Part shown: in pieces, positions 1-25,822 of the stretch | Layout of the letters: every line of letters starts with the position of its first letter | Numbering within the stretch: the stretch's first letter is position 1 | Virus record (IMG/VR): IMGVR_UViG_2585427774_000009 | Coordinates: 1 to 25,822 of that record | Source: a virus | Lineage: Duplodnaviria > Heunggongvirae > Uroviricota > Caudoviricetes | Length of the DNA stretch: 25,822 bases | Strand: one strand, 5' to 3' | The notes under the pieces: generated by a model | Databases searched by the model: none | Seen by the model: only the letters and a program-made list of their open reading frames with translations | Told to the model about the DNA's origin: nothing | Translations under genes and position numbers: made by a program

Positions 1-933
1 ATGGACAACGACAAAATTGATCAACACAGCGACGAAATTGAAGTTGAGAGCGAAGAAAAAGAGCGCGGCAAAAAAATAGAAATAGATGAAGACCGACTCC
101 CCTCCCGGGCGATGGCAATTCATGAGCATATCCGCCAGGATGGTGAAAAAGAGCTGGAACGCGACGCAATGGCGCTACTGTGGTCAGCCATTGCGGCGGG
201 TCTGTCGATGGGCGCTTCGTTACTGGCAAAAGGGATATTTCATGTCGAACTGGAAGGTGTGCCGGGCAGCTTCTTGCTGGAGAATCTCGGTTATACCTTT
301 GGTTTTATTATCGTCATTATGGCCCGCCAGCAATTATTTACCGAAAATACCGTGACTGCGGTACTACCCGTCATGCAAAAACCGACAATGAGCAACGTCG
401 GCTTACTTATACGGTTATGGGGCGTCGTGCTGCTGGGTAATATTCTCGGGACAGGTATTGCGGCGTGGGCATTTGAATATATGCCTATCTTCAATGAAGA
501 AACTCGCGATGCATTTGTCAAAATCGGCATGGATGTGATGAAGAACACCCCCAGCGAGATGTTTGCCAACGCGATCATTTCCGGCTGGCTGATCGCCACT
601 ATGGTTTGGATGTTTCCTGCAGCGGGTGCGGCAAAGATTGTGGTGATTATATTGATGACCTGGCTTATTGCCCTGGGTGACACCACCCATATCGTGGTCG
701 GTTCTGTTGAAATCCTCTATCTGGTGTTTAACGGTACGCTGCACTGGAGCGATTTCATCTGGCCCTTCGCACTACCTACTTTAGCGGGGAACATCTGCGG
801 CGGCACCTTTATCTTCGCGTTAATGAGTCATGCACAGATTCGTAACGACATGAGCAATAAGCGTAAAGCAGAAGCACGCCAAAAAGCAGAACGTGCGGAA
901 AACATTAAGAAAAATGATAAAAACCCGGCATAA
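1..933 (+). CDS. yfdC: Inner-membrane formate/nitrite-transporter (FNT) family protein YfdC
   Basis: 310-aa ORF beginning at window position 1 with ATG and ending TAA at 931-933; multiple hydrophobic segments; sequence recognised as E. coli YfdC; location immediately upstream of argW matches known E. coli synteny. Confidence 0.9.
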   Translation: MDNDKIDQHSDEIEVESEEKERGKKIEIDEDRLPSRAMAIHEHIRQDGEKELERDAMALLWSAIAAGLSMGASLLAKGIFHVELEGVPGSFLLENLGYTFGFIIVIMARQQLFTENTVTAVLPVMQKPTMSNVGLLIRLWGVVLLGNILGTGIAAWAFEYMPIFNEETRDAFVKIGMDVMKNTPSEMFANAIISGWLIATMVWMFPAAGAAKIVVIILMTWLIALGDTTHIVVGSVEILYLVFNGTLHWSDFIWPFALPTLAGNICGGTFIFALMSHAQIRNDMSNKRKAEARQKAERAENIKKNDKNPA

Positions 934-1008
934 ATGGCGAGGGTTTAAGCAATCGAGCGGCAGCGTACTTACCCCGCACTCCATTAGCGGGTATACTCAT
1001 GCCGCATT

Positions 1009-1083
1009 GTCCTCTTAGTTAAATGGATATAACGAGCCCCTCCTAAGGGCTAATTGCAGGTTCGATTCCTGCAGGGGACACCA
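1009..1083 (+). tRNA. argW: tRNA-Arg (argW), 75 nt including the 3' CCA
   Basis: Sequence GTCCTCTTAGTTAAATGGATATAACGAGCCCCTCCTAAGGGCTAATTGCAGGTTCGATTCCTGCAGGGGACACCA read directly; acceptor stem GTCCTCT pairs with AGGGGAC; T-arm GGTTCGATTCC present; recognised as E. coli argW, a known prophage integration site. Confidence 0.9.
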
Positions 1084-1244
1084 TTTATCAGTTCGCTCCC
1101 ATCCGTACCAGTCCGCAAAATCCCCTGAATATCAAGCCTTCCGTAGATTAACAGTTCGTAATGGTTCGCGTCAGATCGTTGACAGCCGCACTCCATGACG
1201 GGTAAAAAGTGGATAAAATAATTTTACCCACCGGATTTTTACCC

Positions 1245-2435
1245 ATGCTCACCGTTAAGCAGATTGAAGCAGCAAAGCCGAAAGAAAAACCATACCGCCT
1301 TCTCGATGGTAATGGCCTGTACCTTTATGTCCCTGTATCAGGGAAAAAGGTATGGCAGCTTCGCTACAAGATTGACGGTAAGGAAAAAATACTGACCGTA
1401 GGAAAATATCCGCTAATGACTTTGCAGGAGGCAAGGGATAAAGCATGGACCGCGAGGAAAGACATCTCGGTTGGCATCGATCCGGTAAAGGCGAAAAAGG
1501 CTTCGTCTAACAACAATTCCTTTAGTGCGATTTACAAGGAATGGTACGAGCACAAGAAGCAAGTCTGGTCAGTAGGCTATGCAACTGAACTTGCCAAAAT
1601 GTTTGATGACGACATTTTACCCATCATCGGCGGTCTTGAGATTCAGGATATTGAGCCGATGCAACTGCTGGAAGTAATCCGCAGATTTGAAAATCGCGGT
1701 GCAATGGAGCGAGCCAACAAAGCCCGCAGAAGATGCGGCGAGGTTTTCCGTTACGCTATTGTCACCGGCAGGGCTAAATATAACCCGGCACCTGACCTTG
1801 CTGACGCCATGAAGGGATACCGCAAGAAGAACTTCCCGTTTCTTCCTGCAGACCAGATCCCGGCATTCAACAAAGCACTGGCAACATTTTCAGGAAGCAT
1901 CGTATCGCTCATTGCGACCAAAGTTTTACGCTACACAGCCCTAAGAACGAAAGAGCTTCGCTCCATGCAATGGAAGAACGTCGATTTTGAAAACAGGATT
2001 ATCACTATCGACGCCAGTGTGATGAAGGGCCGCAAAATTCATGTGGTTCCTATGTCAGACCAGGTAGTTGAACTTCTCACTACGCTAAGCTCAATCACCA
2101 AACCAGTATCAGAGTTTGTTTTTGCCGGGCGCAACGATAAGAAGAAGCCAATCTGCGAGAACGCGGTATTACTTGTGATCAAACGAATCGGCTATGAGGG
2201 TCTGGAAAGCGGTCACGGATTCAGGCATGAATTCAGCACGATTATGAACGAGCACGAATGGCCTGCTGATGCTATTGAAGTGCAACTGGCACATGCCAAC
2301 GGCGGATCTGTACGTGGAATTTACAACCATGCTCAGTATCTCGATAAGCGCAGAGAAATGATGCAGTGGTGGGCGGACTGGCTTGATGAAAAGGTGGGGG
2401 AATGCCACCCATCACACCACCCTGTCATCCTGTAG
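1245..2435 (+). CDS. intS: Tyrosine recombinase, IntS/P4-family prophage integrase
   Basis: ORF track gives 1209..2435 from a GTG; the ATG at 1245 yields MLTVKQIEAAKPKEKPYRLLDGNGLYLYVP, matching the E. coli CPS-53 IntS N-terminus as I recall it; C-terminal region contains the R...H..R...Y-type catalytic segment (GHGFRHEFST...RGIYNHAQY); sits 160 bp downstream of argW. Confidence 0.88.
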   Translation: MLTVKQIEAAKPKEKPYRLLDGNGLYLYVPVSGKKVWQLRYKIDGKEKILTVGKYPLMTLQEARDKAWTARKDISVGIDPVKAKKASSNNNSFSAIYKEWYEHKKQVWSVGYATELAKMFDDDILPIIGGLEIQDIEPMQLLEVIRRFENRGAMERANKARRRCGEVFRYAIVTGRAKYNPAPDLADAMKGYRKKNFPFLPADQIPAFNKALATFSGSIVSLIATKVLRYTALRTKELRSMQWKNVDFENRIITIDASVMKGRKIHVVPMSDQVVELLTTLSSITKPVSEFVFAGRNDKKKPICENAVLLVIKRIGYEGLESGHGFRHEFSTIMNEHEWPADAIEVQLAHANGGSVRGIYNHAQYLDKRREMMQWWADWLDEKVGECHPSHHPVIL

Positions 2436-2729
2436 CGCGCTGTTGATGAAGAACGTCACGCGCCCCAGCACCTCAACTTCCTCCGCCTCCTCCCCTTCGA
2501 TCGCTTCACCATCACCAGTGATTAATGCCCTACCCATTACCCTGGCAAACTGCGTTCTGCCGCCAGATAAAATCAGCAGAACCTGATTCTGTACCAGCCT
2601 GGTGCACGGCTCGATAACGGCAAAGCCGGATGAGGTTTCCAGGATGCGAGTGTCGACGCCAACACCGCAGATTCGCTCCGGAGTTAACCGCTGCTCTACA
2701 TAGTCGCCCGCCGGTGAAGGAAAGCCCAT
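2412..2729 (-). CDS. UmuD'-like (LexA/S24-fold) protein lacking the GDSM protease core; possibly degenerate
   Basis: Starts MGFPSPAGDYVEQRL, i.e. at the position equivalent to the post-cleavage N-terminus of UmuD' (GFPSPA.DYVEQR); the segment where UmuD carries the catalytic G-D-S-M serine is replaced by unrelated sequence (TPERICGVGVDTRILETSSG); the C-terminal part loosely resembles the UmuD dimerisation region. Start codon overlaps the stop of the upstream ORF (TGATG). Confidence 0.5.
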   Translation of the reverse strand: MGFPSPAGDYVEQRLTPERICGVGVDTRILETSSGFAVIEPCTRLVQNQVLLILSGGRTQFARVMGRALITGDGEAIEGEEAEEVEVLGRVTFFINSALQDDRVV

Positions 2730-2968
2730 CAGTGCACCCTCCCCATGTTGCGGAGGATCCAGTAGCGATTATCGCTATGGTCTGTCGTCTTATCTGCGAA
2801 GTCCGGATGATAGTACTTTATCCACTCGTTGGCGTCGGCCTGGCTGAAATGCCAGTGAACCTTTGCCAGCTCCCGAACGAAGTCAGAAGACCTCAGCCAC
2901 TGGTAACCTTTGGGATTAAGCTGAATAGCAGCGTGGAAAGCCGAGTTAATGTCTGATTGGCGGGGCAT
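2729..2968 (-). CDS. Hypothetical 79-aa protein, first gene of a LexA-box-controlled operon (position analogous to impC in impCAB-type operons)
   Basis: ORF with a GAGAGG Shine-Dalgarno 5-6 nt upstream of the ATG at 2968; LexA box 21 bp further upstream; translationally coupled to the UmuD'-like ORF. No homolog recognised from memory. Confidence 0.5.
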   Translation of the reverse strand: MPRQSDINSAFHAAIQLNPKGYQWLRSSDFVRELAKVHWHFSQADANEWIKYYHPDFADKTTDHSDNRYWILRNMGRVH

Positions 2969-2988
2969 GGTGACCTCTCATTTATTAT

Positions 2989-3008
2989 TACTGTGTATCC
3001 ATACAGTA
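2989..3008 (-). promoter_or_regulatory. LexA (SOS) box TACTGTGTATCCATACAGTA
   Basis: Perfect CTGT-N8-ACAG match to the E. coli LexA operator consensus TACTGT(AT)4ACAGTA, read directly at 2989-3008, just upstream of the minus-strand operon starting at 2968. Confidence 0.65.
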
Positions 3009-3270
3009 GTTTTAAAGTGAGTGCAGATCAATGCGGCGACGCCTATCAATAGCGTCCACAGTTATAGAGGAACGGCGAAAGAATAAACAGTAGGGCTGTA
3101 TTGATGAAGAACCCAGGGATCTTTAACGCTCATACTGATCATTTGTCAGGATGTGATTATCAATAAAGCCAGGATAGGATTAATCTCACACACTTAGAGA
3201 TGACCCGACAATAATCGAAACGACAAGAAAAATGTGGTCTCGGTTACAGGATTATCACCTTGGTAAAGGG

Positions 3271-3582
3271 ATGACTACCATGACAAAATATGAAGGAATA
3301 TCGGCCAGAGTTAAACAAGTTACAGTTAATGATTTTGGTAGATATTTCAATAGCATTGAAAATTACAAGAATGGCATTTTTTGCTATATATGCGGTGGTA
3401 ATGACTGGGATTTGCACAGAAGTCCTGATGATAAAGAAAGGCCCGTGATTATCACCTTTCCCATCCCCGATAAAGATGGAATGGGAGTATGGGCCTTTTA
3501 TGTGATGTGCAAAAATTGCGGCGGCATGCATTTTATCAATGCTAATAAAGTTGCTAATTGGTTGGATAACAAAGAAAAATGA
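3271..3582 (+). CDS. Hypothetical small protein with two C-x2-C motifs (putative zinc ribbon)
   Basis: ORF track gives 3232..3582; the more likely start is the ATG at 3271 or 3280 (AAAGGGA Shine-Dalgarno at 3264-3271). Contains CYICGG and CKNCGG about 38 residues apart. Visibly AT-rich coding sequence. Stop overlaps the next start (ATGA at 3579-3582). Confidence 0.55.
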   Translation: MTTMTKYEGISARVKQVTVNDFGRYFNSIENYKNGIFCYICGGNDWDLHRSPDDKERPVIITFPIPDKDGMGVWAFYVMCKNCGGMHFINANKVANWLDNKEK

Positions 3583-4073
3583 TTAACCCTTGCTATGATG
3601 AGAGCATCTTCAATGTTGAAGTAAGGGGTAAATCTAAGCTAAATAGCCACGCCGGTGGTATGATTGAAAATCATAACGGCGACACTATGTTAGTTGCTGA
3701 AACAATCACTATTGATTTTGAGGAGGAAATCGTGACTTCGCAAGAAAATCCGCATCTGAAAATTCCTCTTACTTTCAAATCGGCTATGTGGATGGGTATT
3801 GGTTTCGTTGCTGTTGCGCTAGGTGGAGCTTGGGCCATGTACACCCACTTAGACAACAAACTTGAAACCTATAGATCTGGTACTGAAGCCCGAATTGAGG
3901 CCGCAAGAGCAAGCCTTGATGGCAAGATAGATTCTCTCGGATCAGAAACACGCGCTCATTTTGAAGCGGCTAGAGTGGAATCTAAAGCAGATAATGCCAC
4001 CATAACAACTCAACTACAGACCATCTCAAATAGCCTATCCGAACTAAACGGAAAAGTTTCAAAAGACAAATAA
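3579..4073 (+). CDS. Hypothetical membrane-anchored protein with one predicted TM helix and a helical C-terminal domain
   Basis: 164-aa ORF; central hydrophobic segment MWMGIGFVAVALGGAWAMY; C-terminal Ala/Arg/Glu-rich repeated helical segments (TEARIEAARASLDGKIDSLGSETRAHFEAARVESKAD); translationally coupled to the upstream ORF; followed by a terminator hairpin. Confidence 0.6.
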   Translation: MINPCYDESIFNVEVRGKSKLNSHAGGMIENHNGDTMLVAETITIDFEEEIVTSQENPHLKIPLTFKSAMWMGIGFVAVALGGAWAMYTHLDNKLETYRSGTEARIEAARASLDGKIDSLGSETRAHFEAARVESKADNATITTQLQTISNSLSELNGKVSKDK

Positions 4074-4104
4074 CCCGGCCACCGTGCCGGGTTATTGTTC
4101 ATTT
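4073..4104 (+). terminator. Rho-independent terminator after the two-gene cassette
   Basis: Stem ACCCGGC (4073-4079) / GCCGGGT (4086-4092) with a 6-nt loop, followed by TATTGTTCATTT; read directly. Confidence 0.55.
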
Positions 4105-4223
4105 CCTGTTTATGAAATTTGTTGAAGCGCCTGGTCGATTACCTGCACCAGCTAATCGCTTAAGTCAATTTACATCCTCACCTCTGTTTGACTGTTAAAT
4201 AAAACACGGCGAAGCGGTAATTT

Positions 4224-6431
4224 TTATTTTGATTCGAGATCCTCAACACGCGCTACCAAATTTTCATACTGCTCTTTCATTCGCTCATAGTTACGGCGCT
4301 GCAGCGCAGCTTCCAGAGCCAGGGCCTCCTCATAACGAATGCCATAGCGGGATCCGGCTGGGGTTTCCAGAACCTGGCTGTAAGTTGGCTCTGCAGGTTC
4401 GGTATATTCCTCAATTACCTCAGTCGGCACCTGCTCGGTATACTCCTCCTCGACATCTTCAAGCTCTGCCTCATAAACAAAAAGCTGTTTGCCTGCCTCG
4501 TCAAGACGCGGAGAACCATCCTCGTTAAAGACAAATACCTGGATAAGCTTAGGTGTCTGATACTCTTCCTGAACTACCCTCTTGATGCGTTCTCCATCTT
4601 CCGCTTCTTCATCCACAAGAATTTCGCGCGTGGCTGTCATCATCACAGGTCGTTTTACTGTACGGGTTTTTGTCACTTCCATCATGCGGCTGACAGTGCG
4701 GGTTTTTGTTACTCGCTCCCCCTCATTGGTCCGCACTGAAATATATTGGTCTTCCCATTCGTCGTAACAGAGGAGCCCGAGACCGAAGCCATCAATGCCA
4801 TGCGATGCAAACACCTCCTCCACGCGCTGCGCAATAAGGCCGAAGTGCCAGCGCGCACCGTCTTCGCCTTTTTGCGCAACCGCATCATCAAACTTAAACC
4901 GCGTGCGCCAGCTGACTTCCTCCCAGGCATCGAGGACCACATCAGGGATCGCTTCCTTAATTGGCTTGTGATTGTCATCGGAGGTGTTAATCGCACCAGT
5001 ACCAAAATAGGCAGTACGTCCTCGATATGAGGCTGAGCCATAATCGAACTGGTTATCGGCGCTCGGGCGCTGGGTGCAGTTATAGGTGACAATCCCGGCT
5101 TTTATCTCATAGTTACCTTGCCCATCTGTTGCACTACCACCGCTAACCACTACGCGAGCGTCAAAAGCAGAGCCAGCCCCACTGGACCGGTATATTGTTT
5201 GCACCGTGCTTGCAATAGTTGGAGACCCTACTGACGTAAACGCCCCTGAGTCTTCTAATTGCAAAGATTTGGTGCTGAGCTTAACCAGGTTGTGGAAAAT
5301 GATGTGGTTCACTTCAACCAACGAACCGAGGGAAAGGACGCGGTCTATTTTTGGGCAGTCGACGGAAAGTACACGGCTGTCTTCACCAAATACTGCCCCG
5401 CCATTCTGCGGGCCAAAGGCAATACCGGTTCGCCAGGTGCAGGCGCTACCCATGTTACCGACGCTAATTGCAGCATCAATTACGTCGCCGCGTTTTGCCT
5501 TGGTGCCGCCGATTTGCAGGCCGGTTCTGATGTTTGAGCTGGCACCCTCCGGAATGCCGACGTTGAATTCAGCCCCCGTGACATTGAGCGTATACATAGC
5601 CCCTGGGGTAAGCGTTCCGTAGAAATTACCACCAAAATAAGCCCCCTTAGCGCCAGCAAGCGATACTCCACCGTCTCCAGTTGAGGAGGTCGCAAAGCCG
5701 GTGACGCCTACATAGTTTCTGTCAGTATTTGTTGCATCAGTCTGACCAAGCTGCTCAAGGATGAATTCAGCAGCGTGGCGGCCGCCTTTACATCCCGCCC
5801 CCCCGAATTTGTGATTCAAGAGGAATCCGTCAACCTTTGTTCCGGGAACCATGTCATCAACAGCATTGAAACGGTCATCGTCAATCCTGATATAATTGAA
5901 CTTGGCCGTGTTGACAGTGAGCCCGCTCCCGGTAATCGGCTCCGCAAGATGAACCCCGATCCCTCGGGTAATATCATCTCCGAATTTCTCTCCTGGCCGC
6001 CCCTGCAGAATTGAAAACTTATCCAGTCCTCGGCTCATTACCCCAGGACCTACTAATGCAGCGCCGCCCAGCGCAGCTAATTCAGCCCTTAACTGGTCTG
6101 GAGCATATTTCAGAACATCAGCAAAATAGAATTGTTGGGTGCCGTATGAATCGCGAATCTCCATGCTGTAATTTTGCACGGTGACGAATTTAACAATCTG
6201 ACCGTTATAAACGGGGAATCCGCCAGCATTTATTCGCAATGGCTGAGGTACTGGAACATGGGTCCCATCTTCATTCTCAATATAAACCTGAATTTGGTTA
6301 GCAGGATTCGTAGGATCTGTATCCACTAGCCCAATAAAGATTTCTCCATTGGCAACAGCCTTAAATGCACGAGCCATAGTAAATGGCTGGCTAGGCATGG
6401 CGATAAGAACATTCGCGGTAATATCTGACAT
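4224..6431 (-). CDS. Tailspike protein: P22-like head-binding N-domain, glycine-rich receptor-binding/depolymerase domain, C-terminal S74-type intramolecular chaperone domain
   Basis: 735-aa ORF; N-terminal about 110 aa (MSDITANV...FKAVANG...[19 protein letters not shown]...LKY.PDQ) matches the P22 gp9 head-binding domain from memory; central Gly/Thr-rich region typical of beta-helix spikes; C-terminal part has a Ser-(x4)-Lys motif (TSDDNHK) and WHFGLIAQ resembling endosialidase-type autoproteolytic chaperone domains; last gene of the late operon as in P22. Confidence 0.85.
4657..4712 (-). repeat. Imperfect 36-bp tandem duplication inside the tailspike C-terminal domain
   Basis: ACTGTACGGGTTTTTGTCAC (4657-4676) and ACAGTGCGGGTTTTTGTTAC (4693-4712) on the plus strand, encoding the duplicated peptide VTKTRTV in [22 protein letters not shown]. 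Confidence 0.5.
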
Positions 6432-6487
6432 TTAATTTGCTCCAGATACAAGGAATCGCCGCAGCATGGCTACGGTGAATTTTGGGC

Positions 6488-6512
6488 ATAAAAAAACCCA
6501 GCCGAAGCTGGG
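6488..6512 (-). terminator. Rho-independent terminator between ant and the tailspike gene
   Basis: Minus-strand RNA would read CCCAGC-UUCG-GCUGGG followed by UUUUUUU (plus-strand A-run 6490-6496, stem 6497-6502/6507-6512); read directly. Confidence 0.6.
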
Positions 6513-6531
6513 TCGTTGCGTTGGTTATCTG

Positions 6532-7434
6532 TCAGTAGTTATGTACTGAAGGAGGTAATTCTTTATTCTTAAGTCTCATCCATGCGGAAAGATTCGTTGG
6601 TCCGTCTGGCTCATTGATATCAACATCTCGTGAGTGATTGATTAAAACGTCTCTCGCTATATCGATAATACGGGAGAACTCATAACCGCAGTCATGACAT
6701 CTGCCGGAATAGTTCGATTGAATTTGTTTCAGCGCCGGATACAGTTCGCGGAATAATGCCTGTGAGCGGTTGGCATAATCCCATAACCATACAAGACTGT
6801 TTGCTTCTTTTGCAGAAAGCTCGTTGGTTTTCTTATCTTGTTTGCCGATAAACTCGCCTTCAAGCACTACCCTGTGGATGTACTCTACTGCTTGCGGTAT
6901 CTGAGATGCATCAAGCTCTTCAATACTTTCCACGTTGAAACGCTGATGAATCATTGCATAAGCTTCTGGGTACATTAGATGCTTTTTGCTGACTAGCATA
7001 TTTACAGCATCACGAAGCGGAGTCCTGTCATCAACAGATGTTTTCTTACGTGCATTTTCTGCCTTTCCCTTCGTCCAGTAGTCATGCAGCACGCTAAAGC
7101 ATTCCTCCTGGTACTGAATCAGTTTATCACGGATGTCAGCACGAACTTTCTCAGGGTTGATGCTGAACAGCCATCCATTTAACTTCTTCAAAGGAAGGCA
7201 GAGTAGCTTACGAAGCTTCCCATCAGCGGCAACCATGTTCATATGAACACAGTTGAATTTGCTAATCTGCTTCATGAGTTTTGTTTGCTGCGTTGACCAG
7301 CTCATTCCAAGGTTTTCAACGATTGGCTTCATCGCAACATATGCAACTCCGGCAGCCATGGCGGTGATAATTTGCTGACCGTTGAATGGTACGTAAGAGG
7401 TGTTCACTGCTTCTAAAATTGCTATACTATTCAT
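6532..7434 (-). CDS. ant: Antirepressor Ant (P22 immI)
   Basis: ORF track gives a 322-aa ORF; the internal start [21 protein letters not shown] matches the P22 Ant N-terminus from memory and gives 300 aa, with a GGAGA Shine-Dalgarno upstream; position downstream of arc. Confidence 0.85.
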
Positions 7435-7502
7435 GTTGGTTTTTCTCCACGGATTTACTGACAACCGAAGCCCTGACTGTTCCCGCAGTTGGGGCTTCAA
7501 CT
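7435..7502 (+). ncRNA. sar: Possible sar-type antisense RNA region (arc-ant intergenic, antisense to the ant ribosome-binding site)
   Basis: Established P22 biology: a small antisense RNA is transcribed opposite to ant across its translation-initiation region. Here the 68-bp arc-ant spacer contains a GAAGCCC...GGGCTTC hairpin. Ends not determined; placed by analogy only. Confidence 0.3.
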
Positions 7503-7664
7503 TTACGCGCCAATGCGCCCTTCCTTCTTAAAGCTTTCCATTACTCTCTGATAAATCTCAGAGTTAACAGACCGACCATTCTCTTCCGCCACCTTGCGGA
7601 CCAAATCCAATACTTCTTTAGGCCACCGCAAATTGAACTGCGGCATCTTGCTCATTCCTTTCAT
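7503..7664 (-). CDS. arc: Arc repressor (ribbon-helix-helix)
   Basis: Internal start of the 74-aa track ORF gives [53 protein letters not shown] (53 aa), which matches P22 Arc as I recall it (one conservative difference possible). Confidence 0.9.
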
Positions 7665-7678
7665 ATTCACCTCACAAT

Positions 7679-7699
7679 ATAGGTCCACCGTGGACCTAT
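7679..7699. promoter_or_regulatory. Mnt operator (Omnt), perfect 21-bp palindrome ATAGGTCCACCGTGGACCTAT
   Basis: Read directly; the core AGGTCCAC(C/G)GTGGACCT equals the published P22 mnt operator; lies between arc (start 7664) and mnt (start 7755), where Pant is expected. Confidence 0.75.
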
Positions 7700-7706
7700 T
7701 GAGAAT

Positions 7707-7727
7707 ATAGTAGAGTGCTTCTATCAT
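7707..7727. promoter_or_regulatory. Arc operator (Oarc)
   Basis: Plus strand reads ATAGTAGAGTGCTTCTATCAT, the reverse complement of the P22 arc operator ATGATAGAAGCACTCTACTAT as I recall it; located in the arc-mnt divergent promoter region. Confidence 0.7.
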
Positions 7728-7754
7728 GTCAATATACTAACTTGGAGTGATGGC

Positions 7755-8006
7755 ATGGCTAGAGATGATCCGCACTTTAACTTCCGTATGCCTATGGAAG
7801 TAAGGGAGAAATTAAAATTCAGGGCGGAGGCGAATGGGAGATCAATGAACTCCGAGTTGTTACAAATCGTCCAAGATGCTCTATCAAAACCATCGCCTGT
7901 GACTGGATATCGCGACGATGCAGAACGACTCGCTGATGAGCAGTCAGAGCTTGTTAAGAAGATGGTGTTTGATACGCTGAAGGATTTGTACAAAAAACCC
8001 ACCTGA
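7755..8006 (+). CDS. mnt: Mnt repressor (ribbon-helix-helix, maintenance of lysogeny)
   Basis: 83-aa ORF MARDDPHFNFRMPMEVREKLKFRAEANGRSMNSELLQIVQDALSKPSPVTGYRDDAERLADEQSELVKKMVFDTLKDLYKKPT, near-identical to P22 Mnt from memory; divergent from arc-ant. Confidence 0.9.
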   Translation: MARDDPHFNFRMPMEVREKLKFRAEANGRSMNSELLQIVQDALSKPSPVTGYRDDAERLADEQSELVKKMVFDTLKDLYKKPT

Positions 8007-8015
8007 CGGTGGGTT
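7992..8015. terminator. Hairpin terminator shared by convergent mnt (+) and the 355-aa gene (-)
   Basis: AAAAAA-CCCACC-TGAC-GGTGGG-TT; the minus-strand transcript would end in a U-run (plus-strand A-run 7992-7997); overlaps the mnt stop codon. Confidence 0.55.
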
Positions 8016-8019
8016 ACTG

Positions 8020-9027
8020 TTACTTGTCTGAATCATCCAGTTCGTCTGTTTTCACATCCTCAAACCTTGGATGCAGGCGATTCATTTTTGCAATAAAATC
8101 TGAATAGTCGTTAGATAGCTTCATAATCGTAACGGTTGATGACAGATGCTCTCTTAATTTTTGATATCCAATATTTGGCGTCAGCCCCTGAAACAACTTT
8201 GTACCTTTTGAGGCCTTTACGTTCTGCTTTTTAAGCTCCTCAAGGATGTTTGGTGCCAATCTCTTGTAGACGATATCATTTGTCAAAACGCCAAAATACT
8301 GAGGCCGGAAGCGGGGATTTTCCGGCGGGTATTCTAAGCCCCTTAACCTGAAAAGCTCTTCATAATAATCAGCAGGAAATGTTGTAATATAAGGTTGAAT
8401 TTCCTTTGCGACAAAGGCCTCGAGTATTTTGGCGAGTGCATCTTTTTCTCTATCTCGCTGGTAACCCGTCGCTTCATCAACAAGCGCTATTATTCCGACT
8501 TTAGCTAATGAGCGCACCAGAATTTCAGCTTTCTTGGCTGTCTCTAACTGGTTTGGCCTGGTGATAGCGCCTGCCTCTCTTGCCTTTAAATAAACATCGC
8601 AGACAAGAGGTATTATGGATGCGTCATAACCTTCCTGGACGGAGCCAGTAATCGTCTTGTATTTGACCTTATTGATCACATCCATAACATCTTGATTTAT
8701 ATATTTTTTAAGGTTTGCAGCATCCATAAAAGCGGGCATATTGATCACCCCCTCTTCTTGAGGTGCTCTACCCCCTCTTTGTGGTCGGCCAAATGCTTTA
8801 AAAACAGAAGCTTGTGATATGATACGCCGTCCATTTTCGAGAACCGCGACATCTAATTCCGCATCACCGATCTTTAACTTTCCCTCATTCGCAGATACGG
8901 GCAATAAAGCTTTTTCTTTTTTTGCGGCAACAGCCTTTCTTGAGGATTCTTTTCTTTGCTCTGCTGTCATTTTTGCCGCGCGTGCCTTACCGCCTTTGGC
9001 CTTCCCACTAACATCATCATTTTTCAT
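8020..9027 (-). CDS. Hypothetical protein with basic Lys/Ala-rich N-terminus and a C-terminal region resembling the P63C-type phage domain
   Basis: ORF track gives 8020..9087 (355 aa); the likely start is the ATG at 9027 or 9033 (MKNDDVSGKAKGGKARAAK...). The IALVDEATGYQRDREKDALAKILEAF segment resembles my recollection of P63C-domain proteins; unverified. Occupies the position where P22 carries sieA-region genes, between gp16 and mnt. Confidence 0.6.
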   Translation of the reverse strand: MKNDDVSGKAKGGKARAAKMTAEQRKESSRKAVAAKKEKALLPVSANEGKLKIGDAELDVAVLENGRRIISQASVFKAFGRPQRGGRAPQEEGVINMPAFMDAANLKKYINQDVMDVINKVKYKTITGSVQEGYDASIIPLVCDVYLKAREAGAITRPNQLETAKKAEILVRSLAKVGIIALVDEATGYQRDREKDALAKILEAFVAKEIQPYITTFPADYYEELFRLRGLEYPPENPRFRPQYFGVLTNDIVYKRLAPNILEELKKQNVKASKGTKLFQGLTPNIGYQKLREHLSSTVTIMKLSNDYSDFIAKMNRLHPRFEDVKTDELDDSDK

Positions 9028-9069
9028 GAGCATATCTCGTGTTGTGATTGATAAGTCAATCATACACAT

Positions 9070-9104
9070 GCACGTTGTAACGTGCAATATTTAAATATGC
9101 ACGT
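9070..9104. promoter_or_regulatory. Cluster of palindromic operator-like sites in a divergent promoter region
   Basis: GCACGTT-GT-AACGTGC inverted repeat (9070-9085), perfect 12-bp palindrome ATATTTAAATAT (9087-9098) and a third GCACGT copy (9099-9104); lies between the minus-strand 355-aa gene and the plus-strand 129-aa gene. Confidence 0.35.
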
Positions 9105-9186
9105 AAATTGCAAATCAGATAATGAGGAGACTTTCTCCCCCTTGCACTGACATCATGGTATCCTGCGCAAAACTAAGGAGGTTGGT

Positions 9187-9576
9187 GTGAAGCAATTTCT
9201 TACTGCTATGTTCTTATTCATATCTTTTGGGGCTACAGCAGAGTGCTGGGTCGTTGGAGATATGCGCGGAATAAGCTATTCAGAACGAAATAATTTCCAT
9301 CCGGAAGAAGATGGTTTTAGTGGAACATTCATCATTAAGACAAACGGTGAAGATGCCAGCATCACATATTCTGGGACAGATGCGGGCGGCATGGCTTACA
9401 AAGCATTGTCTAAAAACTCCATCATAGGAATCGGCGCGAATGGCGAAACTCAACGCGTTATCGACTCATGGGTAATACATCCAACTGGAACAGTTTTAAT
9501 GTCAAAAACCATTTCCGGTTATGGAAATATGGATTCAACCAAAGCTTTTGTTGGAAAAGTAAAAAGAAAATGTTAG
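9187..9576 (+). CDS. Hypothetical secreted (signal-peptide) small protein, opposite-strand moron
   Basis: GTG start preceded by a strong AAGGAGG Shine-Dalgarno with 6-nt spacing; N-terminus MKQFLTAMFLFISFGATA-E is a typical Sec signal peptide with an A-x-A cleavage site; transcribed against the late operon. Confidence 0.6.
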   Translation: MKQFLTAMFLFISFGATAECWVVGDMRGISYSERNNFHPEEDGFSGTFIIKTNGEDASITYSGTDAGGMAYKALSKNSIIGIGANGETQRVIDSWVIHPTGTVLMSKTISGYGNMDSTKAFVGKVKRKC

Positions 9577-9600
9577 CGATTGAATCCAATTTCCCATACG

Positions 9601-11442
9601 TTACTGCTGTGTTGCCTCAGTAGCAAACAGCGGTCTGATGGCATTCGCAGCGTTATTTATCGCTCTTTCATAGGCTGGTGTTCCTGCTTTGGTGTTTGCC
9701 AAACGAAGAAGCATATTCCTTGCTGCTTTGGACTCATACAAGCGCATCATTGCACCAAAACCAGCCTCAAGCCCCATTGATACGCCAAGGGTCGCAGTTG
9801 CGCCAATCGTCCTTATCCTGTTGGCTTGCGATTGCCCCGTCTGAGTTACTACATTTGCGGTGTCTGACCTTGCTGTTTGCTGTAGAACTTCATGAAGAGC
9901 ATCAAGCTCTTTCATGTGCTTTCCAGAAAAAATAGTGTTGTAAATTTCACCGCCTGACTGAGATTTCAGCTTATTAACTTCAGTGATGAACTTGGCTGGA
10001 GAGTCCCCGGCCTTTTCCGCTATTTTGCTGACGTAAGCTGCACGCATAGCATCTTTCCCCTTATCATCCAGTGCGCTCCAGATTCGTTTCACGTCAGATG
10101 GTTTTCTGCTTAATACAACGGTATTTATAAGTTCAGGACTGGCTTCACTGCTTGCCTTGTTGAGCTTGTTGGCAATGTTTTTATTAAGCACCTTATTATA
10201 AACGTTTGCATAATCGGAATTTGCTTTAAGGTATTTTGCTGCGTCTGATGCACCGAGGTTTTTAGCAACTGCGTTACGAAGGTCTTTTGACATTGCATTC
10301 TCTACCATATTGGTAGCTGCTTTTGCCTGGTTGGGGAAGACCATAGCATCTCCCTGAACATTAGATCTAAATGCTGTTCTGTGCTGACGCAAGAGATCAA
10401 ACGTAACATCCAAATCAGTTGCAGGGTTTGCTAATTCTTCACGTAGGTTACGCAAGGATGTAAGCAGGCTTTGATTGGCAGACGTCCCAAGCCGTTCCTG
10501 TCTTGCGATCGCTGTATTCAGAGCATTCATGGTATTTGTGGTATCAACTGCGGCATTACCCATTTTATTGGTGACGTCATTGATAACAGCGCCAGCGGCA
10601 TCCTTCCGCCCCCTTAACGTGGTGGTAAGAGATTTCACCACATCATCAGGGTTGTACTCACCAAAACGGTCAAAATAATTGCTTACCAGTTTACTACGCG
10701 TTGCATATTGCTCCGCTCGCTTTGAGCCTGTCCCGAGCAAAGCACCCTCGGCATCCTGAGTAAGGCCACGAGTGAAAGCATTTTTCGGCGGGATAACATC
10801 AGATGTCATTGGTGTCACGCCCATCGATTCTGATGTGGCAATTTTCTTCGCCACTTCTGGCGCAATATCACCTTTTATAGCCGTTATTCCACGCCCTATT
10901 CCCTTTGCTGCTGCGGAAAGAACACCCTGAGCGGCAAGGTTAACTCCGGCATTTTTAGCTGCATTTTGTGCGAAATCGCCTTTCTGATTTGCGGCCTCTG
11001 CCAGTGATCCAATAGCCATGCTTCCTGCCGTTCCAACTCCTGGAACTAAATACCCGCCAATTGTTTCTCCAGCTTGCGCATAAGGGTCTGTCGGTCGATC
11101 GACTGGACGATAGACATCATCCAATACTTTTGGCCCACCAAGCCCCTGACTGATTGCATTAATCAGACTTGCGCCACCCTGCAATACGTCAAATGGTATG
11201 TTTACCAGACCACGACCAGCCTGTTCTGAAATTTGCCCTGCACTTTGACCACCAGTGAGCCAATCGCCAGCTTGTTGCATTAATGATGGTTCTTCCCGTG
11301 TTGGTGCATTATTGGCCTGATTAACTGTTTGTTGCTGAACAGCCTGACCAGCAAAATACTCATCAATGGCGGTGCCAATATCTTCGGTGCTCGTACCATC
11401 AGGAAAGGTAAATGTCTTACCGTTTGCAGTTACTTTCATCAT
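9601..11442 (-). CDS. Ejection (internal/pilot) protein, P22 gp16-like
   Basis: 613-aa ORF in the P22 gene-16 position and of matching size (P22 gp16 about 609 aa); Ala/Gly/Gln-rich; start overlaps the upstream gene stop. Confidence 0.8.
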
Positions 11443-12854
11443 TCCACCGTAAATTGAATGCCTGATTTTGATGTATATGATCCAACCTGATTCCGTGGTT
11501 CTCCTGAAGGTGTCGAATCTTGTGCTGGCGCTGCGTCAGTATTCATTGACATATACCGCTTAACGGCACTCCCCAATGATTCACCTTTTTTAACATCCAA
11601 CCCCAATATCTGACCGCCATTACGCGATTGTCCAGGATTGCCATTCGCGCTCATCCACTCAGCTTTAAACTCATTAAACTGCGCGTTTCGTCGCTCAAGG
11701 TTTGCCATTGCATCAAGCCATCTTGCGACCGTCTCAGGGTTATCCATGTCAGTTGGCGCACCCTGCCGAACGATCTCAACGTCTTTATCCGTTGCTGGGC
11801 CGGGAGGTAGGAATTTAAGGACCTGACTGTTAACAAGGGCATTTTGGCGAATGCGCAAATCACGCAATGTTGTATCGCTTCCGGTAAGTTTTGCGAACAT
11901 GTTCTGTGCGTTACCGAACAAACCTGTCGTTGGTTTTTCTGCTCTGAACTGTTGAGCAAGCGCACTCATAGAATTGGCTGAGTTTGATGATGCTGTAGCA
12001 TTGTTTACAGCCGTCTCGATGCCTTTTTCCATGTTTACTGACAGCTTAGGTGCTTCGCTAATCAACTGCTGAGCCTTTTCCTGCGCTTGCTGCATCTTAA
12101 ACCCGAACTCTTGCTGATCCAGAGCCAAGCGTTGTGCTGCGATATTGTGCCCAGTCATTGCTGACTGATAGGAAAGGTTTTGCCCTCTCGCCTGAAGTGC
12201 CTCGCCAGCCTGATTGCTGCGGATTGTCTCTGCCAGCCTGCCTCGGTCAATTTCACGACCAGCCATCTTATCCTGAACAGCAAACGCCTTTTCTGGTCCA
12301 AGCGCACCGAGAGACATAGTAGTCAGCATGTGTGATAGCTGCTCTGGATTCTGAATACCTGTCTGAATCATCCAGTCAGCATTCGCACCCACACGATTTA
12401 ACCTGTCCTTGTTGTCAGTAATGAATTTACTGTAGGCTTCCGGTCCCTGAGAAAGAGCGACGTTAGCCCTCATGGCTAAATCGCCCATATCATTGCGTTG
12501 CTGATCATTAAGACCGGAAAACGCCTGTTGTGCCTGTGCAACAAACGCTGGATTTTCCTGGGCAAACTTAAATAGTCCCGATGGATCACCAGAAGCCCAT
12601 GCATCAGCGTGAACCTTATTGAACGCACTAATAGCTTTCTGTTGCTGTTCCTGATTGTAAATATCAGCAACTCCAGCCAGACCACGTAACGCGGTCAGAC
12701 CAACGTTATTTGCACCTGAGCGAGCCAGTTCATTGTTTTCGCGGATCAGACCAAGCGTTGCGTTAATGTCGCTTGCCTTTGGCGCATTCTCATTTTGCGT
12801 ACCGATGCCAGCCAGAAAACCACCAGAATTAATACCCTGCTGCCACGTAGCCAT
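11439..12854 (-). CDS. Ejection protein, P22 gp20-like
   Basis: 471-aa ORF matching P22 gp20 in size and position; 4-bp overlap with the gp16-like gene. Confidence 0.8.
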
Positions 12855-12864
12855 TGATTACCCC

Positions 12865-13569
12865 TTAATAAAGTAGTGAACCAAGCAGACCGATACCAGC
12901 ACCGATACCAGCACCCCACGGAGTTGATGAACCAATTAATTTCGCAAGTCCAGCCCCAGCAATGGCACCAGACGCACCTCCGCCAATAGCAGATTGCATT
13001 GCTGATGGTCTGTTGGCGTTTGCCGCTGCAAGAGCCGCGCTTTGCTGTGAAATCTGACTCATGTTGTTGGCATATGTTTGCCCGGCATTTGCCTGCCCCT
13101 GAAGCGCACCAAGACCAATATTTGCCAGATTCTGGTAGTTGTTCATCTGACCAGATAGCCATTGCTGACCAAGCGTTGGTGCGATTGTTGCTAACTGATT
13201 ACTGGTTGCGGTGGAACCCAATACACCTGTTGCTTCCGCTGCCGCCAGACTCTGATAGCGAGCCTGACCAGCAAGATCTTTGTACTGCTGAGAGTTGTAA
13301 TACTGGTTAAGTGCCTGACCTTGCCCTTCCAGAGACGATAAGTTCTCGAGGCTGCCGACATACTTCTCAGCCAGAGGAGTAAACGGCTTCAGGTTGTTCA
13401 TGATGGTGTTGAACTGCTGATTTTGCAGGTCTGCGGCATACTTCTGGGCTTCTGCTGCATACTTTGCGCTTTTATCAGAGCTGCCACTTTTCCCGCCTTT
13501 CCCGCCTTTTTCAGGGCAATAAGGTTCCTCGCCGCGCAGTTTTCTGCCCAGCTTAAATGCATATAACAT
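12865..13569 (-). CDS. Ejection protein, P22 gp7-like
   Basis: 234-aa ORF; N-terminus MLYAF.LGRKLRGEEP and Gly/Lys-rich stretch as in P22 gp7; C-terminal hydrophobic Gly/Ala-rich tail; syntenic position. Confidence 0.8.
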   Translation of the reverse strand: MLYAFKLGRKLRGEEPYCPEKGGKGGKSGSSDKSAKYAAEAQKYAADLQNQQFNTIMNNLKPFTPLAEKYVGSLENLSSLEGQGQALNQYYNSQQYKDLAGQARYQSLAAAEATGVLGSTATSNQLATIAPTLGQQWLSGQMNNYQNLANIGLGALQGQANAGQTYANNMSQISQQSAALAAANANRPSAMQSAIGGGASGAIAGAGLAKLIGSSTPWGAGIGAGIGLLGSLLY

Positions 13570-13571
13570 GG

Positions 13572-14027
13572 CTATCTCCCGTGATTCAGGAAGTCGATTA
13601 GTTCTTCGCGTGTAGCACTGTAAAATGTCACGTCATCCACGCCTTTGAAGTATTTCTTGATGGTTCCTACACGATTAAGGCCAATCATTGCGCAGTACAT
13701 CTGCCCGTGGCGGAATTTGCGCGCAGCGAACGATGTGACACACTGAACAGTGGTGTTAGTCAGAATGTATCGCCAGAACTCCAGTCCGATTTCCTTGCTG
13801 AATCCACGAACCTCTGGCAGGTACATGGCGTGGCAATCGAATGTAAGCGGCTGAATCTCCTGATAGTAAACAATGCCGCCGAACTGCCCGTGCACGTTCA
13901 CCTCAAAGTAACGGCATTCAGGCTTGTAGTCGTATCCATCACCGTTGTTGCTACCGGCGATAATGTCGGGGTGATTTCCCACGGCTTCTATCAGGTCGAT
14001 GTTTCGCGTTGGTTTGAATGTAATCAT
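13572..14027 (-). CDS. Virion/tail-associated protein, P22 gp14-like
   Basis: 151-aa ORF in the gp14 position between the tail needle and gp7; assignment by synteny and partial resemblance; shorter than P22 gp14 (about 170 aa). Confidence 0.65.
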   Translation of the reverse strand: MITFKPTRNIDLIEAVGNHPDIIAGSNNGDGYDYKPECRYFEVNVHGQFGGIVYYQEIQPLTFDCHAMYLPEVRGFSKEIGLEFWRYILTNTTVQCVTSFAARKFRHGQMYCAMIGLNRVGTIKKYFKGVDDVTFYSATREELIDFLNHGR

Positions 14028-14728
14028 CAGTCAATCAGCCCATGTAATCTAAGTGCCGTTTCAAGCGCCAGAATACGCTGCCGCGCCTGCTGCAAACCTG
14101 TAGCGAGAGCTGCGACTTCGGATTGCGTGTACGTAGTGCCGACAGTGTATGACTGGTTTGCGTTGAATGAGCCAAGAAGTGGCGTACCTGTGGCTGCAGT
14201 CCATCCAGTCTGCCTTGCTCCAACTACCTGAATTCCATCAACTGAATATGATGTTTTTACATCCAGCGGTGACGCAAGAGACTGAGATTCGGTTACGGTT
14301 TTCGATACGTAATCACTCTTAATGTCAGATACATCGCTTTCTATGCCATCCAGTCTTTGGTCAACAGTGACCAGATGCGCCTGAATAGCGATAACCTCAT
14401 CCAGCAAGTAATCAACATCGCTACGCAGTACGACTATCTTCCCTTCGGCGGTTGTTAACCTGACCTCAAGGAGATTTATCGCTTTTGTGTTTGCGGTGAT
14501 TCTTGCGTCATGATCTGCCAGTTCGACGTCCTGTTCATCGTTTTTTACCTGAGCATCGTAAGCGCCCTGACCAGCCTGATTTGCCTTCCCGGCAATTGCG
14601 CCAACATCAGCACCCTGATTTATGACATACAGCAGGTAAGACTGGCTGAATATATTGCGTGGCAAAATTGAAGCATCAAGGCGCGTAGCCTGAACCGCGA
14701 CAGGATTATTCAGTGATGAATCAACCAT
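14027..14728 (-). CDS. Tail needle protein, P22 gp26-like
   Basis: 233-aa ORF, same length as P22 gp26; predicted long helical region; syntenic between gp10 and gp14; overlapping start/stop with neighbours. Confidence 0.85.
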
Positions 14729-16146
14729 TACTCAATCCTTATCTGGCAACCAGATAGAGTGACAGGTGACTTCGTGATAACGCGCAATTTGAAGCCGACA
14801 TTTTTCCTGATGCGCCCTACTCGCTTCCACAAAACACGTTTGTCGTAAACGAACGGTTCATTCTGCTCAATCATCTGCTCACGCCCGTAATTGATGCCGT
14901 CAGTTGTAGCAGAGAGGAACAGGCGGTCAGCGTACTGCGCAACGCCAGTTGACGATTCAACCTCAAGGTCGAACACTCTGGCGTTATCCGCTTTGAACAA
15001 CGGAGTAAACAGCAGGTGTTCCTGTTGAAGACCATACTGACTGCTGATATCGAACTGCAATTTCCCGGTCACCGATTCCAGCTTATCTCCGCACGTTATC
15101 TGATTGCCTTCGTAAATGAAGTCGATAGCGCGGTAAACATCGTCATACAGGCCTGTTTTCAGCACACACCATTGCGGACCATTGGCGCTTGAAGATGCGT
15201 CGTACACGAGAACATGGCGCGGAAGATGGATAATCAGCAACTCATGCGCATCAAACCGCAGCGATTCCATCACGCCATCAGCCAGTTCATCAGCAGTGTA
15301 GGAGCGTAGTATTTTCTCAATGCTCGCGCTGGCGATTGGTGATACCTGACCGGAACCGATGATGTATACAGACGGCGCACCCGTTGCCGGATTGCTGATG
15401 AACGCATAAGAATCAGCGAATGGCGTTTTGCAGTAAGTCCCGGCAATGCCTTTCTGCACCATCAGTGATGGCTGTGCGACATACAAAGCAGCACCAACGG
15501 TGGTTGCGCCAGTCAGGGAGAAATATTCAATCGTCGATGAACCAAAGCAGACGATGAAGTCTCGCCATGTCCCGATACCGATGATGCCGTCCGGCTGAGA
15601 CTCGGCACGATATTGTGCGCTGTAACGGTCAGGATGCGATTCGTCTTCAAGATCAGTGATAAACCATGAATCAGTGCCGTCTTTTGACCACGCATAACGC
15701 CCGCGCAAGCGCGTAATGTCGCGAACCGAACCTAACTCATACTGCGTAAATCCACTGTCTGTAGGCCAGTTTGAGATGGTTTTAACCGTGCCATCATAGC
15801 GATACTCGACCAGTTGACCATTAACTCCTACCGCCTGAGATGTACGACCATGCGCCATTGATACACGACCACTTCCGGCGACGTCACCGACTTCGCTTTC
15901 GCCTTTGTACAGCTTGCCACCACACACGCGATAAACAGCACTCTGCGCCATGTTGTACTCGACGCCGCGAGATACACCGTTCACATCAGATCGTTTGGCA
16001 ATGCCCGGGAATGAGCGAAGATATCCGCTGCTGTTCAGGATTTCTTTGGGTGTAGCCAACATATTCACTGGCAGATAGTCGATATAGTCAGCGTTTCGAA
16101 AGTCTTTGCCGACACCTTTCATAAGCGGAAGTTGCTGAATCGGCAT
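14728..16146 (-). CDS. Tail accessory (portal-plug) protein, P22 gp10-like
   Basis: 472-aa ORF, identical in length to P22 gp10; syntenic; overlapping stop/start junctions typical of the late operon. Confidence 0.85.
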
Positions 16147-16646
16147 TATTCGCTCCCGTTATCGCAAGGTTCCTTTCGGTGGAAGTAATTCCAACCGTTC
16201 CACTTCGCCAACTGGTTACCGCTACCAACAGGCATACGGTTTGGATAACCGGACTTACATTTAGCGGCTTTTGCTCTGTCCATTGCAGACAGTTTGACGA
16301 GTCGCTCTTTCCCGTATCTGGCAGTGGTTATAAGTTTTGCTGACGCTTCCAGCGCATAATCCGGAGCAATGCGGCAGGCAAGGTTGAAAATGACGGCATT
16401 GATAGCGTTATTTGATAAACCGTGCTCATCTCCCGGATCCGGAGCGACATCTGCATCAGCGAAAATGTAGCCAACGTTGATACCTGGTGACGAATCACCG
16501 CCAAGCCATTCAGCCATCATCATTTCAAGGTCGTTGACGCCGTCTTCCATAGACTGCGGTTCGACATCGGTTAACGTGGCATTTGATGCCACACCGAGCT
16601 TACGTAATGCCGCAAGAACTAAATCACCCTTCGTTGTCAGGTTCAT
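16146..16646 (-). CDS. Tail accessory protein, P22 gp4-like
   Basis: Track ORF is 189 aa; the internal start [33 protein letters not shown] gives 166 aa and matches the P22 gp4 N-terminus and length from memory. Confidence 0.8.
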
Positions 16647-16854
16647 CTGCTGCCGCCTTAGGTTTTCGATCAGGCTTTTTACGCTGTTTTTCTTCTGGCT
16701 CCGGCTCTGCAACATCCTTCAGAAGGTCATCGGGATGTGAAAACCAACCAGCATCCAGATATTCCTGAAGCTCTTCGGCTTTCACGATTTCAAAGTCGTA
16801 GCCAACGCCTTTCCACTTCTTCATGTCGCCATGACGAAAGATCATGTGTGTCAT
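16624..16854 (-). CDS. Small hypothetical protein between the coat and gp4 genes
   Basis: Track ORF 16624..16902 (GTG start); the likely start is the ATG at 16854 ([16 protein letters not shown]...) with a GGAGA Shine-Dalgarno; acidic/Lys-rich C-terminus; Sf6-like phages carry a small gene at this position. Confidence 0.45.
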
Positions 16855-16865
16855 GCTTGTCTCCA

Positions 16866-16890
16866 GATAAAAAAGGGAGCCGAAGCTCCC
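16866..16890 (-). terminator. Rho-independent terminator/attenuator immediately after the coat gene
   Basis: Minus-strand RNA GGGAGC-UUCG-GCUCCC followed by UUUUUUAU (plus-strand 16868-16890); read directly; 9 bp downstream of the coat stop. Confidence 0.6.
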
Positions 16891-16898
16891 TCTGGTTA

Positions 16899-18194
16899 TC
16901 ACGCAGTCTGGTTAGGCAGACCAACACCAATTGCCTCTGGTCGTACAGCACATGCTGAATACCACACAGCAATACGGCACTTACCAGACAAAGTGTTGAT
17001 ATCACCCTGCGTTGCGAAGATGCCGTTAACACCAATACCAGGAATGCTGAAGGAAGACGTTTTCATGCCAGCAAACAGTTCATGGGTTACAGGGATCGGC
17101 TGAGACAGCAGGCGGATTGAGTCATCAGCCCAGAACACGTTAGCGGTGGTTGTTGCCACGTTCAGAACGTTTACCGGAGTGGTATCAGCAAGAGAGGTGT
17201 TTACGTTAGCGTAAGCCTTCTCTTCTTTTGTCAGTGACGCGTCATCCAGTGCAATCGGTTTCGGCGTGATTTCGATGTGAGTACCATCGATCACACGGGT
17301 GATTGAGAAAGTCGCATCATCAGTTAGCACGTTCTTCGCCATCTGAGACAGGAATTTCACACCAGTGAAACTGATTTTGTCGCCGCGTTTAAATCCGGTG
17401 GTGGAGGATACGGCCACCGTTGCAACACGGTTGTCGACGTTCTCTTTGTTACCATCGGTATCAAGGGCGTATGCCTGCGGCTTAAACTTCTGCGCACCAG
17501 AAACAGTTACACCAGTAGCGGTTGACTTGGTAACTGCCGGAAGTTTCGGTGAGCGAAGAATTTCATCAAAGCCAGCAATCTGACGCTGAATAGTACCGTT
17601 GCGATACGCTTCTTCAGGAACGCGCCCAAAGATGTCACCATCTACCAGGTTGCGGCCTGCTTTGCGGTAATCGTCAGGGTTCAGGAAGTAACTGATGCCC
17701 ATATCGCGGTTTAGCTCACGGGAGAACATCAGGCGCTCTGCGTCAGACACAAAATCCCAGCCAGACAGGCCAGTAGATGGACCAATTGCGCGGGTATCGT
17801 GAACAACAAGCGAGCCCATTTCAGTTGCCTGTTTGGCAATCGCTGACTCAATGTTATTCGCCAGTTTTTTGGCGGATGCCTGGATGCGGCGACGGTAAGA
17901 ACGCTCATCACGCAGGTCATCTGCACGAAGCTCGAAGAAATCGTTATCCGGATCGCCCATGTTGCATTTCACGGAGAGTTCCAGAATCCCGGTTGCGTTG
18001 CCAGTTAAATCCCAGCCAGTCTGGGTTGGCGCTTCCTGCTCAACAGGCATCCACACGGTGTTGCTTGAACGTTGCATGGATTCTGCCGGAGGGGTGTATT
18101 TTGTCACTTTGGACGCCATTGGCGTCAGGTTCTGGACGGTTTCGATGATTTCATCCAGAGCATACGTGACCAGTTGACCTTCATTTAATGCCAT
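16899..18194 (-). CDS. Major capsid (coat) protein, P22 gp5-like (HK97 fold)
   Basis: 431-aa ORF starting [16 protein letters not shown]..., matching the P22 coat protein in sequence and length (430 aa) from memory; follows the scaffold gene. Confidence 0.9.
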
Positions 18195-19105
18195 TATCGA
18201 ATTCCTTTATTCAGTTGCGCCTTGAGCTTGCGGTACGTCTCTACATCCCCTTTGTTTGCTGCCGCTTCCATCTGCTTTTCAATCGCAGAGATATTTGCAG
18301 CAACAGCGTGTCCCTGAATGGGTTCATCAGGTAACGGGGCTTCTGAAACAGGCTTGGCTCGAGGCTTGAGAGTTAAACGTTCTGACAGTCGAGTGAGTTC
18401 AATCAGCGCGGATTGCCCGTCCATCGCCAGCAACTGGCGTGTTTTCTCAGGATTAGCACCAAGGTGATACATGAGAGCAGCGGATTTCTCCGGGAAGAGG
18501 CGCATGATGTCGGCACCGACTGCTGGCGGCACCAGTTGCATGAATGCGTCCTCTTTCTCCTGATAGTCAGGGATATTGAGCTTTTCCGCTGCGTCGTAGT
18601 GCTTACGGGCTGCCTCGACGTATTGCGCTGATTGCTGGGTGAACTCCTGAGTTTTGCGACCCTGCTCGGCGACAGCCTGGCTTCGTGCGTCCATAGCCTT
18701 GATCTGCCATTCACTGTTTGCCTGCTGGAAGGCAGCCAGTGCGCGGCTCTGGTCATAGTCGTACTTAGCCAGTGCGTCTTCGGAAAGATAATCGTTAGGG
18801 TCTGGTTGTTTTGGTAACTCAGGGTTCACCCGCAGGTGCTCCGGCAACTCTCCACGCTTAACCGCTTCCATCTGCTGCTCAAGCTCACGCTGGCGTTTGC
18901 GTTCGATGCGGCGACGGGCAAATTCAGCATTAGTTGCCGGGTCTTGTTTTGGTTTCTCATCGTCTTTCAGGACAATCTCGAAGCCTTCTTCCTGACCTGC
19001 GTTGTCGTTGGCATTATCGACAACTAAGCCATCAGCAGATGCCGCTGCATGATTGCCGGGCATGGTTAATTCTTCAGAAGCCTGAATGTCGGTGGTTTGG
19101 TCCAT
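18194..19105 (-). CDS. Scaffolding protein, P22 gp8-like
   Basis: 303-aa ORF, the same length as P22 gp8; highly charged and helical, with a basic helix-turn-helix-like C-terminus; syntenic between portal and coat. Confidence 0.85.
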
Positions 19106-19118
19106 GGTTAACTCTCTC

Positions 19119-21284
19119 TTATTGAGGTGTCTCGGCTACTCCGCCGGAGGGGATTTGAACTTGACGCATAAGATTCGCGAAATCCATGCGTTGTGAATGA
19201 GTCTGGTCTGCATCTTTAAGAAGCAGCTCAGCGTTAGCACGAGCATCTTTGCTGCGCTGTTGCTGGAATTGACCTACGAGCTTGAGGTACTCACGCAGTT
19301 CTGCCTGCTTGTCGAGGTCCATATTGTTGAAGATTTCCGCAATCTTCGCGGCGTTGAGTTGGTTTTGGGCTTCAACCTTGGCGGCTTCAACCTGAATCTG
19401 CGCCTGTTGGTTCTCTGCCTTGAGCAATTCAGCCTGACCTTGCAGAAGGATACCCTGCGCCTGAATTTGCTCTGCTGATGGCTGCTGCGGCTGCTGTTGA
19501 GCCTGCTGTACCATCTCCATCTCTTCAGGTGTTTCTGGTTTCTTCAGCCCCATCATCACCAGTTGCTTGTTCGCGTACTCTCGCATCATCTCGACGCCTT
19601 TACCGTCAAGCAGCGTGAAGTATTGCAGCATCAGCATCTGGAACTCTGGAGTACCTTGTGGAACCTTGGTGAGTAACTCCTGAATCTCTGCGCGGTTCTG
19701 TTCCTTCATACTCTGGAAGGATGGTCCAACGTCTGTATAGCACTCATAGCGACCGCGAATGTCGTTGAGTGTGACCACATTGCCGGACTGGTAATCTACA
19801 ACTTGCGCGTAGAGTTGAACGTCTTTCTCGCTTCCGTCTTCAAGAGTCAGCGTTACATGGCGAGGAACGTCATAAATATCGTTGACCATTGAGGCATAAA
19901 TCTCGCCATCACGTCGCATTGCGGTAGCCAGGTTATCCTGAAACACGTATGTCTCAAGGTCTGCCCGCATGTTCAGTTGATTGACGGTATCGAAAGCGAC
20001 CTGACCATTTGCCGCCTGCGCATCCACGCCAAGACTAGCTACCTCTTTCACTGCGTTGGTGGCAGCCTCAAGCATGTAAGCGTTGGCTTGCGGCACTTCA
20101 GGGTTTTCCATGTAGGAGATTGGACCAATCGGCAGGTCGTTACCGTTTTCATCGGTCTTGTTCTGCAGATAGTACGGATAGTCATCATTTCCTCCGTACA
20201 TGTATTCGTAGCCTTCGATTTGCTCAGGGAAGAAGGTCGGTTTCTTCTTCGGTGAACGAGCAACGATATCGGCGTTGAATGACATGATCATGTTACGAAG
20301 GCGTTGACCGTCTTTCGTCAGCCTTACCACTCCTTCGTAGCACTCCTTGTCACCAGCGAATGACCATTCGCCGTACACTGGAACGATTGGGATATGCTCT
20401 CCAGCTATCTTCTCGCGGTCTTTCAGTATCTGCGTGCAGGTGATGATCGACTTATACACACGCCGACGCTTGACCTTACGCTCTGCTACCTTAATGAATC
20501 CACGATTAGCCAGGTCGTCGATGACGTCTTTGATATCCTGCTGGAAATAGCTGACCGGCTCACCTGTCAGCGGGTCGCGGTAGATGAAGACTTTCTCCTT
20601 CTTCTCTTCTACCTCGTAATACTCAGCGACGTAGACGACATCATTCGATACCCACGGAAACAGCCATGTATCGTTCGGATTCTGGAAAGATGGCAAGGTA
20701 TCCGGATCAATACCGTAATCCTCTGCGAACTCTTTCCAGCCATTGCGTGACAAAGCGTTAATCACCGTGCAGTGCTTAGCGTCGCTCTTATCCATCTGCT
20801 TGCTATTGGCGTCCCATATGACGTGTGAGCAGGCTTCATGGATTGGCAGGCGTCGGATTACCTGATTGTTGCTTGTTGCGTCGTTGTCTTCGTACTGTGT
20901 GACCAGACGCCATGCGCCAACGCCGGACTCTATCTGCTCACGAACGCCAACGTTAACGGCAATTTTTGCCGTGTTATGGCGCATATCAGTACGATACATT
21001 CCCATCAACACATCGGCAGCATCAGGATTAGCGCCGTCTTTTGGTCTGAAGAGAACGTCGATAGGGTTACGGCGCATCTCTGCGACCAGTTTCCTGACAA
21101 CCGGGCGGACAACATCGAATTGTCCGCGATATTGCAGGGTGGTGTAGTTTGATAGCCAGTCATCCCATTGCGACACTCGGCTAAAATACAGGTCATTTGT
21201 CGCCTCGGTTCTGGCTTCATCGCTCGCCATCCAGTCCGCGTCAAACTTACACAGAATGGAATTGAGTCTGTTTTCGTCGGCCAT
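19119..21284 (-). CDS. Portal protein, P22 gp1-like
   Basis: 721-aa ORF; size and position match P22 gp1 (725 aa); Gln-rich helical C-terminal barrel region ([19 protein letters not shown]...); immediately downstream of the large terminase gene. Confidence 0.9.
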
Positions 21285-22784
21285 TTAAGTTCTCCGTGCG
21301 ATGGGCCTGATTGGGGCTGGTATCTTTTTCTCTTTTGGTTTTTTGATGTCGCGCATCATTTTGGCGAAGCGGCGCATCATGTATGCATAGCGAACGGCTG
21401 AGAGAACGTCGTCGTTAAGCTTGACGATTTTCCCGTTTTCATCACGGTGATAGAGGCGGAACTCCTCAAAGAATGGCTCACAGGTGTTGAATACTTTGAA
21501 GCGACCATCGAGCATCATGTCGCGCAATTCAGTGATGCCAGGCTCAACAGCATTACCGCCATCAGGCCATGTCGCATGCTCCTGTAACATCATAAATCCA
21601 GCGTCTGCATACTGCCCTTTGAGCTGCTCACCGCCGCCCTTCTCATGCTGGTTTCCGTCATGAGGCCATGCGGTTGGCACTTTATGCGCCCATGATTTAA
21701 CGGCTCCCCACGCCTGAACGGCTGTTTTTTCTTTCGCCTTCCACACGCGTGAAACGTAGATTGTGTCTGCGTCCTTATCCCACCAAAGCTGAACCTGCGC
21801 CTGTGGGTGATCCCATCCGAAATCCATCCCGCCAATTACGTAGAAGTGATCAGGGCACTCAAACGGATGACACTTAATCGTCTCTTCCGGTATCTGGAAG
21901 ATTCGACCGCTACCCATCGTAGGAATACCGCGAGCACGCGCCTCTCTCTCATGTTCAGGATAGGATGCGATGATTTGCTCTTTCTGCTCGTCGGTGTAGT
22001 GCTCAGCGTCATAGATGGTCATGTTGACCACTTTCTGCGACTTGCTGGGATTCTTCAGGAACTTGGTAACAACGTCAGACATCCCCATCAGCGGGGTAAA
22101 CGTCAGAATTGAGAATTGCCCGTATTTGTTGGTACGGGTAAGCCCTTCGCCATAAATGCTGTATGGTGGCTCTTCGTCAAACCACACGCCGTGGATTGTG
22201 TCACCCTGCCAGCGAGCGCGGCCTTGCGAGTATGGTTTGAAGTAGCAGATTGAAATGCCATCTTCAACGCCATCAGCCGTGTGATGCTTAACCAGAAGAT
22301 GATCAACAAGGTTCGGAAAGAAAGGAGACTTCTTCCAGCTAATGATGTCTTCTTTCGGTATGGAACCGTAGCCAGGTTCATCATTCTCTTCGATACGACC
22401 GCACAGGATGCGTTGAGTCGTTTTGGTTACCGTCTCGTTTGTCTCGCCGCCAATCCAGAAGACAACAGGCTCATAGAAACGCTTACCTTTCCACTCACCG
22501 CCATATTTACCATCAGCAGGATAGCCTTTTGTGCCCGGATAACGCCCTGTAAGGTGAAACGCGACTTCGGCAGCACCAGTAAATGACTTACCAAGCTGGT
22601 TACCAGCCATAAAACAGCGCTCTGGATAGTCATGCCCGGCGTCGATGAACTCACGCTGTTTGCTGTATGGCGTAAATTCATATAGCAGGTGTGTGTTCCG
22701 GTAGTTCTCTTCTTCTTCGAGTAGCTCGAGCAATTCGATTTGCTCTTCGTCGCTCAGGTTATCAAGAATCGCGTCCAGTTCCAC
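21285..22784 (-). CDS. Terminase large subunit, P22 gp2-like
   Basis: 499-aa ORF, the same length as P22 gp2; N-terminal ATPase region with a Walker-A-like GNQLGKS motif; C-terminal nuclease region; overlaps the small terminase gene. Confidence 0.9.
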
Positions 22785-23250
22785 GGTTGAATAGCTCCTT
22801 GATACGAGAGCGTCGCTTATCGCGATCTCCCTTATCAGGTGTCACGTCTTCAACTTGCGACTGCTCTTTGAGGCCCAAATCACGGGCGATGATGTTAGCG
22901 TTGAGAAGGTCAGCGGCTGCGCCAGAGAATTTCTGGTCGTAGATGATGTCTTCCGCTCGTGATGTGACGTCAGAAAAACCTTCCATTGACCGGAAGGTTC
23001 CCCATGTTTGCCTGGTGATATCAAGGAAGGTACACAATCCTGAAATAGTCATGGCTCGCATCTTAGGGACATTAGCCTTAATTATTTCTCCCTGATATGA
23101 AAATACCTTACCCTCCCATAGCGGGTTATCATCAGCCCACTCGAAGTATTCACAACAAGCAGCCCACAGCGCCTCAGGCGATTCGAATTTAGGGTTTCGC
23201 CCATGACTACTGCGGGCCTCCCAAAATCGGTTGCCCTTTGGTGCTGCCAT
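22762..23250 (-). CDS. Terminase small subunit, P22 gp3-like
   Basis: Track [43 protein letters not shown]...; the start at the third codon gives 162 aa, matching P22 gp3 from memory, including the conserved C-terminus [24 protein letters not shown]. Confidence 0.85.
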
Positions 23251-23285
23251 ATTCATCTCACTTAATTGTTATTTCAGGTTGAGCA

Positions 23286-23528
23286 TCATGCTCCGGTAGT
23301 GAACAGGTCTAACGCTTCCTTCGATTTACGCACCGCTTCGATAGTGCGGGTCGTGATATCTGAATTAGCGCCACCTGACTGGAAGTGAATTTTGAATAGC
23401 TCAAGCTTCAGCTCGTCAGTACCAATGAACTGAAATGCTTCTTCTGCGGCTGCGTTCTGGTTCATGACCAGTTTGTAAATCTCTAACTGGAATTTCTGTT
23501 CTTCAGTCATGGGAATAATCTCTGCCAT
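23286..23528 (-). CDS. Hypothetical 80-aa protein (position and size of P22 orf80)
   Basis: 80-aa ORF directly upstream of the small terminase gene; I recall an orf80 at this position in P22 but cannot verify sequence identity. Confidence 0.5.
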   Translation of the reverse strand: MAEIIPMTEEQKFQLEIYKLVMNQNAAAEEAFQFIGTDELKLELFKIHFQSGGANSDITTRTIEAVRKSKEALDLFTTGA

Positions 23529-23774
23529 TGTTGGCTCCGTTTATCCGTTAAAAGGGATATCAGTTAAGTTATCCCGTGTAGGGTATAAGCCATTGTCGAG
23601 ACCATTCATTGAATGGCCTCTGCAATAACCGATGTCTTTCCATCAGTCCGCCACCACAAAGATCTTTTTTGCCATAAGGCTGGAGGTTCATCTTTCAGTG
23701 GCTGCCAGTGTTATTTCCCCACTTACTGGCTTGGGTTGTTTCGCTGTACTGCCGTTAATTGGTGAGTCCGGGGA

Positions 23775-24260
23775 TTATTTCAGTTCGTTACCTGGCATTT
23801 CTTTTAGCTCTTTCAAATGACAACGATTGAGGCTAAACCACTCCCCGTGCGACCTATAGTTGTAATATTTTTGGTGCAATTTGGTTTCAAGCTCTCTATC
23901 GGCCGGAATCTTTGCAATTAGATTTAGCTTCCCACCACTCATGCGAGATATCTCTGAAATCCGTTTATTAACCCTGCGACTAAACCCTATTTTTGTTAGC
24001 CCACTATCTTCAGCATGCAGAACGTACACATATGATTTTTGCGAAGCACTGGGTGCGACTTTGTTGTAATTAATCATGTCAAACATGAAGCCTTGCTTTA
24101 GCAAAGTTTCAAAAAAGATAGAATTAACACACCCATTCCTTCTCAGCTCTGCACTTAGCTTGTCAATTTCCTCTATGATGTCTCCAGACCCCTTTCCACT
24201 TATAAGAAAATCTTGGTACATGCGACCAATTCTTGAGGTAATTTCAACAAAGTTATTCAT
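23775..24260 (-). CDS. T5orf172-like (GIY-YIG-related) domain protein with a short N-terminal extension
   Basis: 161-aa ORF; C-terminal part SYVYVLHAEDSGLTKIGFS.R...RISEISR....KLNLIAKIPADRELETKLHQKYYNYRSHGEWFSL fits the T5orf172 pattern (YVY.L...g..KIG.T......R.......E..lH.......GEWF) as I recall it; AT-rich coding sequence. Confidence 0.6.
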   Translation of the reverse strand: MNNFVEITSRIGRMYQDFLISGKGSGDIIEEIDKLSAELRRNGCVNSIFFETLLKQGFMFDMINYNKVAPSASQKSYVYVLHAEDSGLTKIGFSRRVNKRISEISRMSGGKLNLIAKIPADRELETKLHQKYYNYRSHGEWFSLNRCHLKELKEMPGNELK

Positions 24261-24403
24261 AGCGTTTACCTTTTAGAAAGATGAGCCTGTTCGCACAGAA
24301 AAGCCGCCCCGAGATGGTCGCTACCATATACGGCAATTCTCAGGCTCAGCTTTCTGAAAGACTCGGGATTGTTACGCGCTGCGATGCGCGGTTTACTGCA
24401 GAT

Positions 24404-24430
24404 GTAAAAAAGCCCCGCGAATGCGAGGCT
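24404..24430 (-). terminator. Putative rho-independent terminator downstream of the lysis cassette
   Basis: Minus-strand RNA AGCCUCGC-AUUC-GCGGGGCU (8-bp stem with one G-U pair) followed by UUUUUA; read directly. Confidence 0.4.
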
Positions 24431-24604
24431 AAATCCTGGTATTTGTAATGAACTGGCTCTTATCTCAACGCAGCCCCTTACCGCGTGCCATATGCTCAAT
24501 ATCAAGCATCAGCAATGAGATGTTTAATCTGGATTCACTCCAGAAGTGATCACCACCCTGTCTACAGAGCCAGATGTGAAGGATGATGAGTAAAATTATC
24601 GCTA

Positions 24605-25042
24605 TCATCGAAGGCATTGCGTCCTGATGTATTCCTGCAGGTAGTTAACCTGCGCGGTTATCCTGTCGATTCCACTTCGGAGACGGTAATAATTGAGTTC
24701 AGCATCTGCTGTAAGTCTTGGGCTTTCTCCATCGCCCATGCTGCTGGCTCCGGTCGTTGACTTTGCACAGGTGGCGGCGACTTGCAGGCGCTTACGACCA
24801 GCAGAAACATCAGCACGGAGACTTTCGATAGTCGCGTTAGCATCAGCAAGCTCCTTTGTGTATCTGGCATCGAGTTCAGCTACATCACGTTGACGCTTCT
24901 GCATATCAGCGATGATGGATGTGGCTTTATCGCGCTGCTCTTTGTAGGTCATGGCGTTATCACGGTAATGATTAACAGCCCATGACAGGCAGACGATGAT
25001 GCAGATAACCAGAGCGGAGATAATCGCGGTTACTCTGCTCAT
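24605..25042 (-). CDS. Rz: i-spanin Rz
   Basis: 145-aa ORF with an N-terminal TM anchor ([18 protein letters not shown]) and a periplasmic coiled-coil; start overlaps the endolysin stop; contains the embedded Rz1 frame. Confidence 0.85.
24658..24843 (-). CDS. Rz1: o-spanin Rz1 (lipoprotein), embedded in the +1 frame of Rz
   Basis: Embedded ORF; the chosen start gives [20 protein letters not shown], a lipoprotein signal peptide with a lipobox Cys, followed by a Pro-rich mature region ([16 protein letters not shown]); start codon choice uncertain. Confidence 0.65.
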
Positions 25043-25515
25043 ACCTCAATCTCTCTGACCGTTCCGCCTGCTTCTTTGAATTTTGCAATCAGGCTGTCAG
25101 CCTTATGCTCGAACTGACCATAACCAGCGCCCGGCAGTGAAGCCCAGATATTGCTGCAACGGTCAATTGCCTGACGAATATCACCGCGATCAATCATCGG
25201 TAAAGCGCCACGCTCTTTAATCTGTTGCAGTGCCACAGCGTCCTGGCTTTTCGGAGAGAAGTCTTTCAGGCCAAGCTGTTTACGGTAAGCATCCCACCAA
25301 CGGGAAAGAAGCTGGTAACGTCCGGCTGCTGTTGATTTGAGTTTTGGGTTTAGCGTGACAAGTTTGCGAGGGTGATCGGAGTAATCAGTAAATAGCTCTC
25401 CGCCTACAATGACGTCATAACCATGATTTCTGGTTTTCTGCCGTCCGTTATCAGTTCCCTCTGACCACGCCAGCATATCGAGGAACGCCTTACGTTGATT
25501 ATTGATTTCCACCAT
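25039..25515 (-). CDS. R: Endolysin R (lambda-type lytic transglycosylase)
   Basis: 158-aa [42 protein letters not shown]..., essentially identical to lambda R as I recall it. Confidence 0.9.
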
Positions 25516-25822
25516 CTTCTACTCCGGCTTTTTTAGCAGCGAAGCGTTTGATAAGCGAACCAATCGAGTCAGTGCCGATATAGCCGATGAACACGCTCGT
25601 TATATAAGCGAGATTGCTACTTAGTCCGGCGAAGTCGAGAAGGTCACGAATGAACCAGGCGATAATGGCGCACATCGTTGCGTCGATTACTGTTTTTGTA
25701 AACGCACCGCCATTATATCTGCCGCGAAGGTACGCCATTGCAAACGCAAGGATTGCCCCTATGCCTTGTTCCTTTGCCGCGAGAATGGCGGCTAACAGGT
25801 CATGTTTTTCTGGCATCTTCAT
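25499..25822 (-). CDS. S: Holin S (lambda S107/S105 dual-start holin)
   Basis: 107-aa [37 protein letters not shown]..., matching lambda S including the Met1-Lys2-Met3 dual start; the start codon is the last three bases of the window. Confidence 0.9.

Follow-up and report, generated by a model that had tools for sequence, protein, structure and literature searches.

Probable attL end of a single P22-like prophage at argW in Escherichia coli

Known argW-integrating elements and the present locus

P22 and lambda, like the element studied here, encode a tyrosine integrase with an arm-binding domain, and the target of P22 is likewise a tRNA gene. In both phages attP is located downstream of int, the int and xis genes lie together at one end of the prophage, and int is transcribed toward att. 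The module that recombines at argW differs from those of P22 and lambda in that int and xis are parted by integration and an autoregulated int promoter lies inside attL (PMC2951348). KplE1 (CPS-53) of E. coli K-12 shares with our locus the tRNA, the 16-nt core, the orientation of int (tRNA first, same strand), and an integrase that is 99% identical. KplE1 is, however, a 10.2-kb remnant with gtr-like genes past int, whereas in our element a full P22-like late region lies past this gene.

In HK620, Sf6, and Kapi1, Lederbergvirus members that integrate at argW, attP likewise separates int from xis, variable cargo comes after int and is followed by a tailspike gene in convergent orientation, and the int gene is ~97% identical to the one described here at the nucleotide level. 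The records of HK620 and Sf6 place the attP core upstream of int, between int and hkaB/hkaC (TorI-type excisionase); those of Sf6 and CUS-3 have a cargo gene (oac and neuO, respectively) after int and next to it the convergent tailspike gene. For Kapi1, int and xis are stated to end up at opposite prophage ends after integration (PMC8787464). CUS-3, from E. coli K1 RS218, is also an argW prophage with int leftmost, cargo (neuO) before the tailspike, and a C-terminal chaperone domain. The present element differs from CUS-3 in cargo and tailspike specificity, and from HK620, Sf6, and Kapi1 in the receptor-binding part of the tailspike and in having terminase and head genes of the P22 rather than the Sf6 type. 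Its cargo consists of a UmuD'-like pair plus two other open reading frames (ORFs), as opposed to oac in Sf6.

The mechanism outlined here is the one established for the argW module in the literature. The IntS-type tyrosine recombinase exchanged strands in a 15/16-bp core that attP has in common with the 3'-terminal bases of argW. With attP between int and xis, the prophage map runs argW-attL-int-(cargo)-tailspike-late genes-lysis-early genes-xis(torI/hkaC)-attR. Transcription of int starts at PintS, a promoter of its own inside attL, and proceeds away from the tRNA; in KplE1 this promoter is repressed by IntS and TorI. What could be read directly in our analysis concerns the tRNA, the core, the insertion point, the integrity of the integrase, the synteny, and the attR sites of relatives.

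The locus belongs to a 25,822-nt stretch of DNA, hereafter the window. Positions 1009 to 2435 almost certainly represent the attL end of a single P22-like prophage (Lederbergvirus; Sf6/HK620/CUS-3/Kapi1 type) in the 3' end of argW in E. coli. A left junction of this Sf6/HK620/CUS-3 type at argW is already known and is an ordinary arrangement, its one local peculiarity being a point mutation that abolishes the stop codon of the integrase gene. All the features of the argW recombination module that can be seen in the window were found, i.e., a core at the argW 3' end, an IntS-type int gene, and PintS in attL. The Lederbergvirus features, namely late-operon synteny, a tailspike with the P22 head-binding domain, and an immI region (mnt/arc/ant, sar RNA), were likewise all present.

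The argW junction and the integrase

The sequence-only reading of the window had placed a prophage boundary at argW, with attL overlapping the 3' part of the tRNA gene, attR past the right end of the window, and an IntS-type integrase transcribed away from the tRNA and convergent with a tailspike gene about 1.8 kb away; each of these points held up. The left flank is a host gene, yfdC (1 to 933, plus strand; Pfam Form_Nir_trans), which carries this name in all E. coli matches. It is followed by the only tRNA gene in the window, argW, encoding tRNA-Arg(CCU) (1009 to 1083, plus strand; reported by ARAGORN with the anticodon written as CCT). The Rfam tRNA model agrees (63.4 bits), and the gene is intact and identical to K-12 argW at every base.

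The att core, CTGCAGGGGACACCAT, which corresponds to the attL crossover region, occupies positions 1069 to 1084 and is the same 16-nt sequence as the published KplE1 core (PMC2951348). The 17-bp duplication described for Kapi1 spans the same bases (PMC8787464). Nucleotide identity to free phage genomes, including the attP regions of HK620 and Sf6, starts at 1069, i.e., within argW. In the K-12 annotation, CPS-53 begins at the base equivalent to the start of the core and the attR copy is the 15-bp pawZ. The last 15 nt of argW are supplied anew by phage DNA, so that the tRNA gene remains intact. A search with the 15-nt core CTGCAGGGGACACCA, for which ~0.05 matches are expected by chance even with two mismatches permitted, returned one copy in the window (1069 to 1083). 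As there is no second copy in these 25,822 nt, attR must lie outside the window.

The insertion point was examined with a synthetic empty site, a 600-nt query in which window positions 784 to 1083 were joined to the K-12 sequence beyond attR (locus L021, 11600 to 11899). Of 5426 complete E. coli genomes, 911 have this sequence in one piece (coverage, 100%; identity, 99.8%), so that everything from position 1084 onward is an insertion relative to those genomes. The comparison with an uninterrupted yfdC-argW locus that the sequence-only reading had proposed hence places the start of the insertion exactly after argW, after position 1083/1084. The yfdC-argW-dsdC junction is unoccupied in at least 911 of the 5426 complete genomes and non-contiguous in the others, which have either an occupied argW or another right flank. 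argW is a very heavily used integration site.

The segment from 1049 to 1268 (plus strand) is the equivalent of the 220-bp KplE1 attL used as a substrate for in vitro excision, in an attL x attR assay with TorI and IHF (PMC3509656). The two primers from that study, attL-KpnI and attL-SpeI, match exactly at 1049 to 1069 and 1245 to 1268, and the window and K-12 are identical at 216 of the 220 nt, with no difference in 1171 to 1268. PintS, placed from the published hexamers (PMC2951348), lies within attL at 1179 to 1208 on the plus strand (-35 TTGACA, 1179 to 1184; -10 TAAAAA, 1203 to 1208). It was not reported by a generic promoter scan, the -10 hexamer TAAAAA breaking that scan's rule of a T at position 6. 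Positions 1069 to 1268 align without gaps to 3001 to 3200 of the HK620 record (196 of 200 nt identical). The two adjacent attP repeats annotated there (3131 to 3152 and 3152 to 3177) could be moved to the window by ungapped offset, at 1199 to 1220 and 1220 to 1245.

A different 16-mer, TTGCAGGTTCGATTCC, from the argW T arm, is marked as the attL/attR core in the CUS-3 record. The window copy is at 1054 to 1069, and the same sequence occurs at 1 to 16 in CUS-3, 2692 to 2707 in HK620, 3192 to 3207 in Sf6, and 4431 to 4446 in HZDC01 (positions in the compared loci). In HK620, Sf6, and HZDC01 it is found upstream of xis, inside the site annotated as pI/cII in HK620 and at a distance of ~310 bp from the true core. 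We rejected it as the crossover site, since recombination there would set xis, not int, after argW; the CUS-3 mark implies that this record ends before xis and the real attR.

The integrase ORF runs from GTG 1209 or ATG 1245 to 2435 on the plus strand. ATG 1245, located 161 nt past the tRNA 3' end, is the start annotated in HK620, Sf6, CUS-3, and K-12 and gives a protein of 396 aa of the IntS/HK620/Sf6 type. The arm-binding (Arm-DNA-bind_3, PF13356), core-binding (Phage_int_M, PF22022), and catalytic (Phage_integrase, PF00589) domains are all full length in Pfam, as expected for a tyrosine recombinase with an arm-binding domain. Residues 1 to 384 are 98 to 99% identical to the integrases of K-12 (IntS, 99%), HK620, Sf6, CUS-3, and E. 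coli EC31; the alignment to CPS-53 IntS, Sf6, and CUS-3 suggested by the sequence-only reading thus shows a full-length enzyme. The R-K-H-R-H-Y set, R234, K261, H324, R327, H350, and Y360, is unchanged across the integrase and the five references; these residues we take to be catalytic from what is known of the integrase family. Two substitutions are private to our integrase with respect to the references, KplE1 IntS included, D150N and Q314R; like the C-terminal tail described next, they count against the main reading of the locus.

A further difference from KplE1 and the other references is the loss of the stop codon. In E. coli EC31, which has the same downstream DNA, int ends in GGG TAA TGC, whereas the window reads GGG GAA TGC, as seen in both DNA and protein alignments (lost stop codon, 2400 to 2402, plus strand). 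The T-to-G change at 2400 adds 11 residues, ECHPSHHPVIL, to give the total of 396 aa, and this tail comes after the C-terminal helix that follows Tyr360. As the read-through, and with it the overlap of int with the next ORF, depends on one base (G for T at 2400), a sequencing or assembly error might be considered. The exact 396-aa integrase is, however, found on 5 public contigs under several NCBI accessions, and a second variant of the same length on 14, among them the closed EC102 chromosome. The stop-loss is therefore not a sequencing error, and we give that explanation almost no credence. Three independent contigs match the window at 100% identity, but only one of them, from GCA_000704185.1, spans position 2400.

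Cargo between integrase and tailspike

Between the int stop and the part of the tailspike gene for the head-binding domain lies the slot in which variable cargo is usually carried. Its first ORF (2412 to 2729, minus strand) overlaps the final 24 nt of int. In the sequence-only reading this overlap had been taken as a sign that the junction may be recombinogenic. The overlap itself and a real mosaic breakpoint were confirmed, but the former exists because of the single-base stop-loss (TAA to GAA), not because of recombination. The breakpoint is at about 2396 to 2411, beyond which HK620, Sf6, CUS-3, K-12, and nearly all E. coli argW prophages are no longer homologous to the window. Eight elements were compared, and the DNA past this point is of no fewer than five kinds among them, indicating that the mosaic boundary at the last int codons is real.

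The overlapping ORF encodes a 105-aa protein that matches phrog_3469 over its full length (PHROG, E=2.6e-44). Its description as UmuD'-like, also from the sequence-only reading, is borne out by its ancestry, although the catalytic Ser and Lys are missing. Compared directly to UmuD, only residues 2 to 15 are alike, an N-terminal arm (GFPSPAxDYVEQR) that begins exactly at the position of the post-cleavage Gly25. A profile built from 36 diverse members of the 105-aa family (175 representatives at 50% identity) matches UmuD (8gmt_B) with E=1.2e-13 over UmuD residues 5 to 101. In this profile alignment the Ser-Lys catalytic dyad (UmuD Ser60 and Lys97) is absent from the 105-aa ORF: Phe36 stands at the Ser60 position, the next 12 residues are deleted, and Ala62 stands at the Lys97 position. 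Pfam Peptidase_S24 gave no match for the ORF or the 36 family members. The NCBIfam HumD model aligned to no more than the N-terminal 21 aa and scored 29 bits where 120 are required, and neither the UmuD nor the HumD cut-off was attained. One family member, P0226, retains a UmuD-like pro-segment with a Cys-Gly site. An AlphaFold model of the 105-aa protein was too poor to use (mean pLDDT 40.8), the underlying alignment being shallow (85 to 92% identity). The protein is descended from UmuD', begins at the position of Gly25, and is devoid of the catalytic dyad. It resembles UmuD' and P1 HumD (S24) in the Gly25-start arm and in profile homology over the residues given above, and differs from them in the deletion of the Ser60 loop, the replacement of Lys97 by Ala, and a partner that is a 79-aa protein, not UmuC.

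This 79-aa partner (phrog_3893; 2729 to 2968, minus strand) precedes the 105-aa ORF in the same operon, its stop overlapping the start of the latter (ATGA). The two are translationally coupled and are fused as one protein in database member P0241. PDB sequences, Pfam, NCBIfam, and PADLOC (E<0.1) gave no match for the 79-aa protein. The pair is co-located in four of the compared loci (L019, L022, L024, and L025), and in two of these (L024 and L025, 5002 to 5558) it forms the outermost genes of unrelated lambdoid prophages, adjoining yciB. The cassette is widespread in Enterobacteriaceae prophages, and in strain 19SZHZ803Rt the slot that it fills here is taken by a true HumD-like S24 gene. The literature searched held nothing relevant on this truncated UmuD'-like family. 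One conceivable role, which we regard as quite unlikely, is that of a mobile prophage-end cassette in which a mimic of the UmuD' arm would bind host UmuC, UmuD, or RecA and tune or block SOS mutagenesis in lysogens. What the analysis itself shows is limited to ancestry, the loss of the catalytic dyad, conservation, and genomic position.

Two overlapping cargo ORFs follow on the plus strand (3232 to 3582 and 3579 to 4073; GC, 38%). The first encodes 116 aa (100 aa from Met17) with a CxxC...CxxC motif; the second encodes 164 aa, for which a single transmembrane helix is predicted and whose tail resembles a coiled coil. Neither protein had a match in Pfam, NCBIfam, or PDB sequences, PADLOC gave no match to a defense system at E<0.1, and nucleotide searches of the 5426 E. 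coli genomes and of 50,697 phage records found nothing that matched the DNA of the two ORFs (3232 to 4073). Both protein clusters are common to Citrobacter freundii. A bidirectional terminator-like hairpin with a perfect 11-bp stem (4069 to 4096) separates this cargo from the tailspike gene.

One prophage and its expected right end

The tailspike gene (4224 to 6431, minus strand) and int converge, their stop codons being 1788 bp apart. Its product combines the head-binding domain of P22 with an intramolecular-chaperone domain (Peptidase_S74) at the C terminus. Most E. coli P22-like prophages become homologous again only at 6174, within this gene. The receptor-binding part is common to EC102 and, at the protein level, to Citrobacter freundii. 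Beyond it, from 6532 to 25822 on the minus strand, lie a P22-like immI region and late operon with ant, arc, mnt, and the genes for ejection proteins, tail, head, terminase, and lysis. The immI, ejection, tail, head, terminase, and lysis ORFs are full length within the window and have the lengths of the HZDC01 annotation. The sar RNA, an antisense regulator of ant in P22 immI, was detected at 7435 to 7502 on the plus strand (Rfam, 95.6 bits).

Whether the integrase and this late region belong to one prophage had been left undecided in the sequence-only reading. In K-12 a 10-kb remnant with the same int occupies the same site, and the sequence from int to tailspike is mosaic and differs in GC content, as might be seen if a CPS-53/KplE1-like remnant had contributed attL and int, and a second, separate P22-like element alongside it the tailspike and late region. 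The window, however, has a single att core copy and a single integrase, and the order int-cargo-tailspike is what results when the usual circular map of HK620, Sf6, and CUS-3 is cut at attP (PMC8787464). With attP between int and xis, integration puts int beside the cargo and tailspike, and the same order is found in relatives; the arrangement in the window is thus the canonical map and no sign of a tandem.

Two relatives bear this out. HZDC01 is 97% identical to the window over 6174 to 25822 and has the order yfdC-argW-intS-acyltransferase-tailspike ... lysis ... Q ... replication ... cI ... torI between exactly two core copies, 40,588 bp apart with none internal, attR being located 74 bp past torI. 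EC102 is 99.86% identical over 4284 to 15882, carries the second variant of the 396-aa integrase allele, and has the same order between its two cores, which are 36.0 kb apart; its head genes are interrupted by IS3. These single attL/attR pairs, together with the position of attP, settle the question in favor of one prophage. Both int and the late region are parts of the same element, and a composite or tandem origin is extremely improbable.

The right end of the prophage is outside the window. The window is 100% identical to JNQI01000016.1 (GCA_000704185.1), a contig that ends ~1 kb beyond it. A TorI/HkaC-type excisionase and attR are present at the opposite prophage end in HZDC01, EC102, and K-12. 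Judging from HZDC01 and EC102, the attR of the window prophage itself would be ~36 to 41 kb to the right. There, ~36 to 41 kb right of position 1069, the junction is predicted to read ...CAAGTAGATGT-CTGCAGGGGACACCA-host flank, and attR and xis are expected before dsdC or the csc locus. The endolysin was also tried as a route to the right end and abandoned; its look-up returned only unrelated mosaic lambdoid prophages, the endolysin occurring in 27,688 blocks of the collection.

A genuine junction could still belong to a defective or locked prophage, i.e., a domesticated remnant that either has an absent or disrupted early/xis end or can no longer be excised by the extended integrase. Consistent with this, the stop-loss adds 11 residues past the C-terminal helix after the catalytic Tyr360. 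EC102, the nearest relative by late-region identity and a carrier of the same allele, has IS3 in its head genes, which shows that prophages of this lineage may be defective. The rightward remainder of the prophage, moreover, lies beyond the window, and the identical public contig ends ~1 kb further on. Against it, all the late, lysis, and immI ORFs of the window are full length, the catalytic residues and three domains of the integrase are intact, and attL with PintS is identical at 216 of 220 nt to a functional attL. The extended integrase allele also persists, on at least 19 contigs and in two sequence variants. On balance we consider a defective or locked prophage unlikely, and we infer that this copy is still active.

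Overall, the left boundary of the prophage is fixed to the base, which is of little importance beyond correct annotation. The stop-loss integrase allele could affect excision. The four uncharacterized cargo genes are the only part of the locus with discovery potential.

Follow-up and report, generated by a model that had tools for sequence, protein, structure and literature searches.

UmuD of Escherichia coli and its processed form UmuD', which belong to peptidase family S24, provide the accessory subunit of Pol V. Cleavage of UmuD by RecA* acts as the checkpoint by which error-prone Pol V is held back to a late stage of the SOS response. Relatives that stand alone, with a LexA site upstream and no umuC, are carried by phages, namely HumD of P1, gp26 of N15, gp23 of phiKO2, and gp28 of HK140. 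In the P1 record, humD carries the annotation 'functionally complements E. coli UmuD'' and a LexA site is marked, and McLenigan 1999 is cited, by its title, for HumD (PMC11541004).

The gene pair described here is likewise phage-borne, stand-alone, lacking umuC, and preceded by a LexA site. It lies in the window (the whole 25.8-kb stretch of DNA that was analysed), in a P22-like prophage at the argW tRNA gene, where it occupies a slot between int and the tailspike gene. The first gene of this cassette (2729..2968, minus strand; phrog_3893) encodes a 79-aa protein predicted to be an orphan winged-helix domain, and the second (2412..2729, minus strand; phrog_3469) encodes a 105-aa protein that, judging from its sequence, belongs to the HumD lineage and is a mini-UmuD' made in pre-processed form and catalytically dead. 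The two ORFs have one base in common in an ATGA stop/start overlap, an arrangement of translational coupling. A coupled winged-helix gene is not found upstream in P1 or N15, while in HK140 the 79-aa gene has a 129-aa HumD-type gene behind it. In most cases, the two genes of the cassette are annotated as 'hypothetical', and no experiments on the mini-UmuD'/79-aa family were found in the searchable literature.

The two coupled proteins

The 105-aa protein, which starts M-GFPSPAGDYVEQR, aligns residue for residue with UmuD from Gly25 onward. The N-terminal arm is the best-conserved segment of its family, and 13 of 14 arm residues (GFPSPAxDYVEQR) are identical to those of UmuD, which also has an SOS box upstream. 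The start MGFPSPA and an acidic C-terminal tail of the DDxPVI type are shared with P1 HumD, N15 gp26, and HK140 gp28. With its Gly25-equivalent start, its stand-alone position on a mobile element, and its upstream LexA site, the 105-aa gene has the traits of the HumD type, but HumD is 129 aa long, and the window protein carries an 11-residue deletion and two further shortened loops. The Ser60 loop of UmuD (SGDSMIDGGIS) falls inside this deletion, and Lys97 aligns with Ala (in a conserved 'FA'), so that the Ser-Lys catalytic dyad of UmuD is missing from the alignments. Unlike UmuD, the 105-aa protein also lacks the 24-residue pro-segment and an adjacent umuC. Because neither pro-segment nor dyad is present, this protein would have no RecA-dependent activation step.

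Full-length homology to UmuD/UmuD' was found by profile and fold. In hhalign, the 105-aa protein matched UmuD' with 97.9% probability (E 4e-13, 97 columns), and hmmsearch with the 105-aa family matched UmuD of the PDB (E 1e-9). Predicted structure and profiles agree on a β-fold of the LexA/UmuD type and on common descent, and the models of both cassette proteins are confident, folded domains. A Pfam search of the 105-aa protein gave no match at E ≤ 1, and the gathering score of PF00717 (Peptidase_S24) was not reached; in alignment A4, PF00717 was matched only by UmuD and three HumD-type proteins and by none of eight short-family members. The protein is also below threshold for the HumD and UmuD models of NCBIfam, and HumD model NF051876 scored 29.1 bits over residues 1–21 only, against a cut-off of 120 bits. 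A sequence-only reading of this locus had placed the start of the gene at the N-terminus of RecA-cleaved UmuD, had noted the loss of the catalytic serine region, and had offered a pre-activated UmuD'-like protein as one interpretation; all three points are borne out, the last in the form of a putative pre-processed UmuD'-like protein devoid of the catalytic serine. Its description of a protein without the protease core was overstated, as one loop and the dyad are gone but the S24 β-fold is retained.

The 79-aa product has a predicted winged-helix topology (H1-b1-H2-H3-b2-b3), with structural similarity to such domains. A kinship with ImpC-like small proteins had been suggested for this ORF. 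An ImpC/DinI identity was rejected on account of the winged-helix fold and the absence of any DinI-family match in Pfam or NCBIfam, and dinI is a separate neighbouring gene where it occurs. The idea that the 79-aa protein might imitate, or be a piece of, UmuC or the N-domain of LexA was also discarded (hhalign probabilities <1%). Searches for remote relatives among PDB sequences and in BFVD returned only the family itself. By our own count, the family consensus (A3) has a net charge of about zero, and acidic or aromatic residues, not basic ones, mark helix 3 (D-A-N-x-W-I) and the wing, an unusual make-up for winged helices that read DNA. From this near-neutral charge and acidic wing (our reading of alignments A3 and A5), we regard nucleic-acid binding by the 79-aa protein as uncertain.

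These properties bear on a role of the pair as a split LexA-like or UmuDAb/DdrR-like regulator, in which the winged helix would bind DNA and the S24-like partner would dimerise or co-regulate, placing phage, plasmid, or host genes under damage-induced control. A winged helix and an S24 fold are indeed the domain make-up of LexA, here divided between two coupled polypeptides, and a UmuD homologue of Acinetobacter is described as acting with the small protein DdrR as co-repressor (PMC10808703, PMC7273328). However, hhalign shows no relation of the 79-aa family to LexA, its charge and its helix 3 and wing are unusual for DNA reading as noted above, and HumD works in P1 and N15 with no such partner. 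We therefore consider a split regulator improbable.

LexA box, promoter, and surroundings of the cassette

The sequence-only reading had placed an SOS box about 20 bp upstream of a minus-strand operon, and this box proved to be perfect. It is TACTGTGTATCCATACAGTA at 2989–3008 (minus-strand reading TACTGTATGGATACACAGTA), with 20 nt between it and the start codon of the 79-aa gene (ATG at 2968), and it matches all 12 specified positions of the consensus TACTG(TA)5CAGTA. By our own arithmetic, a 12/12 match is expected by chance about 0.003 times per window, and a pattern scan for CTGT-N8-ACAG found this one site only in the 25.8 kb. The left half of the box, TACTGT (3003–3008), doubles as the −10 hexamer of the cassette, so that bound LexA would be placed to occlude the promoter. 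A −35-like hexamer, TTGATC (3026..3031, minus strand), is assigned from the sequence and its conservation, being found 17–18 nt upstream of TACTGT in 7/8 annotated loci and in most of 124 loci. A Shine-Dalgarno-like GAGAGG (2974..2979, minus strand) can be read 5 nt upstream of the 79-aa ATG. A strict σ70 and terminator scan of 2300–3300 called nothing, the hexamers being too weak for a consensus scan, and the promoter was thus inferred from conservation instead. Weak promoter hexamers and sub-threshold Pfam and NCBIfam scores also count against a UmuD'-surrogate role.

A LexA box is present at the equivalent position in all eight annotated phage loci and in the IncX3 plasmid CP067570.1, and 112/124 related loci have a LexA-type box in the 70 nt upstream of the 79-aa gene. 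The geometry of box and promoter is kept among relatives down to about 35% protein identity. Consensus match and conservation among orthologues make the cassette a putative member of the LexA regulon, under probable repression by LexA itself.

Directly after the stop codon of the 105-aa gene, a weak hairpin (GGUGG-N7-CCACC followed by UUUUC; 2391..2410, minus strand) may be a weak terminator. It was not called by the terminator scan, is not the minimum-free-energy fold, and is not significant (z-score −1.46). The int ORF (1209..2435, plus strand) is convergent with the 105-aa ORF and overlaps it by 24 bp, as had been noted from the sequence. This overlap is specific to the window and not conserved, because E. 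coli EC31 has a shorter intS (385 aa) with 9 nt separating it from the same cassette. The sequence-only reading had taken the overlap to mean that SOS induction would drive antisense transcription into int; such read-through may occur, with only the weak hairpin in its path. A separate dinI gene adjoins the cassette in divergent orientation in mEp390, HK140, and Eeyore, and dinI is found near the cassette in 21–28 of 125 loci. The anti-phage defence models of PADLOC did not match the cassette or two neighbouring genes.

Small genes under a LexA box at a prophage edge, sometimes with dinI nearby, are also known from the antirepressor operons of Gifsy (dinI-gfoA-irsA) and 186 (tum). The cassette, in which a LexA box away from the immunity region precedes genes for small proteins, has the Gifsy layout (PMC3121763), and one or both of its products could serve as a LexA-controlled antirepressor (cf. 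Gifsy GfoA/GftA, 186 Tum, and N15 AntC) that binds the prophage repressor, e.g., at its S24-type C-domain, and triggers induction. We hold this to be very improbable. The prophage already encodes a P22-type Ant antirepressor (6532–7500), and several types of heteroimmune phages carry the cassette, as do conjugative IncX3 plasmids that have no phage repressor, which points to a conserved host target. In addition, tblastn with the 79-aa protein matched no Salmonella or Gifsy record in the collection searched, which may lack Gifsy records. A direct link to the Gifsy-type antirepressors was dropped, as no sequence relation to the Gifsy and 186 operons was found and the cassette is also borne by plasmids; STM14_3218-3220 of Gifsy-1 are unrelated.

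Linkage of the 79-aa gene and umuC across loci

The 79-aa gene was found in at least 573 stretches of IMG/VR, in 48 phage records, and in 1031 plasmids, among them the epidemic IncX3 blaNDM plasmids. An arm-bearing UmuD'-like gene lies directly downstream of it in 95 of the 99 evaluable loci, with the ATGA overlap in 92 of these 95. The partner is of the short type in 83 of the paired loci, of the HumD type in 5, and truncated in 7. The pair stands behind a LexA box in about 95/99 evaluable loci; its carriers are lambdoid phages, P22-like phages, and IncX3 plasmids. At the 'delta-umuD' locus of the IncX3 resistance plasmids, a LexA box is followed by a 79-aa winged-helix gene (39% identity) and a dyad-less UmuD'-like gene starting with GFPSPA, again with no umuC; this locus is plasmid-borne, not phage-borne, and the partner is of the longer HumD type, usually cut by IS26.

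In none of 125 loci is umuC linked to the 79-aa gene. By contrast, the arm-less short relatives that occur without the 79-aa gene have a full-length umuC immediately downstream, behind a LexA box, in 68/68 loci with enough flanking sequence. The short UmuD'-like proteins of CobraSix-like Enterobacter phages have the same reduced fold of 100–105 aa (46% identity over residues 13–105) and a LexA box upstream, but they have UmuC downstream and neither the GFPSPA arm nor the 79-aa gene, whereas in the clade of the window both arm and 79-aa gene are present and UmuC is missing. There is thus a strict mutual exclusion between the 79-aa gene and umuC (0/125 versus 68/68), and such UmuD' genes, which bear the arm and lack UmuC, have in the 79-aa protein an obligate partner, presumably expressed with them.

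A functionless, decaying remnant of a umuDC or impCAB operon could account for the lost catalytic residues, the absent umuC, and the truncated partners in 7/95 loci, and the sequence-only reading had entertained such an operon, truncated at the integrase junction. That umuC does not follow the operon was confirmed, since tblastn of the window in all frames found no UmuC-like polymerase gene. The same search gave no UmuC-like or HumD-like coding remnant and no frameshifted ancestral umuD/umuC sequence in any frame. A broken operon does not fit a unit that is intact and recurs in about 95 loci, always without umuC. Both ORFs are intact and are predicted with confidence to form folded domains, and ORF length, coupling, and promoter are kept in about 90 distinct sequence pairs of 35–90% identity from several genera of Enterobacterales, including Erwinia and Pantoea. 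We find decay scarcely credible.

A probable pre-activated UmuD' surrogate on mobile elements

We consider it on balance probable that the cassette is a mobile 'moron' that supplies host UmuC with an SOS-induced, pre-activated UmuD' surrogate. This reading rests on gene structure, homology, fold, loss of catalytic residues, conservation of box and promoter, and the neighbourhood rules. In an undamaged lysogen, host LexA on the box over the −10 hexamer would keep the cassette off; on DNA damage, LexA would be removed and both coupled genes expressed. Removal of the initiator Met would leave the 105-aa protein with the N-terminus GFPSPA..., that of RecA-cleaved UmuD'. Because this N-terminus and the S24 β-fold are kept while the Ser60 loop and Lys97 are lost, the protein would be a ready-made, non-proteolytic UmuD' surrogate, descended from the lineage of phage P1 HumD. 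It would dimerise, bind host UmuC (encoded outside the window), and insert its conserved N-terminal arm, with presumptive translesion activity, and the 79-aa partner might serve as an assembly or stabilising factor, a targeting factor, or a regulator. In AlphaFold models of Pol V, one N-terminal arm of UmuD' lies beside UmuC's active site, and a change of one N-terminal residue affects mutagenesis (PMC11791011). A non-catalytic counterpart of UmuD' has been proposed in YolD (PMC6511836). That umuC follows the arm-less short members in 68/68 loci indicates that the reduced fold does serve as a polymerase operon partner. The C-terminus of UmuC touches, in the Pol V model, UmuD' residues that are Ser60, Thr95, and Lys97 by our renumbering (PMC11791011), and since Ser60 and Lys97 are lost in the 105-aa protein, its binding to host UmuC is not assured.

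The loss of residues predicted to hold the UmuC C-terminus would also suit a decoy or brake, in which SOS mutagenesis of the host or its RecA* signalling is damped by the mini-UmuD', perhaps together with its winged-helix partner. The mini-UmuD' could pair with UmuD/UmuD' of the host as a heterodimer, tie up UmuC to no effect, or lie in the groove of the RecA filament, mimicking a substrate but resisting cleavage. The arm next to the cleavage site and the S24 fold, which bind the RecA groove in UmuD (PMC9926225), are kept in a form that cannot be cleaved; dinI, whose product binds RecA filaments, is the divergent neighbour in the phages and the 21–28 loci mentioned above; and the arm-bearing clade is never linked to umuC. 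Against this, the annotation of P1 HumD, the closest characterised relative, says that it complements UmuD', the sister members that share the reduced fold stand in operons with UmuC, and similarity to known inhibitors of RecA or SOS was not found. We judge a decoy rather unlikely.

With the 79-aa gene and umuC so strictly excluding each other, the arm-bearing clade may have moved on to a different task. Phages and IncX3 plasmids may then be spreading a LexA-controlled device of two proteins, the winged-helix protein and the arm-bearing mini-UmuD', that does something other than simply replace UmuD', a view that we find possible though doubtful. If it is true, the device could, for example, take hold of the RecA filament or of the UmuC of its host and so shift SOS mutagenesis in timing or direction for the benefit of the element, or act as a split LexA-like regulator, and the 79-aa protein would represent a new class of Pol V/SOS modulator.

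If the cassette does supply a UmuD' surrogate, the element probably uses the error-prone polymerase of its host without the usual activation step. A mobile, already 'cleaved' UmuD' under LexA control could abolish the delay imposed on Pol V, and removal of this delay may make lysogens and plasmid carriers more tolerant of damage and increase their supply of mutations under UV or under SOS-inducing antibiotics (e.g., fluoroquinolones). The rule that a locus has either the 79-aa gene or umuC offers a testable handle on how UmuD'-type subunits engage the polymerase.

Prophage setting and the variable slot

The left end of the window carries yfdC (1-933), tRNA-Arg(CCT) (1009-1083) and, downstream, an IntS-type integrase gene (1209/1245-2435, +), while a P22-like prophage, whose DNA-transfer, head and terminase genes show 83-97% identity to those of IME10, HZ41, APC_JM3.2 and P22, occupies it from ~4.2 kb onward. 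The cassette lies in a variable slot with int on one side and the tailspike gene (4224-6431, -) on the other; in the argW prophage of E. coli K-12, this slot is occupied by gtrABS. Tailspike residues 1-129 form the conserved P22-like N-terminal head-binding domain, and the receptor-binding part resembles other tailspike/tail-fibre families, suggesting exchange of a host-range module. Two more cargo genes, oriented divergently to the cassette, lie between it and the tailspike gene. The first (3232-3582, +) encodes 116 aa, including two CxxC pairs, and matches phrog_4293, with a weak sub-threshold Lar-like match; the product of the second (3579-4073, +) has 164 aa, a hydrophobic segment, a coiled-coil-like tail and a weak Rz-like match. 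PADLOC returned zero matches for both.

The elements described in the sequence-only reading (two ORFs, LexA box and int overlap) were all found. The 24-bp convergent overlap of int with the 105-aa ORF is present in the window, and antisense transcription into int would be possible. Homology to HK620/IME10 int stops near position 2397; the final ~12 codons (2398-2435; ..GECHPSHHPVIL) are unlike HK620/IME10 int and run into the cassette. In E. coli EC31, the cassette lies 9 nt past the 385-aa intS, without int overlap. The only hairpin after the 105-aa stop codon is weak and not significant.

LexA box and predicted SOS control

The 79-aa (2729-2968, -) and 105-aa (2412-2729, -) ORFs are joined by an ATGA stop/start overlap. 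Upstream, TACTGTGTATCCATACAGTA (2989-3008) matches the LexA consensus at 12/12 specified positions and is the single CTGT-N8-ACAG site in 25.8 kb. On the coding strand, a -35-like TTGATC (3026-3031) is followed after a 17-nt spacer by TACTGT, the left half of the box, then past the box by GAGAGG and the ATG, 20 nt after the box; a strict promoter scan made no call for the cassette promoter. Eight annotated loci were compared (the window, mEp390, Eeyore, LAU1, Midgardsormr38, AH07, phiES15 and CobraSix), their proteins sharing only 34-64% identity with those of the window; each has a LexA box 13-25 nt 5' of the first gene, with TTGATC 17-18 nt ahead of TACTGT in seven. Among 124 loci with the 79-aa gene (40 genome loci, 80 IMG/VR loci and phage records), which are not independent samples, CTG[TA]N8[TA]CAG occurs ≤70 nt upstream of this gene in 112 and CTG-N10-CAG in 7 further ones; two of the five box-less loci are one mismatch short. 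A frequent box is TACTGTATATAAAAACAGTA, the E. coli umuDC operator. Conservation of the putative box and promoter over deep divergence is strong, and SOS control of an SOS-type module is predicted from the conserved box. Some cassettes (3042-3049, -, in the window; also comparison loci L003, L006 and L131) carry a second element, TTGATAGG(C/T), 10 nt ahead of TTGATC, which could be an upstream promoter element, another operator, or simply common ancestry.

The two proteins and their gene neighbourhoods

The second gene is already labelled "UmuD-like" in PHROGs and RefSeq. Single-sequence searches find UmuD/HumD likeness in the N-terminal 18-21 residues only, and the Pfam S24 model does not match the 105-aa protein. 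A profile built from 37 members of the family, by contrast, covers UmuD residues 23-136 (hhalign probability 97.9%, E 4e-13) and retrieves UmuD and UmuD' from the PDB (E 1e-9 to 3e-8). Aligned with UmuD, P1 HumD, N15 gp26 and HK140 gp28, the MGFPSPA start corresponds to UmuD Gly25, the GDSM/Ser60 loop is lost through an 11-residue deletion, and Ala replaces Lys97. An acidic C-terminal tail of DDxPVI type is shared with HumD proteins but not UmuD, and intermediate members (P0362, P0372; Erwinia and Pantoea phages) keep the UmuD "HPSAT" segment. Few sequences belong to the family, with 175 cluster representatives at E≤0.001 in a set of 1.84 billion. We conclude that the 105-aa protein is a reduced, protease-dead branch of the HumD lineage. 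Since methionine aminopeptidase cleaves off Met when Gly comes next, the mature N-terminus should equal that of RecA-cleaved UmuD'. This N-terminal arm is the best-conserved part of the arm-bearing clade.

The 79-aa protein has no significant match in Pfam, NCBIfam, PADLOC or PDB sequences; it matches phrog_3893, of unknown function. Comparison showed no relation to DinI/ImpC, UmuC or LexA, and these assignments were rejected. Since the family consensus of this predicted winged-helix protein is about neutral with an acidic wing (our count), DNA binding is not assured.

An arm-bearing UmuD'-like gene lies directly 3' of the 79-aa gene in 95 of the 99 loci with sufficient downstream sequence, with the ATGA overlap in 92 of these pairs; 83 partners have 100-113 aa, five are of HumD type (120-131 aa) and seven are truncated. 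Rare fused or deleted variants (among P0298 and P0384) join the 79-aa N-terminus to the C-terminal half of mini-UmuD', or continue the 79-aa frame into MGFPSPA; although decay is their probable origin, they give a Rosetta-stone-like hint of a functional link between the two proteins. No UmuC homologue was found within 3 kb in any of 125 79-aa-gene loci. Arm-less short-family members (CobraSix type; N-terminus MEAKAQRY...) never accompany the 79-aa gene; in 68/68 loci with sufficient flank, the order is LexA box, mini-UmuD' and full-length UmuC homologue (CobraSix-like Enterobacter phages; L007 2447-4059 and L133-L211). The 79-aa gene and umuC are thus mutually exclusive. Of the 125 loci, 21-28 have a divergent dinI. 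In mEp390, HK140 and Eeyore (L002 3287-3372; L009 1174-1258; L001), dinI and the 79-aa gene diverge from a short interval that holds one LexA box, so that one operator may control both transcription units.

Spread and possible function

Cassettes are carried by lambdoid and P22-like phages of Escherichia, Klebsiella, Enterobacter, Cronobacter, Pantoea and Erwinia, between a tail-fibre/tailspike gene and att/int. In PLSDB, the 79-aa protein matches 1031 records (946 conjugative), mostly IncX3 plasmids with blaNDM/blaSHV, in the order TACTGTATATGCATACAGC LexA box, 79-aa gene and the well-known IS26-cut "delta-umuD" with the GFPSPA start and without the Ser-Lys dyad (L212 3001-3599, NZ_KU761328.1 6365-6963; L213 2961-3599, CP067570.1). 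In pNDM5_IncX3, ISKox3 removed the left half of the box. The suggestion of a broken umuDC operon was not borne out: the operon is an intact, mobile, SOS-type module. That it acts as an antirepressor is unlikely, because it also occurs on plasmids and in heteroimmune phages, and because the prophage has its own, independent of the cassette, in the P22-type Ant (6532-7500, -; phrog_245, E 6e-95) of an immI-like region. ORFs 8020-9087 (-) and 9187-9576 (+), matching PHROGs of unknown function, adjoin Ant.

In our best reading, the 105-aa protein would be a pre-activated UmuD' surrogate working with host UmuC. This is argued by P1 HumD, the nearest characterised relative, annotated as UmuD'-complementing and LexA-regulated; by the short fold serving as polymerase partner in the sister UmuC operons; by the conserved arm, since Pol V modelling places one UmuD' N-terminal arm beside the UmuC active site, and changes of single N-terminal UmuD' residues are reported to alter mutagenesis (PMC11791011); and by YolD, which makes non-catalytic accessory subunits plausible (PMC6511836). 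In the Pol V model, however, the C-terminus of UmuC touches residues equal to Ser60, Thr95 and Lys97 (our renumbering; PMC11791011). As Ser60 and Lys97 are absent from the 105-aa protein and the 79-aa gene excludes umuC, the cassette may instead be a decoy or modulator, or the pair may have a regulatory role. The searchable literature yielded no functional work on the reduced family, the 79-aa partner or their linkage. We rate the second gene as a HumD-type pre-processed UmuD' with an obligate, uncharacterised 79-aa partner and a broad mobile-element distribution.

Follow-up and report, generated by a model that had tools for sequence, protein, structure and literature searches.

What do two AT-rich genes in the cargo slot of an E. 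coli prophage do for the phage or for the lysogen that carries it? The prophage is P22-like and located at argW, and both genes lie on the plus strand between the integrase end and the tailspike. The window is the whole stretch of 25,822 nucleotides that was analysed, and the positions of the features in and around the cassette are given in Table 1. Sequence comparisons make the pair a credible candidate for a phage-exclusion system.

Table 1. Features of the two-gene cassette and its upstream region (positions in the window)
Feature	Position	Strand	Description and basis
Conserved upstream block	3134..3185	+	Three AGGAT repeats, 95-146 nt before gene 1 start; candidate regulatory/promoter region
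Gene 1	3280..3582	+	100-aa cytoplasmic zinc-ribbon protein; invariant C35-x2-C38 and C77-x2-C80
ATGA stop/start overlap of gene 1 and gene 2	3579..3582	+	Translational coupling; read from sequence
Gene 2	3579..4073	+	164-aa single-pass inner-membrane protein; ORF, homologue alignment, AF2 model
Gene 2 N-terminal module, aa 1-55	3579..3743	+	Acidic, variable; motifs MIxxCFDD and IENxDGxxMxVAE
Gene 2 juxtamembrane segment and TM helix, aa 59-90	3753..3848	+	PHLKxPLTFKSAMW and small-residue-rich (G/A) TM helix; conserved columns, hydropathy
Gene 2 C-terminal helical stalk	3849..4070	+	About 6.5 hendecad (11-residue) repeats, predicted periplasmic; periodicity, indels, pLDDT
Terminator-like hairpin	4069..4096	both	G+C-rich, across gene 2 stop codon; terminator scan, folding

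The cassette and its slot

The two open reading frames, found at 3232-3582 and 3579-4073 on the plus strand, have a GC content of 0.37-0.43 compared with 0.50-0.56 in the flanking integrase and tailspike genes, in agreement with a preliminary description of this DNA that noted their lower GC. Both are truly coding, with homologues down to 30-50% identity in which the motifs are kept. The same description placed them in a cargo slot, and a comparison of gene content in related E. coli prophages bears this out: the slot is empty or contains an acyltransferase, two small hypothetical genes or a variant of the pair. The acyltransferase in strain 1008S19 is a real one, and E. coli EC102 has the variant of the pair, with the TM/stalk part swapped, at the very same slot. 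With regard to O-antigen conversion cargo (gtrABC, oac), searches in Pfam and NCBIfam gave no glycosyltransferase, flippase or acyltransferase domain in the pair.

The reading frames were earlier given a start at 3232 for gene 1, corresponding to a protein of 116 aa. This longer frame is probably not used. The start is most likely the ATG at 3280 (Met17 of the 116-aa frame), giving 100 aa, because the homologues are 100-107 aa long and align from there; NCBI annotations also give 100 aa, and an AAGGG is located 9 nt upstream of 3280. Gene 2 does begin at 3579, since the N-terminal MIxxCFDD motif is conserved, and annotations of 137 aa, which begin at Met28, are too short.

The ATGA overlap between the genes, already described, is present in the sequence and also in 15 of the 15 enterobacterial pairs examined. 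The hairpin at the end of gene 2 has an 11-bp stem and a folding energy of -19.5 kcal/mol (z = -4.4; none of the shuffled sequences folded as well), and its plus-strand T-run is weak. No sigma-70 promoter was called upstream of the cassette on the plus strand of this window, and none was convincing by eye, so that the separate transcription unit of the earlier description is here only putative at its promoter end. The upstream block is kept among the window, E. coli EC102 and one IMG/VR prophage; the DNA just 3' of it diverges completely. A non-coding RNA in the region was considered and rejected, the only candidate being a sub-threshold isrJ match over the terminator.

Many toxin-antitoxin modules consist of a small upstream protein in translational coupling with a small membrane protein, and bor and lom are reported to be envelope-modifying factors that change host physiology. 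The pair might be a moron that serves addiction or host fitness and plays no part against phages, either a membrane toxin and its antitoxin stabilising the prophage or an envelope factor altering host physiology (stress, serum resistance). The gene order and the coupling match the toxin-antitoxin layout, the small-residue-rich TM helix is compatible with self-association, and the cassette is AT-rich cargo with its own terminator. Such a role is nevertheless improbable, since no toxin-antitoxin family in Pfam, NCBIfam or PADLOC matches the pair, a simple membrane toxin needs no conserved ectodomain of 75 residues, and the family is restricted to temperate-phage contexts, for the most part the immunity operon.

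Distribution and genomic context

A homologue of gene 1 followed by an overlapping single-pass membrane partner was found at about 25 loci in Escherichia, Citrobacter, Serratia, Yersinia, Kosakonia, Pantoea and Cronobacter. The pair is a conserved, mobile two-gene unit. In most relatives it follows an S24/HTH cI-type repressor gene at a distance of 13-112 bp, on the same strand and facing away from cro. This arrangement occurs in prophages of Serratia, Yersinia, Kosakonia and Cronobacter and also in metagenomic and IMG/VR prophages. The pair in the window is not next to cI and sits between the prophage end and the tailspike, a location that is a secondary landing site and not typical for the pair. 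The remaining locations are moron slots as well, namely between the prophage end and a tailspike or tail fibre gene, or on the opposite strand within a siphophage tail cluster (Pantoea). All contexts in which the pair was seen are those of temperate phages.

The pair is rare. Megablast against complete E. coli genomes gave no match to the cassette, and with blastn a diverged relative at the DNA level was found in one (EC102) of 5,426 such genomes; most related prophages are without the cassette. There was no DNA match to the cassette among GenBank phages, no match when gene 2 was compared with GenBank phages by tblastn, and none in a pattern scan of genome contigs with the gene 2 motifs. Gene 1 is found more widely than gene 2, with distant homologues in four GenBank phage isolates (PHB10, vB_YenM_30.14, vB_PaeS-D14O and Aurca01), in all four of which it follows cI.

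The dominance of the position directly after cI might mean that the pair serves the phage itself and tunes its own lysis-lysogeny switch or induction, for instance by means of a membrane-tethered factor that sequesters or releases the zinc-ribbon protein on envelope or SOS signals, comparable to the way in which RexA modulates CI/Cro. In anti-sigma/sigma pairs, a small soluble partner is combined with a protein that crosses the membrane once and offers a docking region at its cytoplasmic N-terminus, an architecture that gene 1 and gene 2 resemble, and the cassette in the window is divergent from a LexA-box operon. RexA and RexB of lambda, encoded downstream of cI, influence the bistable lysis-lysogeny switch of that phage (PMC11077077), and a position adjacent to cI therefore proves no defence role. 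On the other hand, a regulator fitted to a single immunity region would not be expected to be portable away from cI, and the cassette is detached from cI both in the window and in the Pantoea siphophage tail clusters. Gene 1 has neither a helix-turn-helix (HTH) nor a sigma-like fold, and most related prophages do without the cassette, which makes a phage-internal regulator distinctly improbable.

Architecture of the two proteins

The two C-x2-C motifs described earlier for gene 1 correspond to C35/C38 and C77/C80, numbered from the Met at 3280, and are invariant in 34 family members. The pI ranges from 4.8 to 8.4, and no ligand-binding or nucleic acid-binding signature is recognisable in the protein. 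Gene 1 matches phrog_4293 (E = 1.2e-10, residues 24-115 of the 116-aa frame against profile positions 8-117 of 124). The family also includes the proteins of the four phage isolates named above. Since it has no assigned function, membership names gene 1 and explains nothing. The predicted model is confident, yet it has no match among solved folds. A structure-based search, put forward in the preliminary description, was run with Foldseek for this model and returned no known fold from PDB (best E = 0.41); the best match in BFVD is an 87-aa protein without a name (E = 0.02). Profile searches against PDB with alignments of both proteins gave nothing below E = 0.1.

None of the searched libraries assigns either protein a known function, in keeping with the preliminary description, which recognised neither. 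Pfam, NCBIfam and PADLOC contain no family for gene 1 or gene 2. In PADLOC-DB v2.0.0 there was nothing at E <= 1 for either protein, and related partners gave chance-level matches only, so the comparison with catalogued defence proteins that had been suggested did not yield one. When the alternative partners were searched in Pfam, NCBIfam, PADLOC and PHROGs, only chance-level matches to coiled coils or zinc ribbons appeared. For the pair itself, the PHROGs scan at E <= 1 gave families of unknown function and a weak spanin match, which is treated below; no annotated PHROG matches either protein. Neither of them fits a family of enzymes, structural proteins, lysis proteins or regulators, and a literature search found no description of the pair. 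The cassette proteins resemble no other open reading frame in the window, by which the idea that they mimic needle or ejection proteins of this phage as decoys was rejected. Pseudomonas phage Fc02, in which two overlapping exclusion genes lie close to the repressor, is B3-like and has different proteins, and its genes are unrelated to the pair.

Homologues of gene 2 fall in 24 clusters, every one from Enterobacterales. The single TM helix noted earlier is evident from hydropathy, in which one stretch stands out as hydrophobic (about aa 68-90), and from the AF2 model, which has a disordered N-terminus with a small hairpin followed by one long helix from 64 to 163. The pLDDT of the stalk is about 80-94. 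The repetitive character of the C-terminus is likewise a genuine period of 11 residues. Compared with a background of about 0.05, self-similarity rises to 0.17 at offset 11 and to 0.19 at offset 22, and homologues differ by indels of 11 residues. Invariant columns extend from H59 to K67 and from A84 to L95. Because K/R residues are located directly N-terminal of the TM helix in every class, the protein is predicted to have an N-in/C-out topology with a periplasmic stalk. As the monomer model shows nothing beyond one long helix (pTM 0.28), any oligomer or pore formed by gene 2 is conjecture. An Lpp-like rod linked to peptidoglycan was rejected, as homologues do not consistently end in the C-terminal Lys.

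Gene 2 is modular, with a variable N-terminal part of about 55 aa, a conserved TM helix and a stalk of 11-residue repeats that is exchanged between classes. A single N-terminal type is joined to three unrelated TM/stalk classes. The pairwise identity of the N-terminal part tracks that of gene 1 (r = 0.66, Mantel p = 2e-4) and does not track the rest of gene 2 (r = 0.04); nor does gene 1 track the TM helix and stalk (r = 0.18). We propose that aa 1-55 of gene 2 serve as a cytoplasmic docking region for gene 1, but the correlation could instead reflect physical linkage of adjacent DNA and not protein contact. Conservation is highest in the TM helix and stalk (44-92% identity), and both gene 1 (24-90%) and the docking segment (18-62%) diverge fast. 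The partners of the distant gene 1 homologues in phages vary, and are either a 2-TM protein, a coiled-coil-plus-TM protein or soluble proteins. That of PHB10 has two TM helices and no ectodomain, and that of the Yersinia phage is without any TM helix. There is also a natural fusion, P0178, in which a gene-1-like domain is followed by a coiled coil and a C-terminal TM helix.

HK97 gp15, T4 Imm and P22 SieA are reported to block phage DNA delivery or a host entry factor. With its predicted bitopic N-in/C-out architecture and long, highly conserved ectodomain, gene 2 might exclude phages at the envelope in a comparable way, the periplasmic stalk blocking the DNA-delivery channel of an incoming phage or a host entry factor and gene 1 being only a chaperone, stabiliser or regulator. 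Stalk length that changes in whole 11-residue steps is expected of a spacer-like rod. Several copies adjoin tail-fibre or tailspike genes, the home of receptor-modifying and exclusion morons, and it is the window's slot that holds the acyltransferase in 1008S19. Known superinfection exclusion proteins are, to our knowledge, single-gene systems, unlike this pair with its strictly conserved and more widely distributed cytoplasmic zinc-ribbon partner. Exclusion by the stalk at the envelope is rather unlikely also because some partners have no ectodomain (the 2-TM protein of PHB10) or no TM helix (the Yersinia phage), and because no PHROG annotated as superinfection exclusion is similar to either protein at E <= 1.

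Possible role and relation to known systems

Our preferred reading, to which we give somewhat less than an even chance, is that the cassette is a lysogen-expressed, membrane-tethered two-protein phage-exclusion moron with a Rex-like logic and unrelated sequence. The ATGA coupling would yield the zinc-ribbon protein in stoichiometric amounts with gene 2, and gene 1 would dock in the cytoplasm on the acidic, variable N-terminal 55 or so residues of its partner. Gene 2 would span the inner membrane once, N-in, with a hendecad coiled-coil stalk of about 75 residues projecting into the periplasm. We infer that gene 1 and gene 2 act as sensor and effector and interact physically: the fast-evolving part, gene 1 with the docking segment, would set the specificity and sense the invader, whereas the conserved TM helix and stalk would form oligomers that act at the membrane. 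Infection would then most probably lead to loss of membrane integrity or energisation (abortive infection), and an alternative would be interference with DNA entry. In the window the cassette would be expressed from its present slot and would act there against other phages.

Several observations point to exclusion. The position of most relatives downstream of cI matches that of lambda rexA-rexB, and the other locations are moron slots too. Co-occurrence of the two genes is strict, with the ATGA overlap in 15/15 enterobacterial pairs, and one natural fusion links a gene-1-like domain to a membrane segment. Modularity of this kind is typical of sensor/effector systems, conservation of the TM helix and stalk with fast divergence of gene 1 and the docking segment suits the same reading, and no other functional family fits either protein. 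The preliminary description had seen a superinfection-exclusion or abortive-infection module here. The context, a coupled soluble and membrane protein in moron slots expressed in lysogens, fits such a role; no homology to a known defence protein was found. Against exclusion are the lack of a PADLOC model match and of an upstream promoter call, the rarity of the pair and the unmatched fold of gene 1. A tentative extension, possible but doubtful, is that the pair is the founding member of a new family of anti-phage systems, modular and tethered to the membrane, that temperate phages of gammaproteobacteria carry in their repressor operon. Such systems would combine a fast-evolving zinc-ribbon sensor of unseen fold, a co-varying cytoplasmic docking peptide and interchangeable effectors (hendecad stalks, 2-TM or soluble proteins), signalling across the inner membrane or acting on it during infection.

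If the pair excludes phages, the short list of systems in the rexAB position would grow by a compact defence module that takes up about 0.8 kb and has no sequence relationship to those already known. The mechanism of RexAB is still debated after decades. The pair would then offer a simple two-protein model of a cytoplasmic sensor coupled to a membrane effector, made up of a zinc ribbon, a docking peptide, a single TM helix and a rod in the periplasm, for which domain swaps and one fusion occur in nature. It could also explain narrow host-range differences among lysogens of E. coli, Serratia, Yersinia and Citrobacter, and differences of that origin would bear on phage therapy and typing. If the role is not defence, the pair is still a conserved, unannotated part of many immunity operons and would bear on lysis-lysogeny control.

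Among known proteins, the restriction-alleviation protein Lar (PF14354) resembles gene 1 in being a small zinc-ribbon protein of prophages, with a weak match over the second CxxC knuckle. Membership of the family (Lar_restr_allev) was rejected, because the match scores 15.7 bits against a gathering cut-off of 28.6 and covers only 23 residues. Gene 2 shares with the Rz i-spanin a single-pass architecture, probably N-in/C-out here as well, and a periplasmic coiled coil. The PHROG matches to Rz-like spanins (E = 0.03 for gene 2, 5e-4 to 2e-3 for related partners) are non-significant and compositional. Unlike the spanin, gene 2 has no lipoprotein o-spanin partner, its neighbour being a cytoplasmic zinc-ribbon protein, and it bears an extra cytoplasmic N-terminal module of 60 aa. 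The pair is found in the cI operon or a moron slot and not in a lysis cassette, and the lysis genes are separate in the same prophages. A spanin or lysis role was rejected on account of this location and the missing lipoprotein.

HK97 gp15, P22 SieA and T4 Imm are small inner-membrane moron proteins that are expressed from prophages and act on the envelope. Gene 2 is likewise a small, apparently bitopic inner-membrane protein encoded in moron slots, but differs from them in its obligatory zinc-ribbon partner and its swappable TM/stalk part.

RexAB excludes superinfecting phages such as T4 rII, with membrane depolarisation. The rexA-rexB genes are transcribed from PRM in lambda lysogens and encode a soluble and an inner-membrane protein that interact (PMC11077077). 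The present pair is similar in being two adjacent genes for one soluble and one inner-membrane protein, in its low-GC moron character and, for most relatives though not in the window, in its position directly after cI on the same strand. In sequence and fold they differ, as neither protein has a Rex match at E <= 1 in Pfam or PADLOC, libraries that we take to contain Rex models. RexA is a 31-kDa two-domain DNA-binding dimer and RexB has four TM helices (PMC11077077). Here the soluble partner is a zinc ribbon of 100 aa in place of the RexA dimer, and instead of four TM helices gene 2 has one, with a predicted hendecad stalk in the periplasm.

The cassette and its cargo slot

The interval between integrase and tailspike had been described as carrying two coupled plus-strand ORFs of low GC content, closed by a hairpin of their own, and all of this was borne out. 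The ORFs overlap in an ATGA, their GC content is 0.37-0.43 compared with 0.50-0.56 in the flanks, and an 11-bp stem hairpin (dG -19.5 kcal/mol, z = -4.4) overlaps the stop codon of gene 2. The gene 1 ORF also stands but its start is most likely the ATG at 3280 (100 aa) and not 3232: alignments of 100-107-aa homologues begin at this methionine, NCBI calls a 100-aa protein and AAGGG is found 9 nt upstream. Conservation of the N-terminal motif MIxxCFDD places the start of gene 2 at 3579, and existing annotations from Met28 (137 aa) are too short.

The window covers the left end of a P22-like prophage that has inserted at tRNA-Arg(CCT) beside yfdC in E. coli, and its host flank is matched in every one of the 5,426 complete E. 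coli genomes. To the right of the tailspike are the P22 antirepressor, ejection proteins, coat, portal and terminase. The integrase-tailspike interval is built up by two units, a minus-strand gene pair and the plus-strand cassette. A Pfam search with the 105-aa UmuD-like protein of the minus-strand unit gave no match; its counterpart in some relatives is 129 aa long with a full Peptidase_S24 match. This leftward unit ends both P22-like and lambda-like prophages, with the cassette present or absent.

Coordinates of features in the window and in loci of relatives (L-handles, each with its own numbering)
Feature	Locus	Coordinates	Strand	Remark
tRNA-Arg(CCT)	window	1009-1083		
IntS-type integrase	window	1209-2435		
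UmuD-like gene, 105 aa	window	2412-2729	minus	phrog_3469
79-aa gene	window	2729-2968	minus	phrog_3893, E = 4e-39
LexA box	window	2989-3008		
Intergenic block	window	3134-3185		three AGGAT repeats
Gene 1	window	3280-3582	plus	
Gene 2	window	3579-4073	plus	
Hairpin	window	4069-4096		
Tailspike	window	4224-6431	minus	P22 head-binding domain
Extra slot gene, 99-aa predicted membrane protein	L048 (E. coli EC102)	8718-9017	minus	
Extra gene, 73-75-aa ORF	L001-L008	about 8544-8771	minus	in most close relatives
Acyltransferase (annotated)	L046 (E. coli 1008S19)	7545-8288		adjoins tail-fibre gene
DUF2767 gene	L009-L014	about 8528-8737	opposite to pair	
DUF2767 gene	L019	about 6839-7009	opposite to pair	
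Soluble partners, 103 and 124 aa	L029 (Yersinia vB_YenM_30.14)	4318-5000		overlapping genes

The slot is a variable cargo space. Sister E. coli prophages that share the window's integrase and both leftward genes differ here: the slot is empty in 980-2 and holds an acyltransferase in 1008S19 and two small hypothetical genes in EC31. In EC102 it contains a variant of the same gene pair. The acyltransferase may be an O-antigen acetylase, and it shows that cargo of the serotype-conversion type occupies the slot in some strains. At the DNA level, relatives of the pair were detectable in EC102 only among the 5,426 genomes. Other copies of the slot have an extra small gene between pair and tailspike, which is absent from the window, where gene 2 and the tailspike are about 170 bp closer together than in those copies.

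A perfect LexA (SOS) box, TACTGTGTATCCATACAGTA, is the sole match in the window (0.02 expected by chance) and overlaps the minus-strand -10 of a good promoter (TTGATC, 17 nt, TACTGT) driving the 79-aa and UmuD-like genes. The box and the -35 block are kept in diverged copies. Because of this position and conservation, the leftward operon, divergent from the cassette, looks SOS-inducible. No promoter was called upstream of the cassette in the window. Between diverged slot versions the intergenic block is kept and the approximately 95 nt separating it from gene 1 are unrelated. The block could be the promoter/operator of the slot or a recombination joint for cargo exchange, and is the only lead on cassette expression there.

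The two proteins

Gene 1 homologues share four invariant cysteines (C35, C38, C77 and C80) and an invariant segment, P61-x-P63 ... G67-x-G69-x-W71-x-F73. The confident AF2 model (pLDDT 87.7, pTM 0.77) predicts two short N-terminal helices, a small sheet with both zinc knuckles and a C-terminal helix. The family is not basic (pI 4.8 to 8.4). Its sole family match is phrog_4293 (E = 1.2e-10), which has no assigned function; a match to Lar was below threshold and that identity was rejected. An exhaustive profile search gave 171 clusters at 50% identity, in nearly all of which the protein stands alone at about 100 aa. In one database entry, P0178 (214 aa), a gene-1-like domain is fused to a coiled coil plus a TM helix at the C-terminus.

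Gene 2 begins with 55 acidic, variable residues (the proposed docking segment), predicted to be disordered except for a hairpin at the conserved IENxDGxxMxVAE. The invariant juxtamembrane motif PHLKxPLTFKSAMW and a G/A-rich TM helix follow, and then a continuous helix of about 75 residues, the stalk, in 11-residue repeats with self-similarity peaks at offsets 11 and 22 and 11-residue indels between homologues. K/R directly precedes the TM helix in every gene 2 class; we therefore predict an N-in/C-out topology, which would make the stalk periplasmic. Searches of Pfam, NCBIfam, PADLOC and PDB sequences gave no match for gene 2, and its 24 homologue clusters are restricted to Enterobacterales.

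Genomic contexts and partner exchange

At every locus examined the gene 1 homologue is immediately followed by a partner gene, and the ATGA overlap is present in 15/15 tabulated enterobacterial pairs. Three contexts were found. In the first, the pair lies directly 3' of a cI-type S24/HTH repressor gene that reads in the same direction, with a gap of 13-112 bp. Prophages of Serratia, Yersinia, Kosakonia and Cronobacter have this layout, as do many from metagenomes and IMG/VR, among them the nearest non-identical relative (81% and 72% identity). The second is the space between prophage end and tailspike in P22-like prophages at argW, such as the window, with a counterpart beside the tail fibre in lambda-like siphoprophages integrated elsewhere. 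The third is the opposite strand within a siphophage tail cluster in Pantoea. In Serratia and Kosakonia prophages a small DUF2767 gene, which may be mere backbone, recurs directly 3' of the pair.

The position after the repressor is that of lambda rexAB, co-transcribed with cI from PRM in lysogens (PMC11077077). A rival reading is that the pair regulates the lysis-lysogeny switch, for which RexA is a precedent (PMC11077077).

Three unrelated TM-plus-stalk classes are attached to one kind of gene 2 N-terminal module. In EC102, where the pair occupies the window's slot, gene 1 falls in the same 90%-identity cluster as that of the window and the gene 2 N-terminus is similar, with TM and stalk of another class. 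In a comparison of 15 pairs, the identity of gene 1 correlates with that of gene 2 residues 1-50 (r = 0.66, Mantel p = 2e-4) and scarcely with that of the remainder (r = 0.18), and one half of gene 2 does not correlate with the other (r = 0.04). This fits a gene 1 and docking peptide that co-evolve, attached to an exchangeable membrane module, though plain linkage of adjacent DNA could give the same pattern. Within the window's class, conservation is highest in TM and stalk (44-92% identity, compared with 24-90% for gene 1 and 18-62% for the N-terminal module).

Distant gene 1 homologues (29-35% identity) were found in only four GenBank phage isolates, in all four just after cI and with different partners. 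These are a 2-TM protein followed by another membrane protein in E. coli PHB10, a coiled-coil-plus-TM protein in Pseudomonas vB_PaeS-D14O with a weak profile match to gene 2 in the TM region (E = 2.8e-4), a 170-aa single-TM protein in Pseudomonas Aurca01, and two soluble proteins in Yersinia vB_YenM_30.14. The larger of the latter matches phrog_5954 (E = 2e-12), of unassigned function, and the two may serve this zinc-ribbon family as an alternative set of effectors.

A candidate exclusion module

The pair is real, conserved, tightly coupled and mobile between phage types, its membrane part is swappable, and it occupies lysogeny-associated slots, chiefly the repressor operon. From these properties we infer a membrane-tethered two-protein complex, made in lysogens, that would act against other phages. 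Specificity would lie with gene 1 and the docking segment, and TM and stalk would be the effector or anchor side. An abortive, membrane-directed outcome is slightly favoured over a pure injection block because the cytoplasmic zinc-ribbon subunit is universal, partners without an ectodomain exist and effectors are exchanged, a pattern known from abortive-infection systems. The pair could alternatively be an addiction or host-fitness moron. Spanins, known Sie proteins and serotype-conversion cargo were rejected from family searches and location.

The pair is thus a genuine two-gene moron, both rare and uncharacterised, whose modular build is informative, and judged by sequence it appears to have no relatives of known function. 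It can reasonably be put forward as a candidate for a new Rex-like exclusion module. By every structural test of membership it falls outside RexAB, with which it shares its layout and, for most relatives, its location.

Follow-up and report, generated by a model that had tools for sequence, protein, structure and literature searches.

Results

The window analysed here, a stretch of 25,822 nucleotides of the IMG/VR virus record IMGVR_UViG_2585427774_000009, carries a tailspike gene on its minus strand at positions 4,224–6,431. The reading frame is intact, with 735 codons plus a stop codon at 4,224–4,226, and a protein identical to its 735-residue product, carried by roughly 40 genomes, is already present in NCBI and UniRef, where the E. 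coli entries bear the names 'phage tailspike protein' or 'tail fiber domain-containing protein'. A ribosome-binding site GGAG can be read at 6,440–6,443 (minus strand), 8 nt upstream of the ATG at 6,431. A consensus scan further revealed, by pattern match only, a terminator-like hairpin with a T-run at 6,495–6,514 (minus strand) in the stretch that separates the antirepressor and tailspike genes, and, together with inspection of the sequence, a bidirectional terminator-like hairpin with an 11 bp stem at 4,069–4,096, which is common to the tailspike gene and the convergent ORF at 3,579–4,073.

On one side, the tailspike gene is neighboured by genes for the P22 antirepressor (ant), Arc, Mnt, P63C and Inj_translocase (P22 ejection proteins), and on the other side by an integrase gene and a tRNA-Arg gene, with yfdC also in the context. 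The gene hence closes the virion module, past the ejection proteins and ant/arc/mnt, as in P22-like genomes, and the same locus is carried by E. coli EC102. The host element is a P22-like prophage of E. coli that is integrated at tRNA-Arg(CCT) beside yfdC.

Residues 1–113 of the product (6,093–6,431, minus strand) represent a P22-type head-binding, or tail-docking, domain, which matches the Pfam profile Head_binding (PF09008) over profile positions 1–113 of 113 (E=9.1e-56, 187.4 bits against a cut-off of 24) and is about 72–74% identical to that of many P22-like phages of E. coli and Shigella. In a search of PDB sequences, residues 1–118 could be aligned to Sf6 gp14 (E=6e-50) and P22 gp9 (E=5e-41), and no match to either protein was found beyond residue ~118, in agreement with the first-pass annotation, which had limited the likeness to P22 gp9 to the first ~110 residues.

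The head-binding domain is followed by a Gly-rich middle domain at residues 121–392 (5,256–6,071, minus strand), delimited by the lack of a profile match, by conservation and by residue couplings (Gly makes up 15.9% of residues 114–483 by direct count). Its core has no match in Pfam, PHROG, NCBIfam or PDB sequences: the PHROGs search with the core and the NCBIfam search with the whole protein each returned 0 families, no family covered the core in a Pfam scan of distant relatives, and a family-alignment profile did not match any PDB entry at the core (profile positions ~147–430). Pectate-lyase-like beta-helix profiles (PF12708/PF13229) are absent from the query and from the core of 133 relatives, the endosialidase domains PF12217, PF12218 and PF12195 are absent in a Pfam scan at E<=1, and no enzymatic motif was identified. 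The earlier proposal that the middle part is unrelated to the P22 endorhamnosidase and unrecognised is thus in line with all of these searches. For the Gly-rich motifs, an RTX-like Ca-binding beta-roll and an SGNH esterase were both rejected on reading of the sequence, as the defining motifs are missing.

Judged by profile similarity, the core is a member of a large unannotated family, since 1,899 representative clusters (50% identity) match its profile at E<=1e-3. Conservation is strongest at residues 190–320 and comprises the motifs GTKVDG, GGRHA, DRNYVG, GDGG, YFGGN and EFN as well as D319. Among cultured phages, the domain was only found in EcoPhCCP1 (Kagunavirus), where it is part of a 'tail spike protein', and in the Pseudomonas syringae phages Drael01 and Draal01-03 (46% and 34% identity, respectively), besides a weak match in the Stappia phage SI01. 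The spikes of EcoPhCCP1, Drael01 and Draal01-03 differ from the query in their virion adaptors and in their short tentacles; none of them is functionally characterised, and the EcoPhCCP1 paper is silent on spike activity (PMC12919940).

The couplings within the core suggest a repetitive fold. Among the top 100 couplings, 44 fall at a separation of 16–24 residues compared to 6.7 expected from a naive null model, and they form a parallel ladder across residues 177–377. This pattern indicates that residues ~177–377 could adopt a parallel beta-solenoid with coils of ~20 aa, which would be shorter than usual for pectate-lyase-like beta-helices. A simple autocorrelation of the profile showed no repeat peak in the core: the coils are not repeated in sequence, and the periodicity is visible only in the couplings. 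The invariant polar residues K199, H219 and D237 stack along the putative solenoid, and such stacked residues may be structural. The AF2 monomer model of residues 114–483, built from a 67-sequence alignment, does not support the solenoid: it has a mean pLDDT of 70 and no strands at residues ~173–378, i.e., ~200 residues without secondary structure, and is therefore unusable for fold assignment. A Foldseek search with this model found nothing significant in the PDB (best E=0.38, endosialidase stalks) and only stalk-level or uncharacterised matches in BFVD.

Residues 393–483 (4,983–5,255, minus strand) probably form a stalk, akin to the one at the C-terminal end of endosialidases. The alignment to 3gw6 among PDB sequences starts at residue 393, and the profile alignment to 3gw6 also spans the stalk; PF12219 matches residues 377–483 weakly and under its cut-off (E=0.0045), with the stalk-like C-terminal part of the profile only. 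The stalk is the highest-confidence part of the 114–483 model (pLDDT 75–94), a monomer model that cannot show the intertwined trimer of a triple-beta-helix-type stalk.

The C-terminal part, residues 484–735 (4,227–4,982, minus strand), is an S74 intramolecular chaperone domain and is predicted to be released. The first-pass annotation had called for a Peptidase_S74 profile search, and PF13884 indeed matches residues 484–545 (38.8 bits against a cut-off of 22, E=1.2e-9), as it does in 65 of 67 relatives. PDB sequence matches to the domain comprise 3gud, 3gw6, 4uw8 and 9vvr, of which 3GW6, the chaperone of K1F, is matched with E=7e-47 at the profile level. The AF2 model of residues 440–735 (pLDDT 88) retrieved 3gw6 (E=4.4e-10), 3gud (2.5e-6) and 4uw8 (4.8e-6) in Foldseek and also matched the MyRF ICA (probability 0.9); with a mixed alpha/beta body, an upward beta-hairpin tentacle and a terminal helix, the modelled fold is that of an S74 chaperone. 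The helix, at model residues 261–295 (pLDDT ~96), aligns with the terminal helix of 3gw6 and corresponds to residues 700–735 (4,227–4,334, minus strand), for which a trimeric coiled coil that nucleates assembly is predicted.

From conservation and by analogy to T5 pb1, the autoproteolytic site is predicted at codons T483-S484 (INT|SDD; 4,980–4,985, minus strand), with K489 (4,965–4,967, minus strand) as the putative general base of a Ser-Lys dyad at Ser+5, as indicated by its invariance and by the spacing in 3gw6 and T5. S484, K489, K521, R527, H529, C555, D557 and R699 are invariant in 55/55 relatives and T483 is kept in 54/55, whereas D459 and R470, which by direct count lie at −25 and −14 from S484 (T483 at −1), are kept in only 33/55. 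S484, K489 and the WHFGLIAQ motif, which begins at residue 528, are located exactly where the first-pass annotation had counted them. Its prediction of about 250 residues after the cut is likewise accurate (252 aa), but its estimate of ~27 kDa was too low, as the computed mass is 29.3 kDa; the cut would leave a spike of 50.7 kDa. This C-terminal fragment has a pI of 4.55 and contains 16.3% Glu by direct count.

A long beta-hairpin tentacle is predicted at residues 554–698 (4,338–4,772, minus strand), as judged from AF2 strands, which are long, from spacer classes and from paired indels; the invariant motifs CYD and G-S-R-Y-G-I-R are separated by 135 aa. Its ascending arm (573–595) has a net charge of +7 and contains VTKTRTV twice, and its descending arm (657–679) has a net charge of −10 and contains EEYTE twice; with 18.5% Glu at residues 566–700, the acidic Glu-rich region that had been noticed earlier is indeed present. 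Among 120 relatives, the spacer falls into length classes of 22–23, 37–57, 88–111 and 131–135 aa, with nested and matched indels in both arms: the 111-aa class has one 12-aa unit fewer per arm, and shorter classes drop nested central segments. A tblastn search with the insertion (residues 560–701) against 50,697 phage records gave no match, and no description of extra-long S74 tentacles was found in the literature searched.

Discussion

Taken together, the product is probably a trimeric P22-type tailspike composed of a head-binding domain, a putative solenoid receptor part, an endosialidase-like stalk and an S74 chaperone with an expanded tentacle. It is a new, uncharacterised representative of a known and ordinary mosaic type, which the databases already name correctly; the less ordinary parts are the uncharacterised middle domain and the unusually long folding clamp.

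The combination of a P22 head-binding domain, a foreign catalytic part and an S74 chaperone is already known from phage CUS-3 (PMC5380687), and among the 120 best database matches more than 40 carry both PF09008 and PF13884. CUS-3, a P22-like phage of E. coli K1, has an endosialidase tailspike laid out in the same way, from the head-binding N-terminus through a foreign part that degrades the receptor and a stalk to the S74 domain at the C-terminus, and tblastn aligns query residues 1–572 to it in two pieces at 42%. It differs from the query by the endosialidase domains PF12217/12218/12195 (cf. the relative P0106), in place of which the query has the unannotated Gly-rich putative solenoid, and the query has a much longer tentacle. 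The tailspikes P22 gp9 and Sf6 gp14 share only the first 113–118 residues and the gene position after ant-arc-mnt; neither has an S74 chaperone, and both have longer beta-helix coils than those proposed here.

With the K1F chaperone 3GW6, the query shares the Ser-Lys pair at +5, where S484 and K489 align to A911 (S) and K916 in 3gw6, as well as ARxHFGxIAQ, CYD, the tentacle hairpin, the terminal helix and, putatively, the preceding stalk. In T5 pb1 (4UW8), the Thr1263-Ser1264 bond is cut and the catalytic set consists of an Asp (1239), an Arg (1250), a Thr (1263), S1264 and K1269 (PMC4690869); the resulting spacings of Asp(−25), Arg(−14), Thr(−1), Ser and Lys(+5) are identical in the query (PMC4690869 sect. 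3.7) and agree with the HMMER offset of query 448 to pb1 1228, while the upstream receptor-binding domain of pb1 is unrelated to that of the query.

By analogy to these systems, residues 1–113 would attach the spike to the phage tail, and residues ~121–392 would be the receptor-recognising part, for which a polysaccharide of the host surface is the most likely ligand and perhaps also a substrate. During folding, the C-terminal helices of the chaperone would trimerise first and the three beta-hairpin tentacles would then clasp the upstream chains. After correct formation of the stalk, the T483-S484 bond would be cut by S484, which K489 would activate and T483, D459 and R470 of a neighbouring chain would assist. 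The cut would free the 29.3 kDa fragment and leave the mature spike of 50.7 kDa. One may argue that the mature spike keeps the domain as an S74-like fold without processing, cleavage being here a prediction from sequence and model. As every residue of the proposed mechanism is present, S484 and K489 are invariant among the relatives and the Pfam score lies well over the cut-off, we regard such retention as very improbable.

The released part would be unusually long, as had been proposed from the first inspection, with 252 aa compared to 133 aa in T5, 129 aa in the GA-1 chain that begins at the Ser, and ~155 aa in K1F. A specific explanation is a tentacle expanded to ~145 aa, with the acidic stretch forming one arm and pairing with a basic one; this tentacle could have grown by duplication of matched segments, basic in the ascending and acidic in the descending arm. 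The CYD-GxxWGVR spacer measures ~41 aa in K1F compared to 135 aa in the query, and in T5 the tentacles have 40 aa and a length of 50 Angstrom (PMC4690869) and comprise residues 1332–1371, immediately ahead of the last helix (PMC4690869 sect. 3.5). The insertion lies exactly at this position, as does the K1F tentacle, with the last core element before it and the terminal helix after it. This placement, together with nested and paired indels as expected of a simple hairpin, argues against an independent module that is active after release or provides a binding surface. The tightly kept length of 131–135 aa in many relatives with differing middles and stalks would fit such a module, as would P0009, P0010, P0016 and P0020, which have the same middle domain with spacers of only 22–37 aa, so that the long tentacle is dispensable for folding this domain. 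However, the insertion has no profile or phage-record match of its own, and the weak likeness of the modelled hairpin to beta-pore-forming toxin stems (E>=0.01, low probability) is not significant, which in our opinion makes an independent module improbable compared to a longer clamp.

Whether the middle domain is an enzyme is more evenly balanced. Depolymerase activity and a distinct O- or K-antigen specificity would be expected from the characterised tailspikes of P22-like podoviruses (P22, Sf6, HK620 and CUS-3), all of which are enzymes (PMC5380687). In addition, the carboxylates D253, E288 and D319 as well as R218/Y240 are near-invariant among 127 distant members, and in relatives of the P0095 type the core comes immediately after the first ~48 positions of a pectate-lyase-like profile, as though it extended a catalytic helix. 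A non-enzymatic, fibre-like adhesin that binds O-antigen or capsule without depolymerising it is nevertheless a serious alternative, to which we assign somewhat less than an even chance: no hydrolase or lyase profile matches the domain, the mature part past the head-binding domain is small (370 aa), and the stacked ladders of invariant polar residues are typical structural features of solenoids. Moreover, the long relatives P0139 and P0140 carry, in the same protein as the core, a separate and complete canonical pectate-lyase-type beta-helix, and the core thus need not be the catalytic part.

A more far-reaching combination of two ideas appears rather unlikely to us, namely that the solenoid founds an unannotated receptor-binding/depolymerase family with R218/Y240/D253/E288/D319 as active site, and that the tentacle is a modular 'zipper' of adjustable length in which basic 12-aa units pair with acidic ones, here ~3x longer than any solved tentacle. 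If the latter were true, the tentacle would span the whole receptor-binding domain or act after release.

The O-antigen or capsule types open to attack by a phage are set by its tailspike modules, and an unannotated receptor-binding family of ~1,900 clusters would leave a considerable gap in host-range prediction and depolymerase discovery. The series of tentacles with matched indels would further provide a natural experiment on the reach that an intramolecular chaperone needs to fold a trimeric spike. Module exchange among such tailspikes is documented (PMC5380687 sect. 7). The cassette of middle and C-terminal domains is also found behind Head_binding, Tail_spike_N, Phage_T7_tail, Phage_tail_fib and Calx-beta N-termini. 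Within the C-terminal helix there is a recombination breakpoint, past RRNYE, and in E. coli MB20 the fibre of a siphovirus-type prophage ends in the same chaperone with 92% nucleotide identity.

Architecture of the tailspike

The 735-aa tailspike ORF at 4224..6431 (-) is intact in the ORF listing, has a GGAG site 8 nt ahead of its ATG, and is flanked by two terminator-like hairpins, of which the upstream one spans 6514-6495 and the downstream one, at 4069-4096, is bidirectional. The first-pass annotation had described its product as a P22-type head-binding N-terminus, a Gly-rich, unrecognised centre unrelated to the P22 endorhamnosidase and an S74-type self-cleaving C-terminus, and all elements of this description are present, with scores far beyond chance. 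The Pfam family Head_binding covers residues 1-113 (E=9.1e-56), and among the PDB sequences Sf6 gp14 and P22 gp9 align to residues 1-118 only. Direct counts gave 15.9% Gly over residues 114-483 and placed S484, K489 and WHFGLIAQ (528) at the positions reported, and the S74 profile search that had been proposed as a check returned Peptidase_S74 at residues 484-545 (Pfam, 38.8 bits, cut-off 22). An End_tail_spike match at residues 377-483 falls under the Pfam threshold, and the chaperone-bearing PDB chains 3gud, 3gw6, 4uw8, 9vvr, 6eu4 and 7y5s align with residues ~393-586.

The same plan, namely a P22 head-binding domain followed by a foreign receptor part, a stalk (a probable one here) and an S74 chaperone, is found in CUS-3 (PMC5380687, section 7). 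Since this plan is also a common one, with PF09008 and PF13884 combined in >40 of the best 120 hits, the tailspike is a mosaic of an already known sort, although this particular protein is uncharacterised. The exact protein is present in NCBI and UniRef as 'phage tailspike protein' or 'tail fiber domain-containing protein', and the Citrobacter freundii complex holds relatives with at least 90% identity. Less ordinary are an unannotated yet widespread family, probably of solenoids, in the middle and a very long tentacle, the beta-hairpin of the chaperone.

The middle domain

Residues ~121-392 gave no match in Pfam, PHROG, NCBIfam or the PDB sequences when the query and 133 relatives were scanned singly, so that the centre was rightly called unrecognised. 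From 1.84 billion representatives, a profile of its core nevertheless retrieved 1,899 clusters (50% identity level) with E<=1e-3, of which 1,124 reach E<=1e-10, and at least five types of virion adaptor precede the cassette (Head_binding, Tail_spike_N, Phage_T7_tail, Phage_tail_fib and Calx-beta). Among cultured phages, the domain occurs only in EcoPhCCP1 (46%), four Pseudomonas syringae phages (34%) and, weakly, Stappia phage SI01, none of which is characterised. Conservation peaks at residues 190-320, and nearly invariant positions include G216-G217-R218, Y240, D253, G255, G263, F266, E288 and D319.

AF2 modelled residues 114-483 poorly as a monomer (pLDDT 70, ~200 residues without strands), and the model yielded no significant fold match. 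Mean-field couplings were computed from 188 homologues with an effective number of 146. Of the 100 strongest at separation >=14, 44 had a separation of 16-24, compared with 6.7 expected under a naive, uniform null model. These couplings line up as a parallel ladder between residues ~177 and ~377 (e.g. 199-219-237, 223-243, 244-268, 280-298, 324-343, 335-356). We take the core to be a parallel beta-solenoid with some ten coils of ~20 aa each, a fold that AF2 did not reproduce.

Whether the domain is an enzyme or a pure binder is, from our point of view, roughly an even call. The invariant polar residues are partly stacked along the putative solenoid and may be structural, and in two long, distant relatives a complete canonical pectate-lyase-type helix accompanies the core, which would fit a binder. 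In P0139 (1557 aa) the pectate-lyase/Beta_helix domain spans 168-414 and the Gly-rich core follows several hundred residues downstream at 951-1198, and P0140 (1282 aa) likewise combines such a complete domain with a downstream core, which suggests either two-headed receptor-binding proteins or a non-catalytic core. In relatives of the P0095 type, however, the core comes straight after the first ~48 positions of a pectate-lyase-type helix, and the P22-like spikes characterised so far are enzymes (PMC5380687).

The S74 chaperone and its tentacle

In T5 pb1, the bond between Thr1263 and Ser1264 is cleaved, Lys1269 activates Ser1264, and correct folding is sensed by Arg1250 of a neighbouring chain, which sits between Asp1239 and Thr1263 (PMC4690869, section 3.7). 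T483, R470 and D459 of the tailspike lie at -1, -14 and -25 from S484, distances identical to those in T5 pb1 and in agreement with the offset of the 4uw8 HMMER alignment. S484, K489, K521, G522, A526, R527, H529, G531, C555, D557 and R699 are invariant in 55/55 aligned relatives and T483 is kept in 54/55. AF2 modelled residues 440-735 with confidence (mean pLDDT 88), and the top structural matches of this model are 3GW6 (E=4.4e-10), 3GUD and 4UW8, followed by a weaker one to the MyRF ICA domain. Given the invariant dyad, the T5 pb1 spacings and these fold matches, we assign residues 484-735 to the S74 intramolecular chaperones. Cleavage is predicted between INT and SDD and would yield products of 50.7 and 29.3 kDa; the latter replaces the 27 kDa first proposed, the sole correction needed. 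The C-terminal part, put at about 250 residues, has 252 aa with 16% Glu.

That this part is unusually long also holds. The spacer between the invariant motifs CYD (555-557) and G-S-R-Y-G-I-R (693-699) measures 135 aa, whereas the K1F spacer has about 41 aa and that of 9vvr 20 aa, and in the best 120 database relatives spacers fall into classes of 22-23, 37-57, 88-111 and 131-135 aa. At this position T5 carries a beta-hairpin 'tentacle' of 40 aa and 50 Angstrom, which wraps around the domain before it; the tentacle of K1F is ~20 Angstrom longer and that of phi29 much shorter (PMC4690869, section 3.5). Residues 554-698 are nearly all long strands in the AF2 model, and the tentacle exceeds that of every solved chaperone about threefold in length. 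Across length classes, deletions are nested and have the tip at their centre; in the 111-aa class each arm lacks exactly one 12-aa unit (one of two VTKTRTV copies in the ascending and one of two EEYTE in the descending arm), and the paired 23-residue strands 573-595 and 657-679 carry net charges of +7 and -10. Such a pattern is as expected of a two-stranded ribbon growing by matched duplications, the descending arm of which is the acidic Glu-rich region noted initially. The most economical reading of the extra length is a longer clamp.

The long tentacle is not tied to the middle domain, since the relatives P0009, P0010, P0016 and P0020 combine the same middle domain with spacers of only 22-37 aa, whereas P0037 pairs a 131-aa spacer with a different middle domain. 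In E. coli MB20, the same long chaperone (92% nucleotide identity) forms the end of a siphovirus-type prophage fibre of 761 aa; among cultured phage records the insertion found no match.

When window positions 4224-4290 are compared with 11640-11939 of the EC102 and 7652-7945 of the MB20 record (both E. coli), homology stops within the chaperone's terminal helix, directly after RRNYE. Past this breakpoint both records have an additional hydrophobic 97-99-aa ORF (phrog_1443, no assigned function), the ATG of which overlaps the fibre gene stop; the window is without it, and the tailspike there ends in a different 20-aa C-terminus.

Prophage setting

The window is the left end of a P22-like prophage, with yfdC (1-933), a tRNA-Arg (anticodon CCT, 1009-1083) as insertion site and a tyrosine integrase (1209-2435) on one side, and the P22 antirepressor, Arc, Mnt, a P63C protein and P22-type ejection proteins on the other side of the tailspike. 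The insertion site (1-2435) is the locus of the IntS prophage in EC102, which is annotated with the same gene arrangement. Among 5,426 complete E. coli genomes, the full tailspike gene occurs in EC102 alone, at 99.8% identity. The otherwise near-identical EC102 prophage is probably defective, since its 'packaged DNA stabilization protein' gene, at the record start, is frameshifted/partial and adjoins an IS3 transposase. The late genes of the window appear to be intact ORFs.

A 105-aa ORF at 2412-2729 (-) overlaps the integrase 3' end and matches phrog_3469 ('UmuD-like protein', E=2.6e-44); in MB20 a neighbouring small ORF is annotated 'DNA polymerase V'. Between integrase and tailspike, and convergent with the latter, lie two overlapping ORFs, namely a 116-aa one at 3232-3582 (+) with a CxxC...CxxC pattern and a match to phrog_4293 (no assigned function), and a 164-aa one at 3579-4073 (+) with a hydrophobic segment and a coiled-coil-like tail, for which no Pfam or PHROG family was matched. 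In P22, gtrABC occupies this position. The two are possibly lysogenic-conversion or exclusion genes. Between mnt and the ejection-protein genes, where sieA lies in P22, are the genes for the P63C-domain protein (8020-9087 (-), phrog_2384) and a 129-aa protein (9187-9576 (+), phrog_2651), both of families with no assigned function.

Follow-up and report, generated by a model that had tools for sequence, protein, structure and literature searches.

A probably complete P22-type immI region in the ant moron slot of a P22-like prophage at argW

The details of promoter occlusion by the Arc and Mnt repressors at immI, the second immunity region of phage P22, are established in the P22 literature. In P22 the region runs mnt-arc-sar-ant (BK000583 14519..15993; X01916), its mechanism has been summarised elsewhere (PMC2629481; PMC7380047; PMC13397905) and the sar antisense RNA has been detected by RNA-seq (PMC13397905). 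Gene content in the 'ant moron' slot varies, ten types having been distinguished in sixteen P22-like genomes (PMC2629481). The deposited phage nearest to the locus described here is ε34, whose immI region (genes 16, 17 and 18 plus sar; EU570103 15036..16510) is 97.3% identical to it over 1.6 kb and was termed 'apparently functional' by its authors (PMC2629481).

The window that we analysed is the whole 25,822-nucleotide stretch of the IMG/VR virus record IMGVR_UViG_2585427774_000009. It very probably contains a complete P22-type immI region, located in the ant moron slot between a gp16-like gene and the tailspike gene of a P22-like prophage that is integrated at argW, near yfdC, in an E. coli-type chromosome. 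Each protein and each site of the P22 system is present, intact, in its place and nearly identical to its P22 counterpart (Table 1). The prophage is placed at the argW site because yfdC, a tRNA-Arg(CCU) gene and the integrase gene are found together at the beginning of the window, which is a prophage end. As a feature, the region is already known, since it represents a textbook system of which identical copies exist in public genomes.

Table 1. Positions of the immI elements and neighbouring features in the window.
Feature	Position	Strand	Details
yfdC	1..933		prophage end
tRNA-Arg, anticodon CCU (argW)	1009..1083		
Tyrosine integrase	1209..2435		
Tailspike, P22 head-binding domain	4224..6431	-	
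Intrinsic terminator past ant	6495..6514	-	GACCCAGCTTCGGCTGGGTT + T-run; terminator scan; position equals that of the annotated ant terminator of P22 and ε34
ant, antirepressor, 300 aa	6532..7434	-	ATG at 7434..7432; Pfam, PHROG and alignment
Psar, candidate promoter	7400..7428	+	-35-like GTGTTC 7400..7405, TG 7420..7421, -10 TATACT 7423..7428; in ant codons 3-12
sar antisense RNA, 68-70 nt (predicted)	7435..7504	+	Rfam; 3′ end from P22 annotation
arc, 53-aa ribbon-helix-helix (RHH) repressor	7503..7664	-	stop codon 7505..7503; directly upstream of ant, same operon
Mnt operator (predicted)	7679..7699	.	inverted repeat ATAGGTCCAC-C-GTGGACCTAT, 10+1+10, 100%; overlaps Pant start region
Pmnt	7699..7727	+	-35 TTGAGA 7699..7704, 17-bp spacer, -10 TATCAT 7722..7727; promoter scan 10/12
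Pant	7704..7732	-	-35 TTGACA 7732..7727, 17-bp spacer, -10 TATATT 7709..7704; promoter scan 11/12
Arc operator (predicted)	7707..7727	.	ATGATAGAAGCACTCTACTAT on the - strand; between Pant -35 and -10, overlaps Pmnt
mnt, 83-aa repressor	7755..8006	+	RHH + C-terminal Mnt domain; divergent from arc-ant; Shine-Dalgarno GGAG 7744..7747
Hairpin terminator	7996..8015	.	AACCCACC-4 nt-GGTGGGTT; overlaps mnt stop codon; T-run on the - strand
P63C-domain protein, 355 aa	8020..9087	-	phrog_2384, unknown function; with the 129-aa ORF fills the P22 sieA/orf59a slot
129-aa ORF	9187..9576	+	phrog_2651 (unknown); signal-peptide-like N-terminal segment; oriented like sieA and mnt
gp16-like ejection gene	9601..11442		

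Alignment of the segment 7435..8006 (572 bp) required no indels against either reference, with 97.7% identity to P22 (BK000583; 13 differences) and 98.4% identity to ε34 (EU570103; 9 differences). All of the elements annotated in P22 were recovered, namely mnt, Pmnt, O-arc, O-mnt, Pant, arc, sar with its terminator, Psar, ant and the ant terminator, and the architecture is the same in each of them. Within the 90-bp control region the only two bases that differ from P22 are 7680 and 7735. The original prediction, which had proposed an intact immI region that would align with that of P22, is upheld as regards collinearity and integrity; mutations of the kind that it had named as contrary evidence do exist if taken literally, but only as single-base changes at 7680 (Mnt operator) and 7405 (Psar). 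Psar itself sits inside ant, and both lie outside the segment 7435..8006 to which that prediction referred.

The three genes are full length, as had been claimed, with products of 300 (Ant), 53 (Arc) and 83 (Mnt) residues that each match P22 in length. Ant contains the Pfam domains P22_AR_N (3.4e-45) and P22_AR_C (1.8e-27), both above the gathering score, carries the PHROG label 'anti-repressor Ant' and shares 84% of its amino acids with P22 Ant and 96% with ε34 Ant, all of equal length. Arc (Pfam Arc, 9.8e-31) agrees with the P22 protein at 52 of its 53 residues, the sole change, R16K, also being present in ε34, and is 98% identical to the protein of either phage. Mnt, which matches both Pfam Arc (3.9e-30) and Repressor_Mnt (7.2e-19), is identical to P22 Mnt at 81 of 83 residues (98%; changes N54D and T82P) and to ε34 Mnt at 82 of 83 (99%). 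Estimates of dN/dS by the Nei-Gojobori method were 0.13-0.20 for ant and 0.04-0.08 for arc, and both genes are under purifying selection. The hairpin at the mnt stop codon is likewise present in ε34, where it is annotated as a Rho-independent terminator.

At the nucleotide level ant is only 83% identical to its P22 counterpart (dS 0.74), compared with 96-99% for arc, mnt and the control region. The first 20 codons encode the same residues in the two phages, divergence begins at residue 21 and is concentrated at residues 21-80. This distribution, together with the dS value, implies a putative recombination joint within ant, and since Ant is only 84% identical to the P22 protein and diverges in residues 21-80, the range of repressors that it recognises may differ from that of P22 Ant.

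Each half-site of the predicted Mnt operator is perfect (GGTCCAC at 7682..7688 and GTGGACC at 7690..7696), and the 21-mer occurs once in the window, compared with an expectation of zero from shuffled sequences. GTGGACC is the best Mnt half-site, and single-base affinities have been measured for this 7-bp half-site (PMC2726951). A perfect 21-bp palindrome identical to the P22 operator had been predicted; the palindrome is indeed perfect, but the sequence is a one-nucleotide variant of that in P22, differing at a single outer base, 7680, which makes ATAGG of the P22 ACAGG and is located two positions beyond the edge of the 7-bp GTGGACC half-site. The P22 operator is a perfect palindrome over only 17 bp, with imperfect flanks, whereas symmetry in the window extends over all 21 bp. 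In ε34, two other outer bases differ (7678 and 7681), so that its operator is less symmetric than that of the window.

Identity of the Arc operator with P22 could be confirmed at 21 of 21 positions of the annotated O-arc, and this 21-mer is likewise found only once in the window, with none expected by chance from shuffles. Promoter scanning and the P22 annotations agree that both operators are situated in the divergent Pant/Pmnt region, where the original prediction had located them. The two promoters overlap face to face, their hexamers are those of P22 and their positions agree with those annotated in X01916 and BK000583. The C-to-T change at 7735, which is found in neither P22 nor ε34, falls approximately at position +2 of the mnt RNA, lies 3 nt upstream of the -35 element of Pant and touches neither a hexamer nor an operator base.

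The arc-ant spacer (7435..7502, 68 bp) with its hairpin had been recognised as the position at which sar is made in P22. An Rfam scan of the whole window returned only two families, a tRNA and the sar RNA (RF00262), the latter matching exactly 7435..7502 on the + strand, scoring 95.6 bits (gathering score, 43; E = 1.2e-19) and covering model positions 1-68 of 68, which include two hairpins. The predicted fold (-29.4 kcal/mol; z = -4.8 relative to shuffles, none of which was equally stable) consists of a 5′ hairpin that exposes an anti-Shine-Dalgarno CUCC at its apex and a 14-bp terminator stem (7467..7498). The RNA is complementary to the ant leader, including its Shine-Dalgarno sequence (GGAG, 7445..7448 of the - strand), and directly borders the start codon of ant at 7434. 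Two positions differ from P22 sar, 7450 and 7482, each of them in a loop, and both the 68-nt sar sequence and Psar are 100% identical to those of ε34. Psar was placed solely by alignment to the GenBank annotations (BK000583 15097..15125; EU570103). It differs from P22 by one base in the annotated -35 hexamer, where GTGTTA has become GTGTTC through a change at 7405 that leaves the residue encoded by codon 10 of ant unaltered, and its -10 element TATACT and the TG upstream are the same as in P22. The base at 7405 is that of ε34 and of the commonest natural allele.

To place these differences among natural alleles, we surveyed at least 120 IMG/VR viral contigs that carry the sar terminator hairpin, comparing control-region alleles by a Hamming-distance scan. 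Among the roughly 120 matches listed, the 29-mer of Psar in the window is the commonest form, being present at 46 loci compared with 5 for the P22 form. The same holds, again among the matches listed, for its 68-nt sar sequence (commonest, 23 loci), for lysine at Arc position 16 (commonest, 37 of 47 loci) and for its Mnt allele, also the commonest. At the 58 listed loci that have a P22-type control region, the O-mnt form of the window is in the majority and that of P22 in the minority, and the T at 7735 is rare, being found at one of the 58 and additionally in two E. coli genomes. We considered whether the departures of Psar and O-mnt from P22 represent decay and rejected this explanation, since at both 7405 and 7680 the window carries the natural majority allele among the matches listed. 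Taken with the low dN/dS values, the prevalence of these alleles makes the locus look maintained rather than decaying.

The two E. coli genomes are those of HZDC01 (NZ_CP118681) and EC102 (NZ_CP196706), whose prophages are 100% identical to the window over 6480..8020 (1.54 kb) and share both the rare T at 7735 and the adjoining P63C-domain gene. The HZDC01 prophage occupies the same argW/yfdC site. These prophages cover only 81% of the whole window (97.2% identity), from which they differ in the tailspike and in the integrase-side genes; HZDC01 has an acyltransferase gene on the integrase side. RefSeq lists only the proteins at the two loci, and neither sar nor the operators.

Of 5426 complete E. 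coli genomes, 104 contain at least 80% of the immI segment, and the segment from sar to the start of mnt reaches the same level in 134. The portal type of the window is found in 217 genomes. The difference between 104 genomes with immI and 217 with the portal type, like the published comparison of P22-like phages (PMC2629481), supports the earlier statement that this region is not universal amongst them. A sequence scan of the GTDB species-representative genomes detected no exact copy of the operator block and a single locus with the exact sar hairpin, so that these representatives are uninformative on the spread of immI. The single locus, in Pectobacterium brasiliense CFBP8736 (L125 5800..6270), has the hairpin beside an antirepressor-like start, followed by a divergent Mnt/Arc-like RHH gene, and contains neither the P22 arc gene nor the P22 operators.

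The order gp16, moron, mnt, arc, ant, tailspike is that of both P22 and ε34. Beyond the gp16-like gene lie head genes and the terminase, and the late-region genes in the window are all long open frames. P22 has sieA and orf59a where the window has other genes, and ε34, which also differs in tailspike and host, has the moron genes gp14 and gp15 instead of the P63C-domain gene and the 129-aa ORF. Comparison of the genes in the sieA slot with the moron genes of ε34 and HK620 showed no similarity. Neither of the two genes matched a PADLOC defence system. Because its orientation is that of sieA and mnt, the 129-aa ORF is possibly expressed from the prophage. In the tailspike, residues 1-113 form a P22 head-binding domain and residues 484-545 a Peptidase_S74 intramolecular-chaperone domain, and an acidic stretch is present at the C-terminal end; the receptor-binding part of the protein differs from those of P22 and ε34, and the corresponding gene of HZDC01 is different. 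None of the ORFs that separate the integrase from the tailspike (2630..4073) matched Pfam or PADLOC.

By analogy with P22, the locus would operate as follows. In a lysogen, Mnt expressed from Pmnt would occupy the 21-bp operator at the start of Pant and keep arc and ant silent. Upon infection, or when Mnt is lost, Pant would fire and both Arc and Ant would be made, Ant then binding and inactivating a c2-type prophage repressor; the immC repressor of this prophage is encoded outside the window. Arc would subsequently bind its operator between the -35 and -10 elements of Pant, overlapping Pmnt, and switch off both promoters. A sar RNA of approximately 68 nt, initiated at Psar within the first codons of ant and ending at the hairpin in the arc-ant spacer, would pair with the ant leader and its Shine-Dalgarno sequence and so block translation of Ant. 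On this basis, we infer that Mnt and Arc bind their sites, that sar is transcribed and that Ant targets the repressor of its own prophage. The locus would then correspond to the functional second immunity region that the original prediction envisaged.

Since immC lies outside the window, an intact immI could nevertheless be decoupled from the prophage that carries it, either because the prophage is defective elsewhere or because its repressor is insensitive to this allele of Ant. The region would then act only in trans on other lambdoid phages, whether resident or incoming, or serve mainly to modulate read-through into the tailspike gene. The divergence of Ant residues 21-80 from P22, with a dS of 0.74 pointing to a recombination joint, is compatible with such an arrangement, as are the documented crosstalk in trans between antirepressors and other prophages in Salmonella (PMC7380047) and the suggestion that the ant moron contributes to expression of the tailspike (PMC2629481). 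On the other hand, the late-region genes within the window are all long open frames, arc and ant are under purifying selection and ε34, a viable temperate phage, carries the same class of Ant allele (96% identity). Considering both sides, we regard decoupling as unlikely.

A quantitative departure from P22, in which the bases at 7405, 7680 and 7735 measurably alter the levels of sar, Mnt or Ant, appears less probable still. Three bases do differ from P22, and that at 7735 is rare (one of 58 IMG/VR loci among the matches listed), but it hits no hexamer or operator base, whereas 7405 and 7680 carry majority natural alleles (among the matches listed), the former in common with ε34. The change at 7680 also falls outside the 7-bp half-site that sets the affinity for Mnt, and Psar retains the core TGnTATACT, which is of the extended -10 type. 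Extended -10 promoters recognised by sigma-70 generally depend little on the -35 element. That immI is a decaying remnant, intact in appearance only, is scarcely credible: degraded arc or ant genes do occur among P22-like phages, HK620 and Scho1 being examples (PMC2629481), but here there are no frameshifts, stops or indels, gene lengths equal those of P22, dN/dS is well below 1 and all of the sites are conserved. A complete immI region, probably coupled to its own prophage, is the reading that we retain.

The survey also revealed how the elements of the region are combined elsewhere. The sar hairpin is present in exact form at approximately 119 IMG/VR loci (L004-L123; among the matches listed), of which only 28 show the full P22 combination found in the window; the Psar core TTGCTATACT is retained in approximately 95 of the 119, also among the matches listed, and across unrelated ant genes. 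At such loci, hairpin and core adjoin no fewer than five further antirepressor N-termini (MKSIAK, MKSIAT, MTSVAI, MSSLAK and others), and on the other side of the hairpin either P22 Arc, other RHH repressors or unrelated small (Cys-rich) proteins are encoded. Pairing in the 5′ stem of sar is kept across the different types of ant leader by compensatory changes in five pairs. We tentatively suggest that the 32-bp sar terminator hairpin and the TGnTATACT core of Psar might form a portable junction; since the core and hairpin are shared and the 5′ stem is maintained by compensation, antisense control of ant would be conserved while the flanking partners are swapped. Should this be so, the window would represent the commonest combination, that of P22, and the proposal closely resembles the mosaicism already known for the ant moron.

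The importance of the finding beyond annotation is small. In sequence, the prophage has all the parts of a second-immunity circuit, among them sar and two operators, which are missed by automatic pipelines, the RefSeq annotation consisting only of an 'Arc family DNA-binding protein', listed twice, and an antirepressor. Among the matches listed, the laboratory P22 alleles (ACAGG in O-mnt, GTGTTA in Psar and arginine at Arc position 16) represent a minority in nature, which advises a small measure of caution when P22 is used as the reference for calling sites 'mutated'. For the biology of its host, the presence of immI means that the prophage would in principle be derepressible through Ant, which could also derepress other lambdoid prophages residing in the same cell.

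Follow-up and report, generated by a model that had tools for sequence, protein, structure and literature searches.

A mobile P63C-family gene cassette in a P22-like Escherichia coli prophage, with a putative operator that covaries with the basic arm of the encoded protein

Based on comparisons of sequence and context, the open reading frame (ORF) at positions 8020-9027 of a P22-like Escherichia coli prophage is an accessory cargo cassette, foreign to the P22-like backbone and mobile between phages. The cassette appears to be autonomous, and its product, a member of the P63C family, probably binds an operator on its own promoter by means of a basic N-terminal arm. The cassette has a defined anatomy and is mobile, members of the family share an upstream motif across phyla, and variants of this motif covary with residues of the basic tail. 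Throughout, the window denotes the whole stretch of DNA analysed (25,822 nucleotides). It is 100% identical over 5 kb to E. coli strains EC102 and HZDC01. Its immI region is complete, with ant, arc, mnt and the gene for sar RNA, and it ends in tRNA-Arg(CCT), adjoining a 408-aa ORF that RefSeq annotates in HZDC01 as the integrase IntS.

The ORF is present on the minus strand as the sequence-only reading of this DNA had proposed, and the coding sequence and the parts of its predicted product are arranged as follows:
8020-9027, minus strand: P63C-family coding sequence, 335 aa plus stop codon
8902-9006, minus strand: basic two-helix N-terminal arm, aa 8-42, with the motif GGKARAxKMTxEQRKxSxxKAxAAKK; residues 20, 28, 36 and 37 covary with the operator variant
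8557-8901, minus strand: alpha/beta N-domain, aa 43-157, with a predicted Bro-N/KilA-N/winged-helix-like fold
8023-8556, minus strand: all-helical C-terminal half, aa 158-335, holding IALVDEATGYQ and the Pfam P63C match

RefSeq entry WP_000335901.1 is identical to the protein over all 335 aa, the RefSeq annotation being 14 aa longer. The longest possible ORF on the minus strand opens at TTG 9087, and the RefSeq call of 349 aa begins at ATG 9069, which lies inside the putative operator and upstream of the -10 hexamer. We place the start at 9027, as in the earlier reading, because the spacing of CACGAG, 8-9 nt and ATG is conserved in seven divergent homologous loci; the position of the predicted promoter also fits this start. 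As a point of annotation, the RefSeq start codon is apparently 42 nt too far upstream.

A Pfam search assigns the protein to the P63C family (PF10546; aa 201-291, positions 8155-8427; E 9e-24; model positions 1-93 of 93) with a score of 84.3 bits against a gathering cut-off of 26.1, which bears out the resemblance given in the earlier reading. PF10546 is likewise matched by all 138 aligned homologues, and PHROG 2384 (function not assigned) matches over aa 3-334 with an E-value of 1.8e-146, indicating a common full-length architecture. The IALVDEATGYQ motif to which the P63C resemblance had been tied is indeed present at aa 180-190 (8458-8490) and almost invariant among the 138 homologues; it is located just N-terminal of the Pfam model, however, and not within it. 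The Lys/Ala-rich basic tail is also real and constitutes a conserved motif, for which Pfam holds no model. The gene is thus an already known and annotated member of an uncharacterised family, whose name derives from the C-terminus of p63 of the Myxococcus phage Mx8. The family had been said to have no established function, and literature searches on P63C, PF10546 and L0095 gave no functional paper. An NCBIfam search of the protein returned nothing meaningful, PADLOC gave only a marginal match to a type I specificity subunit, and a PDB profile search only marginal matches to UbiX and the IBP39 winged helix (E 0.13).

The family is large: more than 6500 close full-length relatives were returned, and the C-terminal half falls into 2125 clusters at 50% identity. 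Most of the best 150 of these 2125 cluster representatives are 290-370 aa long with the domain similarly placed. Full-length homologues of 42-70% identity that include the tail were found in Proteobacteria, Actinobacteria, Chloroflexi and Planctomycetes as well as in Chlamydiae, Bacteroidetes, Nitrospira and Acidobacteria. L0095 (ST933Wp35) of phage 933W is a member, and the window DNA is 99.3% identical to that 933W gene.

An AlphaFold2 model computed with 34 sequences was poor in the C-terminal half (pLDDT 69), and the 138-sequence alignment yielded a model with a mean pLDDT of 84. In the latter the arm forms two helices (residues 9-19 and 22-40), the alpha/beta domain of aa 43-157 reaches a pLDDT of 94-98, and VDEATGYQ sits in helices. 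A Foldseek search against viral models places Mx8 p63 first, followed by many Bro, Bro-N, antirepressor and KilA proteins with weak E-values, while no Pfam Bro-N or KilA-N match is found in any of the 138 members. The modelled N-domain is therefore Bro-N/KilA-N-like by fold only. For the C-terminal half no recognisable solved relative was found. A reading of VDEATGYQ as a DnaQ-like, DEDD or PD-(D/E)xK motif was considered and rejected, the motif being helical in a good model and failing to qualify as a nuclease site.

The position of the gene between gene 16 (9601-11442, minus strand) and mnt (7755-8006, plus strand) had been taken as the superinfection-exclusion slot of P22, occupied by a single gene. 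This description needs correction. The interval holds two ORFs, the second encoding 129 aa on the plus strand (9187-9576), and because P22 sieA adjoins gene 16 on the strand opposite to the late operon, its positional counterpart is the 129-aa ORF and not the P63C gene. There is no homology to SieA either, as BLASTP of the P63C protein gives an E-value of 12 and the 129-aa ORF is likewise without SieA resemblance. Co-transcription with the late operon, also proposed earlier, was an argument from orientation only; a promoter and operator are predicted for the gene itself, and between it and gene 16 there is a gene on the other strand. The positional argument for exclusion is correspondingly weak, since the place next to mnt is one of several landing sites, as judged from a copy of the cassette with 99.3% identity in the nin region of 933W, and the sieA-equivalent position is held by another ORF. 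With the slot thus redescribed, the original observation was essentially right.

The limits of the cassette are defined by comparison with otherwise homologous P22-like prophages such as A35. Homology between the window and A35 ends at 8014 and restarts at 9153, and the slot in A35 holds an unrelated 139-aa gene with a transthyretin-like domain. The cassette and its predicted control elements are:
8015-9152, no strand assigned: cargo cassette, 1138 bp absent from otherwise homologous P22-like prophages such as A35
7996-8015, no strand assigned: bidirectional intrinsic terminator, AACCCACC-loop-GGTGGGTT and then a T run, shared with mnt
9036-9047, minus strand: TCACAACACGAG, a conserved element of the 5' leader, separated from the start codon by 8 nt
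9059-9087, minus strand: putative sigma-70 promoter with -35 TTGCAC (9087-9082), 17-nt spacer and -10 TATGAT (9064-9059)
9069-9086, no strand assigned: putative operator, perfect 18-bp palindrome TGCACGTTGTAACGTGCA, overlapping the -35 hexamer and filling the spacer
9098-9104, no strand assigned: additional half-site TGCACGT/ACGTGCA upstream of the palindrome

The distribution of the cassette contradicts a role in the virion. A late structural or ejection-associated protein of a P22-like particle, expressed from the late operon, would be in keeping with the orientation, which is that of genes 20, 16 and 9, and in P22 antiterminated late transcription must cross this region to reach the tailspike gene. 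Yet at least 80% of a 5-kb query is covered in only 4 of 1381 matching E. coli genomes, most of the related prophages among the matches listed are without the segment of about 1.1 kb, the slot in related prophages holds an unrelated gene, and the same cassette is found in early regions of lambdoid phages. A virion protein is thus effectively excluded.

Among 5426 complete E. coli genomes the full-length insert is present in 49 with at least 98.9% identity, and it occurs in at least three unrelated phage settings: the P22-like immI slot (the window and ETEC1720), the nin region in lambdoid phages of the 933W type and others, with roi as neighbour and ninE left truncated, and the baseplate region of a myovirus-like prophage. 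The 933W copy (99.3% identity) has DNA in common with the window over 7973-9176, and the myovirus prophage over 7992-9174. The 933W copy came out of a P22-like slot, since it is still flanked by the final 34 nt of mnt and, at its opposite end, by 24 nt from the leader of the 129-aa gene. The differing left junctions (7973 and 7992) suggest illegitimate shuffling of the moron type and not precise transposition. Outside E. coli, prophages of three different types carry one and the same Morganella homologue, identical as a protein, in one case next to an ant/arc pair. A predicted promoter and terminator of its own and variable presence among otherwise homologous phages are the marks of a moron, and the gene would represent an autonomous accessory cassette of this kind, shuttling between phages and other mobile elements. 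The only known RNA recovered in a search with the cassette was sar, which is located in immI.

A single mobile gene between conserved phage genes, with an operator on its own promoter, could also be a site-specific DNA enzyme, for example a free-standing nuclease of the homing type, with I-TevI-like repression of its own promoter and an activity that drives the spread of the cassette. The many invariant Asp, Glu, Arg, His and Tyr residues of the C-terminal half and the co-transfer of donor flanks into 933W would fit such an enzyme. We nevertheless regard it as very unlikely. With VDEATGYQ predicted to be helical there is no PD-(D/E)xK or DEDD-type site, the fold comparison recovered neither a nuclease nor a recombinase, the recipient sites have no homology to the donor site, unlike in homing, and conservation is far above that usual for homing endonucleases.

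Returning to the cassette with its own control region, the earlier claim of a separate terminator is confirmed by the stem at 7996-8015 and the T run after it (-17.1 kcal/mol, z -4.2). The layout of the promoter has equivalents in homologous loci. The TGCACGTTGTAACGTGCA palindrome occurs as a single copy in the window, and three of the five copies of TGCACGT in its 25.8 kb fall within the 36 bp of 9069-9104. The same palindrome precedes Chromobacterium and Morganella homologues with a protein identity of only 57-58%. In a scan of IMG/VR it was found at 69 loci, 27 of which have a P63C homologue beginning 41-72 bp downstream. Some of these homologues are only 33-48% identical, and wherever a palindrome locus has a P63C homologue, it lies at this distance. 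Alignment by eye of the homologous upstream regions gives a common order of half-site, AT-rich spacer, palindrome with its left arm serving as the -35, -10-like hexamer and third half-site, continuing with TCACAACACGAG, 8-9 nt and the ATG. The 18-mer is also present in a cI/cro-like intergenic region of about 17 IMG/VR loci that are Bifidobacterium phage-related. A resident phage repressor was considered as the binder of the palindrome and rejected; the cI/cro group has neither an E. coli match nor a protein with the tail motif, and its 18-mer was treated as a coincidence.

The upstream motif extends through the family. Most of 77 genomic loci carry an inverted repeat within about 130 bp upstream of the P63C gene, with the half-site TGCAAGCA(T) or the variants TGCACGCA and TGCACGTT. 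The core TGC[AT][ACT]GCA is found in the 160 bp upstream of 64% of the 77 loci compared to 1.4% of 770 control windows drawn from the same loci, which span many phyla, and at least two copies are found in 49% compared to 0%. The obvious binder is the P63C protein, because it is the only component common to these loci across phyla. The motif also overlaps a -35-like sequence (TTGCAx), an observation that counts against an autoregulatory reading.

To relate protein and operator, 61 loci were grouped by operator class into A (TGCAAGCA, n = 37), B (TGCACGCA, n = 9) and C (TGCACGTT, n = 15). The five most discriminating columns of the protein alignment all fall within aa 20-40 and thus in the basic arm. 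At residue 28, 35 of the 37 class A loci have Ile and all 24 loci of classes B and C have Ser, Ala or Gln; correspondingly, Ile goes with TGCAA half-sites and the class B and C half-sites begin with TGCAC. At residue 20, class A has Leu and the other classes mostly have Met. At positions 36 and 37 Arg-Trp prevails in class A (34/37 and 30/37, respectively) and is found in 5/9 and 5/9 of class B, while Lys-Lys is characteristic of class C (13/15 and 10/15); Arg-Trp occurs mostly with half-sites ending in GCA and Lys-Lys mostly with GTT ends.

Elsewhere in the protein class B is closer to class A (maximum identity 58-73%) than to class C (50-63%), but it has residue 28 in common with class C, matching the common fifth base of the half-site. 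The tail codons and the operator do not overlap and are about 200 bp apart. Part of the covariation could nevertheless reflect linkage, as mosaic recombination could exchange the operator and the tail-coding DNA together. Since the operator variant covaries with residues of the basic tail, the protein most likely reads its own promoter. In the literature searched there was no report of a conserved operator, of tail-operator covariation, of the behaviour as a cassette or of the IS1 association described below.

We propose the following mechanism. The product would be a DNA-binding protein of three parts: the basic arm, the Bro-N/KilA-N-like domain and, as the presumed effector, the helical C-terminal half with the P63C domain and about 20 invariant polar residues. 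Transcription would start from the promoter of the cassette itself, and the protein, probably as a dimer, would bind the inverted repeat overlapping the -35 hexamer and the spacer. We infer that binding represses transcription and that the tail acts as the reading head; occupation of the operator would then keep synthesis of the protein low and steady in the lysogen.

A second home of the gene is an IS1-family-like element. A divergent IS1-family-like transposase gene lies directly upstream in divergent orientation at about 21-23 of 80 genomic loci, which come from many phyla; it encodes 290-320 aa with HTH and DDE domains, and the copies are mutually 53-62% identical. The inverted repeat of these loci is located in the common intergenic region. 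Terminal inverted repeats bound units of 2.2-2.35 kb in four loci, and ten loci contain a small third gene convergent with the P63C gene whose product ends in the basic motif of the P63C tail. All four of the small-gene tails inspected have Ile and Arg-Trp at the covarying positions, and three of the four belong to loci with a recorded upstream TGCAAGCA/TGCTTGCA half-site. A few P63C proteins carry an N-terminal Zn_ribbon_IS1595. About a quarter of the genomic homologues thus reside inside such units in the manner of passengers of IS1-family elements, and this setting points to a transposition-related role instead.

It might accordingly be argued from the upstream transposases, the terminal repeats, the small third gene and the Zn_ribbon_IS1595 proteins that P63C is a transposon-associated regulator or accessory of an IS1-family element, the solo copies in phages being remnants or escaped passengers. 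We consider this improbable for the following reasons. Unlike the passengers, the window copy has no transposase, no terminal repeats and no small gene; no transposase was found beside the cassette in the window or in four E. coli contexts that were inspected, and an IS1-like transposase is missing from most loci, genomic as well as viral. In addition, the cassette junctions vary on the left side (7973 versus 7992) and consist of donor flanks, with no terminal repeats or target duplications.

The genomic neighbours were surveyed at 59 IMG/VR loci whose P63C proteins are less than 90% identical to that of the window. At 18 of the 59, a repressor gene of cI type, with HTH_3 and Peptidase_S24 domains, is found no more than two genes away, in 17 cases upstream and co-directional. 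Another group of phages has the P63C gene antisense between Q and the lysis genes. Regions of these kinds are typically active in transcription in the lysogen. At about 13 of the 59 loci Bro-N or Bro-N plus P22_AR_C genes are neighbours. PADLOC analysis of the nearest neighbours reveals no consistent defence partner or enrichment, as about 4 of 146 match defence families.

The Bro-N-type neighbours lead to another explanation, in which P63C would be an antirepressor-like protein or a regulator of lytic development in the style of Ant or Roi, acting on repressors or transcription and not on competitors. The N-domain is predicted to resemble Bro-N/KilA-N in fold, and like P22 Ant and HK022/933W Roi the protein would combine it with a helical C-terminal module. 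There is also a faint PHROG match to an Ant family (E 0.0027). The neighbours of the cassette are ant/arc/mnt in the window and also in a Morganella siphovirus, while lambdoid phages have roi/KilAC next to it; ant and roi thus adjoin it in immI and in the nin region, respectively. Furthermore, Iyer and colleagues are said to have grouped P63C in 2002 with transcription regulators of DNA viruses. We still judge this role to be unlikely. The protein retains 42-50% full-length identity across phyla whose phage repressors are unrelated, its genes are also found outside prophages in chromosomal islands and IS1-like elements, and the gene is dispensable in nearly all related prophages. Pfam scans of the window protein and the 138 homologues reveal no P22_AR_N, P22_AR_C, ANT or KilA-C domain, and hhalign against the Ant protein of the window gives a probability of 0.1%. 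Unlike Ant and Roi, P63C has a basic arm and a putative operator of its own.

With respect to function, the role we propose tentatively, and with clearly less confidence than the binding to its own operator, is a conflict function expressed in the lysogen and directed at the DNA of competing phages or elements. P22 SieA and lambda RexAB offer a first comparison: like the P63C gene, they are optional and located in regions that are transcriptionally active in the lysogen. SieA is encoded on the strand opposite to the P63C gene, at the position of the 129-aa ORF. SieA and RexB are membrane proteins, whereas the P63C protein has an arm of DNA-binding type and a predicted Bro-N-like domain. The optional cargo status, the promoter and terminator of its own and the position downstream of cI are all consistent with a role in immunity or exclusion, which is plausible by analogy.

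A closer parallel is provided by bstA, an abortive-infection gene reported downstream of cI (Owen et al. 2021, PMC8585504). BstA has a KilA-N-like N-domain, and its cognate aba element, extending from 29 bp upstream of bstA to 34 bp inside it, confers self-immunity on the carrier phage (PMC8585504). BstA and P63C are alike in being encoded by a single accessory gene of prophages, often downstream of a cI repressor, in having at the 5' end of the locus a short cognate DNA element, different from variant to variant, and in being about 50% identical across distant bacteria; they may also be alike in combining a putative KilA-N-like DNA-binding N-domain with a second domain whose activity is not assigned. 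They differ in the element itself, as aba consists of direct repeats overlapping the start codon and P63C has an inverted repeat located in its putative promoter. Abortive infection with self-immunity is a property of BstA; for P63C an analogous inverted repeat upstream, with lineage-specific variants, was observed.

Profile comparison of P63C with the BstA family by hhalign is colinear over both N-domains and not significant (probability 2.2%), and the BstA-like C-terminal domain PF26567 is absent from Pfam scans of the window protein and its 138 homologues. P63C may work like BstA, by analogy and not as a member of its family. If it has a conflict role, the cognate operator could double as a self-recognition element. 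In its widest form this proposal sees P63C genes as single-gene conflict modules spanning phyla, in which the repeat read by the arm sets the expression level and marks self, and the other domains act on foreign replicating DNA; we advance this only as a conjecture on the doubtful side. If true, P63C would be a BstA-like system with built-in self-immunity, unrelated to BstA in sequence and far more widespread, riding on phages, genomic islands and IS1-family elements.

The analysis turns an anonymous ORF into one with a defined putative operator and a unit of 1.14 kb that can be deleted or transplanted. Position 28 emerges as the candidate recognition residue, with Ile for TGCAA half-sites and mainly Ser or Ala for TGCAC. 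Shiga-toxin phage 933W carries a member of this large family, to which no function is assigned. A role in phage exclusion or in the control of IS1-type transposition would, if true, explain the repeated finding of one cassette in immunity regions, in nin regions and in tail operons.

The mnt-proximal position occupied by the P63C cassette lies between a complete P22-type immI region, with its ant, arc and mnt genes and the sar antisense RNA, and an open reading frame at the position of sieA. A tRNA gene and the adjoining ORF mark where the prophage ends and its attachment site, which lies beside yfdC; in the prophage of HZDC01, which is nearly identical, RefSeq annotates this ORF as the integrase IntS. 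The features are:

1009-1083, tRNA-Arg(CCT)
1209-2435, 408-aa IntS-annotated ORF
6532-8006, immI region (ant, arc, mnt and sar)
7435-7502, + strand, sar antisense RNA (Rfam, 95.6 bits)
9187-9576, + strand, 129-aa ORF (PHROG 2651; 122 aa in RefSeq) with a signal-peptide-like N-terminus

In related P22-like prophages the slot equivalent to window 8015-9152 holds another cargo gene and not P63C, so that the mnt-proximal slot is a point of cargo exchange. In E. coli A35 the equivalent is a 139-aa gene (L002 2024-2443) whose product has a peptidase-associated/transthyretin-like domain. The 129-aa ORF is retained in related E. coli prophages and shares both position and strand with sieA of P22; no similarity to SieA and no Pfam match were found for it.

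RefSeq starts the P63C gene at ATG 9069 (349 aa), a codon that falls within the putative operator palindrome, on the upstream side of the predicted -10 element, while leader spacing compared across homologous loci supports a start at ATG 9027 (335 aa). The 18-bp palindrome, CTGCACGTTATAACGTGCAT, also occurs at L020 677-694 and at some 16 further IMG/VR loci like it, in a phage group related to Bifidobacterium phage, flanked by divergent cI-like and cro-like genes and with a half-site close by. As no tail-motif protein (one with the basic arm of the P63C N-terminus) is encoded near these sites, this occurrence is probably a coincidence.

P63C genes are also found in other surroundings. In lambdoid prophages a truncated ninE pseudogene next to the cassette is direct evidence that an insertion took place in the nin region:

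L170 4163-4240, truncated ninE
L171 4163-4240, truncated ninE

In IS1-family-like elements of 2.2-2.35 kb with terminal inverted repeats, a P63C gene is accompanied by a divergently oriented DDE transposase gene and by a small convergent one, and the product of the latter repeats the P63C tail motif at its C-terminus; hosts of these elements include Mycobacterium, Planctomycetes, Nitrospira and Chloroflexi:

L113 4985-7309
L114 4978-7338
L158 5017-7232
L164 5046-7251

Longer P63C proteins of 420-460 aa (P0334, P0361, P0374) bear an N-terminal transposase-type zinc ribbon (Zn_ribbon_IS1595). The Pseudomonas homologue (L004-L008) resides on a chromosomal island beside S-type pyocin/immunity and PAAR genes; phage genes are absent from its neighbourhood.

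An hhalign comparison of the P63C homologue alignment (columns for aa 58-193) with aa 28-153 of the abortive-infection protein BstA (L248 28112-29035) gave a non-significant score, with an alignment colinear across both N-domains and the shared patterns VL.DGt..Lt...l..lG and aY..VC..L..A. The P63C and BstA families may be very distant relatives.

Follow-up and report, generated by a model that had tools for sequence, protein, structure and literature searches.

Operator-like TGCA-core sites upstream of prophage P63C-domain genes covary with one residue in the N-terminus of the P63C protein

The window, that is, the whole stretch of 25,822 nucleotides that we analysed, is a P22-like prophage with a 100% match in E. 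coli HZDC01, beside tRNA-Arg and intS. The sequence of interest lies in the 159 bp separating two divergent genes, one for a P63C-domain protein on the minus strand and one for a small secreted protein on the plus strand (Table 1). The ant, arc and mnt genes flank this pair on one side, and genes 16 and 20 come after the secreted-protein gene in gene order. The minus-strand product matched the Pfam family PF10546 over the complete profile (E = 9e-24, 84 bits against a cutoff of 26, profile positions 1-93 of 93) and PHROG 2384 nearly end to end (E = 1.8e-146, positions 2-337 of 338), a family labelled 'unknown function'; its similarity to a PHROG Ant family was faint (E = 0.0027). The P63C domain itself occupies residues 201-291 and is not the part of the protein that covaries with the DNA sites described below.

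Table 1. Features of the P63C locus and its neighbours in the window (predicted elements are marked as such)
Feature	Positions	Strand	Remarks
ant	6532-7434	-	
arc	7503-7664	-	
mnt	7755-8006	+	
Mobile module	7973-9176	-	1.2 kb; terminator, P63C gene, promoter and operators, upstream hairpin
Bidirectional intrinsic terminator	7996-8015		Common to mnt and the P63C gene
P63C-domain protein gene	8020-9027	-	335 aa; ATG at 9027
Region coding for the N-terminal motif	8908-9006	-	Residues 8-40, GKAKGGKARAAKMTAEQRKESSRKAVAAKKEKA; putative DNA-reading module
Ser28 codon	8944-8946	-	
Met20 codon	8968-8970	-	
5'-leader element	9036-9046	-	CACAACACGAG; 9-19 nt ahead of the start codon; shared throughout the TGCACGT clade
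Inverted repeat	9045-9062		TGATTGA-taag-TCAATCA; spans the predicted -10 and start region; not kept in relatives
Predicted -10	9059-9064	-	TATGAT; 5/6 consensus matches; 17-nt spacer holds O3
Predicted operator O3 (proximal)	9068-9075		ATGCACGT on the plus strand; in the promoter spacer
Predicted operator O2	9079-9087		AACGTGCAA on the plus strand, TTGCACGTT in gene orientation; overlaps the predicted -35 hexamer
Predicted -35	9082-9087	-	TTGCAC; 3/6 consensus matches, TTG kept; within O2
A/T-rich O1-O2 spacer	9087-9098		ATATTTAAATAT; at the position of an UP element; palindromy lineage-specific
Predicted operator O1 (distal)	9097-9104		ATGCACGT on the plus strand, ACGTGCAT in gene orientation
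Weak terminator-like hairpin	9124-9140	-	GGAGA-aag-TCTCC, then AUUAUCUGAUUU; upstream edge of the module
Extended -10 of the secreted-protein gene	9156-9164	+	TGGTATCCT; conserved in Emek and ST-35
Shine-Dalgarno sequence of the secreted-protein gene	9175-9181	+	AAGGAGG; conserved in Emek and ST-35
Secreted protein gene	9187-9576	+	129 aa; PHROG 2651; GTG start at 9187

P63C-domain proteins make up a prophage family of very large size (one search gave >7,600 hits) to which no function is assigned, and the Shiga-toxin phage 933W encodes one of them in its nin region. In the literature searched, we found nothing on the function of P63C or of the 933W protein L0095, phage papers mentioning the domain only in passing, and a PADLOC search of both genes of the divergent pair for membership in defence systems returned only noise (E of 0.006 or worse). 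The ATG at 9027 is supported as the start codon by the N-termini of the family, in alignments of 28 and of 101 homologues. The longer RefSeq version of the gene (349 aa, 1050 nt), which starts at an ATG at 9069 inside the proximal site O3, is probably wrong, judging from these alignments.

The motifs that the earlier note had described between the two genes lie where it placed them. A repeat search of the window recovered the perfect inverted repeat TGCACGTT-gt-AACGTGCA (9069-9086), with arms of 8 nt, each one base longer than reported, and the perfect 12-bp palindrome ATATTTAAATAT. It also returned the perfect repeat preceding the P63C gene at 9045-9062 (Table 1), which the note had not listed. 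TGCACGT is found at 9069-9075 and 9098-9104, and ACGTGCA at 9080-9086; we refer to the corresponding sites as O3, O1 and O2, respectively, O3 and O2 together forming the perfect dyad 9069-9086. A search of the window for a further operator site, allowing up to 3 mismatches, found none. Counted over its full length, the window shows no excess of GCACGT (8 copies versus 12.6 expected), but 3 of the 8 copies fall within 36 bp. At the ACGTGCA cluster, and nowhere else in the window, a 7-mer occurs three times without overlap, both orientations counted, inside 40 bp. Because a similar cluster appeared in 23 of 300 (7.7%) first-order Markov simulations of the window (p ~0.08), and because perfect 8-nt inverted repeats are unremarkable (4 observed versus 2.3 expected), the window taken by itself is no more than suggestive.

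The decisive evidence came from homologous loci, whose comparison confirmed that the motif array is real. From genomes and viral contigs we collected 160 loci with a gene for a relative and cut out the sequence preceding each start codon. Homologous P63C genes (37-87% protein identity) are preceded by the sites in conserved number, orientation and spacing. Among the relatives that are 55-87% identical (L102, L004, L103/104, L105, L113 and L005), the flanks diverge and the order of the elements stays the same: a strong intrinsic terminator, ACGTGCA, ~12 A/T-rich nt, the dyad TTGCACGT-N4-ACGTGCA, a -10-like hexamer, a leader with CACAACACGAG, and the ATG. The terminator of the relatives (GGTCGC..GCGGCCTTTTTT) stands immediately before O1, where the hairpin of the window is weak (-12.8 kcal/mol, z = -1.6), and the position of O1 directly after the upstream terminator is kept in L102, L004 and L105. 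The leader element was found in the window and in L102, L103, L004, L105, L113, L049, L170 and L233. A weak leader repeat of the relatives, GCTCG...CGAGC, which takes the place of the 9045-9062 repeat of the window, was considered as a hairpin and rejected, its pairing being inconsistently kept and missing in the window.

The same comparison speaks against the 12-bp palindrome as a binding site in its own right, as had been suggested. Its counterparts in the relatives (AAAAAATTATGT, AAAATAAAAAT and AAAATAATTAT) are A/T-rich and 11-13 nt long, and they are neither palindromic nor conserved in sequence; the palindrome is therefore best read as a lineage-specific accident of an A/T-rich spacer.

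The sites extend far beyond the close relatives. Distant homologues from Proteobacteria, Actinobacteria, Chloroflexi, Acidobacteria, Planctomycetes and other phyla carry 3-4 copies of a 10-bp pseudo-palindrome, ATGCAAGCAT/ATGCTTGCAT or variants of it, and in many of these loci the last site overlaps the Shine-Dalgarno sequence or the start codon. Family-wide counts were made on 111 non-redundant P63C loci from many phyla, comparing the 130 nt upstream of the gene with three control regions. The upstream regions contained 259 nCnTGCA sites versus 30-32 per control region, an enrichment of ~8-fold, and 55 loci had three or more such sites upstream, compared with 0-2 in the controls. Core-to-core spacings of 14-15 and 24-27 bp are preferred in the family, and the layout of the window (> < >, with spacings of 15 for O1-O2 and 14) fits this pattern. 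Furthermore, when viral contigs were scanned for TGCACGT-N4-ACGTGCA, 22 of the loci found also had a P63C gene, and in all 22 the dyad lay 42-70 nt upstream of it. Another 58 dyads in viral contigs had no P63C gene; a wider regulon was considered for these and rejected, since each of them is either a chance match or the operator of an unrelated XRE/Cro gene.

The sites are thus conserved while the surrounding non-coding DNA diverges, one of the marks by which an operator array is recognised. The earlier note had proposed to look for conservation of the motif among P22-like prophages. The motif is conserved at homologous loci, across the P63C loci of many phyla, and in the phage collection no record matches the query region over 80% or more of its length. 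By these comparisons, the predicted operator element is a feature of the P63C family and not a P22-specific one.

A second mark of an operator array is that its sites overlap the -35, the spacer, the -10 or the start of a promoter, as is seen here with O2 on the predicted -35 of the P63C gene and O3 in the predicted spacer. Transcription is predicted to start near 9052 on the minus strand, which places O1 ~45-52 bp upstream. The predicted -10 of the window ends 31 nt before the ATG, and this distance is ~30 nt in most family members. Across the family, the TTGCAn contained in a site is followed at 16-18 nt by a -10-like hexamer in 36% of cases versus 7% in shuffles, and in 13 loci the next site begins at the last T of the -10 (for example, TATAATgcaagcat). 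The sites thus take fixed positions: on the -35-like TTGCAn, directly beside the -10, and close to the start codon. A generic promoter scan is silent here because the predicted promoter scores 8/12 and the threshold is 9/12. The closest relatives have their best -10 (TATAAT) at a distance of 19 nt from TTGCAC, and the promoter assignment in the TGCACGT clade is therefore uncertain. With their conserved number, orientation and spacing and their overlap with a predicted sigma-70-like minus-strand promoter, the GCACGT copies behave as the operator array that had been proposed.

The sequence of the sites changes together with the P63C protein. In the discovery set, residue 28 was Ile in 38 of 38 loci with TGCAAGC and Ser or Ala in 12 of 12 loci with TGCACG[TC]. 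The mutual information between residue 28 and the site word was 0.80-0.82 bits, about the maximum. It was 0.48-0.57 bits for residue 20 (Leu with TGCAAGC, Met with TGCACG[TC]) and 0.34 bits or less for every other N-terminal position. On a tree built from residues 45-335 only, residue 28 and the site word both change 8 times, with a discordance of 0. Hitch-hiking of the N-terminus with its cassette was considered as the cause of this covariation. Once positions 20 and 28 are left out, the N-terminal blocks of the TGCACG[TC] clades resemble each other at 0.51, compared with 0.47 for their resemblance to TGCAAGC loci, and 5 of the 8 TGCACG[TC] clades have a TGCAAGC-type nearest neighbour; hitch-hiking was accordingly rejected for most clades, with the exception of the window, L151 and L006. 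These three may share one origin of the N-terminus, which brings the number of independent switches down to about 5-6.

The relationship held in loci collected by other routes. Four distant homologues (37-51% identity) that were retrieved by the DNA dyad alone all have Ser or Ala at position 28. In a validation set of 64 independent non-redundant metagenome loci, of which those with at least 2 sites were counted, all 19 loci with Ile had AGC and both loci with Ser had CGY; about one third of the Ile-type loci had no scorable site under the simple pattern used. The exception is L283, which combines Ala28 and Leu20 with three AGC sites; Ala28 is ambiguous. Other residues at position 28 go with other words after the common ATGC core, namely ATGCTAA with Arg, TGCTAGCA with Asn, ATGCCAGCA with Leu and AGCAAGCAT with Val. 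Thus, on computational evidence and apart from L283, the specificity of the sites and the product of the adjacent gene change together, as expected if that product is the regulator. The suggestion that the basic protein itself binds the sites is in this way backed by the covariation of site and residue.

Based on these sequence comparisons, we consider it likely that O1-O3 are operators of the P63C promoter, bound by the N-terminal motif of the P63C protein in negative autoregulation. The protein would read the three sites through a basic two-helix motif (residues ~8-40), the second helix of which would carry the invariant Arg25 and the specificity residue 28, Ser in the window. Given the position of O2 on the predicted -35 and of O3 in the spacer, occupancy should exclude RNA polymerase, hence repression, and binding would hold P63C expression at a set level. 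The A/T-rich palindrome between O1 and O2 would serve as a spacer or as an UP-like stretch. Promoter, operators, gene and terminators would travel between phage genomes as a self-contained cassette, which would explain why it works in two settings, the 933W nin region and, in the window, the gap between immI and gene 16.

The sites might instead be bound by another protein, such as a host factor, a CI-type repressor, Arc or Mnt, or a small protein bearing the same motif, with P63C merely a regulated target. A CI-like repressor gene does lie just upstream in 21 of the 111 loci, a small convergent protein with a GGxARA..LTxExRxEIA motif is encoded downstream in 19, the same 18-bp dyad is used elsewhere by unrelated XRE/Cro genes, and in the window the P63C gene adjoins arc and mnt. 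However, no neighbour gene is common to more than 21 of the 111 loci (19%), which leaves P63C as the only constant partner of the sites, and the mobile module in the window carries no other gene. Sites in hosts of so many phyla make a common host factor unlikely, the operators of Arc and Mnt (at ~7680-7730) are unrelated in sequence to the sites, and the site word has changed along with a residue of P63C itself in ~8 switches. We therefore hold it improbable that P63C is only the target.

Binding of duplex DNA by the P63C protein also has to be weighed against a role of the inverted repeats in RNA, where leader hairpins or alternative pairings, possibly bound by the P63C protein, could act by attenuation or by masking the ribosome-binding site. 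The sites are mutually complementary, and minus-strand RNA spanning 9110-9028 folds at -25.2 kcal/mol (z = -3.8). The overlap of the last site with the Shine-Dalgarno sequence or start codon in many distant loci would suit such a role, as would the 933W locus, where the array is transcribed from the early operon by read-through from pR. The pattern of substitutions points the other way. Mismatches between the arms are G.T in 25 cases and A.C in 23, that is, with no bias towards G.U and as duplex DNA would give. T.T and A.A mismatches are frequent at the central dinucleotide, so that orientation is not kept as base pairing requires, and the ATGC/TGCA core is invariant across phyla, unlike freely covarying stems. 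Moreover, at least two sites are placed on or before the predicted -35 and -10 and so fall outside the transcript of this promoter, the predicted leader of which (9056-9028) is unstructured. The best matches in Rfam 15 reached 15-20 bits against gathering thresholds of 45-80 (E = 1.9-8), which corresponds to no known RNA family. The tolerance of G.U pairs and the sequence-independent pairing expected of a conserved RNA hairpin or leader are thus not seen. We favour recognition of duplex DNA and regard RNA as the primary site of action as doubtful; since the read-through RNA of 933W would fold stably (z = -3.8), an additional role at the RNA level is conceivable. The dyad 9069-9086 was also considered as an intrinsic terminator and rejected, the terminator scan being silent on both strands and the dyad being followed by AATATTTAAATAT, with no T run. 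The folding energies merely restate the palindromes.

The earlier note had also placed the palindromes in a divergent promoter region that controls one or both genes. Locally this description is true: the two genes point away from each other across a gap of only 159 bp, and O1 lies ~55 bp upstream of the plus-strand extended -10, as a shared bidirectional control region would have it. The description does not carry over to the origin of the DNA, the two sides being different mobile modules. The left-hand module (7973-9176) is shared, at 99.3% identity, with 933W and with 16 further records of Stx phages. The P63C gene of 933W sits in the nin region, where its neighbours are a DNA methyltransferase gene and roi; it points the same way as the early operon, and neither the secreted-protein gene nor any other divergent partner accompanies it. 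The module recurs with at least 4 different left flanks (L088, L089, L090 and L096). From 9151 rightwards, the window matches the Salmonella phages Emek and ST-35, in which the secreted-protein gene keeps the same extended -10 and ribosome-binding site below unrelated upstream DNA without any GCACGT. In L090 and L096, these signals stand before other cargo genes. As judged from these matches, the junction at 9151-9176 is a recombination boundary at which the two modules meet. Taken together, the different flanking modules and the contexts in 933W, Emek and ST-35 assign the palindromes to the P63C gene and not to a shared control region. Joint control of both genes is accordingly a reading to which we give little weight, and the secreted-protein gene would use its own signals.

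That the palindromes are due to chance, or are plain promoter hexamers with no regulator, is close to inconceivable: the cluster is marginal in the window alone (23/300 simulations), perfect 8-nt repeats occur there at the expected frequency and TTGCAn doubles as a -35 hexamer, but the ~8-fold enrichment over controls in 111 loci, the 3-4 copies in both orientations at fixed spacing and the covariation of the word with a protein residue already contradict it.

Autoregulated promoters with operator arrays are classical, as in Arc/Mnt and the lambdoid OR. Arc and Mnt of the P22 immI region are ribbon-helix-helix repressors that autoregulate and control Pant. The P63C locus shares with them short palindromic sites, here putative operators, on sigma-70 promoters, a presumed regulator encoded beside its sites and even the neighbourhood (7503-8006). 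It differs in that the N-terminus of P63C matches no ribbon-helix-helix or Arc family and instead has a predicted two-helix reading motif at the start of a 335-aa protein. Arc/Mnt sites are a single 21-bp dyad, whereas P63C loci repeat a 9-10-bp word, built on an ATGC core, 3-4 times. The lambdoid OR1-3 are tripartite operators bound by CI and Cro. Here too several similar sites are spaced in helical phase over the -35, the -10 and upstream DNA, and autoregulation of the adjacent gene is implied. Unlike the lambdoid system, P63C has no HTH_3/Cro fold, the sites would serve one promoter and not two divergent ones, nothing points to cooperativity or to a switch, and the whole is a mobile module of 1.2 kb with a single gene, found in different phage regions.

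This mobility recalls the morons that Juhala, Hendrix and colleagues are said to have described as autonomous promoter-gene-terminator inserts in lambdoid and P22-like phages. Like a moron, the P63C module has a single gene, its own predicted promoter and terminator-like hairpins at both ends, and it occupies unrelated genomic positions, inserted in the window at the sieA-type position between mnt and gene 16 (the immI-gene 16 gap of the P22-like prophage) and in 933W in the nin region. Unlike a moron, its base composition is that of its flanks (GC 0.40-0.46 inside versus 0.43-0.46 outside), and an operator array of its own falls outside the moron definition. A further likeness is to MerR-type promoters, in which the operator dyad lies inside an over-long 19-bp spacer. 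In P63C loci a dyad also lies between the -35 and the -10, and the closest relatives have 19 nt between TTGCAC and TATAAT. The window differs, with a spacer of 17 nt, no match to the MerR family and extra sites beyond the spacer; activation of P63C by DNA distortion in the manner of MerR would be pure speculation.

What appears, from the literature searched, to be undescribed is the P63C element, its universality in the family, and the reading motif with a single specificity position. From the identity of one amino acid in an N-terminal motif that carries no annotation, the sequence of a deeply conserved cis-element can be predicted. This gives a family without an assigned function a biochemical handle, a putative DNA-binding activity with predictable targets, and offers a route to annotating promoters, operators and corrected start codons for thousands of prophage genes. 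The motif is also a candidate for a new DNA-recognition module, one that is present in other proteins besides P63C.

In the AlphaFold (AF2) model, the N-terminal block consists of helices 9-19 and 22-40, with a pLDDT of 81-89 over residues 11-40. Residues 20 and 28 fall within the motif GGKARAAKMTAEQRKESSRKAV, in which Arg16 and Arg25 are invariant. No family in Pfam or NCBIfam covers the N-terminal motif, and a comparison with known DNA-binding families (HTH, RHH, MerR, KilA-N and others) yielded no match to a curated family or solved structure; a search of the PDB with the motif profile gave nothing significant, the N-terminal helix of Streptomyces sIHF appearing at E = 0.88. It is conceivable, and we put it forward tentatively, that GGxARAxx[LM][TS]xExRxx[I/S/R/N/L]Axx(A/G)AxxRW is an undescribed portable module for sequence-specific DNA binding with nearly a one-residue code, residue 28 reading the 3 bp beside the invariant ATGC. 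The motif stands at the N-terminus of thousands of prophage P63C proteins in many phyla. If it is such a module, it would define a new and widespread class of self-regulating phage-borne regulators with targets predictable from sequence. The motif also occurs at the C-terminus of the 75-105-aa proteins that are encoded convergently downstream of P63C genes in 19 of the 111 loci. A phmmer search with the motif alone (a 45-aa query, which is too short) against 1.8 billion representatives returned 16 hits, tandem-motif proteins among them. Given its presence in small proteins and in tandem copies, the motif behaves as a portable module.

The basic two-helix motif at the P63C N-terminus is also found in proteins other than P63C, and the operator word is shared with another regulator family. 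Small proteins of 75-105 aa are encoded convergently, directly 3' of the P63C gene, in 19 of the 111 non-redundant P63C loci. These proteins follow the pattern MPKGPKGEKRPADVIGNAV..IATGE..GGKARAxxLTPEERSEIAKKAAxxRW, their C-terminal end is the motif that P63C carries at its N-terminus, and they match neither a Pfam nor an NCBIfam family. In one such locus, L036, where the small-protein gene lies ~1034-1271 nt beyond the start of P63C, Ala28-type CGC sites are accompanied by one AGC site and the small protein is of the Ile type; this combination hints at two readers at a single locus. Furthermore, four proteins of 114-251 aa without a P63C domain (P0128, P0129, P0130 and P0133) carry GGxARAxxLTxExRxxIARKA twice in tandem, which shows the motif to be a portable unit.

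The operator word, TGCACGT, also occurs elsewhere. A number of viral contigs that form a recurrent group (L164, L176, L183, L191, L195, L202, L210, L225, L229, L231 and L237; also L185) have a dyad identical to that of the window, TGCACGTTATAACGTGCA, 44 nt 5' of a gene for an XRE/Cro-type protein of 80 aa, with a third half-site, TTGCACGT, ~30 nt from the dyad. These genes belong to an unrelated regulator family with the same operator word as P63C. A natural operator variant is found in L089 (IMGVR_UViG_2667528074_000004), the P63C gene of which is 99.7% identical: O2 reads TGCACGC rather than TGCACGT and the dyad spacer is TATA rather than TACA, and the variant still belongs to the Ser-type (CGY) class.

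Some of the 111 loci have a recurrent upstream neighbour. In 21 of them, a CI-like (HTH_3) repressor gene is located directly 5' of the P63C gene and co-oriented with it, with a strong terminator in between (in L102, for example, the repressor gene spans -871 to -157, counted from the start of P63C). P63C thus sits in these loci where lambda has rexAB, downstream of the immunity repressor. In 18 of the 111, a subset of the distant loci, the neighbour is divergent, encodes ~300 aa and has a HTH_38/transposase-like helix-turn-helix at its N-terminus (e.g., at -1008 to -81 in L047).

In RefSeq records, the PGAP annotation extends the P63C product to 349 aa by starting at an ATG inside O3 (e.g., NC_000924 ST933Wp35; NZ_CP118681 PVY36_RS07390); alignment of >100 homologues favours the 335-aa product with the start at 9027. 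The leader element CACAACACGAG is nearly invariant in the TGCACGT clade (the window's own locus, L102, L103, L004, L105, L113, L049, L170 and L233), with diverging flanks, and neither an obvious SD nor a conserved hairpin accounts for its conservation in this clade.

Features of the P63C locus and its flanks (window positions)
Feature	Position	Strand	Sequence	Description
Module left edge	7973-8016			last 34 nt of mnt and bidirectional terminator
Leader element	9036-9046	minus	CACAACACGAG	9-19 nt 5' of start codon
PGAP start codon	9067-9069		ATG	
Conserved expression cassette	9156-9189		TGGTATCCTGCGCAAAACTAAGGAGGTTGGTGTG	extended -10, short leader, strong SD, GTG start

The expression cassette precedes the gp38-like secreted-protein gene in the window and in the Salmonella phages Emek and ST-35. 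In L090 and L096 it stands before different cargo genes, which encode small membrane or secreted proteins, and in the Stx phage 933W its first 21 nt are found next to the P63C module as well. The cassette looks like a recombination boundary for cargo swapping at the sieA-type locus. At the opposite edge, the mnt end and terminator recur 3' of the P63C gene in the 933W nin region. This overlap with P22-type sequence, 44 bp long, suggests a P22-like immI context as the origin of the module in Stx phages, or transfer in the reverse direction.

Follow-up and report, generated by a model that had tools for sequence, protein, structure and literature searches.

A Hex-family gene behind the sieA leader of a P22-like prophage, encoding a putative periplasmic exclusion factor

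The closest described system by position is SieA of phage P22, an inner-membrane protein of 162-164 aa with three transmembrane segments and no signal peptide. The sieA gene with only 85 bp of upstream sequence is sufficient for exclusion, and is carried by only 22 of 66 P22-like phages (PMC10883804).

The closest described system by sequence is Hex of phage 434. The name stands for the "heterologous exclusion" of P22 by imm434 lysogens of Salmonella, as cited by Shkilnyj et al. (2013; PMC3564112), who reported that hex is co-transcribed with cI from PRM. In hex- lysogens, phage release or spontaneous induction rises 30-fold in a RecA-dependent manner. It proved impossible to purify full-length Hex, whose over-expression was toxic; a purified 6-kDa fragment, sHex, comprising E43 to N103 of a 158-codon frame, inhibits in vitro the cleavage that RecA stimulates in both the 434 and the P22 repressor (PMC3564112). 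A signal peptide is absent from the discussion in that paper. In the literature searched we found neither a link of Hex to sieA nor any mention of a Hex signal peptide.

Small exported envelope proteins that bind a phage or enzyme component are encoded by a number of phages and prophages, including T4 Sp, Cor/Llp, TP-J34 Ltp, PliC/MliC and Rap1a/Tai4. The protein described below has no detectable sequence or specific fold relation to any of these, and is not a lipoprotein.

We have analysed a stretch of 25,822 nt (IMG/VR record IMGVR_UViG_2585427774_000009; hereafter the window) that constitutes a P22-like (Lederbergvirus-type) prophage of E. coli. It contains a gene, hexL, which by its sequence is a new member of the known, barely characterised Hex family. 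Our preferred reading of the sequence, to which we assign a probability of about 0.5, is that hexL encodes a prophage-expressed periplasmic exclusion factor directed against P22-like phages, which would hit either their DNA-delivery apparatus or a host factor that they need.

The hexL gene and its prophage setting

The 700 bp around hexL are 100% identical to the chromosomes of E. coli HZDC01 and EC102. The features of the window that concern us are as follows.

1009-1083: tRNA-Arg(CCT), at the left end of the window
1209-2435: integrase gene, at the left end of the window
4224-6431, minus strand: tailspike gene
6532-7500, minus strand: ant, with arc on the minus strand in the same block
7435-7502, plus strand: sar RNA (Rfam, 95.6 bits), immI region
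7755-8006, plus strand: mnt repressor gene (Pfam Arc and Repressor_Mnt), immI region
7996-8015: bidirectional hairpin terminator after mnt (terminator scan)
8020-9087, minus strand: P63C-domain gene, probable ATG at 9027 (Pfam P63C, E=1e-23; PHROG 2384)
9153-9186, plus strand: sieA-type leader TCATGGTATCCTGCGCAAAACTAAGGAGGTTGGT, with the Shine-Dalgarno (SD) sequence at 9175-9181 and a possible extended -10 element TGgTATCCT at 9156-9164
9187-9576, plus strand: the hex-like gene (hexL), a 129-aa precursor with a GTG start and a TAG stop
9187-9240, plus strand: predicted Sec (SPase I) signal peptide, codons 1-18, predicted cleavage at ATA/E
9241-9573, plus strand: mature domain of 111 aa (12 kDa, pI ~7), predicted to form an up-and-down beta-barrel that has Cys20 at one end and Cys129 at the other
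9577-9600: 24-nt spacer between the convergent stops of hexL and gene 16
9601-11442, minus strand: gene 16, ejection (DNA transfer) protein (PHROG 770, E=1e-278)
11439-12854, minus strand: gene 20 (gp20; Pfam Inj_translocase)

Beyond gene 20 the minus-strand late operon runs on to the terminase and lysis genes. The P63C gene is inserted between mnt and hexL, and is divergent from hexL.

The original prediction had presented this gene as an opposite-strand, Sec-exported moron beside the ejection genes, expressed in the lysogen and perhaps active in exclusion. That description was largely right, since its strand, position and export signals all stand, and lysogen expression is suggested by the leader discussed below. 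It had also been called the only plus-strand gene in about 20 kb, which is incorrect, as mnt and the sar RNA also lie on the plus strand at a distance of 1.2-1.7 kb. Its accessory status is borne out by the highly variable region between gene 16 and mnt and by a GC content of ~0.41, compared with 0.45-0.50 for the late genes. The presence and neighbours of hexL vary and it has a conserved leader, but a scan returned neither a promoter nor an intrinsic terminator; hexL is a candidate for a Hendrix-type moron, an accessory unit with its own promoter and terminator.

The heptamer AAGGAGG, described at the outset as the strongest SD in the window, lies 5 nt ahead of the GTG, and hexL is the only ORF in the window preceded by it; a second copy, at 6549, falls within ant on the antisense strand. 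The number of copies in the window is not above chance (2 found, 2.5 expected). The weight of this evidence lies in the position of the heptamer and in its conservation ahead of hexL, where it is kept in more than 60 loci. Many RefSeq records begin hexL at Met8, giving a protein of 122 aa. With a start at Met8 the signal peptide loses its charged n-region, and the AAGGAGG-N5-GTG arrangement is disregarded. We prefer the GTG on the grounds of the SD spacing, the lysine at position 2 and the existence of alleles with ATG at the same codon, and the Met8 annotation is probably a systematic mis-annotation of the start codon.

The 85 hexL loci hold 38 nucleotide alleles, but these encode just 22 different proteins. 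In the mature part, the first, second and third codon positions account for 9, 8 and 34 variable sites respectively, and dN/dS for the mature protein is 0.06-0.11 for the more divergent allele pairs. hexL is a real gene under purifying selection. It occurs in 147 of the 5426 complete E. coli genomes surveyed (~3%), O111 EHEC strains included, and is always annotated as a hypothetical protein; the exact protein occurs on at least 1000 contigs from E. coli, E. albertii and Salmonella.

Two further features of the prophage were observed. A plus-strand cassette of two genes at 3232-4073 lies between int/xis and the tailspike gene, where P22 has gtrABC. Its first product is a protein of 116 aa with CxxC...CxxC motifs (PHROG 4293, function unknown), and its second, overlapping the first, is a protein of 164 aa that has a single hydrophobic segment and a tail resembling a coiled coil. 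Pfam and PADLOC gave no match to either product, and the cassette is a candidate accessory or defence unit. The tailspike encoded at 4224-6431 on the minus strand combines a P22-type head-binding domain with a Peptidase_S74 domain (endosialidase intramolecular chaperone) at residues 484-545, which indicates that its receptor-binding part differs from that of P22.

The sieA slot and the region upstream of hexL

The sequence TTTTTTCATGGTATCCTGCACAAAACTAAGGAGGTTGGTGTG precedes P22 sieA, whose annotated start codon is the same GTG as that of hexL. The leader in the window is near-identical to that of P22 sieA, with a single C/A difference at the n position. In effect, the P22 sieA leader, SD and GTG (TCATGGTATCCTGCnCAAAACTAAGGAGGTTGGTGTG) have been fused to hexL, so that hexL is a replacement of sieA. 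The shared leader and SD, together with the use of the same GTG, indicate that the exchange between sieA and hexL is precise to the start codon. The conserved part upstream of hexL is only ~35-40 nt long, TCAT(C)TGGTATCCTGCnCAAAACTAAGGAGGTTGGT-GTG, and corresponds to the P22 sieA leader. Of the 85 loci, 14 retain 150 nt or more of the sequence upstream of P22 sieA; some 53 have the proximal 20-40 nt, and 18 are arranged otherwise. The sieA-type leader is kept ahead of hexL in at least six different upstream contexts.

On the downstream side, P22 sieA is convergent on gene 16 across a 22-nt spacer. In 80 IMG/VR loci and phage Emek, hexL and gene 16 nearly always converge as well, a few tens of nucleotides apart. 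Most of the 85 loci share this junction irrespective of their gp16 allele (59%, 81% or 99% identity). No sharp right-hand boundary of the cassette could be placed; the 3' part of gene 16 is in any case conserved among alleles.

The locus therefore shares with that of P22 SieA the slot between genes 16 and 9, the convergence on gene 16, the PsieA leader, the SD and the GTG. Type-A sieA was not found by tblastn with P22 SieA as query in the window or in any of the 85 hexL loci, and hexL and sieA are mutually exclusive in the loci examined. The proteins, in contrast, have no sequence similarity. Whereas SieA spans the inner membrane, the hexL product is a predicted soluble, secreted barrel; it is not an integral inner-membrane protein, being hydrophobic only in its N-terminal signal peptide, with an all-beta mature part of GRAVY -0.33. 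It is likely that hexL has the same role as SieA, the exclusion of P22-like phages at DNA entry. SieA acts in the inner membrane, whereas the hexL protein, if it excludes phages, must act in the periplasm.

The hairpin after mnt at 7996-8015 and the minus-strand P63C gene that intervenes argue that hexL is not co-transcribed with mnt, and so needs a promoter of its own. A consensus scan found no canonical sigma-70 promoter upstream of hexL. However, the same scan also misses the functional upstream region of P22 sieA, so that this negative result says little. By eye, the leader contains no sigma-54 or sigma-E motifs and no -35 element is evident beside TGgTATCCT (9156-9164), while Rfam identifies no RNA family in 9028-9186. 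The window keeps only ~34 nt of the sieA leader, and this short sequence may act as the promoter. Expression of hexL in the lysogen is suggested by the sieA leader and by versions of the gene that are part of an mnt operon (see below).

The P63C gene and its upstream region are homologous to ST933Wp35 of phage 933W. Positions 9100-9176 match, at 96% identity, the sequence ahead of the P63C gene in 933W (17425-17501) and in other Stx phages, and the sequence TCATGGTATyCTGCnCAAAACTAA is common to this part of the window and the Stx phages. A perfect 18-bp palindrome, TGCACGTTGTAACGTGCA, lies at 9069-9086, with a further TGCACGT at 9098-9104. The shared element TCATGGTATCCTGCGCAAAACTAA, found in the window within 9069-9176, also precedes sieA and hexL. 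It is likely to be a recombination boundary sequence of lambdoid modules, and is also a possible operator.

Family, export signal and predicted fold

The mature domain of the protein was not recognised in the original prediction. It is not an orphan, as hexL falls in PHROG 2651 (E=2.9e-61) together with 434 Hex (E=1.4e-58). On the other hand, searches of Pfam, NCBIfam, PADLOC and PDB sequences do return no match for it, and no defence-system model of PADLOC matches it. Alignment of hexL with the 434 Hex subfamily by hhalign gave a probability of 99.9% and E=4e-36 over all 129 columns. In a six-frame tblastn search of phage genomes, hexL was matched over its full length at 27% identity (E=9e-5) by the gene directly downstream of cI, a homologue that is found in 434, lambda imm434, Sf6 (gene 38), HK446, HK633, Sf101, Huey and Chlobot. 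Near-identical hexL genes are present in the Salmonella phages Emek and ST-35.

An exhaustive search collected 89 clusters (50% identity) of hexL-family proteins of 122-148 aa; a second, word-indexed protein search with a profile returned few distant members, most of them on short contigs. Of 81 full-length members, 80 have a Cys-aromatic motif, preceded in 77 by a hydrophobic segment and in 69 by small residues at -3/-1, and only one has a lipobox. Two or four cysteines are present in 75 of the 81, and in 75 the last lies within eight residues of the C-terminus. hexL shows the same architecture, with its signal peptide, the Cys-aromatic motif at mature residues 2-3, an all-beta domain of ~110 aa and the C-terminal cysteine.

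The comparison with 434 Hex can be taken further. Both have the same size, the signal peptide and xCW N-terminus, the ETW motif and the FVGxVxGxC C-terminus, and both occupy positions from which a prophage expresses genes during lysogeny, although for hexL this is deduced from the leader. They are nevertheless distinct subfamilies, with a mature pI of ~7.0 for hexL and 4.6 for Hex. Moreover, 434 hex occupies the rex position downstream of cI and is transcribed from PRM, whereas hexL occupies the position of sieA behind its leader, far from the repressor gene.

We have also compared the published sHex fragment with the predicted precursor. In phage 434 hex (locus L002, 2429-2905), E43 of the translated 158-codon frame is the first residue after the predicted cut, TTSANS/ECW, and N103 falls in the middle of the barrel. 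These two positions indicate that sHex corresponds to the N-terminal half of the mature domain, without its signal and made in the cytoplasm. The toxicity of over-expressed full-length Hex would fit an exported protein. The published anti-RecA mechanism is cytoplasmic, and cannot easily apply to a protein that is exported; given the export signals found across the family, a native cytoplasmic role for Hex appears doubtful.

The signal peptide of hexL itself, MKQFLTAMFLFISFGATA/ECW, has a lysine at position 2, a hydrophobic core and A-x-A at -3/-1, with no lipobox. These are the features of an SPase I substrate, and the proposal of a classical Sec signal, with the cut now predicted at ATA/ECW, is upheld. 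The signal-peptide segment has been swapped wholesale between allele groups, yet it is always a signal peptide. Structure prediction, suggested earlier as a way to approach this protein, was carried out using AlphaFold2 and gave an all-beta, up-and-down barrel with a mean pLDDT of 85.7. The longest predicted strands are the first (19-32) and the last (115-128), and these would be expected to pair in antiparallel fashion, bringing Cys20 beside Cys129. With its GRAVY value and its C-terminal sequence KRKC, the mature protein looks like a soluble periplasmic protein and not an outer-membrane barrel.

Three groups of known proteins were considered and set aside. For the lysozyme inhibitors (MliC/PliC, Ivy and PliG) there is no match of hexL to a family profile or fold; the earlier suggestion of lysozyme-inhibitor activity thus found no backing, with no MliC/PliC/Ivy match in Pfam or the fold search. 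The Rap1a/Tai4 immunity proteins of type VI secretion (T6SS) were set aside in the same manner, there being no match of hexL to PF18602 or a related profile. The eight-stranded outer-membrane barrels (OmpX/Ail/Lom, PagP and OmpW) are not matched by profile either, and hexL has no C-terminal aromatic beta-signal and several strands that are too short to span a membrane.

Other genomic contexts and the competing explanations

The surroundings of hexL and its relatives vary. In an allele group of 88-89% identity there is an operon of mnt, a gene for a secreted Rap1a-family protein and hexL, in which hexL is the third gene (locus L072, 4342-5333; also L073-L084). The neighbour, orf111, matches PF18602 (T6SS amidase immunity) with E=9.7e-15. 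The same Rap1a-hexL pair, with hexL at 46% identity, is found in a prophage remnant of Silvania confinis (L085, 5646-6387) beside a C-terminal fragment of gp16 and an integrase. In Salmonella (L088, 5106-6700; also L089-L091) hexL stands between genes for a lipoprotein of 161 aa with an LAGC lipobox and a secreted protein of 99 aa (orf99). This exported cassette lies downstream of an Arc/Mnt-like gene in one operon, with a sieA-type leader ahead of the lipoprotein gene; the lipoprotein and orf99 have no Pfam or PADLOC match. The hexL of the window looks like a reduced version of the Salmonella cassette. A common context is that of L010, where a gene for a lipoprotein of 143 aa with a weak PEGA-domain hit (4562-4993, minus strand) lies on the opposite strand between mnt and hexL, so that another envelope protein occupies the same hot spot.

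More distant relatives occur elsewhere. In an unrelated viral lineage from IMG/VR (L098, 1072-9985, and L099) a member of 31% identity is the only opposite-strand gene in the structural block. It lies two genes upstream of that for a 1052-aa protein which has a gp16-family (PHROG 770) region and a C-terminal PF18823 domain. Some distant members are chromosomal and apparently in non-phage contexts, next to hrpA or to umuDC-like genes. One of these, P0113 (L086, 1395-4602), is placed between an SRAP gene and a pair encoding a UmuC-like (IMS) protein and an S24 peptidase. This is curious in view of the claimed link of Hex to the RecA-dependent cleavage of S24-type repressors, but it is a single case and may be a coincidence.

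How might these observations best be explained? The idea of exclusion is strengthened independently by the full-length homology with 434 Hex and by the exact position of hexL in the sieA slot, with the sieA leader ahead of it. In addition, in three phage settings family members are found in lysogen slots of the sie or rex type, which points to conflict between phages. Also in its favour are the export signals seen across the family, the lysogen-type operons with mnt or an Arc/Mnt-like gene, and the member of 31% identity, again a lone opposite-strand gene close to one of the gp16 family. Against this reading, the sole biochemical study of the family gives Hex a cytoplasmic anti-RecA role, some members are chromosomal, no defence-system model is matched, and the leader kept in the window is short and returned no canonical sigma-70 promoter in the scan. 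It might be proposed that hexL is instead a periplasmic immunity protein or inhibitor, protecting against an envelope-targeting enzyme (a T6SS peptidoglycan amidase, another effector, a bacteriocin or a lysozyme), and so guarding against competitors or the host and not against phages. The location directly 3' of the Rap1a-family gene in one operon would be explained in this way, inhibitors of this kind are commonly small, secreted barrels with disulfide bonds, and the retention of the pair in the degraded Silvania prophage suggests a benefit to the host. We nevertheless consider this unlikely, as Pfam, NCBIfam and fold searches gave no immunity or lysozyme-inhibitor match, no cognate effector gene lies nearby, the characterised homologue has a phage-exclusion phenotype, and both slot and leader are those of sieA. 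The same slots in three phage settings make it rather improbable that hexL is a periplasmic ligand-binding barrel (calycin or avidin-like), binding small molecules or lipids or modulating the envelope or virulence. Invariance is confined to Cys, Gly, Asp and Trp, with no conserved catalytic residues, and some relatives are chromosomal, as such a function would permit, while the structural scores for it are weak and non-specific.

Cytoplasmic protection of the repressor, in which the protein or a fragment would inhibit RecA-stimulated autocleavage and stabilise lysogeny, is the mechanism published for 434 Hex. It accounts for the RecA-dependent, 30-fold greater phage release from hex- lysogens and for the inhibition by sHex of 434 and P22 repressor cleavage in vitro (PMC3564112), and one distant member does lie beside an S24-peptidase/UmuC-like pair. 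Yet export signals and paired cysteines are found across the Hex family, the active fragment is a refolded, signal-less half-barrel that begins at the predicted ANS/ECW site, and hexL in the window is unlinked to a repressor gene and placed in the sieA slot. As an account of hexL we regard this as very improbable. Least probable of all is an eight-stranded outer-membrane barrel of the Lom/Ail/OmpX/PagP type. This would agree with the record of phage Huey, where the Hex homologue is annotated as PagP. However, no Pfam outer-membrane protein family is matched, and the mature part has just 111 aa, with several strands of 4-6 residues. The C-terminus is ...KRKC or ...TCNQ and not an aromatic beta-signal, the terminal cysteines are conserved and the GRAVY value is negative; moreover, scores just as good are obtained with Cap15, avidin and designed soluble barrels.

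If hexL is indeed a periplasmic exclusion factor, the following course of events may be envisaged. Having replaced sieA codon for codon between gene 16 and the immI region, hexL would be transcribed in the lysogen from the short sieA-type leader, and translated from its strong SD and GTG. The product would be exported by the Sec pathway and cut after Ala18. In the periplasm it would then fold as a small soluble beta-barrel, with a disulfide between Cys20 and Cys129 stapling the first strand to the last. There it would most likely block superinfecting P22-like phages at the envelope stage, in keeping with the exclusion of P22 by its homologue Hex and with the role of SieA, whose place it takes. 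The target could be a periplasm-exposed part of the ejection proteins gp7, gp20 or gp16, of the needle or of the virion murein hydrolase, or alternatively a host envelope factor needed by the incoming delivery machinery. It is possible, though we advance this only tentatively, that the Hex family as a whole consists of widespread soluble periplasmic exclusion factors that intercept the trans-envelope DNA channel of P22-like podoviruses and are exchangeable as cassettes with SieA, the anti-RecA activity of the 434 fragment not being the native mechanism.

Two thirds of the sequenced P22-like phages lack sieA (PMC10883804), and the papers searched describe no other occupant of its slot. A Hex homologue placed on the expression signals of sieA would provide a second, periplasmic way to exclude P22-like phages. 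The analysis also raises a concrete doubt about the accepted mechanism of 434 Hex, which bears on the stability of lambdoid lysogens. Finally, hexL could serve as a probe of the periplasmic steps in the assembly of the ejection-protein channel, which are still poorly understood.

Follow-up and report, generated by a model that had tools for sequence, protein, structure and literature searches.

What is the role of a single AT-rich gene lodged between the lysis cassette and the terminase genes of a temperate lambdoid phage? The question arises from a stretch of DNA of 25,822 nucleotides (IMG/VR record IMGVR_UViG_2585427774_000009; referred to as the window), for which an original prediction, made from the letters alone, proposed a protein with a C-terminal T5orf172-like domain, plausibly the product of a nuclease-type accessory or defense gene.

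Genomic setting and distribution

The predicted ORF does exist at 23775..24260 of the window. It lies on the minus strand, runs complete from ATG to TAA and encodes a protein of 161 aa (a member of PHROG 4284), and the Shine-Dalgarno motif AAGG is located 8 nt 5′ of its ATG. It is also AT-rich, as had been stated, with a GC content of 0.39 vs 0.48 for the whole window and a GC3 of 0.40 vs 0.47-0.58 in the neighboring late genes.

The window is an integrated P22-like prophage. Its left end carries a host gene of the formate/nitrite-transporter family (1-933) and a tyrosine integrase gene (1209-2435), which indicates that one prophage-host junction is covered. The late operon (minus strand throughout) is composed of the genes for a holin (25499-), an endolysin (25039-25515) and Rz with embedded Rz1 (24605-25042), a gp67-like ORF of 50 aa (24465-24617), an intrinsic rho-independent terminator with a hairpin and a T-run (24430-24411), the T5orf172 gene, a 40-aa remnant ORF (23569..23691), DUF2560/orf80 (23286-23528), and the P22-type small (22762-23256) and large (21285-22784) terminase genes. 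The terminator, which is also annotated in epsilon34, HK106 and mEp235, marks the end of the lysis cassette and the start of the leader of the T5orf172 gene, whose end is separated from the start of the small terminase gene downstream by 519 nt. The remnant ORF resembles the N-terminus of ST64T orf118 and is a misc_feature in epsilon34. In P22 the corresponding order is Rz-Rz1-rha-orf25-orf80-orf59c-gene 3, so the original statement that this phage carries rha in the slot was right.

At another place in the window, upstream of the tailspike gene (4224-6431), we noted an "ant moron" (6532-7500 and 8020-9087, both on the minus strand), whose products are a P22-type antirepressor (P22_AR_N/C) and a 355-aa P63C-domain protein. 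The KilA-N protein of HK97, which is paired with an hkbL-like gene, likewise ends in a P63C domain.

The gene is not new. The window protein is 100% identical to gp68 of Salmonella phage epsilon34 (YP_002533529), gp64 of g341c and a protein of phage NM-3, the three sequenced phages that carry it, and RefSeq already names the product "GIY-YIG nuclease family protein"; on its own, this is an ordinary accessory gene, annotated already. The paper describing the epsilon34 genome (PMC2629481) does not discuss gene 68, and a literature search for functional studies of the window protein or gp68 found none. Over 23288-24700, the DNA of epsilon34 and g341c is 98-99% identical to that of the window, and the neighbors are shared (Rz, gp67, the terminator, the gene itself, the orf118 remnant and DUF2560). 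The virion-assembly genes of the window are of the IME10/HK620 type and not of the epsilon34 type, while the cassette is of the epsilon34 type; the same cassette is therefore present in different mosaic backgrounds, that of the epsilon34 copy being other than that of the window copy.

Among 5426 complete E. coli genomes, 58 contained the gene, once per genome, whereas the flanking sequence was detected in 2552. The accessory status assigned to the gene is borne out by this sporadic occurrence and by its presence in the three sequenced phages mentioned above; the gene is thus no conserved core component of known function, and profile searches support its domain (see below). In species-representative genomes, full-length relatives were found in Enterobacterales only, plus one MAG contig. 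This contig (JAUVQU010000080.1, 9.7 kb), designated "Cellvibrionaceae MAG", encodes a 100%-identical protein between flanks that are 92-99% identical to those of the window, and is with near certainty an enterobacterial phage contig that was placed in the wrong bin.

More distant relatives, with 61-62% (P0009/P0010), 35% (P0016) and 31% (HK106) identity, are likewise located between Rz and terminase, and the Q, holin and terminase types of these elements are unrelated despite the same position. A position just upstream of the terminase genes, and the HNH gene that HK97-like phages have in this interval, would suit a helper nuclease that acts with the terminase in packaging, like the HNH protein gp74 of HK97. 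However, the great majority of the related phages that have these terminases lack the gene, which is also found with at least three unrelated terminase types, and HK106 has both a T5orf172 family member and an HNH gene. On the grounds of this distribution we rejected a packaging role, which we consider extremely improbable.

The nuclease domain and its hkbL-like partner

Searches of Pfam revealed matches to MUG113 (PF13455; E=4e-13, 50.1 bits) and T5orf172 (PF10544; E=1e-9, 39.2 bits), both over aa 77-154. The two scores exceed the respective gathering cutoffs (22.3 and 20 bits), and by this sequence comparison the domain match is far above chance. PHROG 4284, whose function is not annotated, matches the whole protein (E=1e-75), and a search of the protein against NCBIfam gave no match. 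The domain (codons 71-161; 23778..24050, minus strand) is basic and its model has a GIY-YIG fold: the top 6 of the 48,164 chains in a fold search were GIY-YIG nucleases, and the matches include AtGRXS16-N and UPF0213 and, lower down, Eco29kI, UvrC and T4 EndoII. Two of the checks that had been proposed, the Pfam search and the structure prediction, thus confirmed the C-terminal T5orf172 (GIY-YIG-related) domain. An exhaustive profile search identified 17,130 representative proteins containing this domain, with the full two-domain architecture in just ~15 clusters of them.

In 100 relatives, down to ~30% identity, residues Y79, K90, I91, G92, R100, E125, H129, E140 and W141 were invariant. In the motif register given by BH0048 and T4 EndoII (PDB-sequence profile matches of marginal E-value, which we used for the register alone), Y79 corresponds to the Tyr of "GIY", K-I-G to "Y-I-G" and R100 to the catalytic Arg, and the metal-binding Glu is probably E125 or E140. 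The usual first-helix His/Tyr, four residues past the catalytic Arg, is absent; the position which we take to be equivalent, on the basis of the I-TevI numbering, is 104, occupied by Ile. Taken together, the Pfam matches, the fold, the invariant residues, the motif register and the active T5orf172 relatives in ICP1 make the T5orf172/GIY-YIG assignment solid, and catalysis by the window protein likely. In ICP1, T5orf172 proteins are active nucleases, and the substitution E180A inactivates one of them, Odn (PMC8263062).

The window protein differs from the catalytic domains of PD-T4-3/CMoRE, SLX1 and I-TevI, to which its sequence similarity is marginal, in having Lys in place of the second motif Tyr (K-I-G). 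It also has no SRA-like, RING or I-TevI-type DNA-binding extension.

At E<=1, Pfam yielded nothing outside aa 77-154 of the window protein, so that the N-terminal ~70 aa (codons 1-70; 24051..24260, minus strand) do lack a Pfam family, in keeping with the uncharacterized extension of about 65 aa described originally. This N-domain is not an orphan, however, but a homologue of HK620 hkbL. It matches phrog_875, the hkbL family (E=1.4e-6), the HK620 hkbL protein (85 aa) matches phrog_4284 (E=4e-6), and in BLASTP the N-domain and hkbL share 33% identity over 55 aa (E=9e-11). The homology is new here; we found no papers on hkbK or hkbL in the literature.

The full-length model (pLDDT 92.8) places three helices in the N-domain (3-21, 25-41 and 47-68), for which fold searches returned generic bundles and nothing else; no recognizable DNA-binding fold was detected in the predicted structure or in these searches. 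The N-domain has a pI of 5.2 vs 9.7 for the nuclease domain, contains a single Cys that is conserved among close relatives, and has diverged more rapidly than the nuclease domain in all homologues. An acidic, fast-diverging domain fits a specificity or interaction module, and its role would probably be oligomerization or partner binding and not direct DNA recognition.

Genes similar to hkbL occur in 57 phage records. In the three contexts examined (HK620, mEp235 and HK97), a KilA-N gene stands immediately before the hkbL-like gene in this slot (hkbL of HK620, L004:1883-2140; L020:1801-2058; L021:1801-2034), with a 4-nt overlap in HK620 and a 2-nt gap in mEp235 and HK97. Distant members of the nuclease family adjoin KilA-N+P63C or Bro-N genes. 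These arrangements suggest that the hkbL-type module is functionally linked to KilA-N/Bro-type DNA-binding proteins.

The basic nuclease domain could bind DNA alone and the protein is minimal, carrying no specificity domain. Given in addition its late-operon placement and the presence of T4 EndoII among its profile and fold matches, it might be a nuclease of the lytic cycle that, like EndoII, attacks bulk or host DNA with low specificity at a late stage of infection, for nucleotide supply or host shut-off. We regard this as very unlikely, since the gene is sporadic and can be replaced by regulators (see below), the fast-evolving N-domain suggests a specific partner, and host degradation falls outside the known biology of P22-like phages, which package host DNA in generalized transduction.

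The exchangeable cassette and its leader

Comparison with phages carrying other genes in the slot revealed where the cassette begins and ends. Homology by BLAST to Sf101, which has Rha in the slot, ends at 24256, inside the ATG, and resumes at 23777, in the stop codon. HK620, with the KilA-N gene hkbK and hkbL, is homologous to the window over 24256-24640 upstream and 23284-23764 downstream, and the HK97-like siphovirus HK106, in which the slot is occupied by gp64, a 31%-identical paralogue of the window protein, over 24256-24430 and 23447-23764. Downstream homology to the Rha-, KilA-N- and HK106-type cassettes thus restarts no more than 11 nt from the stop codon. Such sharp breakpoints indicate that the cargo is swapped ORF for ORF between conserved linkers, and this exact ATG-to-stop exchange in the slot is new here. 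The upstream linker is the leader (24261..24410, or 24258-24429 with the terminator; minus strand), common to cassettes with unrelated first ORFs, and the downstream linker, or trailer (23631..23774, minus strand), is conserved across cassettes. The same leader-driven slot, with identical flanks, is occupied by hkbK-hkbL in HK620, the gp73 region in HK97, the pair of a KilA-N gene and a small protein gene in mEp235, and Rha in P22 and Sf101; these KilA-N and Rha (ORF11CD3 or P63C) cassettes encode DNA-binding proteins and, in contrast to the window cassette, no nuclease domain.

In the 119 leader-bearing IMG/VR contigs among the matches listed, the first cargo was Rha of the Sf101 type in 79, another Phage_pRha protein in at least 2, KilA-N in 17, ANT/KilAC in 4, HK106-type T5orf172 in 10 and epsilon34-type T5orf172 in 3. 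All of these first cargo proteins fall within one Rha/KilA-N/ANT/T5orf172 domain network, a restriction of the slot's cargo that is also new here.

Because most of the cargo behind the leader consists of DNA-binding regulators (Rha, KilA-N, ANT) and not of nucleases, the common function of the slot may be regulatory. The window protein could, by extension, be a domesticated, non-cutting DNA-binding or regulatory protein equivalent to its alternatives: ~102 of the 119 listed contigs start with Rha, KilA-N or ANT and 13 with T5orf172, and the N-domain is shared with hkbL, the partner of KilA-N. The T5orf172 domain itself is found together with Bro-N and KilA-N domains, and its first predicted function was DNA binding. 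The satellite PLE offers a precedent in CapR, which is related to T5orf172 homing endonucleases and has been domesticated; CapR, however, keeps the DNA-binding domain only, without T5orf172 (PMC8096241). Moreover, the GIY-YIG motif positions of the window protein are all invariant in the 100 diverged relatives, which is unexpected after a loss of catalysis, and a non-cutting protein has, in our opinion, little probability.

The T5orf172 genes of epsilon34, E. coli W, SWYH.B349aT, Nord122 and the window are 99.4-99.6% identical, while the upstream linker in these backgrounds is 83-99% identical and occurs as two alleles (~83% identity between them). The homologous block begins exactly at the terminator in two further sequences, one an Erwinia genome and the other a metagenomic contig. 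The near-identity of the gene over divergent linkers, its AT-richness and its sporadic presence are signs of recent spread. With an exact pattern, which could miss variants, we detected no empty site (a leader-to-trailer junction) in IMG/VR, and in all 119 listed contigs the leader was followed by another ORF. In the absence of an empty site, and with other ORFs in the alternative alleles, ordinary homologous recombination in the flanks explains the mobility of the cassette without homing. Recombination in the conserved flanks would account for such patterns as the means by which the cassette spreads, and homing is not required.

Two relatives were of irregular structure. In P0014, which was left out of the profiles, a deletion has left the N-terminus of Rz in fusion with ~40 aa from the C-terminal end of the nuclease, and P0005 retains two-thirds of the nuclease at 99% identity, yet its precomputed Pfam domain is DUF2560. 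Both look like cases of cassette decay in some prophages.

The leader (~170 nt) extends from the terminator to AAAAGGTAA(N2-5)ATG. It precedes Rha, KilA-N, ANT and two T5orf172 subtypes (loci compared beside the window: L001, L003, L004, L006-L010, L020 and L021), and a shared structured leader ahead of differing cargo is another feature new here. Folding predicted a long helix in which CUUUCAGAAAG...GAGCCUG is paired with CAGGCUCA...CUUUCUAAAAGG, and this pairing is predicted to occlude the Shine-Dalgarno sequence. The minimum free energy of the leader corresponds to z=-3.35 vs shuffles. In the leader alignment, 93% of the cells were paired, with 3 compensatory pairs, vs 35-51% in controls in which the 3′ partners were slid by 1-3 columns. 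Since ~3 independent lineages were sampled, the helix is suggestive and not established; on the strength of this model, the leader may serve both as a recombination linker and as a translational gate common to the cassettes. A search of 23200-25100 against Rfam gave a sub-threshold chance match only. We also considered svsR, an sRNA of lambdoid prophages (PMC12803456), as a candidate identity of the leader and found no link; the text of that paper gives no location.

The annotated starts of P22 rha (L019, 1076-1681), mEp235 KilA-N (L020, 1007-1798) and the metagenomic P0010 gene (L010, 5001-5552) lie ~21-22 codons upstream of the conserved RBS/ATG of their relatives and overlap the conserved leader; they are probably mis-called.

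Expression and possible functions

A consensus scan of the minus strand over 23200-25100, which weak or activator-dependent promoters could escape, revealed no sigma-70-like promoter, and no terminator was found 3′ of the T5orf172 gene in the window. The gene was therefore rejected as a classical moron with its own promoter and terminator, as the terminator is placed upstream and not downstream and no promoter was found. In epsilon34, PR′, qut and Q are annotated upstream of the gene's copy. By analogy with lambda and P22, and in line with the simple promoter scan, transcription would occur late in lytic growth only, from Q-modified polymerase reading through from PR′.

The predicted expression pattern bears on the suggestion, made at the outset, of a defense gene. 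A defense nuclease would be expressed from the prophage and would cleave incoming foreign (e.g. modified) DNA in the lysogen, in the manner of the single-gene GIY-YIG system PD-T4-3/CMoRE. P22-like prophages do carry defense genes, and arms-race genes are present in the neighboring sub-slot. The 40-aa remnant at 23569-23691 marks this second accessory sub-slot, which is empty in the window and which in Sf6, Huey and the E. coli Nord122 prophage contains Phage_gp49_66 and/or Tad2-like (anti-Thoeris) genes (L002:547-927, L005:382-1497 and L009:3441-3821), a Tad2-like gene being found in Huey, for example. A search of PADLOC-DB v2 gave a weak, domain-level match to the candidate system PDC-S57 (E=4e-4, 18 bits) and one to PDC-M64B (E=0.03) only, and the PD-T4-3 model was unmatched. 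Furthermore, the gene is situated within the late operon right behind a terminator, with no promoter-like site and no terminator after it, and the protein contains no modification-sensing domain, its N-domain being a plain three-helix bundle. Of the original proposal, the accessory nature and the nuclease-type domain thus held, while defense gained no specific support beyond the weak PDC-S57 match, no promoter for expression in the lysogen having been found in the consensus scan; we judge such a role to be unlikely.

The explanation that we favor, tentatively and at somewhat less than even confidence, is that of a late-expressed accessory GIY-YIG/T5orf172 endonuclease engaged in conflicts between mobile elements, possibly homing-like or directed against competitors, with the hkbL-like domain as its interaction or specificity module. 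The protein would be a two-domain DNA endonuclease: an hkbL-type N-domain, acidic and made of three helices, joined to a basic T5orf172/MUG113 catalytic part that retains the motif Tyr, R100 and the acidic residues E125 and E140. Its gene would be a cassette exchanged with ORF precision in the post-Rz slot of lambdoid phages, encoded on the strand of the late operon and preceded by the terminator and the structured leader. Q-modified RNA polymerase reading through from PR′ would supply the transcript late in the lytic cycle, and the leader helix, by hiding the Shine-Dalgarno sequence, may gate translation. The nuclease might then cut the DNA of another lambdoid phage or a satellite that resides in, or infects, the same cell, and the benefit could go to the phage or, through homing-like recombination in the conserved flanks, to the cassette.

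The closest parallels to this favored role are the T5orf172 homing endonucleases of ICP1, T5-like and other phages (Barth, Dunham and Seed 2023), in which, as in the window protein, the nuclease domain is located at one terminus. Genes for T5orf172 homing endonucleases lie next to terminase genes in 35% of neighborhoods, and CapR, DUF723 or DUF4397 zinc fingers are present in 87% of the characterized enzymes (PMC10448857). The window gene shares with them a sporadic occurrence near terminase at a boundary of genetic exchange, and sporadic presence beside essential genes (terminase, capsid, RNR), a trait of homing endonucleases, applies to it as well. Three differences were found: the window protein has an acidic helical bundle instead of the CapR/DUF723/DUF4397 zinc fingers; its phage is temperate and lambdoid and not lytic; and the window gene takes the place of another ORF precisely and does not interrupt an otherwise empty site.

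A second parallel is Odn (gp88) of ICP1, an anti-satellite, origin-directed nuclease with the same layout, in which the C-terminal T5orf172 domain is preceded by a module that also occurs in a protein of a rival element. As is reported for Odn, the window protein lacks the usual first-helix His/Tyr. The shared module of Odn is a RepA_N domain borrowed from PLE, while that of the window protein is the hkbL-like domain (33% identity). By analogy with this RepA_N module, the N-domain might be a targeting adaptor taken from a rival KilA-N + hkbL allele, which would send the nuclease to the DNA of a competing lambdoid phage or to proteins of the KilA-N/Rha/ANT type. The cassette would then be an allele-replacement or exclusion weapon, and the leader a common translational gate for such late genes. 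We consider this more specific scheme distinctly improbable.

If the nuclease is active, the theme of T5orf172 nucleases at exchange boundaries, studied so far in the lytic ICP1 and T5-like phages, would extend to temperate lambdoid phages, whose prophages are frequent in E. coli and Salmonella. As epsilon34 and P22-like phages have good genetics, an active nuclease would also make the system tractable for the function of late-operon Rha and KilA-N genes, with the hkbL link and the shared leader as two testable handles.

An additional observation was made in the E. coli SWYH.B349aT prophage, which also carries the GIY-YIG cassette. It encodes a protein with a NUMOD4 domain, typical of homing endonucleases (L008:6272-6793), whose gene sits between Q and the holin gene.

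Follow-up and report, generated by a model that had tools for sequence, protein, structure and literature searches.

The stretch at positions 23288-25819 of the analyzed DNA (the window, 25,822 nucleotides in all) belongs, with a probability that we put at about 0.8, to the late operon of a P22-like (Lederbergvirus-type) prophage, of which it is the variable "post-lysis" segment, arranged essentially as in the phages epsilon34 and g341c and in an Escherichia coli W prophage. This stretch is an ordinary, already annotated patchwork; its small open reading frame (ORF) and terminator are real but not new, and both of these features, together with the lysis-region mosaicism of P22-like phages, are already present in public annotations. 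The most interesting feature of the region is a conserved, folded RNA leader that precedes an exchangeable regulator gene. The features are as follows:

25499-25822, minus strand: holin S, 107 aa, lambda type (Pfam Phage_holin_3_1, 2.4e-30)
25039-25515, minus strand: endolysin R, 158 aa, lambda type (PHROG 90, endolysin)
24942-25002, no strand: crossover zone from lambda type to P22 type within Rz (sliding 40-nt identity scan)
24605-25042, minus strand: i-spanin Rz, 145 aa (Pfam Phage_lysis, 1.4e-36)
24658-24843, minus strand: o-spanin Rz1, 61 aa, inside Rz, P22 type (translation matches P22 Rz1)
24465-24617, minus strand: small ORF, 50 aa (47 aa from the ATG at 24608), the same as epsilon34 gp67, g341c gp62, Sf6 gene 65 and PHROG 11822
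24455-24571, minus strand: predicted conserved RNA fold (RNAalifold and pair counts; nucleotide conservation)
24405-24430, minus strand: intrinsic terminator, G+C-rich hairpin followed by U6, annotated as a rho-independent terminator in epsilon34
24261-24404, minus strand: conserved structured leader, ending exactly at the cargo ATG
23775-24260, minus strand: cargo gene for a 161-aa T5orf172/MUG113 protein of the GIY-YIG clan (Pfam; PHROG 4284)
23529-23774, minus strand: conserved flank 3' of the cargo slot, with similarity to P22 present again
23286-23528, minus strand: DUF2560 gene, homologue of P22 orf80 (Pfam DUF2560, 1.1e-43; 96% nucleotide identity to orf80)
22762-23256, minus strand: small terminase subunit, P22 gp3 type (Pfam GP3_package, 8.6e-31)

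The segment is 97.6% identical at the nucleotide level to Salmonella phages epsilon34 and g341c. Genes 64-69 of epsilon34, as well as their counterparts in g341c and the E. coli W prophage, have the gene order of the window, namely a lambda-like holin, endolysin, Rz/Rz1, the 50-aa ORF (gp67), the terminator, the GIY-YIG gene (gp68) and DUF2560 (gp69). In epsilon34, two further genes, 70 and 71 (decoration protein), lie between DUF2560 and the end of the record, whereas in the window DUF2560 is directly followed by the small terminase gene, 240 nt of which align with P22 gene 3 at 87.5% nucleotide identity. Similarity to P22 stops at the Rz stop codon (24614) and is back at 23777, 836 bp on, and nucleotide and protein comparison with P22 detected no counterpart of 24613-23778. 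The preliminary description had everything downstream of the lysis genes as P22-like, which holds for the terminase, DUF2560 and the 23529-23774 flank but not for this interval. Past the lambda/P22 switch there are at least four module boundaries (24614, ~24442-24407, 24260 and 23777), and, as judged from sequence comparison, the exchangeable units between 24614 and 23777 are the 47/50-codon ORF, the intrinsic terminator, the structured leader of ~145 nt and the cargo gene.

A more far-reaching reading, to which we assign somewhat less than an even chance, is that many enterobacterial temperate phages carry, behind the spanin gene, two undescribed conserved RNA elements: a predicted multibranch fold that lies in the small spanin-coupled ORF and reaches beyond it, and a two-state leader that would gate the translation of an exchangeable set of antirepressor-like genes (Rha, KilA-N, ANT, T5orf172, HNH). 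In such a leader, a long hairpin that sequesters the Shine-Dalgarno sequence may alternate with a mutually exclusive, covarying stem, P1.

The small ORF behind the spanin gene

The ORF that the preliminary description had read on the minus strand is present in the sequence, along with its AGGA Shine-Dalgarno sequence (24625-24622, 4 nt upstream of the ATG) and the overlap of its start with the end of Rz, which amounts to 13 nt; a second ATG in the same frame, at 24608, overlaps the stop codon of Rz as ATGA. It had been called unannotated, which is true only of the ORF track behind that description: the ORF is annotated in epsilon34, g341c, Sf6, mEp460 and RefSeq E. coli W. It is a catalogued hypothetical gene that matches the PHROG 11822 profile over its full length (E = 5.1e-38, residues 1-50 on profile positions 1-50 of 50), and 66 close clusters were found. 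No Pfam family (E <= 0.01) or PADLOC entry matches it, and no description of it was found in the literature.

The ORF immediately follows the i-spanin gene in epsilon34, Sf6, mEp460 and E. coli W. Diverged relatives of 44-47 aa (~47-67% identity), each with its own Shine-Dalgarno sequence, directly follow spanins of the Rz type or the DUF2514 type; in the two longer contigs, L138 and L139, the spanin is of the DUF2514 type, and further diverged copies outside these two were found by sequence only. The ORF is thus conserved in other prophages and, therefore, the objection anticipated in the preliminary description, that it might lack conservation, falls away. In Sf6, the same ORF directly follows Rz and overlaps its end, but similarity to the window ends ~23 nt past the ORF stop (24442), a hairpin without a U-run stands in place of the terminator, and a different gene (66) comes next.

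From the placement of its relatives behind different spanin genes, together with apparent purifying selection on their hydrophobic N-terminus, the ORF is probably a real small gene. In the first 10 codons, pN/pS is 0-0.3 among the copies of the Kluyvera/Citrobacter/Klebsiella type (5 synonymous and 0 non-synonymous changes between contig L136 and Kluyvera) and 0.4-1.2 when the window or the second Kluyvera copy is one of the sequences compared; over the remaining codons it is 0.5-1.0. The close E. coli family has 13 synonymous versus 20 non-synonymous changes (omega ~0.6, not significant). One phage copy contains an in-frame TAG, and one viral contig has a stop at W16.

The predicted RNA fold overlaps the 3' two-thirds of the ORF and extends 10 nt beyond its stop; it comprises a GGCUCU:AGAGCC closing stem and a hairpin (24544-24528) with covarying pairs. 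It is 96% paired, compared with 31-38% for slid controls, and three of its pairs are changed on both sides. An alternative, which we regard as unlikely, is that the 50-codon ORF is not a gene and that the interval from Rz to the terminator acts as a structured RNA in the 3' untranslated region, for example as a stabiliser, as a processing site or as a 3'-derived small RNA; in that case, the frame would stay open only because the nucleotide sequence is constrained. Such an RNA would be consistent with the conservation of the last ~20 codons, including their third positions, which runs ~25 nt beyond the stop, with the mutual complementarity of all conserved blocks, which form this one fold with its covarying central hairpin, with the A/U-rich stretch and hairpin that come after the conserved block in every lineage, and also with the pN/pS values across most of the ORF and the lack of a Pfam match. 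The N-terminal codons, however, lie outside the fold, and there the nucleotides differ while the hydrophobic peptide is kept; the start codon, the Shine-Dalgarno sequence and the adjacency to the spanin stop are retained in the diverged lineages; the length differences among relatives are all multiples of three, with the frame open in 8 of the 9 diverged lineages; and the single-sequence folding z-score is only -0.94. Constraints on protein and RNA may, moreover, coexist.

If the ORF is a gene, as we favor, it would be translated by coupling to Rz, late in infection, from an mRNA that also bears the conserved fold, and its product would be a peptide with a hydrophobic N-terminus, perhaps a lysis accessory. 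The preliminary description had called it a candidate membrane ORF. The hydrophobic N-terminus is there, but whether it makes a membrane protein is uncertain: its uncharged run is short for a membrane span, for which ~18-20 hydrophobic residues are taken as needed, with 18 residues for the 50-aa form, 15 for the 47-aa form and 13-15 among the diverged relatives. Type I toxin mRNAs of the Hok/Gef-like kind are likewise conserved and highly folded, and the small ORF within them also encodes a hydrophobic N-terminus. In contrast to Hok/Gef, the ORF of the window sits inside a late operon, directly after a spanin gene, and the searches gave no Pfam match to Hok/Gef (E <= 0.01), no Rfam antisense RNA in 23500-24700 and no evident antisense RNA gene.

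A structured leader before an exchangeable gene

The hairpin and U-run that the preliminary description had placed after the ORF are present at 24430-24405: the hairpin (24430-24411) has 8 pairs, 6 of them G-C, and a 4-nt loop, with six T immediately beyond it, up to 24405. In 90 homologous sequences, all 7 of the 7 pairs of the main helix have compensatory changes, far above chance. This terminator would stop polymerase that is unmodified by Q, and the Q-modified late transcript would read through it.

The leader that follows contains a GCGC hairpin (24390-24375), a P1 stem formed by 24367-24362 and 24313-24308, and the long hairpin (24361-24269), in which the Shine-Dalgarno sequence AAAGG is paired with YCUUU. 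The leader was found in at least 119 viral contigs. A 364-nt query that combined the ORF and the leader has partial matches in 180 GenBank phages and in 2232 of the 5426 E. coli genomes. Of 90 sequences, 88 have P1, which occurs in two compensatory forms (CCCGAG:CTCGGG and CGAGAG:CTCTCG), a covariation that is essentially one between two sequence classes. In the structure test, 93.5% of the cells are paired, compared with 36-50% in slid controls, and 13 pairs are changed on both sides; no shuffle out of 500 attained this. The leader is so conserved that most pairs of the long hairpin never vary; this hairpin is 97.4% paired on the sense strand versus 92.9% on the antisense strand, the single changes in it are G-U compatible on the sense strand only, and the inner hairpin of the leader loses a whole base pair. 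Four leader variants that were folded adopt the same fold, with the Shine-Dalgarno sequence paired in all of them; the folding z-scores are modest (-1.5 to -2.8). Taken as a structural model, the leader is predicted to sequester the Shine-Dalgarno sequence of an exchangeable cargo gene. It would control the translation of whichever cargo follows, switching between the long hairpin, which would hide the Shine-Dalgarno sequence, and the alternative P1 pairing, which would free it.

Leaders that sequester the Shine-Dalgarno sequence include RNA thermometers, the expression platforms of riboswitches and the RNase III-processed leaders of phages, such as that of lambda N. Common to these and the window leader are a hairpin that pairs the Shine-Dalgarno sequence with an upstream anti-Shine-Dalgarno sequence and an alternative pairing that would free it; the window leader differs in having no Rfam match and in that one leader serves many unrelated cargo genes. 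For the leader and the ORF region, no Rfam 15 family reached the gathering score in the whole window or E <= 5 in 23500-24700, the only weak matches being AbsR28, which covers the terminator hairpin alone, and a partial Proteo-phage-1. No convincing IHF or LexA box was seen in the leader by eye, and no description of the leader was found in the literature.

Several other identities were considered for the leader and rejected. No Rfam match supports IsrK, the leader of anrP in Gifsy-1, or the EHEC anti-sRNAs, and the place of the latter is not behind Rz but ahead of the lysis genes, at the PR' moron site. Two ORFs that other records place in the leader, g341c gene 63 (sense) and SPN3UB_0070 (antisense; 24281-24448 on the plus strand of the window), were rejected because any frame is scrambled by the six indels, each of one or two bases (net -1), that separate the two leader classes.

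The gene behind the leader is bounded exactly by its own ATG and stop and occupies the slot in which P22 and phi80 carry rha; elsewhere, the cargo behind the same leader is Rha, KilA-N, ANT or HNH. The protein matches MUG113 (4.2e-13, 50.1 bits, cut-off 22.3) and T5orf172 (1.1e-9, 39.2 bits, cut-off 20) and is named "GIY-YIG nuclease family protein" in RefSeq; PADLOC gave only a weak PDC-S57 match (E = 4e-4). The G+C content of the gene, 38-41% versus ~50% in the flanks, fits a foreign origin. A scan of the minus strand over 23200-25822 detected no sigma-70-like promoter for the cargo, so that the source of its transcription has to be inferred. The gene does not have the arrangement of a moron, with its own promoter and terminator: no promoter was found, and the only terminator lies upstream of the gene. 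Downstream, the 3' flank aligns with P22 40158-40368 at 93%, and HSPs to it occur in 80 fetched loci, behind different cargo genes (full-length HSPs, at least 95%).

An improbable alternative is that the leader (24404-24261) and the flanks have no RNA function and are "boundary sequences", kept only as substrates for the homologous recombination that swaps cargo cassettes. The model is established for lambdoid phages, as reflected in the bsq7 annotation of Sf6; conservation ends exactly at the cargo ATG, the conserved 3' flank starts at the cargo stop, and one leader is common to 14 cargo clusters. However, recombination substrates need no internal complementarity, yet both strands of P1 change together, the inner hairpin loses its pair as a whole, the long hairpin tolerates G-U compatible changes on the sense strand only, and the fold always covers the Shine-Dalgarno sequence. 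The recombination and RNA roles are not mutually exclusive.

The lambda/P22 crossover within Rz

The lambda-type S and R genes are joined to P22-type Rz and Rz1 genes by a crossover in the first third of Rz. The holin is 99.1% identical to lambda S and 90% identical to P22 gp13; the endolysin is 98.7% identical to lambda R and has no similarity to P22 gp19. The first ~12 codons of Rz are lambda-like and the remainder resembles P22 gene 15, such that the protein is 58.6% identical to lambda Rz versus 90.3% to P22 gp15; Rz1 is annotated in epsilon34 as 66A. In the sliding 40-nt scan, identity to lambda is at least 0.95 down to ~24945 and lower beyond, and identity to P22 climbs from ~25000 and is 0.95-1.0 from ~24920 to 24629. 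The crossover zone overlaps the boundary sequence bsq7 that is annotated in Sf6 gene 63 (~24926-24973 of the window) and sits within a stretch common to both parents. The near-identity to lambda that had been proposed for the entire lysis cassette is thus borne out for S and R, which are lambda alleles, and not for Rz and Rz1, which are not.

Lambda (S-R-Rz-Rz1-bor) shares with the window S and R, at 99% protein identity, and the first ~12 codons of Rz, but has a different Rz/Rz1 allele (59%), bor after Rz on the opposite strand, and no small ORF, leader or cargo slot. P22 (15-Rz1-rha-orf80) has 90% identical Rz/Rz1 proteins and, like the window, a terminator and a GCGC hairpin ahead of the cargo slot and the 3' flank and orf80 behind it; it differs in its T4-type endolysin, in having rha as the cargo and in lacking both the small ORF after gene 15 and the leader core (P1 and the long hairpin).

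The mosaic proposed in the preliminary description stands insofar as a lambda-type holin and endolysin reside in a P22-like late operon. Its specific model, an intact lambda S-R-Rz-Rz1 cassette with one joint at 23530-24600 to P22 head genes and a novel, unannotated membrane gene at that joint, has S and R, the P22-like terminase and DUF2560 and the existence of the ORF in its favor, but it is highly improbable, being refuted in its specifics by the Rz/Rz1 protein comparison and the identity scan, which place the switch at ~25002-24942, within Rz; in addition, 23530-24600 has, in place of one joint, several module boundaries that are independent of each other, and the ORF has a PHROG and carries an annotation in RefSeq and in several phage records.

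Implications

The small ORF, probably a gene, is kept directly behind spanin genes of different families; it may encode a lysis-associated factor that has gone unrecognised or act both as protein and as RNA. One folded leader stands in front of at least 10 unrelated genes for regulators or nucleases, and it does so in well over 100 viral contigs and GenBank phages; many of the 2,232 complete E. coli genomes with a match to part of the region may be explained by it as well. If the reading with two RNA elements is correct, the post-spanin region would offer accessory genes that are expressed late a portable regulatory socket. Control of translation by the leader, if it occurs, would explain how newly acquired cargo genes immediately come under correct late-phase control and would open a way to study the Rha/KilA-N class of phage proteins, which is poorly understood.

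Gene order and joints between the lysis and terminase genes

Judged from its sequence, the window is a P22-like prophage; P22 aligns to 15.6 of its 25.8 kb with 69-96% identity, and the P22 immI sar RNA, which marks a P22-type immI region, is present at 7435-7502 (plus strand; Rfam RF00262, 95.6 bits). Near the window start lies a tRNA-Arg(CCT) gene (1009-1083, plus strand), possibly the prophage attachment site. The minus strand carries every gene of the lysis-to-terminase region.

Features of the lysis-to-terminase region
25822-25499, minus: S
25515-25039, minus: R
25042-24605, minus: Rz
24843-24658, minus: Rz1, embedded within Rz
24617-24465, minus: small ORF of 50 codons
24430-24405, minus: hairpin and T-run
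24260-23775, minus: gene for a 161-aa protein (the cargo gene)
23528-23286, minus: DUF2560 gene
23256-22762, minus: small terminase gene

The raw observations of the preliminary description are correct: the small ORF is present with the protein start read there, AGGA lies 4 nt ahead of its ATG, it overlaps Rz by 13 nt, and it is followed by a hairpin of 8 pairs (6 G-C) with a 4-nt loop and six T. The ORF had been called unannotated; it is, however, already gene 67 and gene 62, respectively, in the Salmonella phages epsilon34 and g341c, which match window positions 23288-25819 with 97.6% identity and no rearrangement, as well as gene 65 of Shigella phage Sf6, an annotated gene of mEp460, and WP_001139680.1 in an E. 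coli W prophage with identical gene order. In the epsilon34 record, the position equivalent to the window hairpin carries the annotation "Rho-independent terminator". Thus, the small ORF, the terminator and the overall arrangement are ordinary and annotated already. Of 5426 complete E. coli genomes, 2232 carry part of the 364-nt interval 24262-24625, and 414 of these carry at least 80% of it.

The mosaic interpretation offered earlier, a near-lambda lysis cassette meeting P22-like genes at one joint between 23530 and 24600, proves incorrect in its specifics. At the protein level, S and R are indeed close to lambda (99% and 98.7% identity), whereas Rz is 58.6% identical to lambda Rz and 90.3% identical to P22 gp15, and the Rz1 allele is that of P22. 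When compared over a sliding 40 nt, identity to lambda holds at 0.95-1.0 between 25822 and about 24945 and collapses beyond, while P22 identity climbs from about 25000 and reaches 0.95-1.0 over approximately 24920 to 24629; these profiles place the lambda-to-P22 crossover within Rz, at about codons 14-33 (25002-24942), in a stretch common to both parents. The Sf6 GenBank record has "bsq7; boundary sequence" at the same place, and boundary sequences are an established model. Downstream, where everything had been taken as P22-like, P22 similarity is absent between 24614, just within the small ORF start codon (24617-24615), and 23777, the stop of the 161-aa gene. For other phages the break falls near 24442 (Sf6, mEp043) or near 24407 (mEp460, HZ41), and a separate set begins to match the window at 24430. 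Given breakpoints at several sites, the single-joint model gives way to one joint in Rz and at least four further module boundaries.

A probable coding gene overlaid by a predicted RNA fold

The whole small ORF aligns to PHROG 11822, a family with no assigned function (E = 5e-38), and no Pfam family matches it. A second in-frame ATG (Met4, 24608) shares an ATGA with the Rz stop, as is classic for translationally coupled genes. Among the proteins found, close relatives with identity of at least 77% come almost only from E. coli records; across 30 distinct DNA copies, synonymous variants number 13 and non-synonymous ones 20 (omega about 0.6, not significant), with a stop in one copy. More distant relatives, of 44-47 aa and approximately 47-67% identity, were recovered from Klebsiella, Kluyvera, Citrobacter and from metagenomic contigs by an exhaustive HMMER search and species-level genome scan. 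The ORF is thus conserved in other prophages. Wherever flanks were available, these diverged relatives lie between lysis and terminase genes, and in two longer contigs (L138 and L139) the ORF is directly 3' of a spanin gene of the DUF2514 type, and the holin and lysozyme of that cassette are different ones. Each copy examined has its own Shine-Dalgarno sequence, lengths differ only by multiples of three, and 8 of 9 diverged lineages keep the frame open. In Klebsiella phage ST13-OXA48phi12.5 (L132, 1250-1600), the ORF contains an in-frame TAG and the Rz-like frame upstream is interrupted too, so this lysis region looks degenerate; the same ORF is intact in K. grimontii (L142).

The first 10 codons, which encode the hydrophobic segment, have pN/pS of 0-0.3 among the Kluyvera-, Citrobacter- and Klebsiella-type copies, with 5 synonymous and no non-synonymous changes between one diverged copy (L136) and Kluyvera, a pattern that reads as a protein-level signature. 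Beyond them, pN/pS is 0.5-1.0, and despite this, blocks of the ORF are near-invariant at every codon position. In lineages with unrelated flanks, conservation continues beyond the stop for about 25 nt (TGAGATAAGAGCCAnTTCATTACA), and the conserved blocks are mutually complementary. RNAalifold applied to 11 sequences predicts a multibranch fold that overlaps the 3' two-thirds of the ORF.

Parts of the predicted fold at 24571-24455, minus
closing stem: GGCUCU:AGAGCC
central hairpin, 24544-24528: two covarying pairs (U-A, G-C, A-U, G-U; A-U, C-G, U-G)
further stem: AUCUCA:UGAGAU
remaining parts: two more hairpins

In this fold, 96% of cells are paired compared to 31-38% for slid controls, the pairing being scored on the same sequences from which the fold was derived; 20 of the 35 pairs are invariant, and the single-sequence z-score of the region is -0.94. 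Support for a conserved RNA fold here is moderate. The main alternative, a purely non-coding element at this site, would account for such a fold, and the protein-level signature of the first 10 codons speaks for translation; we consider this alternative unlikely. Read most simply, the site holds a small coding gene with a structural constraint on its mRNA as well: translation of the ORF is probable (0.65-0.7), and the ORF is probably a genuine spanin-coupled gene with no assigned function. Because the uncharged N-terminal run comprises just 13-18 residues, the earlier label of membrane protein is uncertain.

A structured leader ahead of an exchangeable gene

In the terminator main helix, both sides change at 7 of 7 pairs with 95% pairing across 90 homologues; selection thus acts on the hairpin. 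By analogy with the lambda and P22 late operons, Q-modified polymerase would read through it, and in a lysogen it would block unmodified transcription from reaching the cargo and head genes; intra-operon terminators have been discussed for phage L as well. In Sf6-type and diverged copies (L133, L136, L138, L142, L147), the terminator is replaced by a strongly covarying 9-10-bp hairpin without a U-run, followed by GATAATG.

The DNA between the terminator and the ATG at 24260 is non-coding, leaving a leader of about 145 nt (24404-24261, minus strand). Its core is found in at least 119 IMG/VR contigs and in many of the 180 GenBank phages matched by a 364-nt query; GenBank carriers include phi80, Stx2a phages, SPN3UB, HK106 and phages of Klebsiella, Enterobacter, Hafnia, Pantoea and Actinobacillus. 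In all 10 annotated records examined, it separates the lysis genes from the next gene. Six indels, each of 1-2 bases (net -1), distinguish the two main leader classes, which rules out coding; these frame-breaking indels argue that g341c gene 63 (24274-24444, minus) and SPN3UB_0070 (24281-24448, plus) are mis-annotated. No Rfam family matches the leader, and no description of it was found in the literature searched.

In a long hairpin (24361-24269, 28 pairs), the Shine-Dalgarno sequence AAAGG is paired with YCUUU. Pairing is 97.4% on the sense strand versus 92.9% on the antisense, G-U pairs accommodate the single changes, and all four leader variants folded adopt the hairpin (z-scores -1.5 to -2.8). 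A second stem of 6-7 bp, P1 (24367-24362 with 24313-24308), occurs in 88 of 90 sequences and takes two compensatory forms, CCCGAG:CTCGGG and CGAGAG:CTCTCG, and between classes one complete base pair of an inner hairpin is lost. P1 connects the 5' foot of the long hairpin with its apical internal loop, so the two appear mutually exclusive and the RNA probably switches between Shine-Dalgarno-closed and -open states; co-transcriptional kinetics, RNase III cutting of the long hairpin or a trans-acting factor are possible triggers. In P22, what is shared is limited to the terminator and the GCGC...GCGC hairpin, located upstream of rha (39465-39575; nhmmer E = 6e-18); the core of P1 and long hairpin is lacking.

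Leader conservation ends exactly at the cargo start codon, and the genes that come next in 118 loci form 14 clusters: Phage_pRha (with or without ORF11CD3), KilA-N, ANT, T5orf172/MUG113, HNH_3 and unknown. In 80 loci with various cargo genes, the cargo stop marks the start of a conserved 3' flank (23765-23529), and one viral contig (L060, 3741-3927) has the leader fused to this flank and no cargo gene, which looks like an empty slot. The cargo gene thus forms a clean cassette. That the leader is a recombination linker only is possible; this reading, however, leaves the compensatory changes unexplained. The window cargo gene (23775-24260) has a G+C content of 38-41%, against about 50% in the flanks, consistent with a recent foreign origin of this T5orf172/GIY-YIG gene; PADLOC gives it a single weak hit (PDC-S57, E = 4e-4). 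In the conserved flank between it and the DUF2560 gene, Rfam Proteo-phage-1 (RF03044) has a weak partial match at 23700-23735 (minus; 16.8 bits versus a gathering score of 42), in which only the model ends align, including GAAAUAACACUGGCAGCC.

The most novel material in this region is the two predicted conserved RNA structures, above all the leader ahead of an exchangeable cargo gene.
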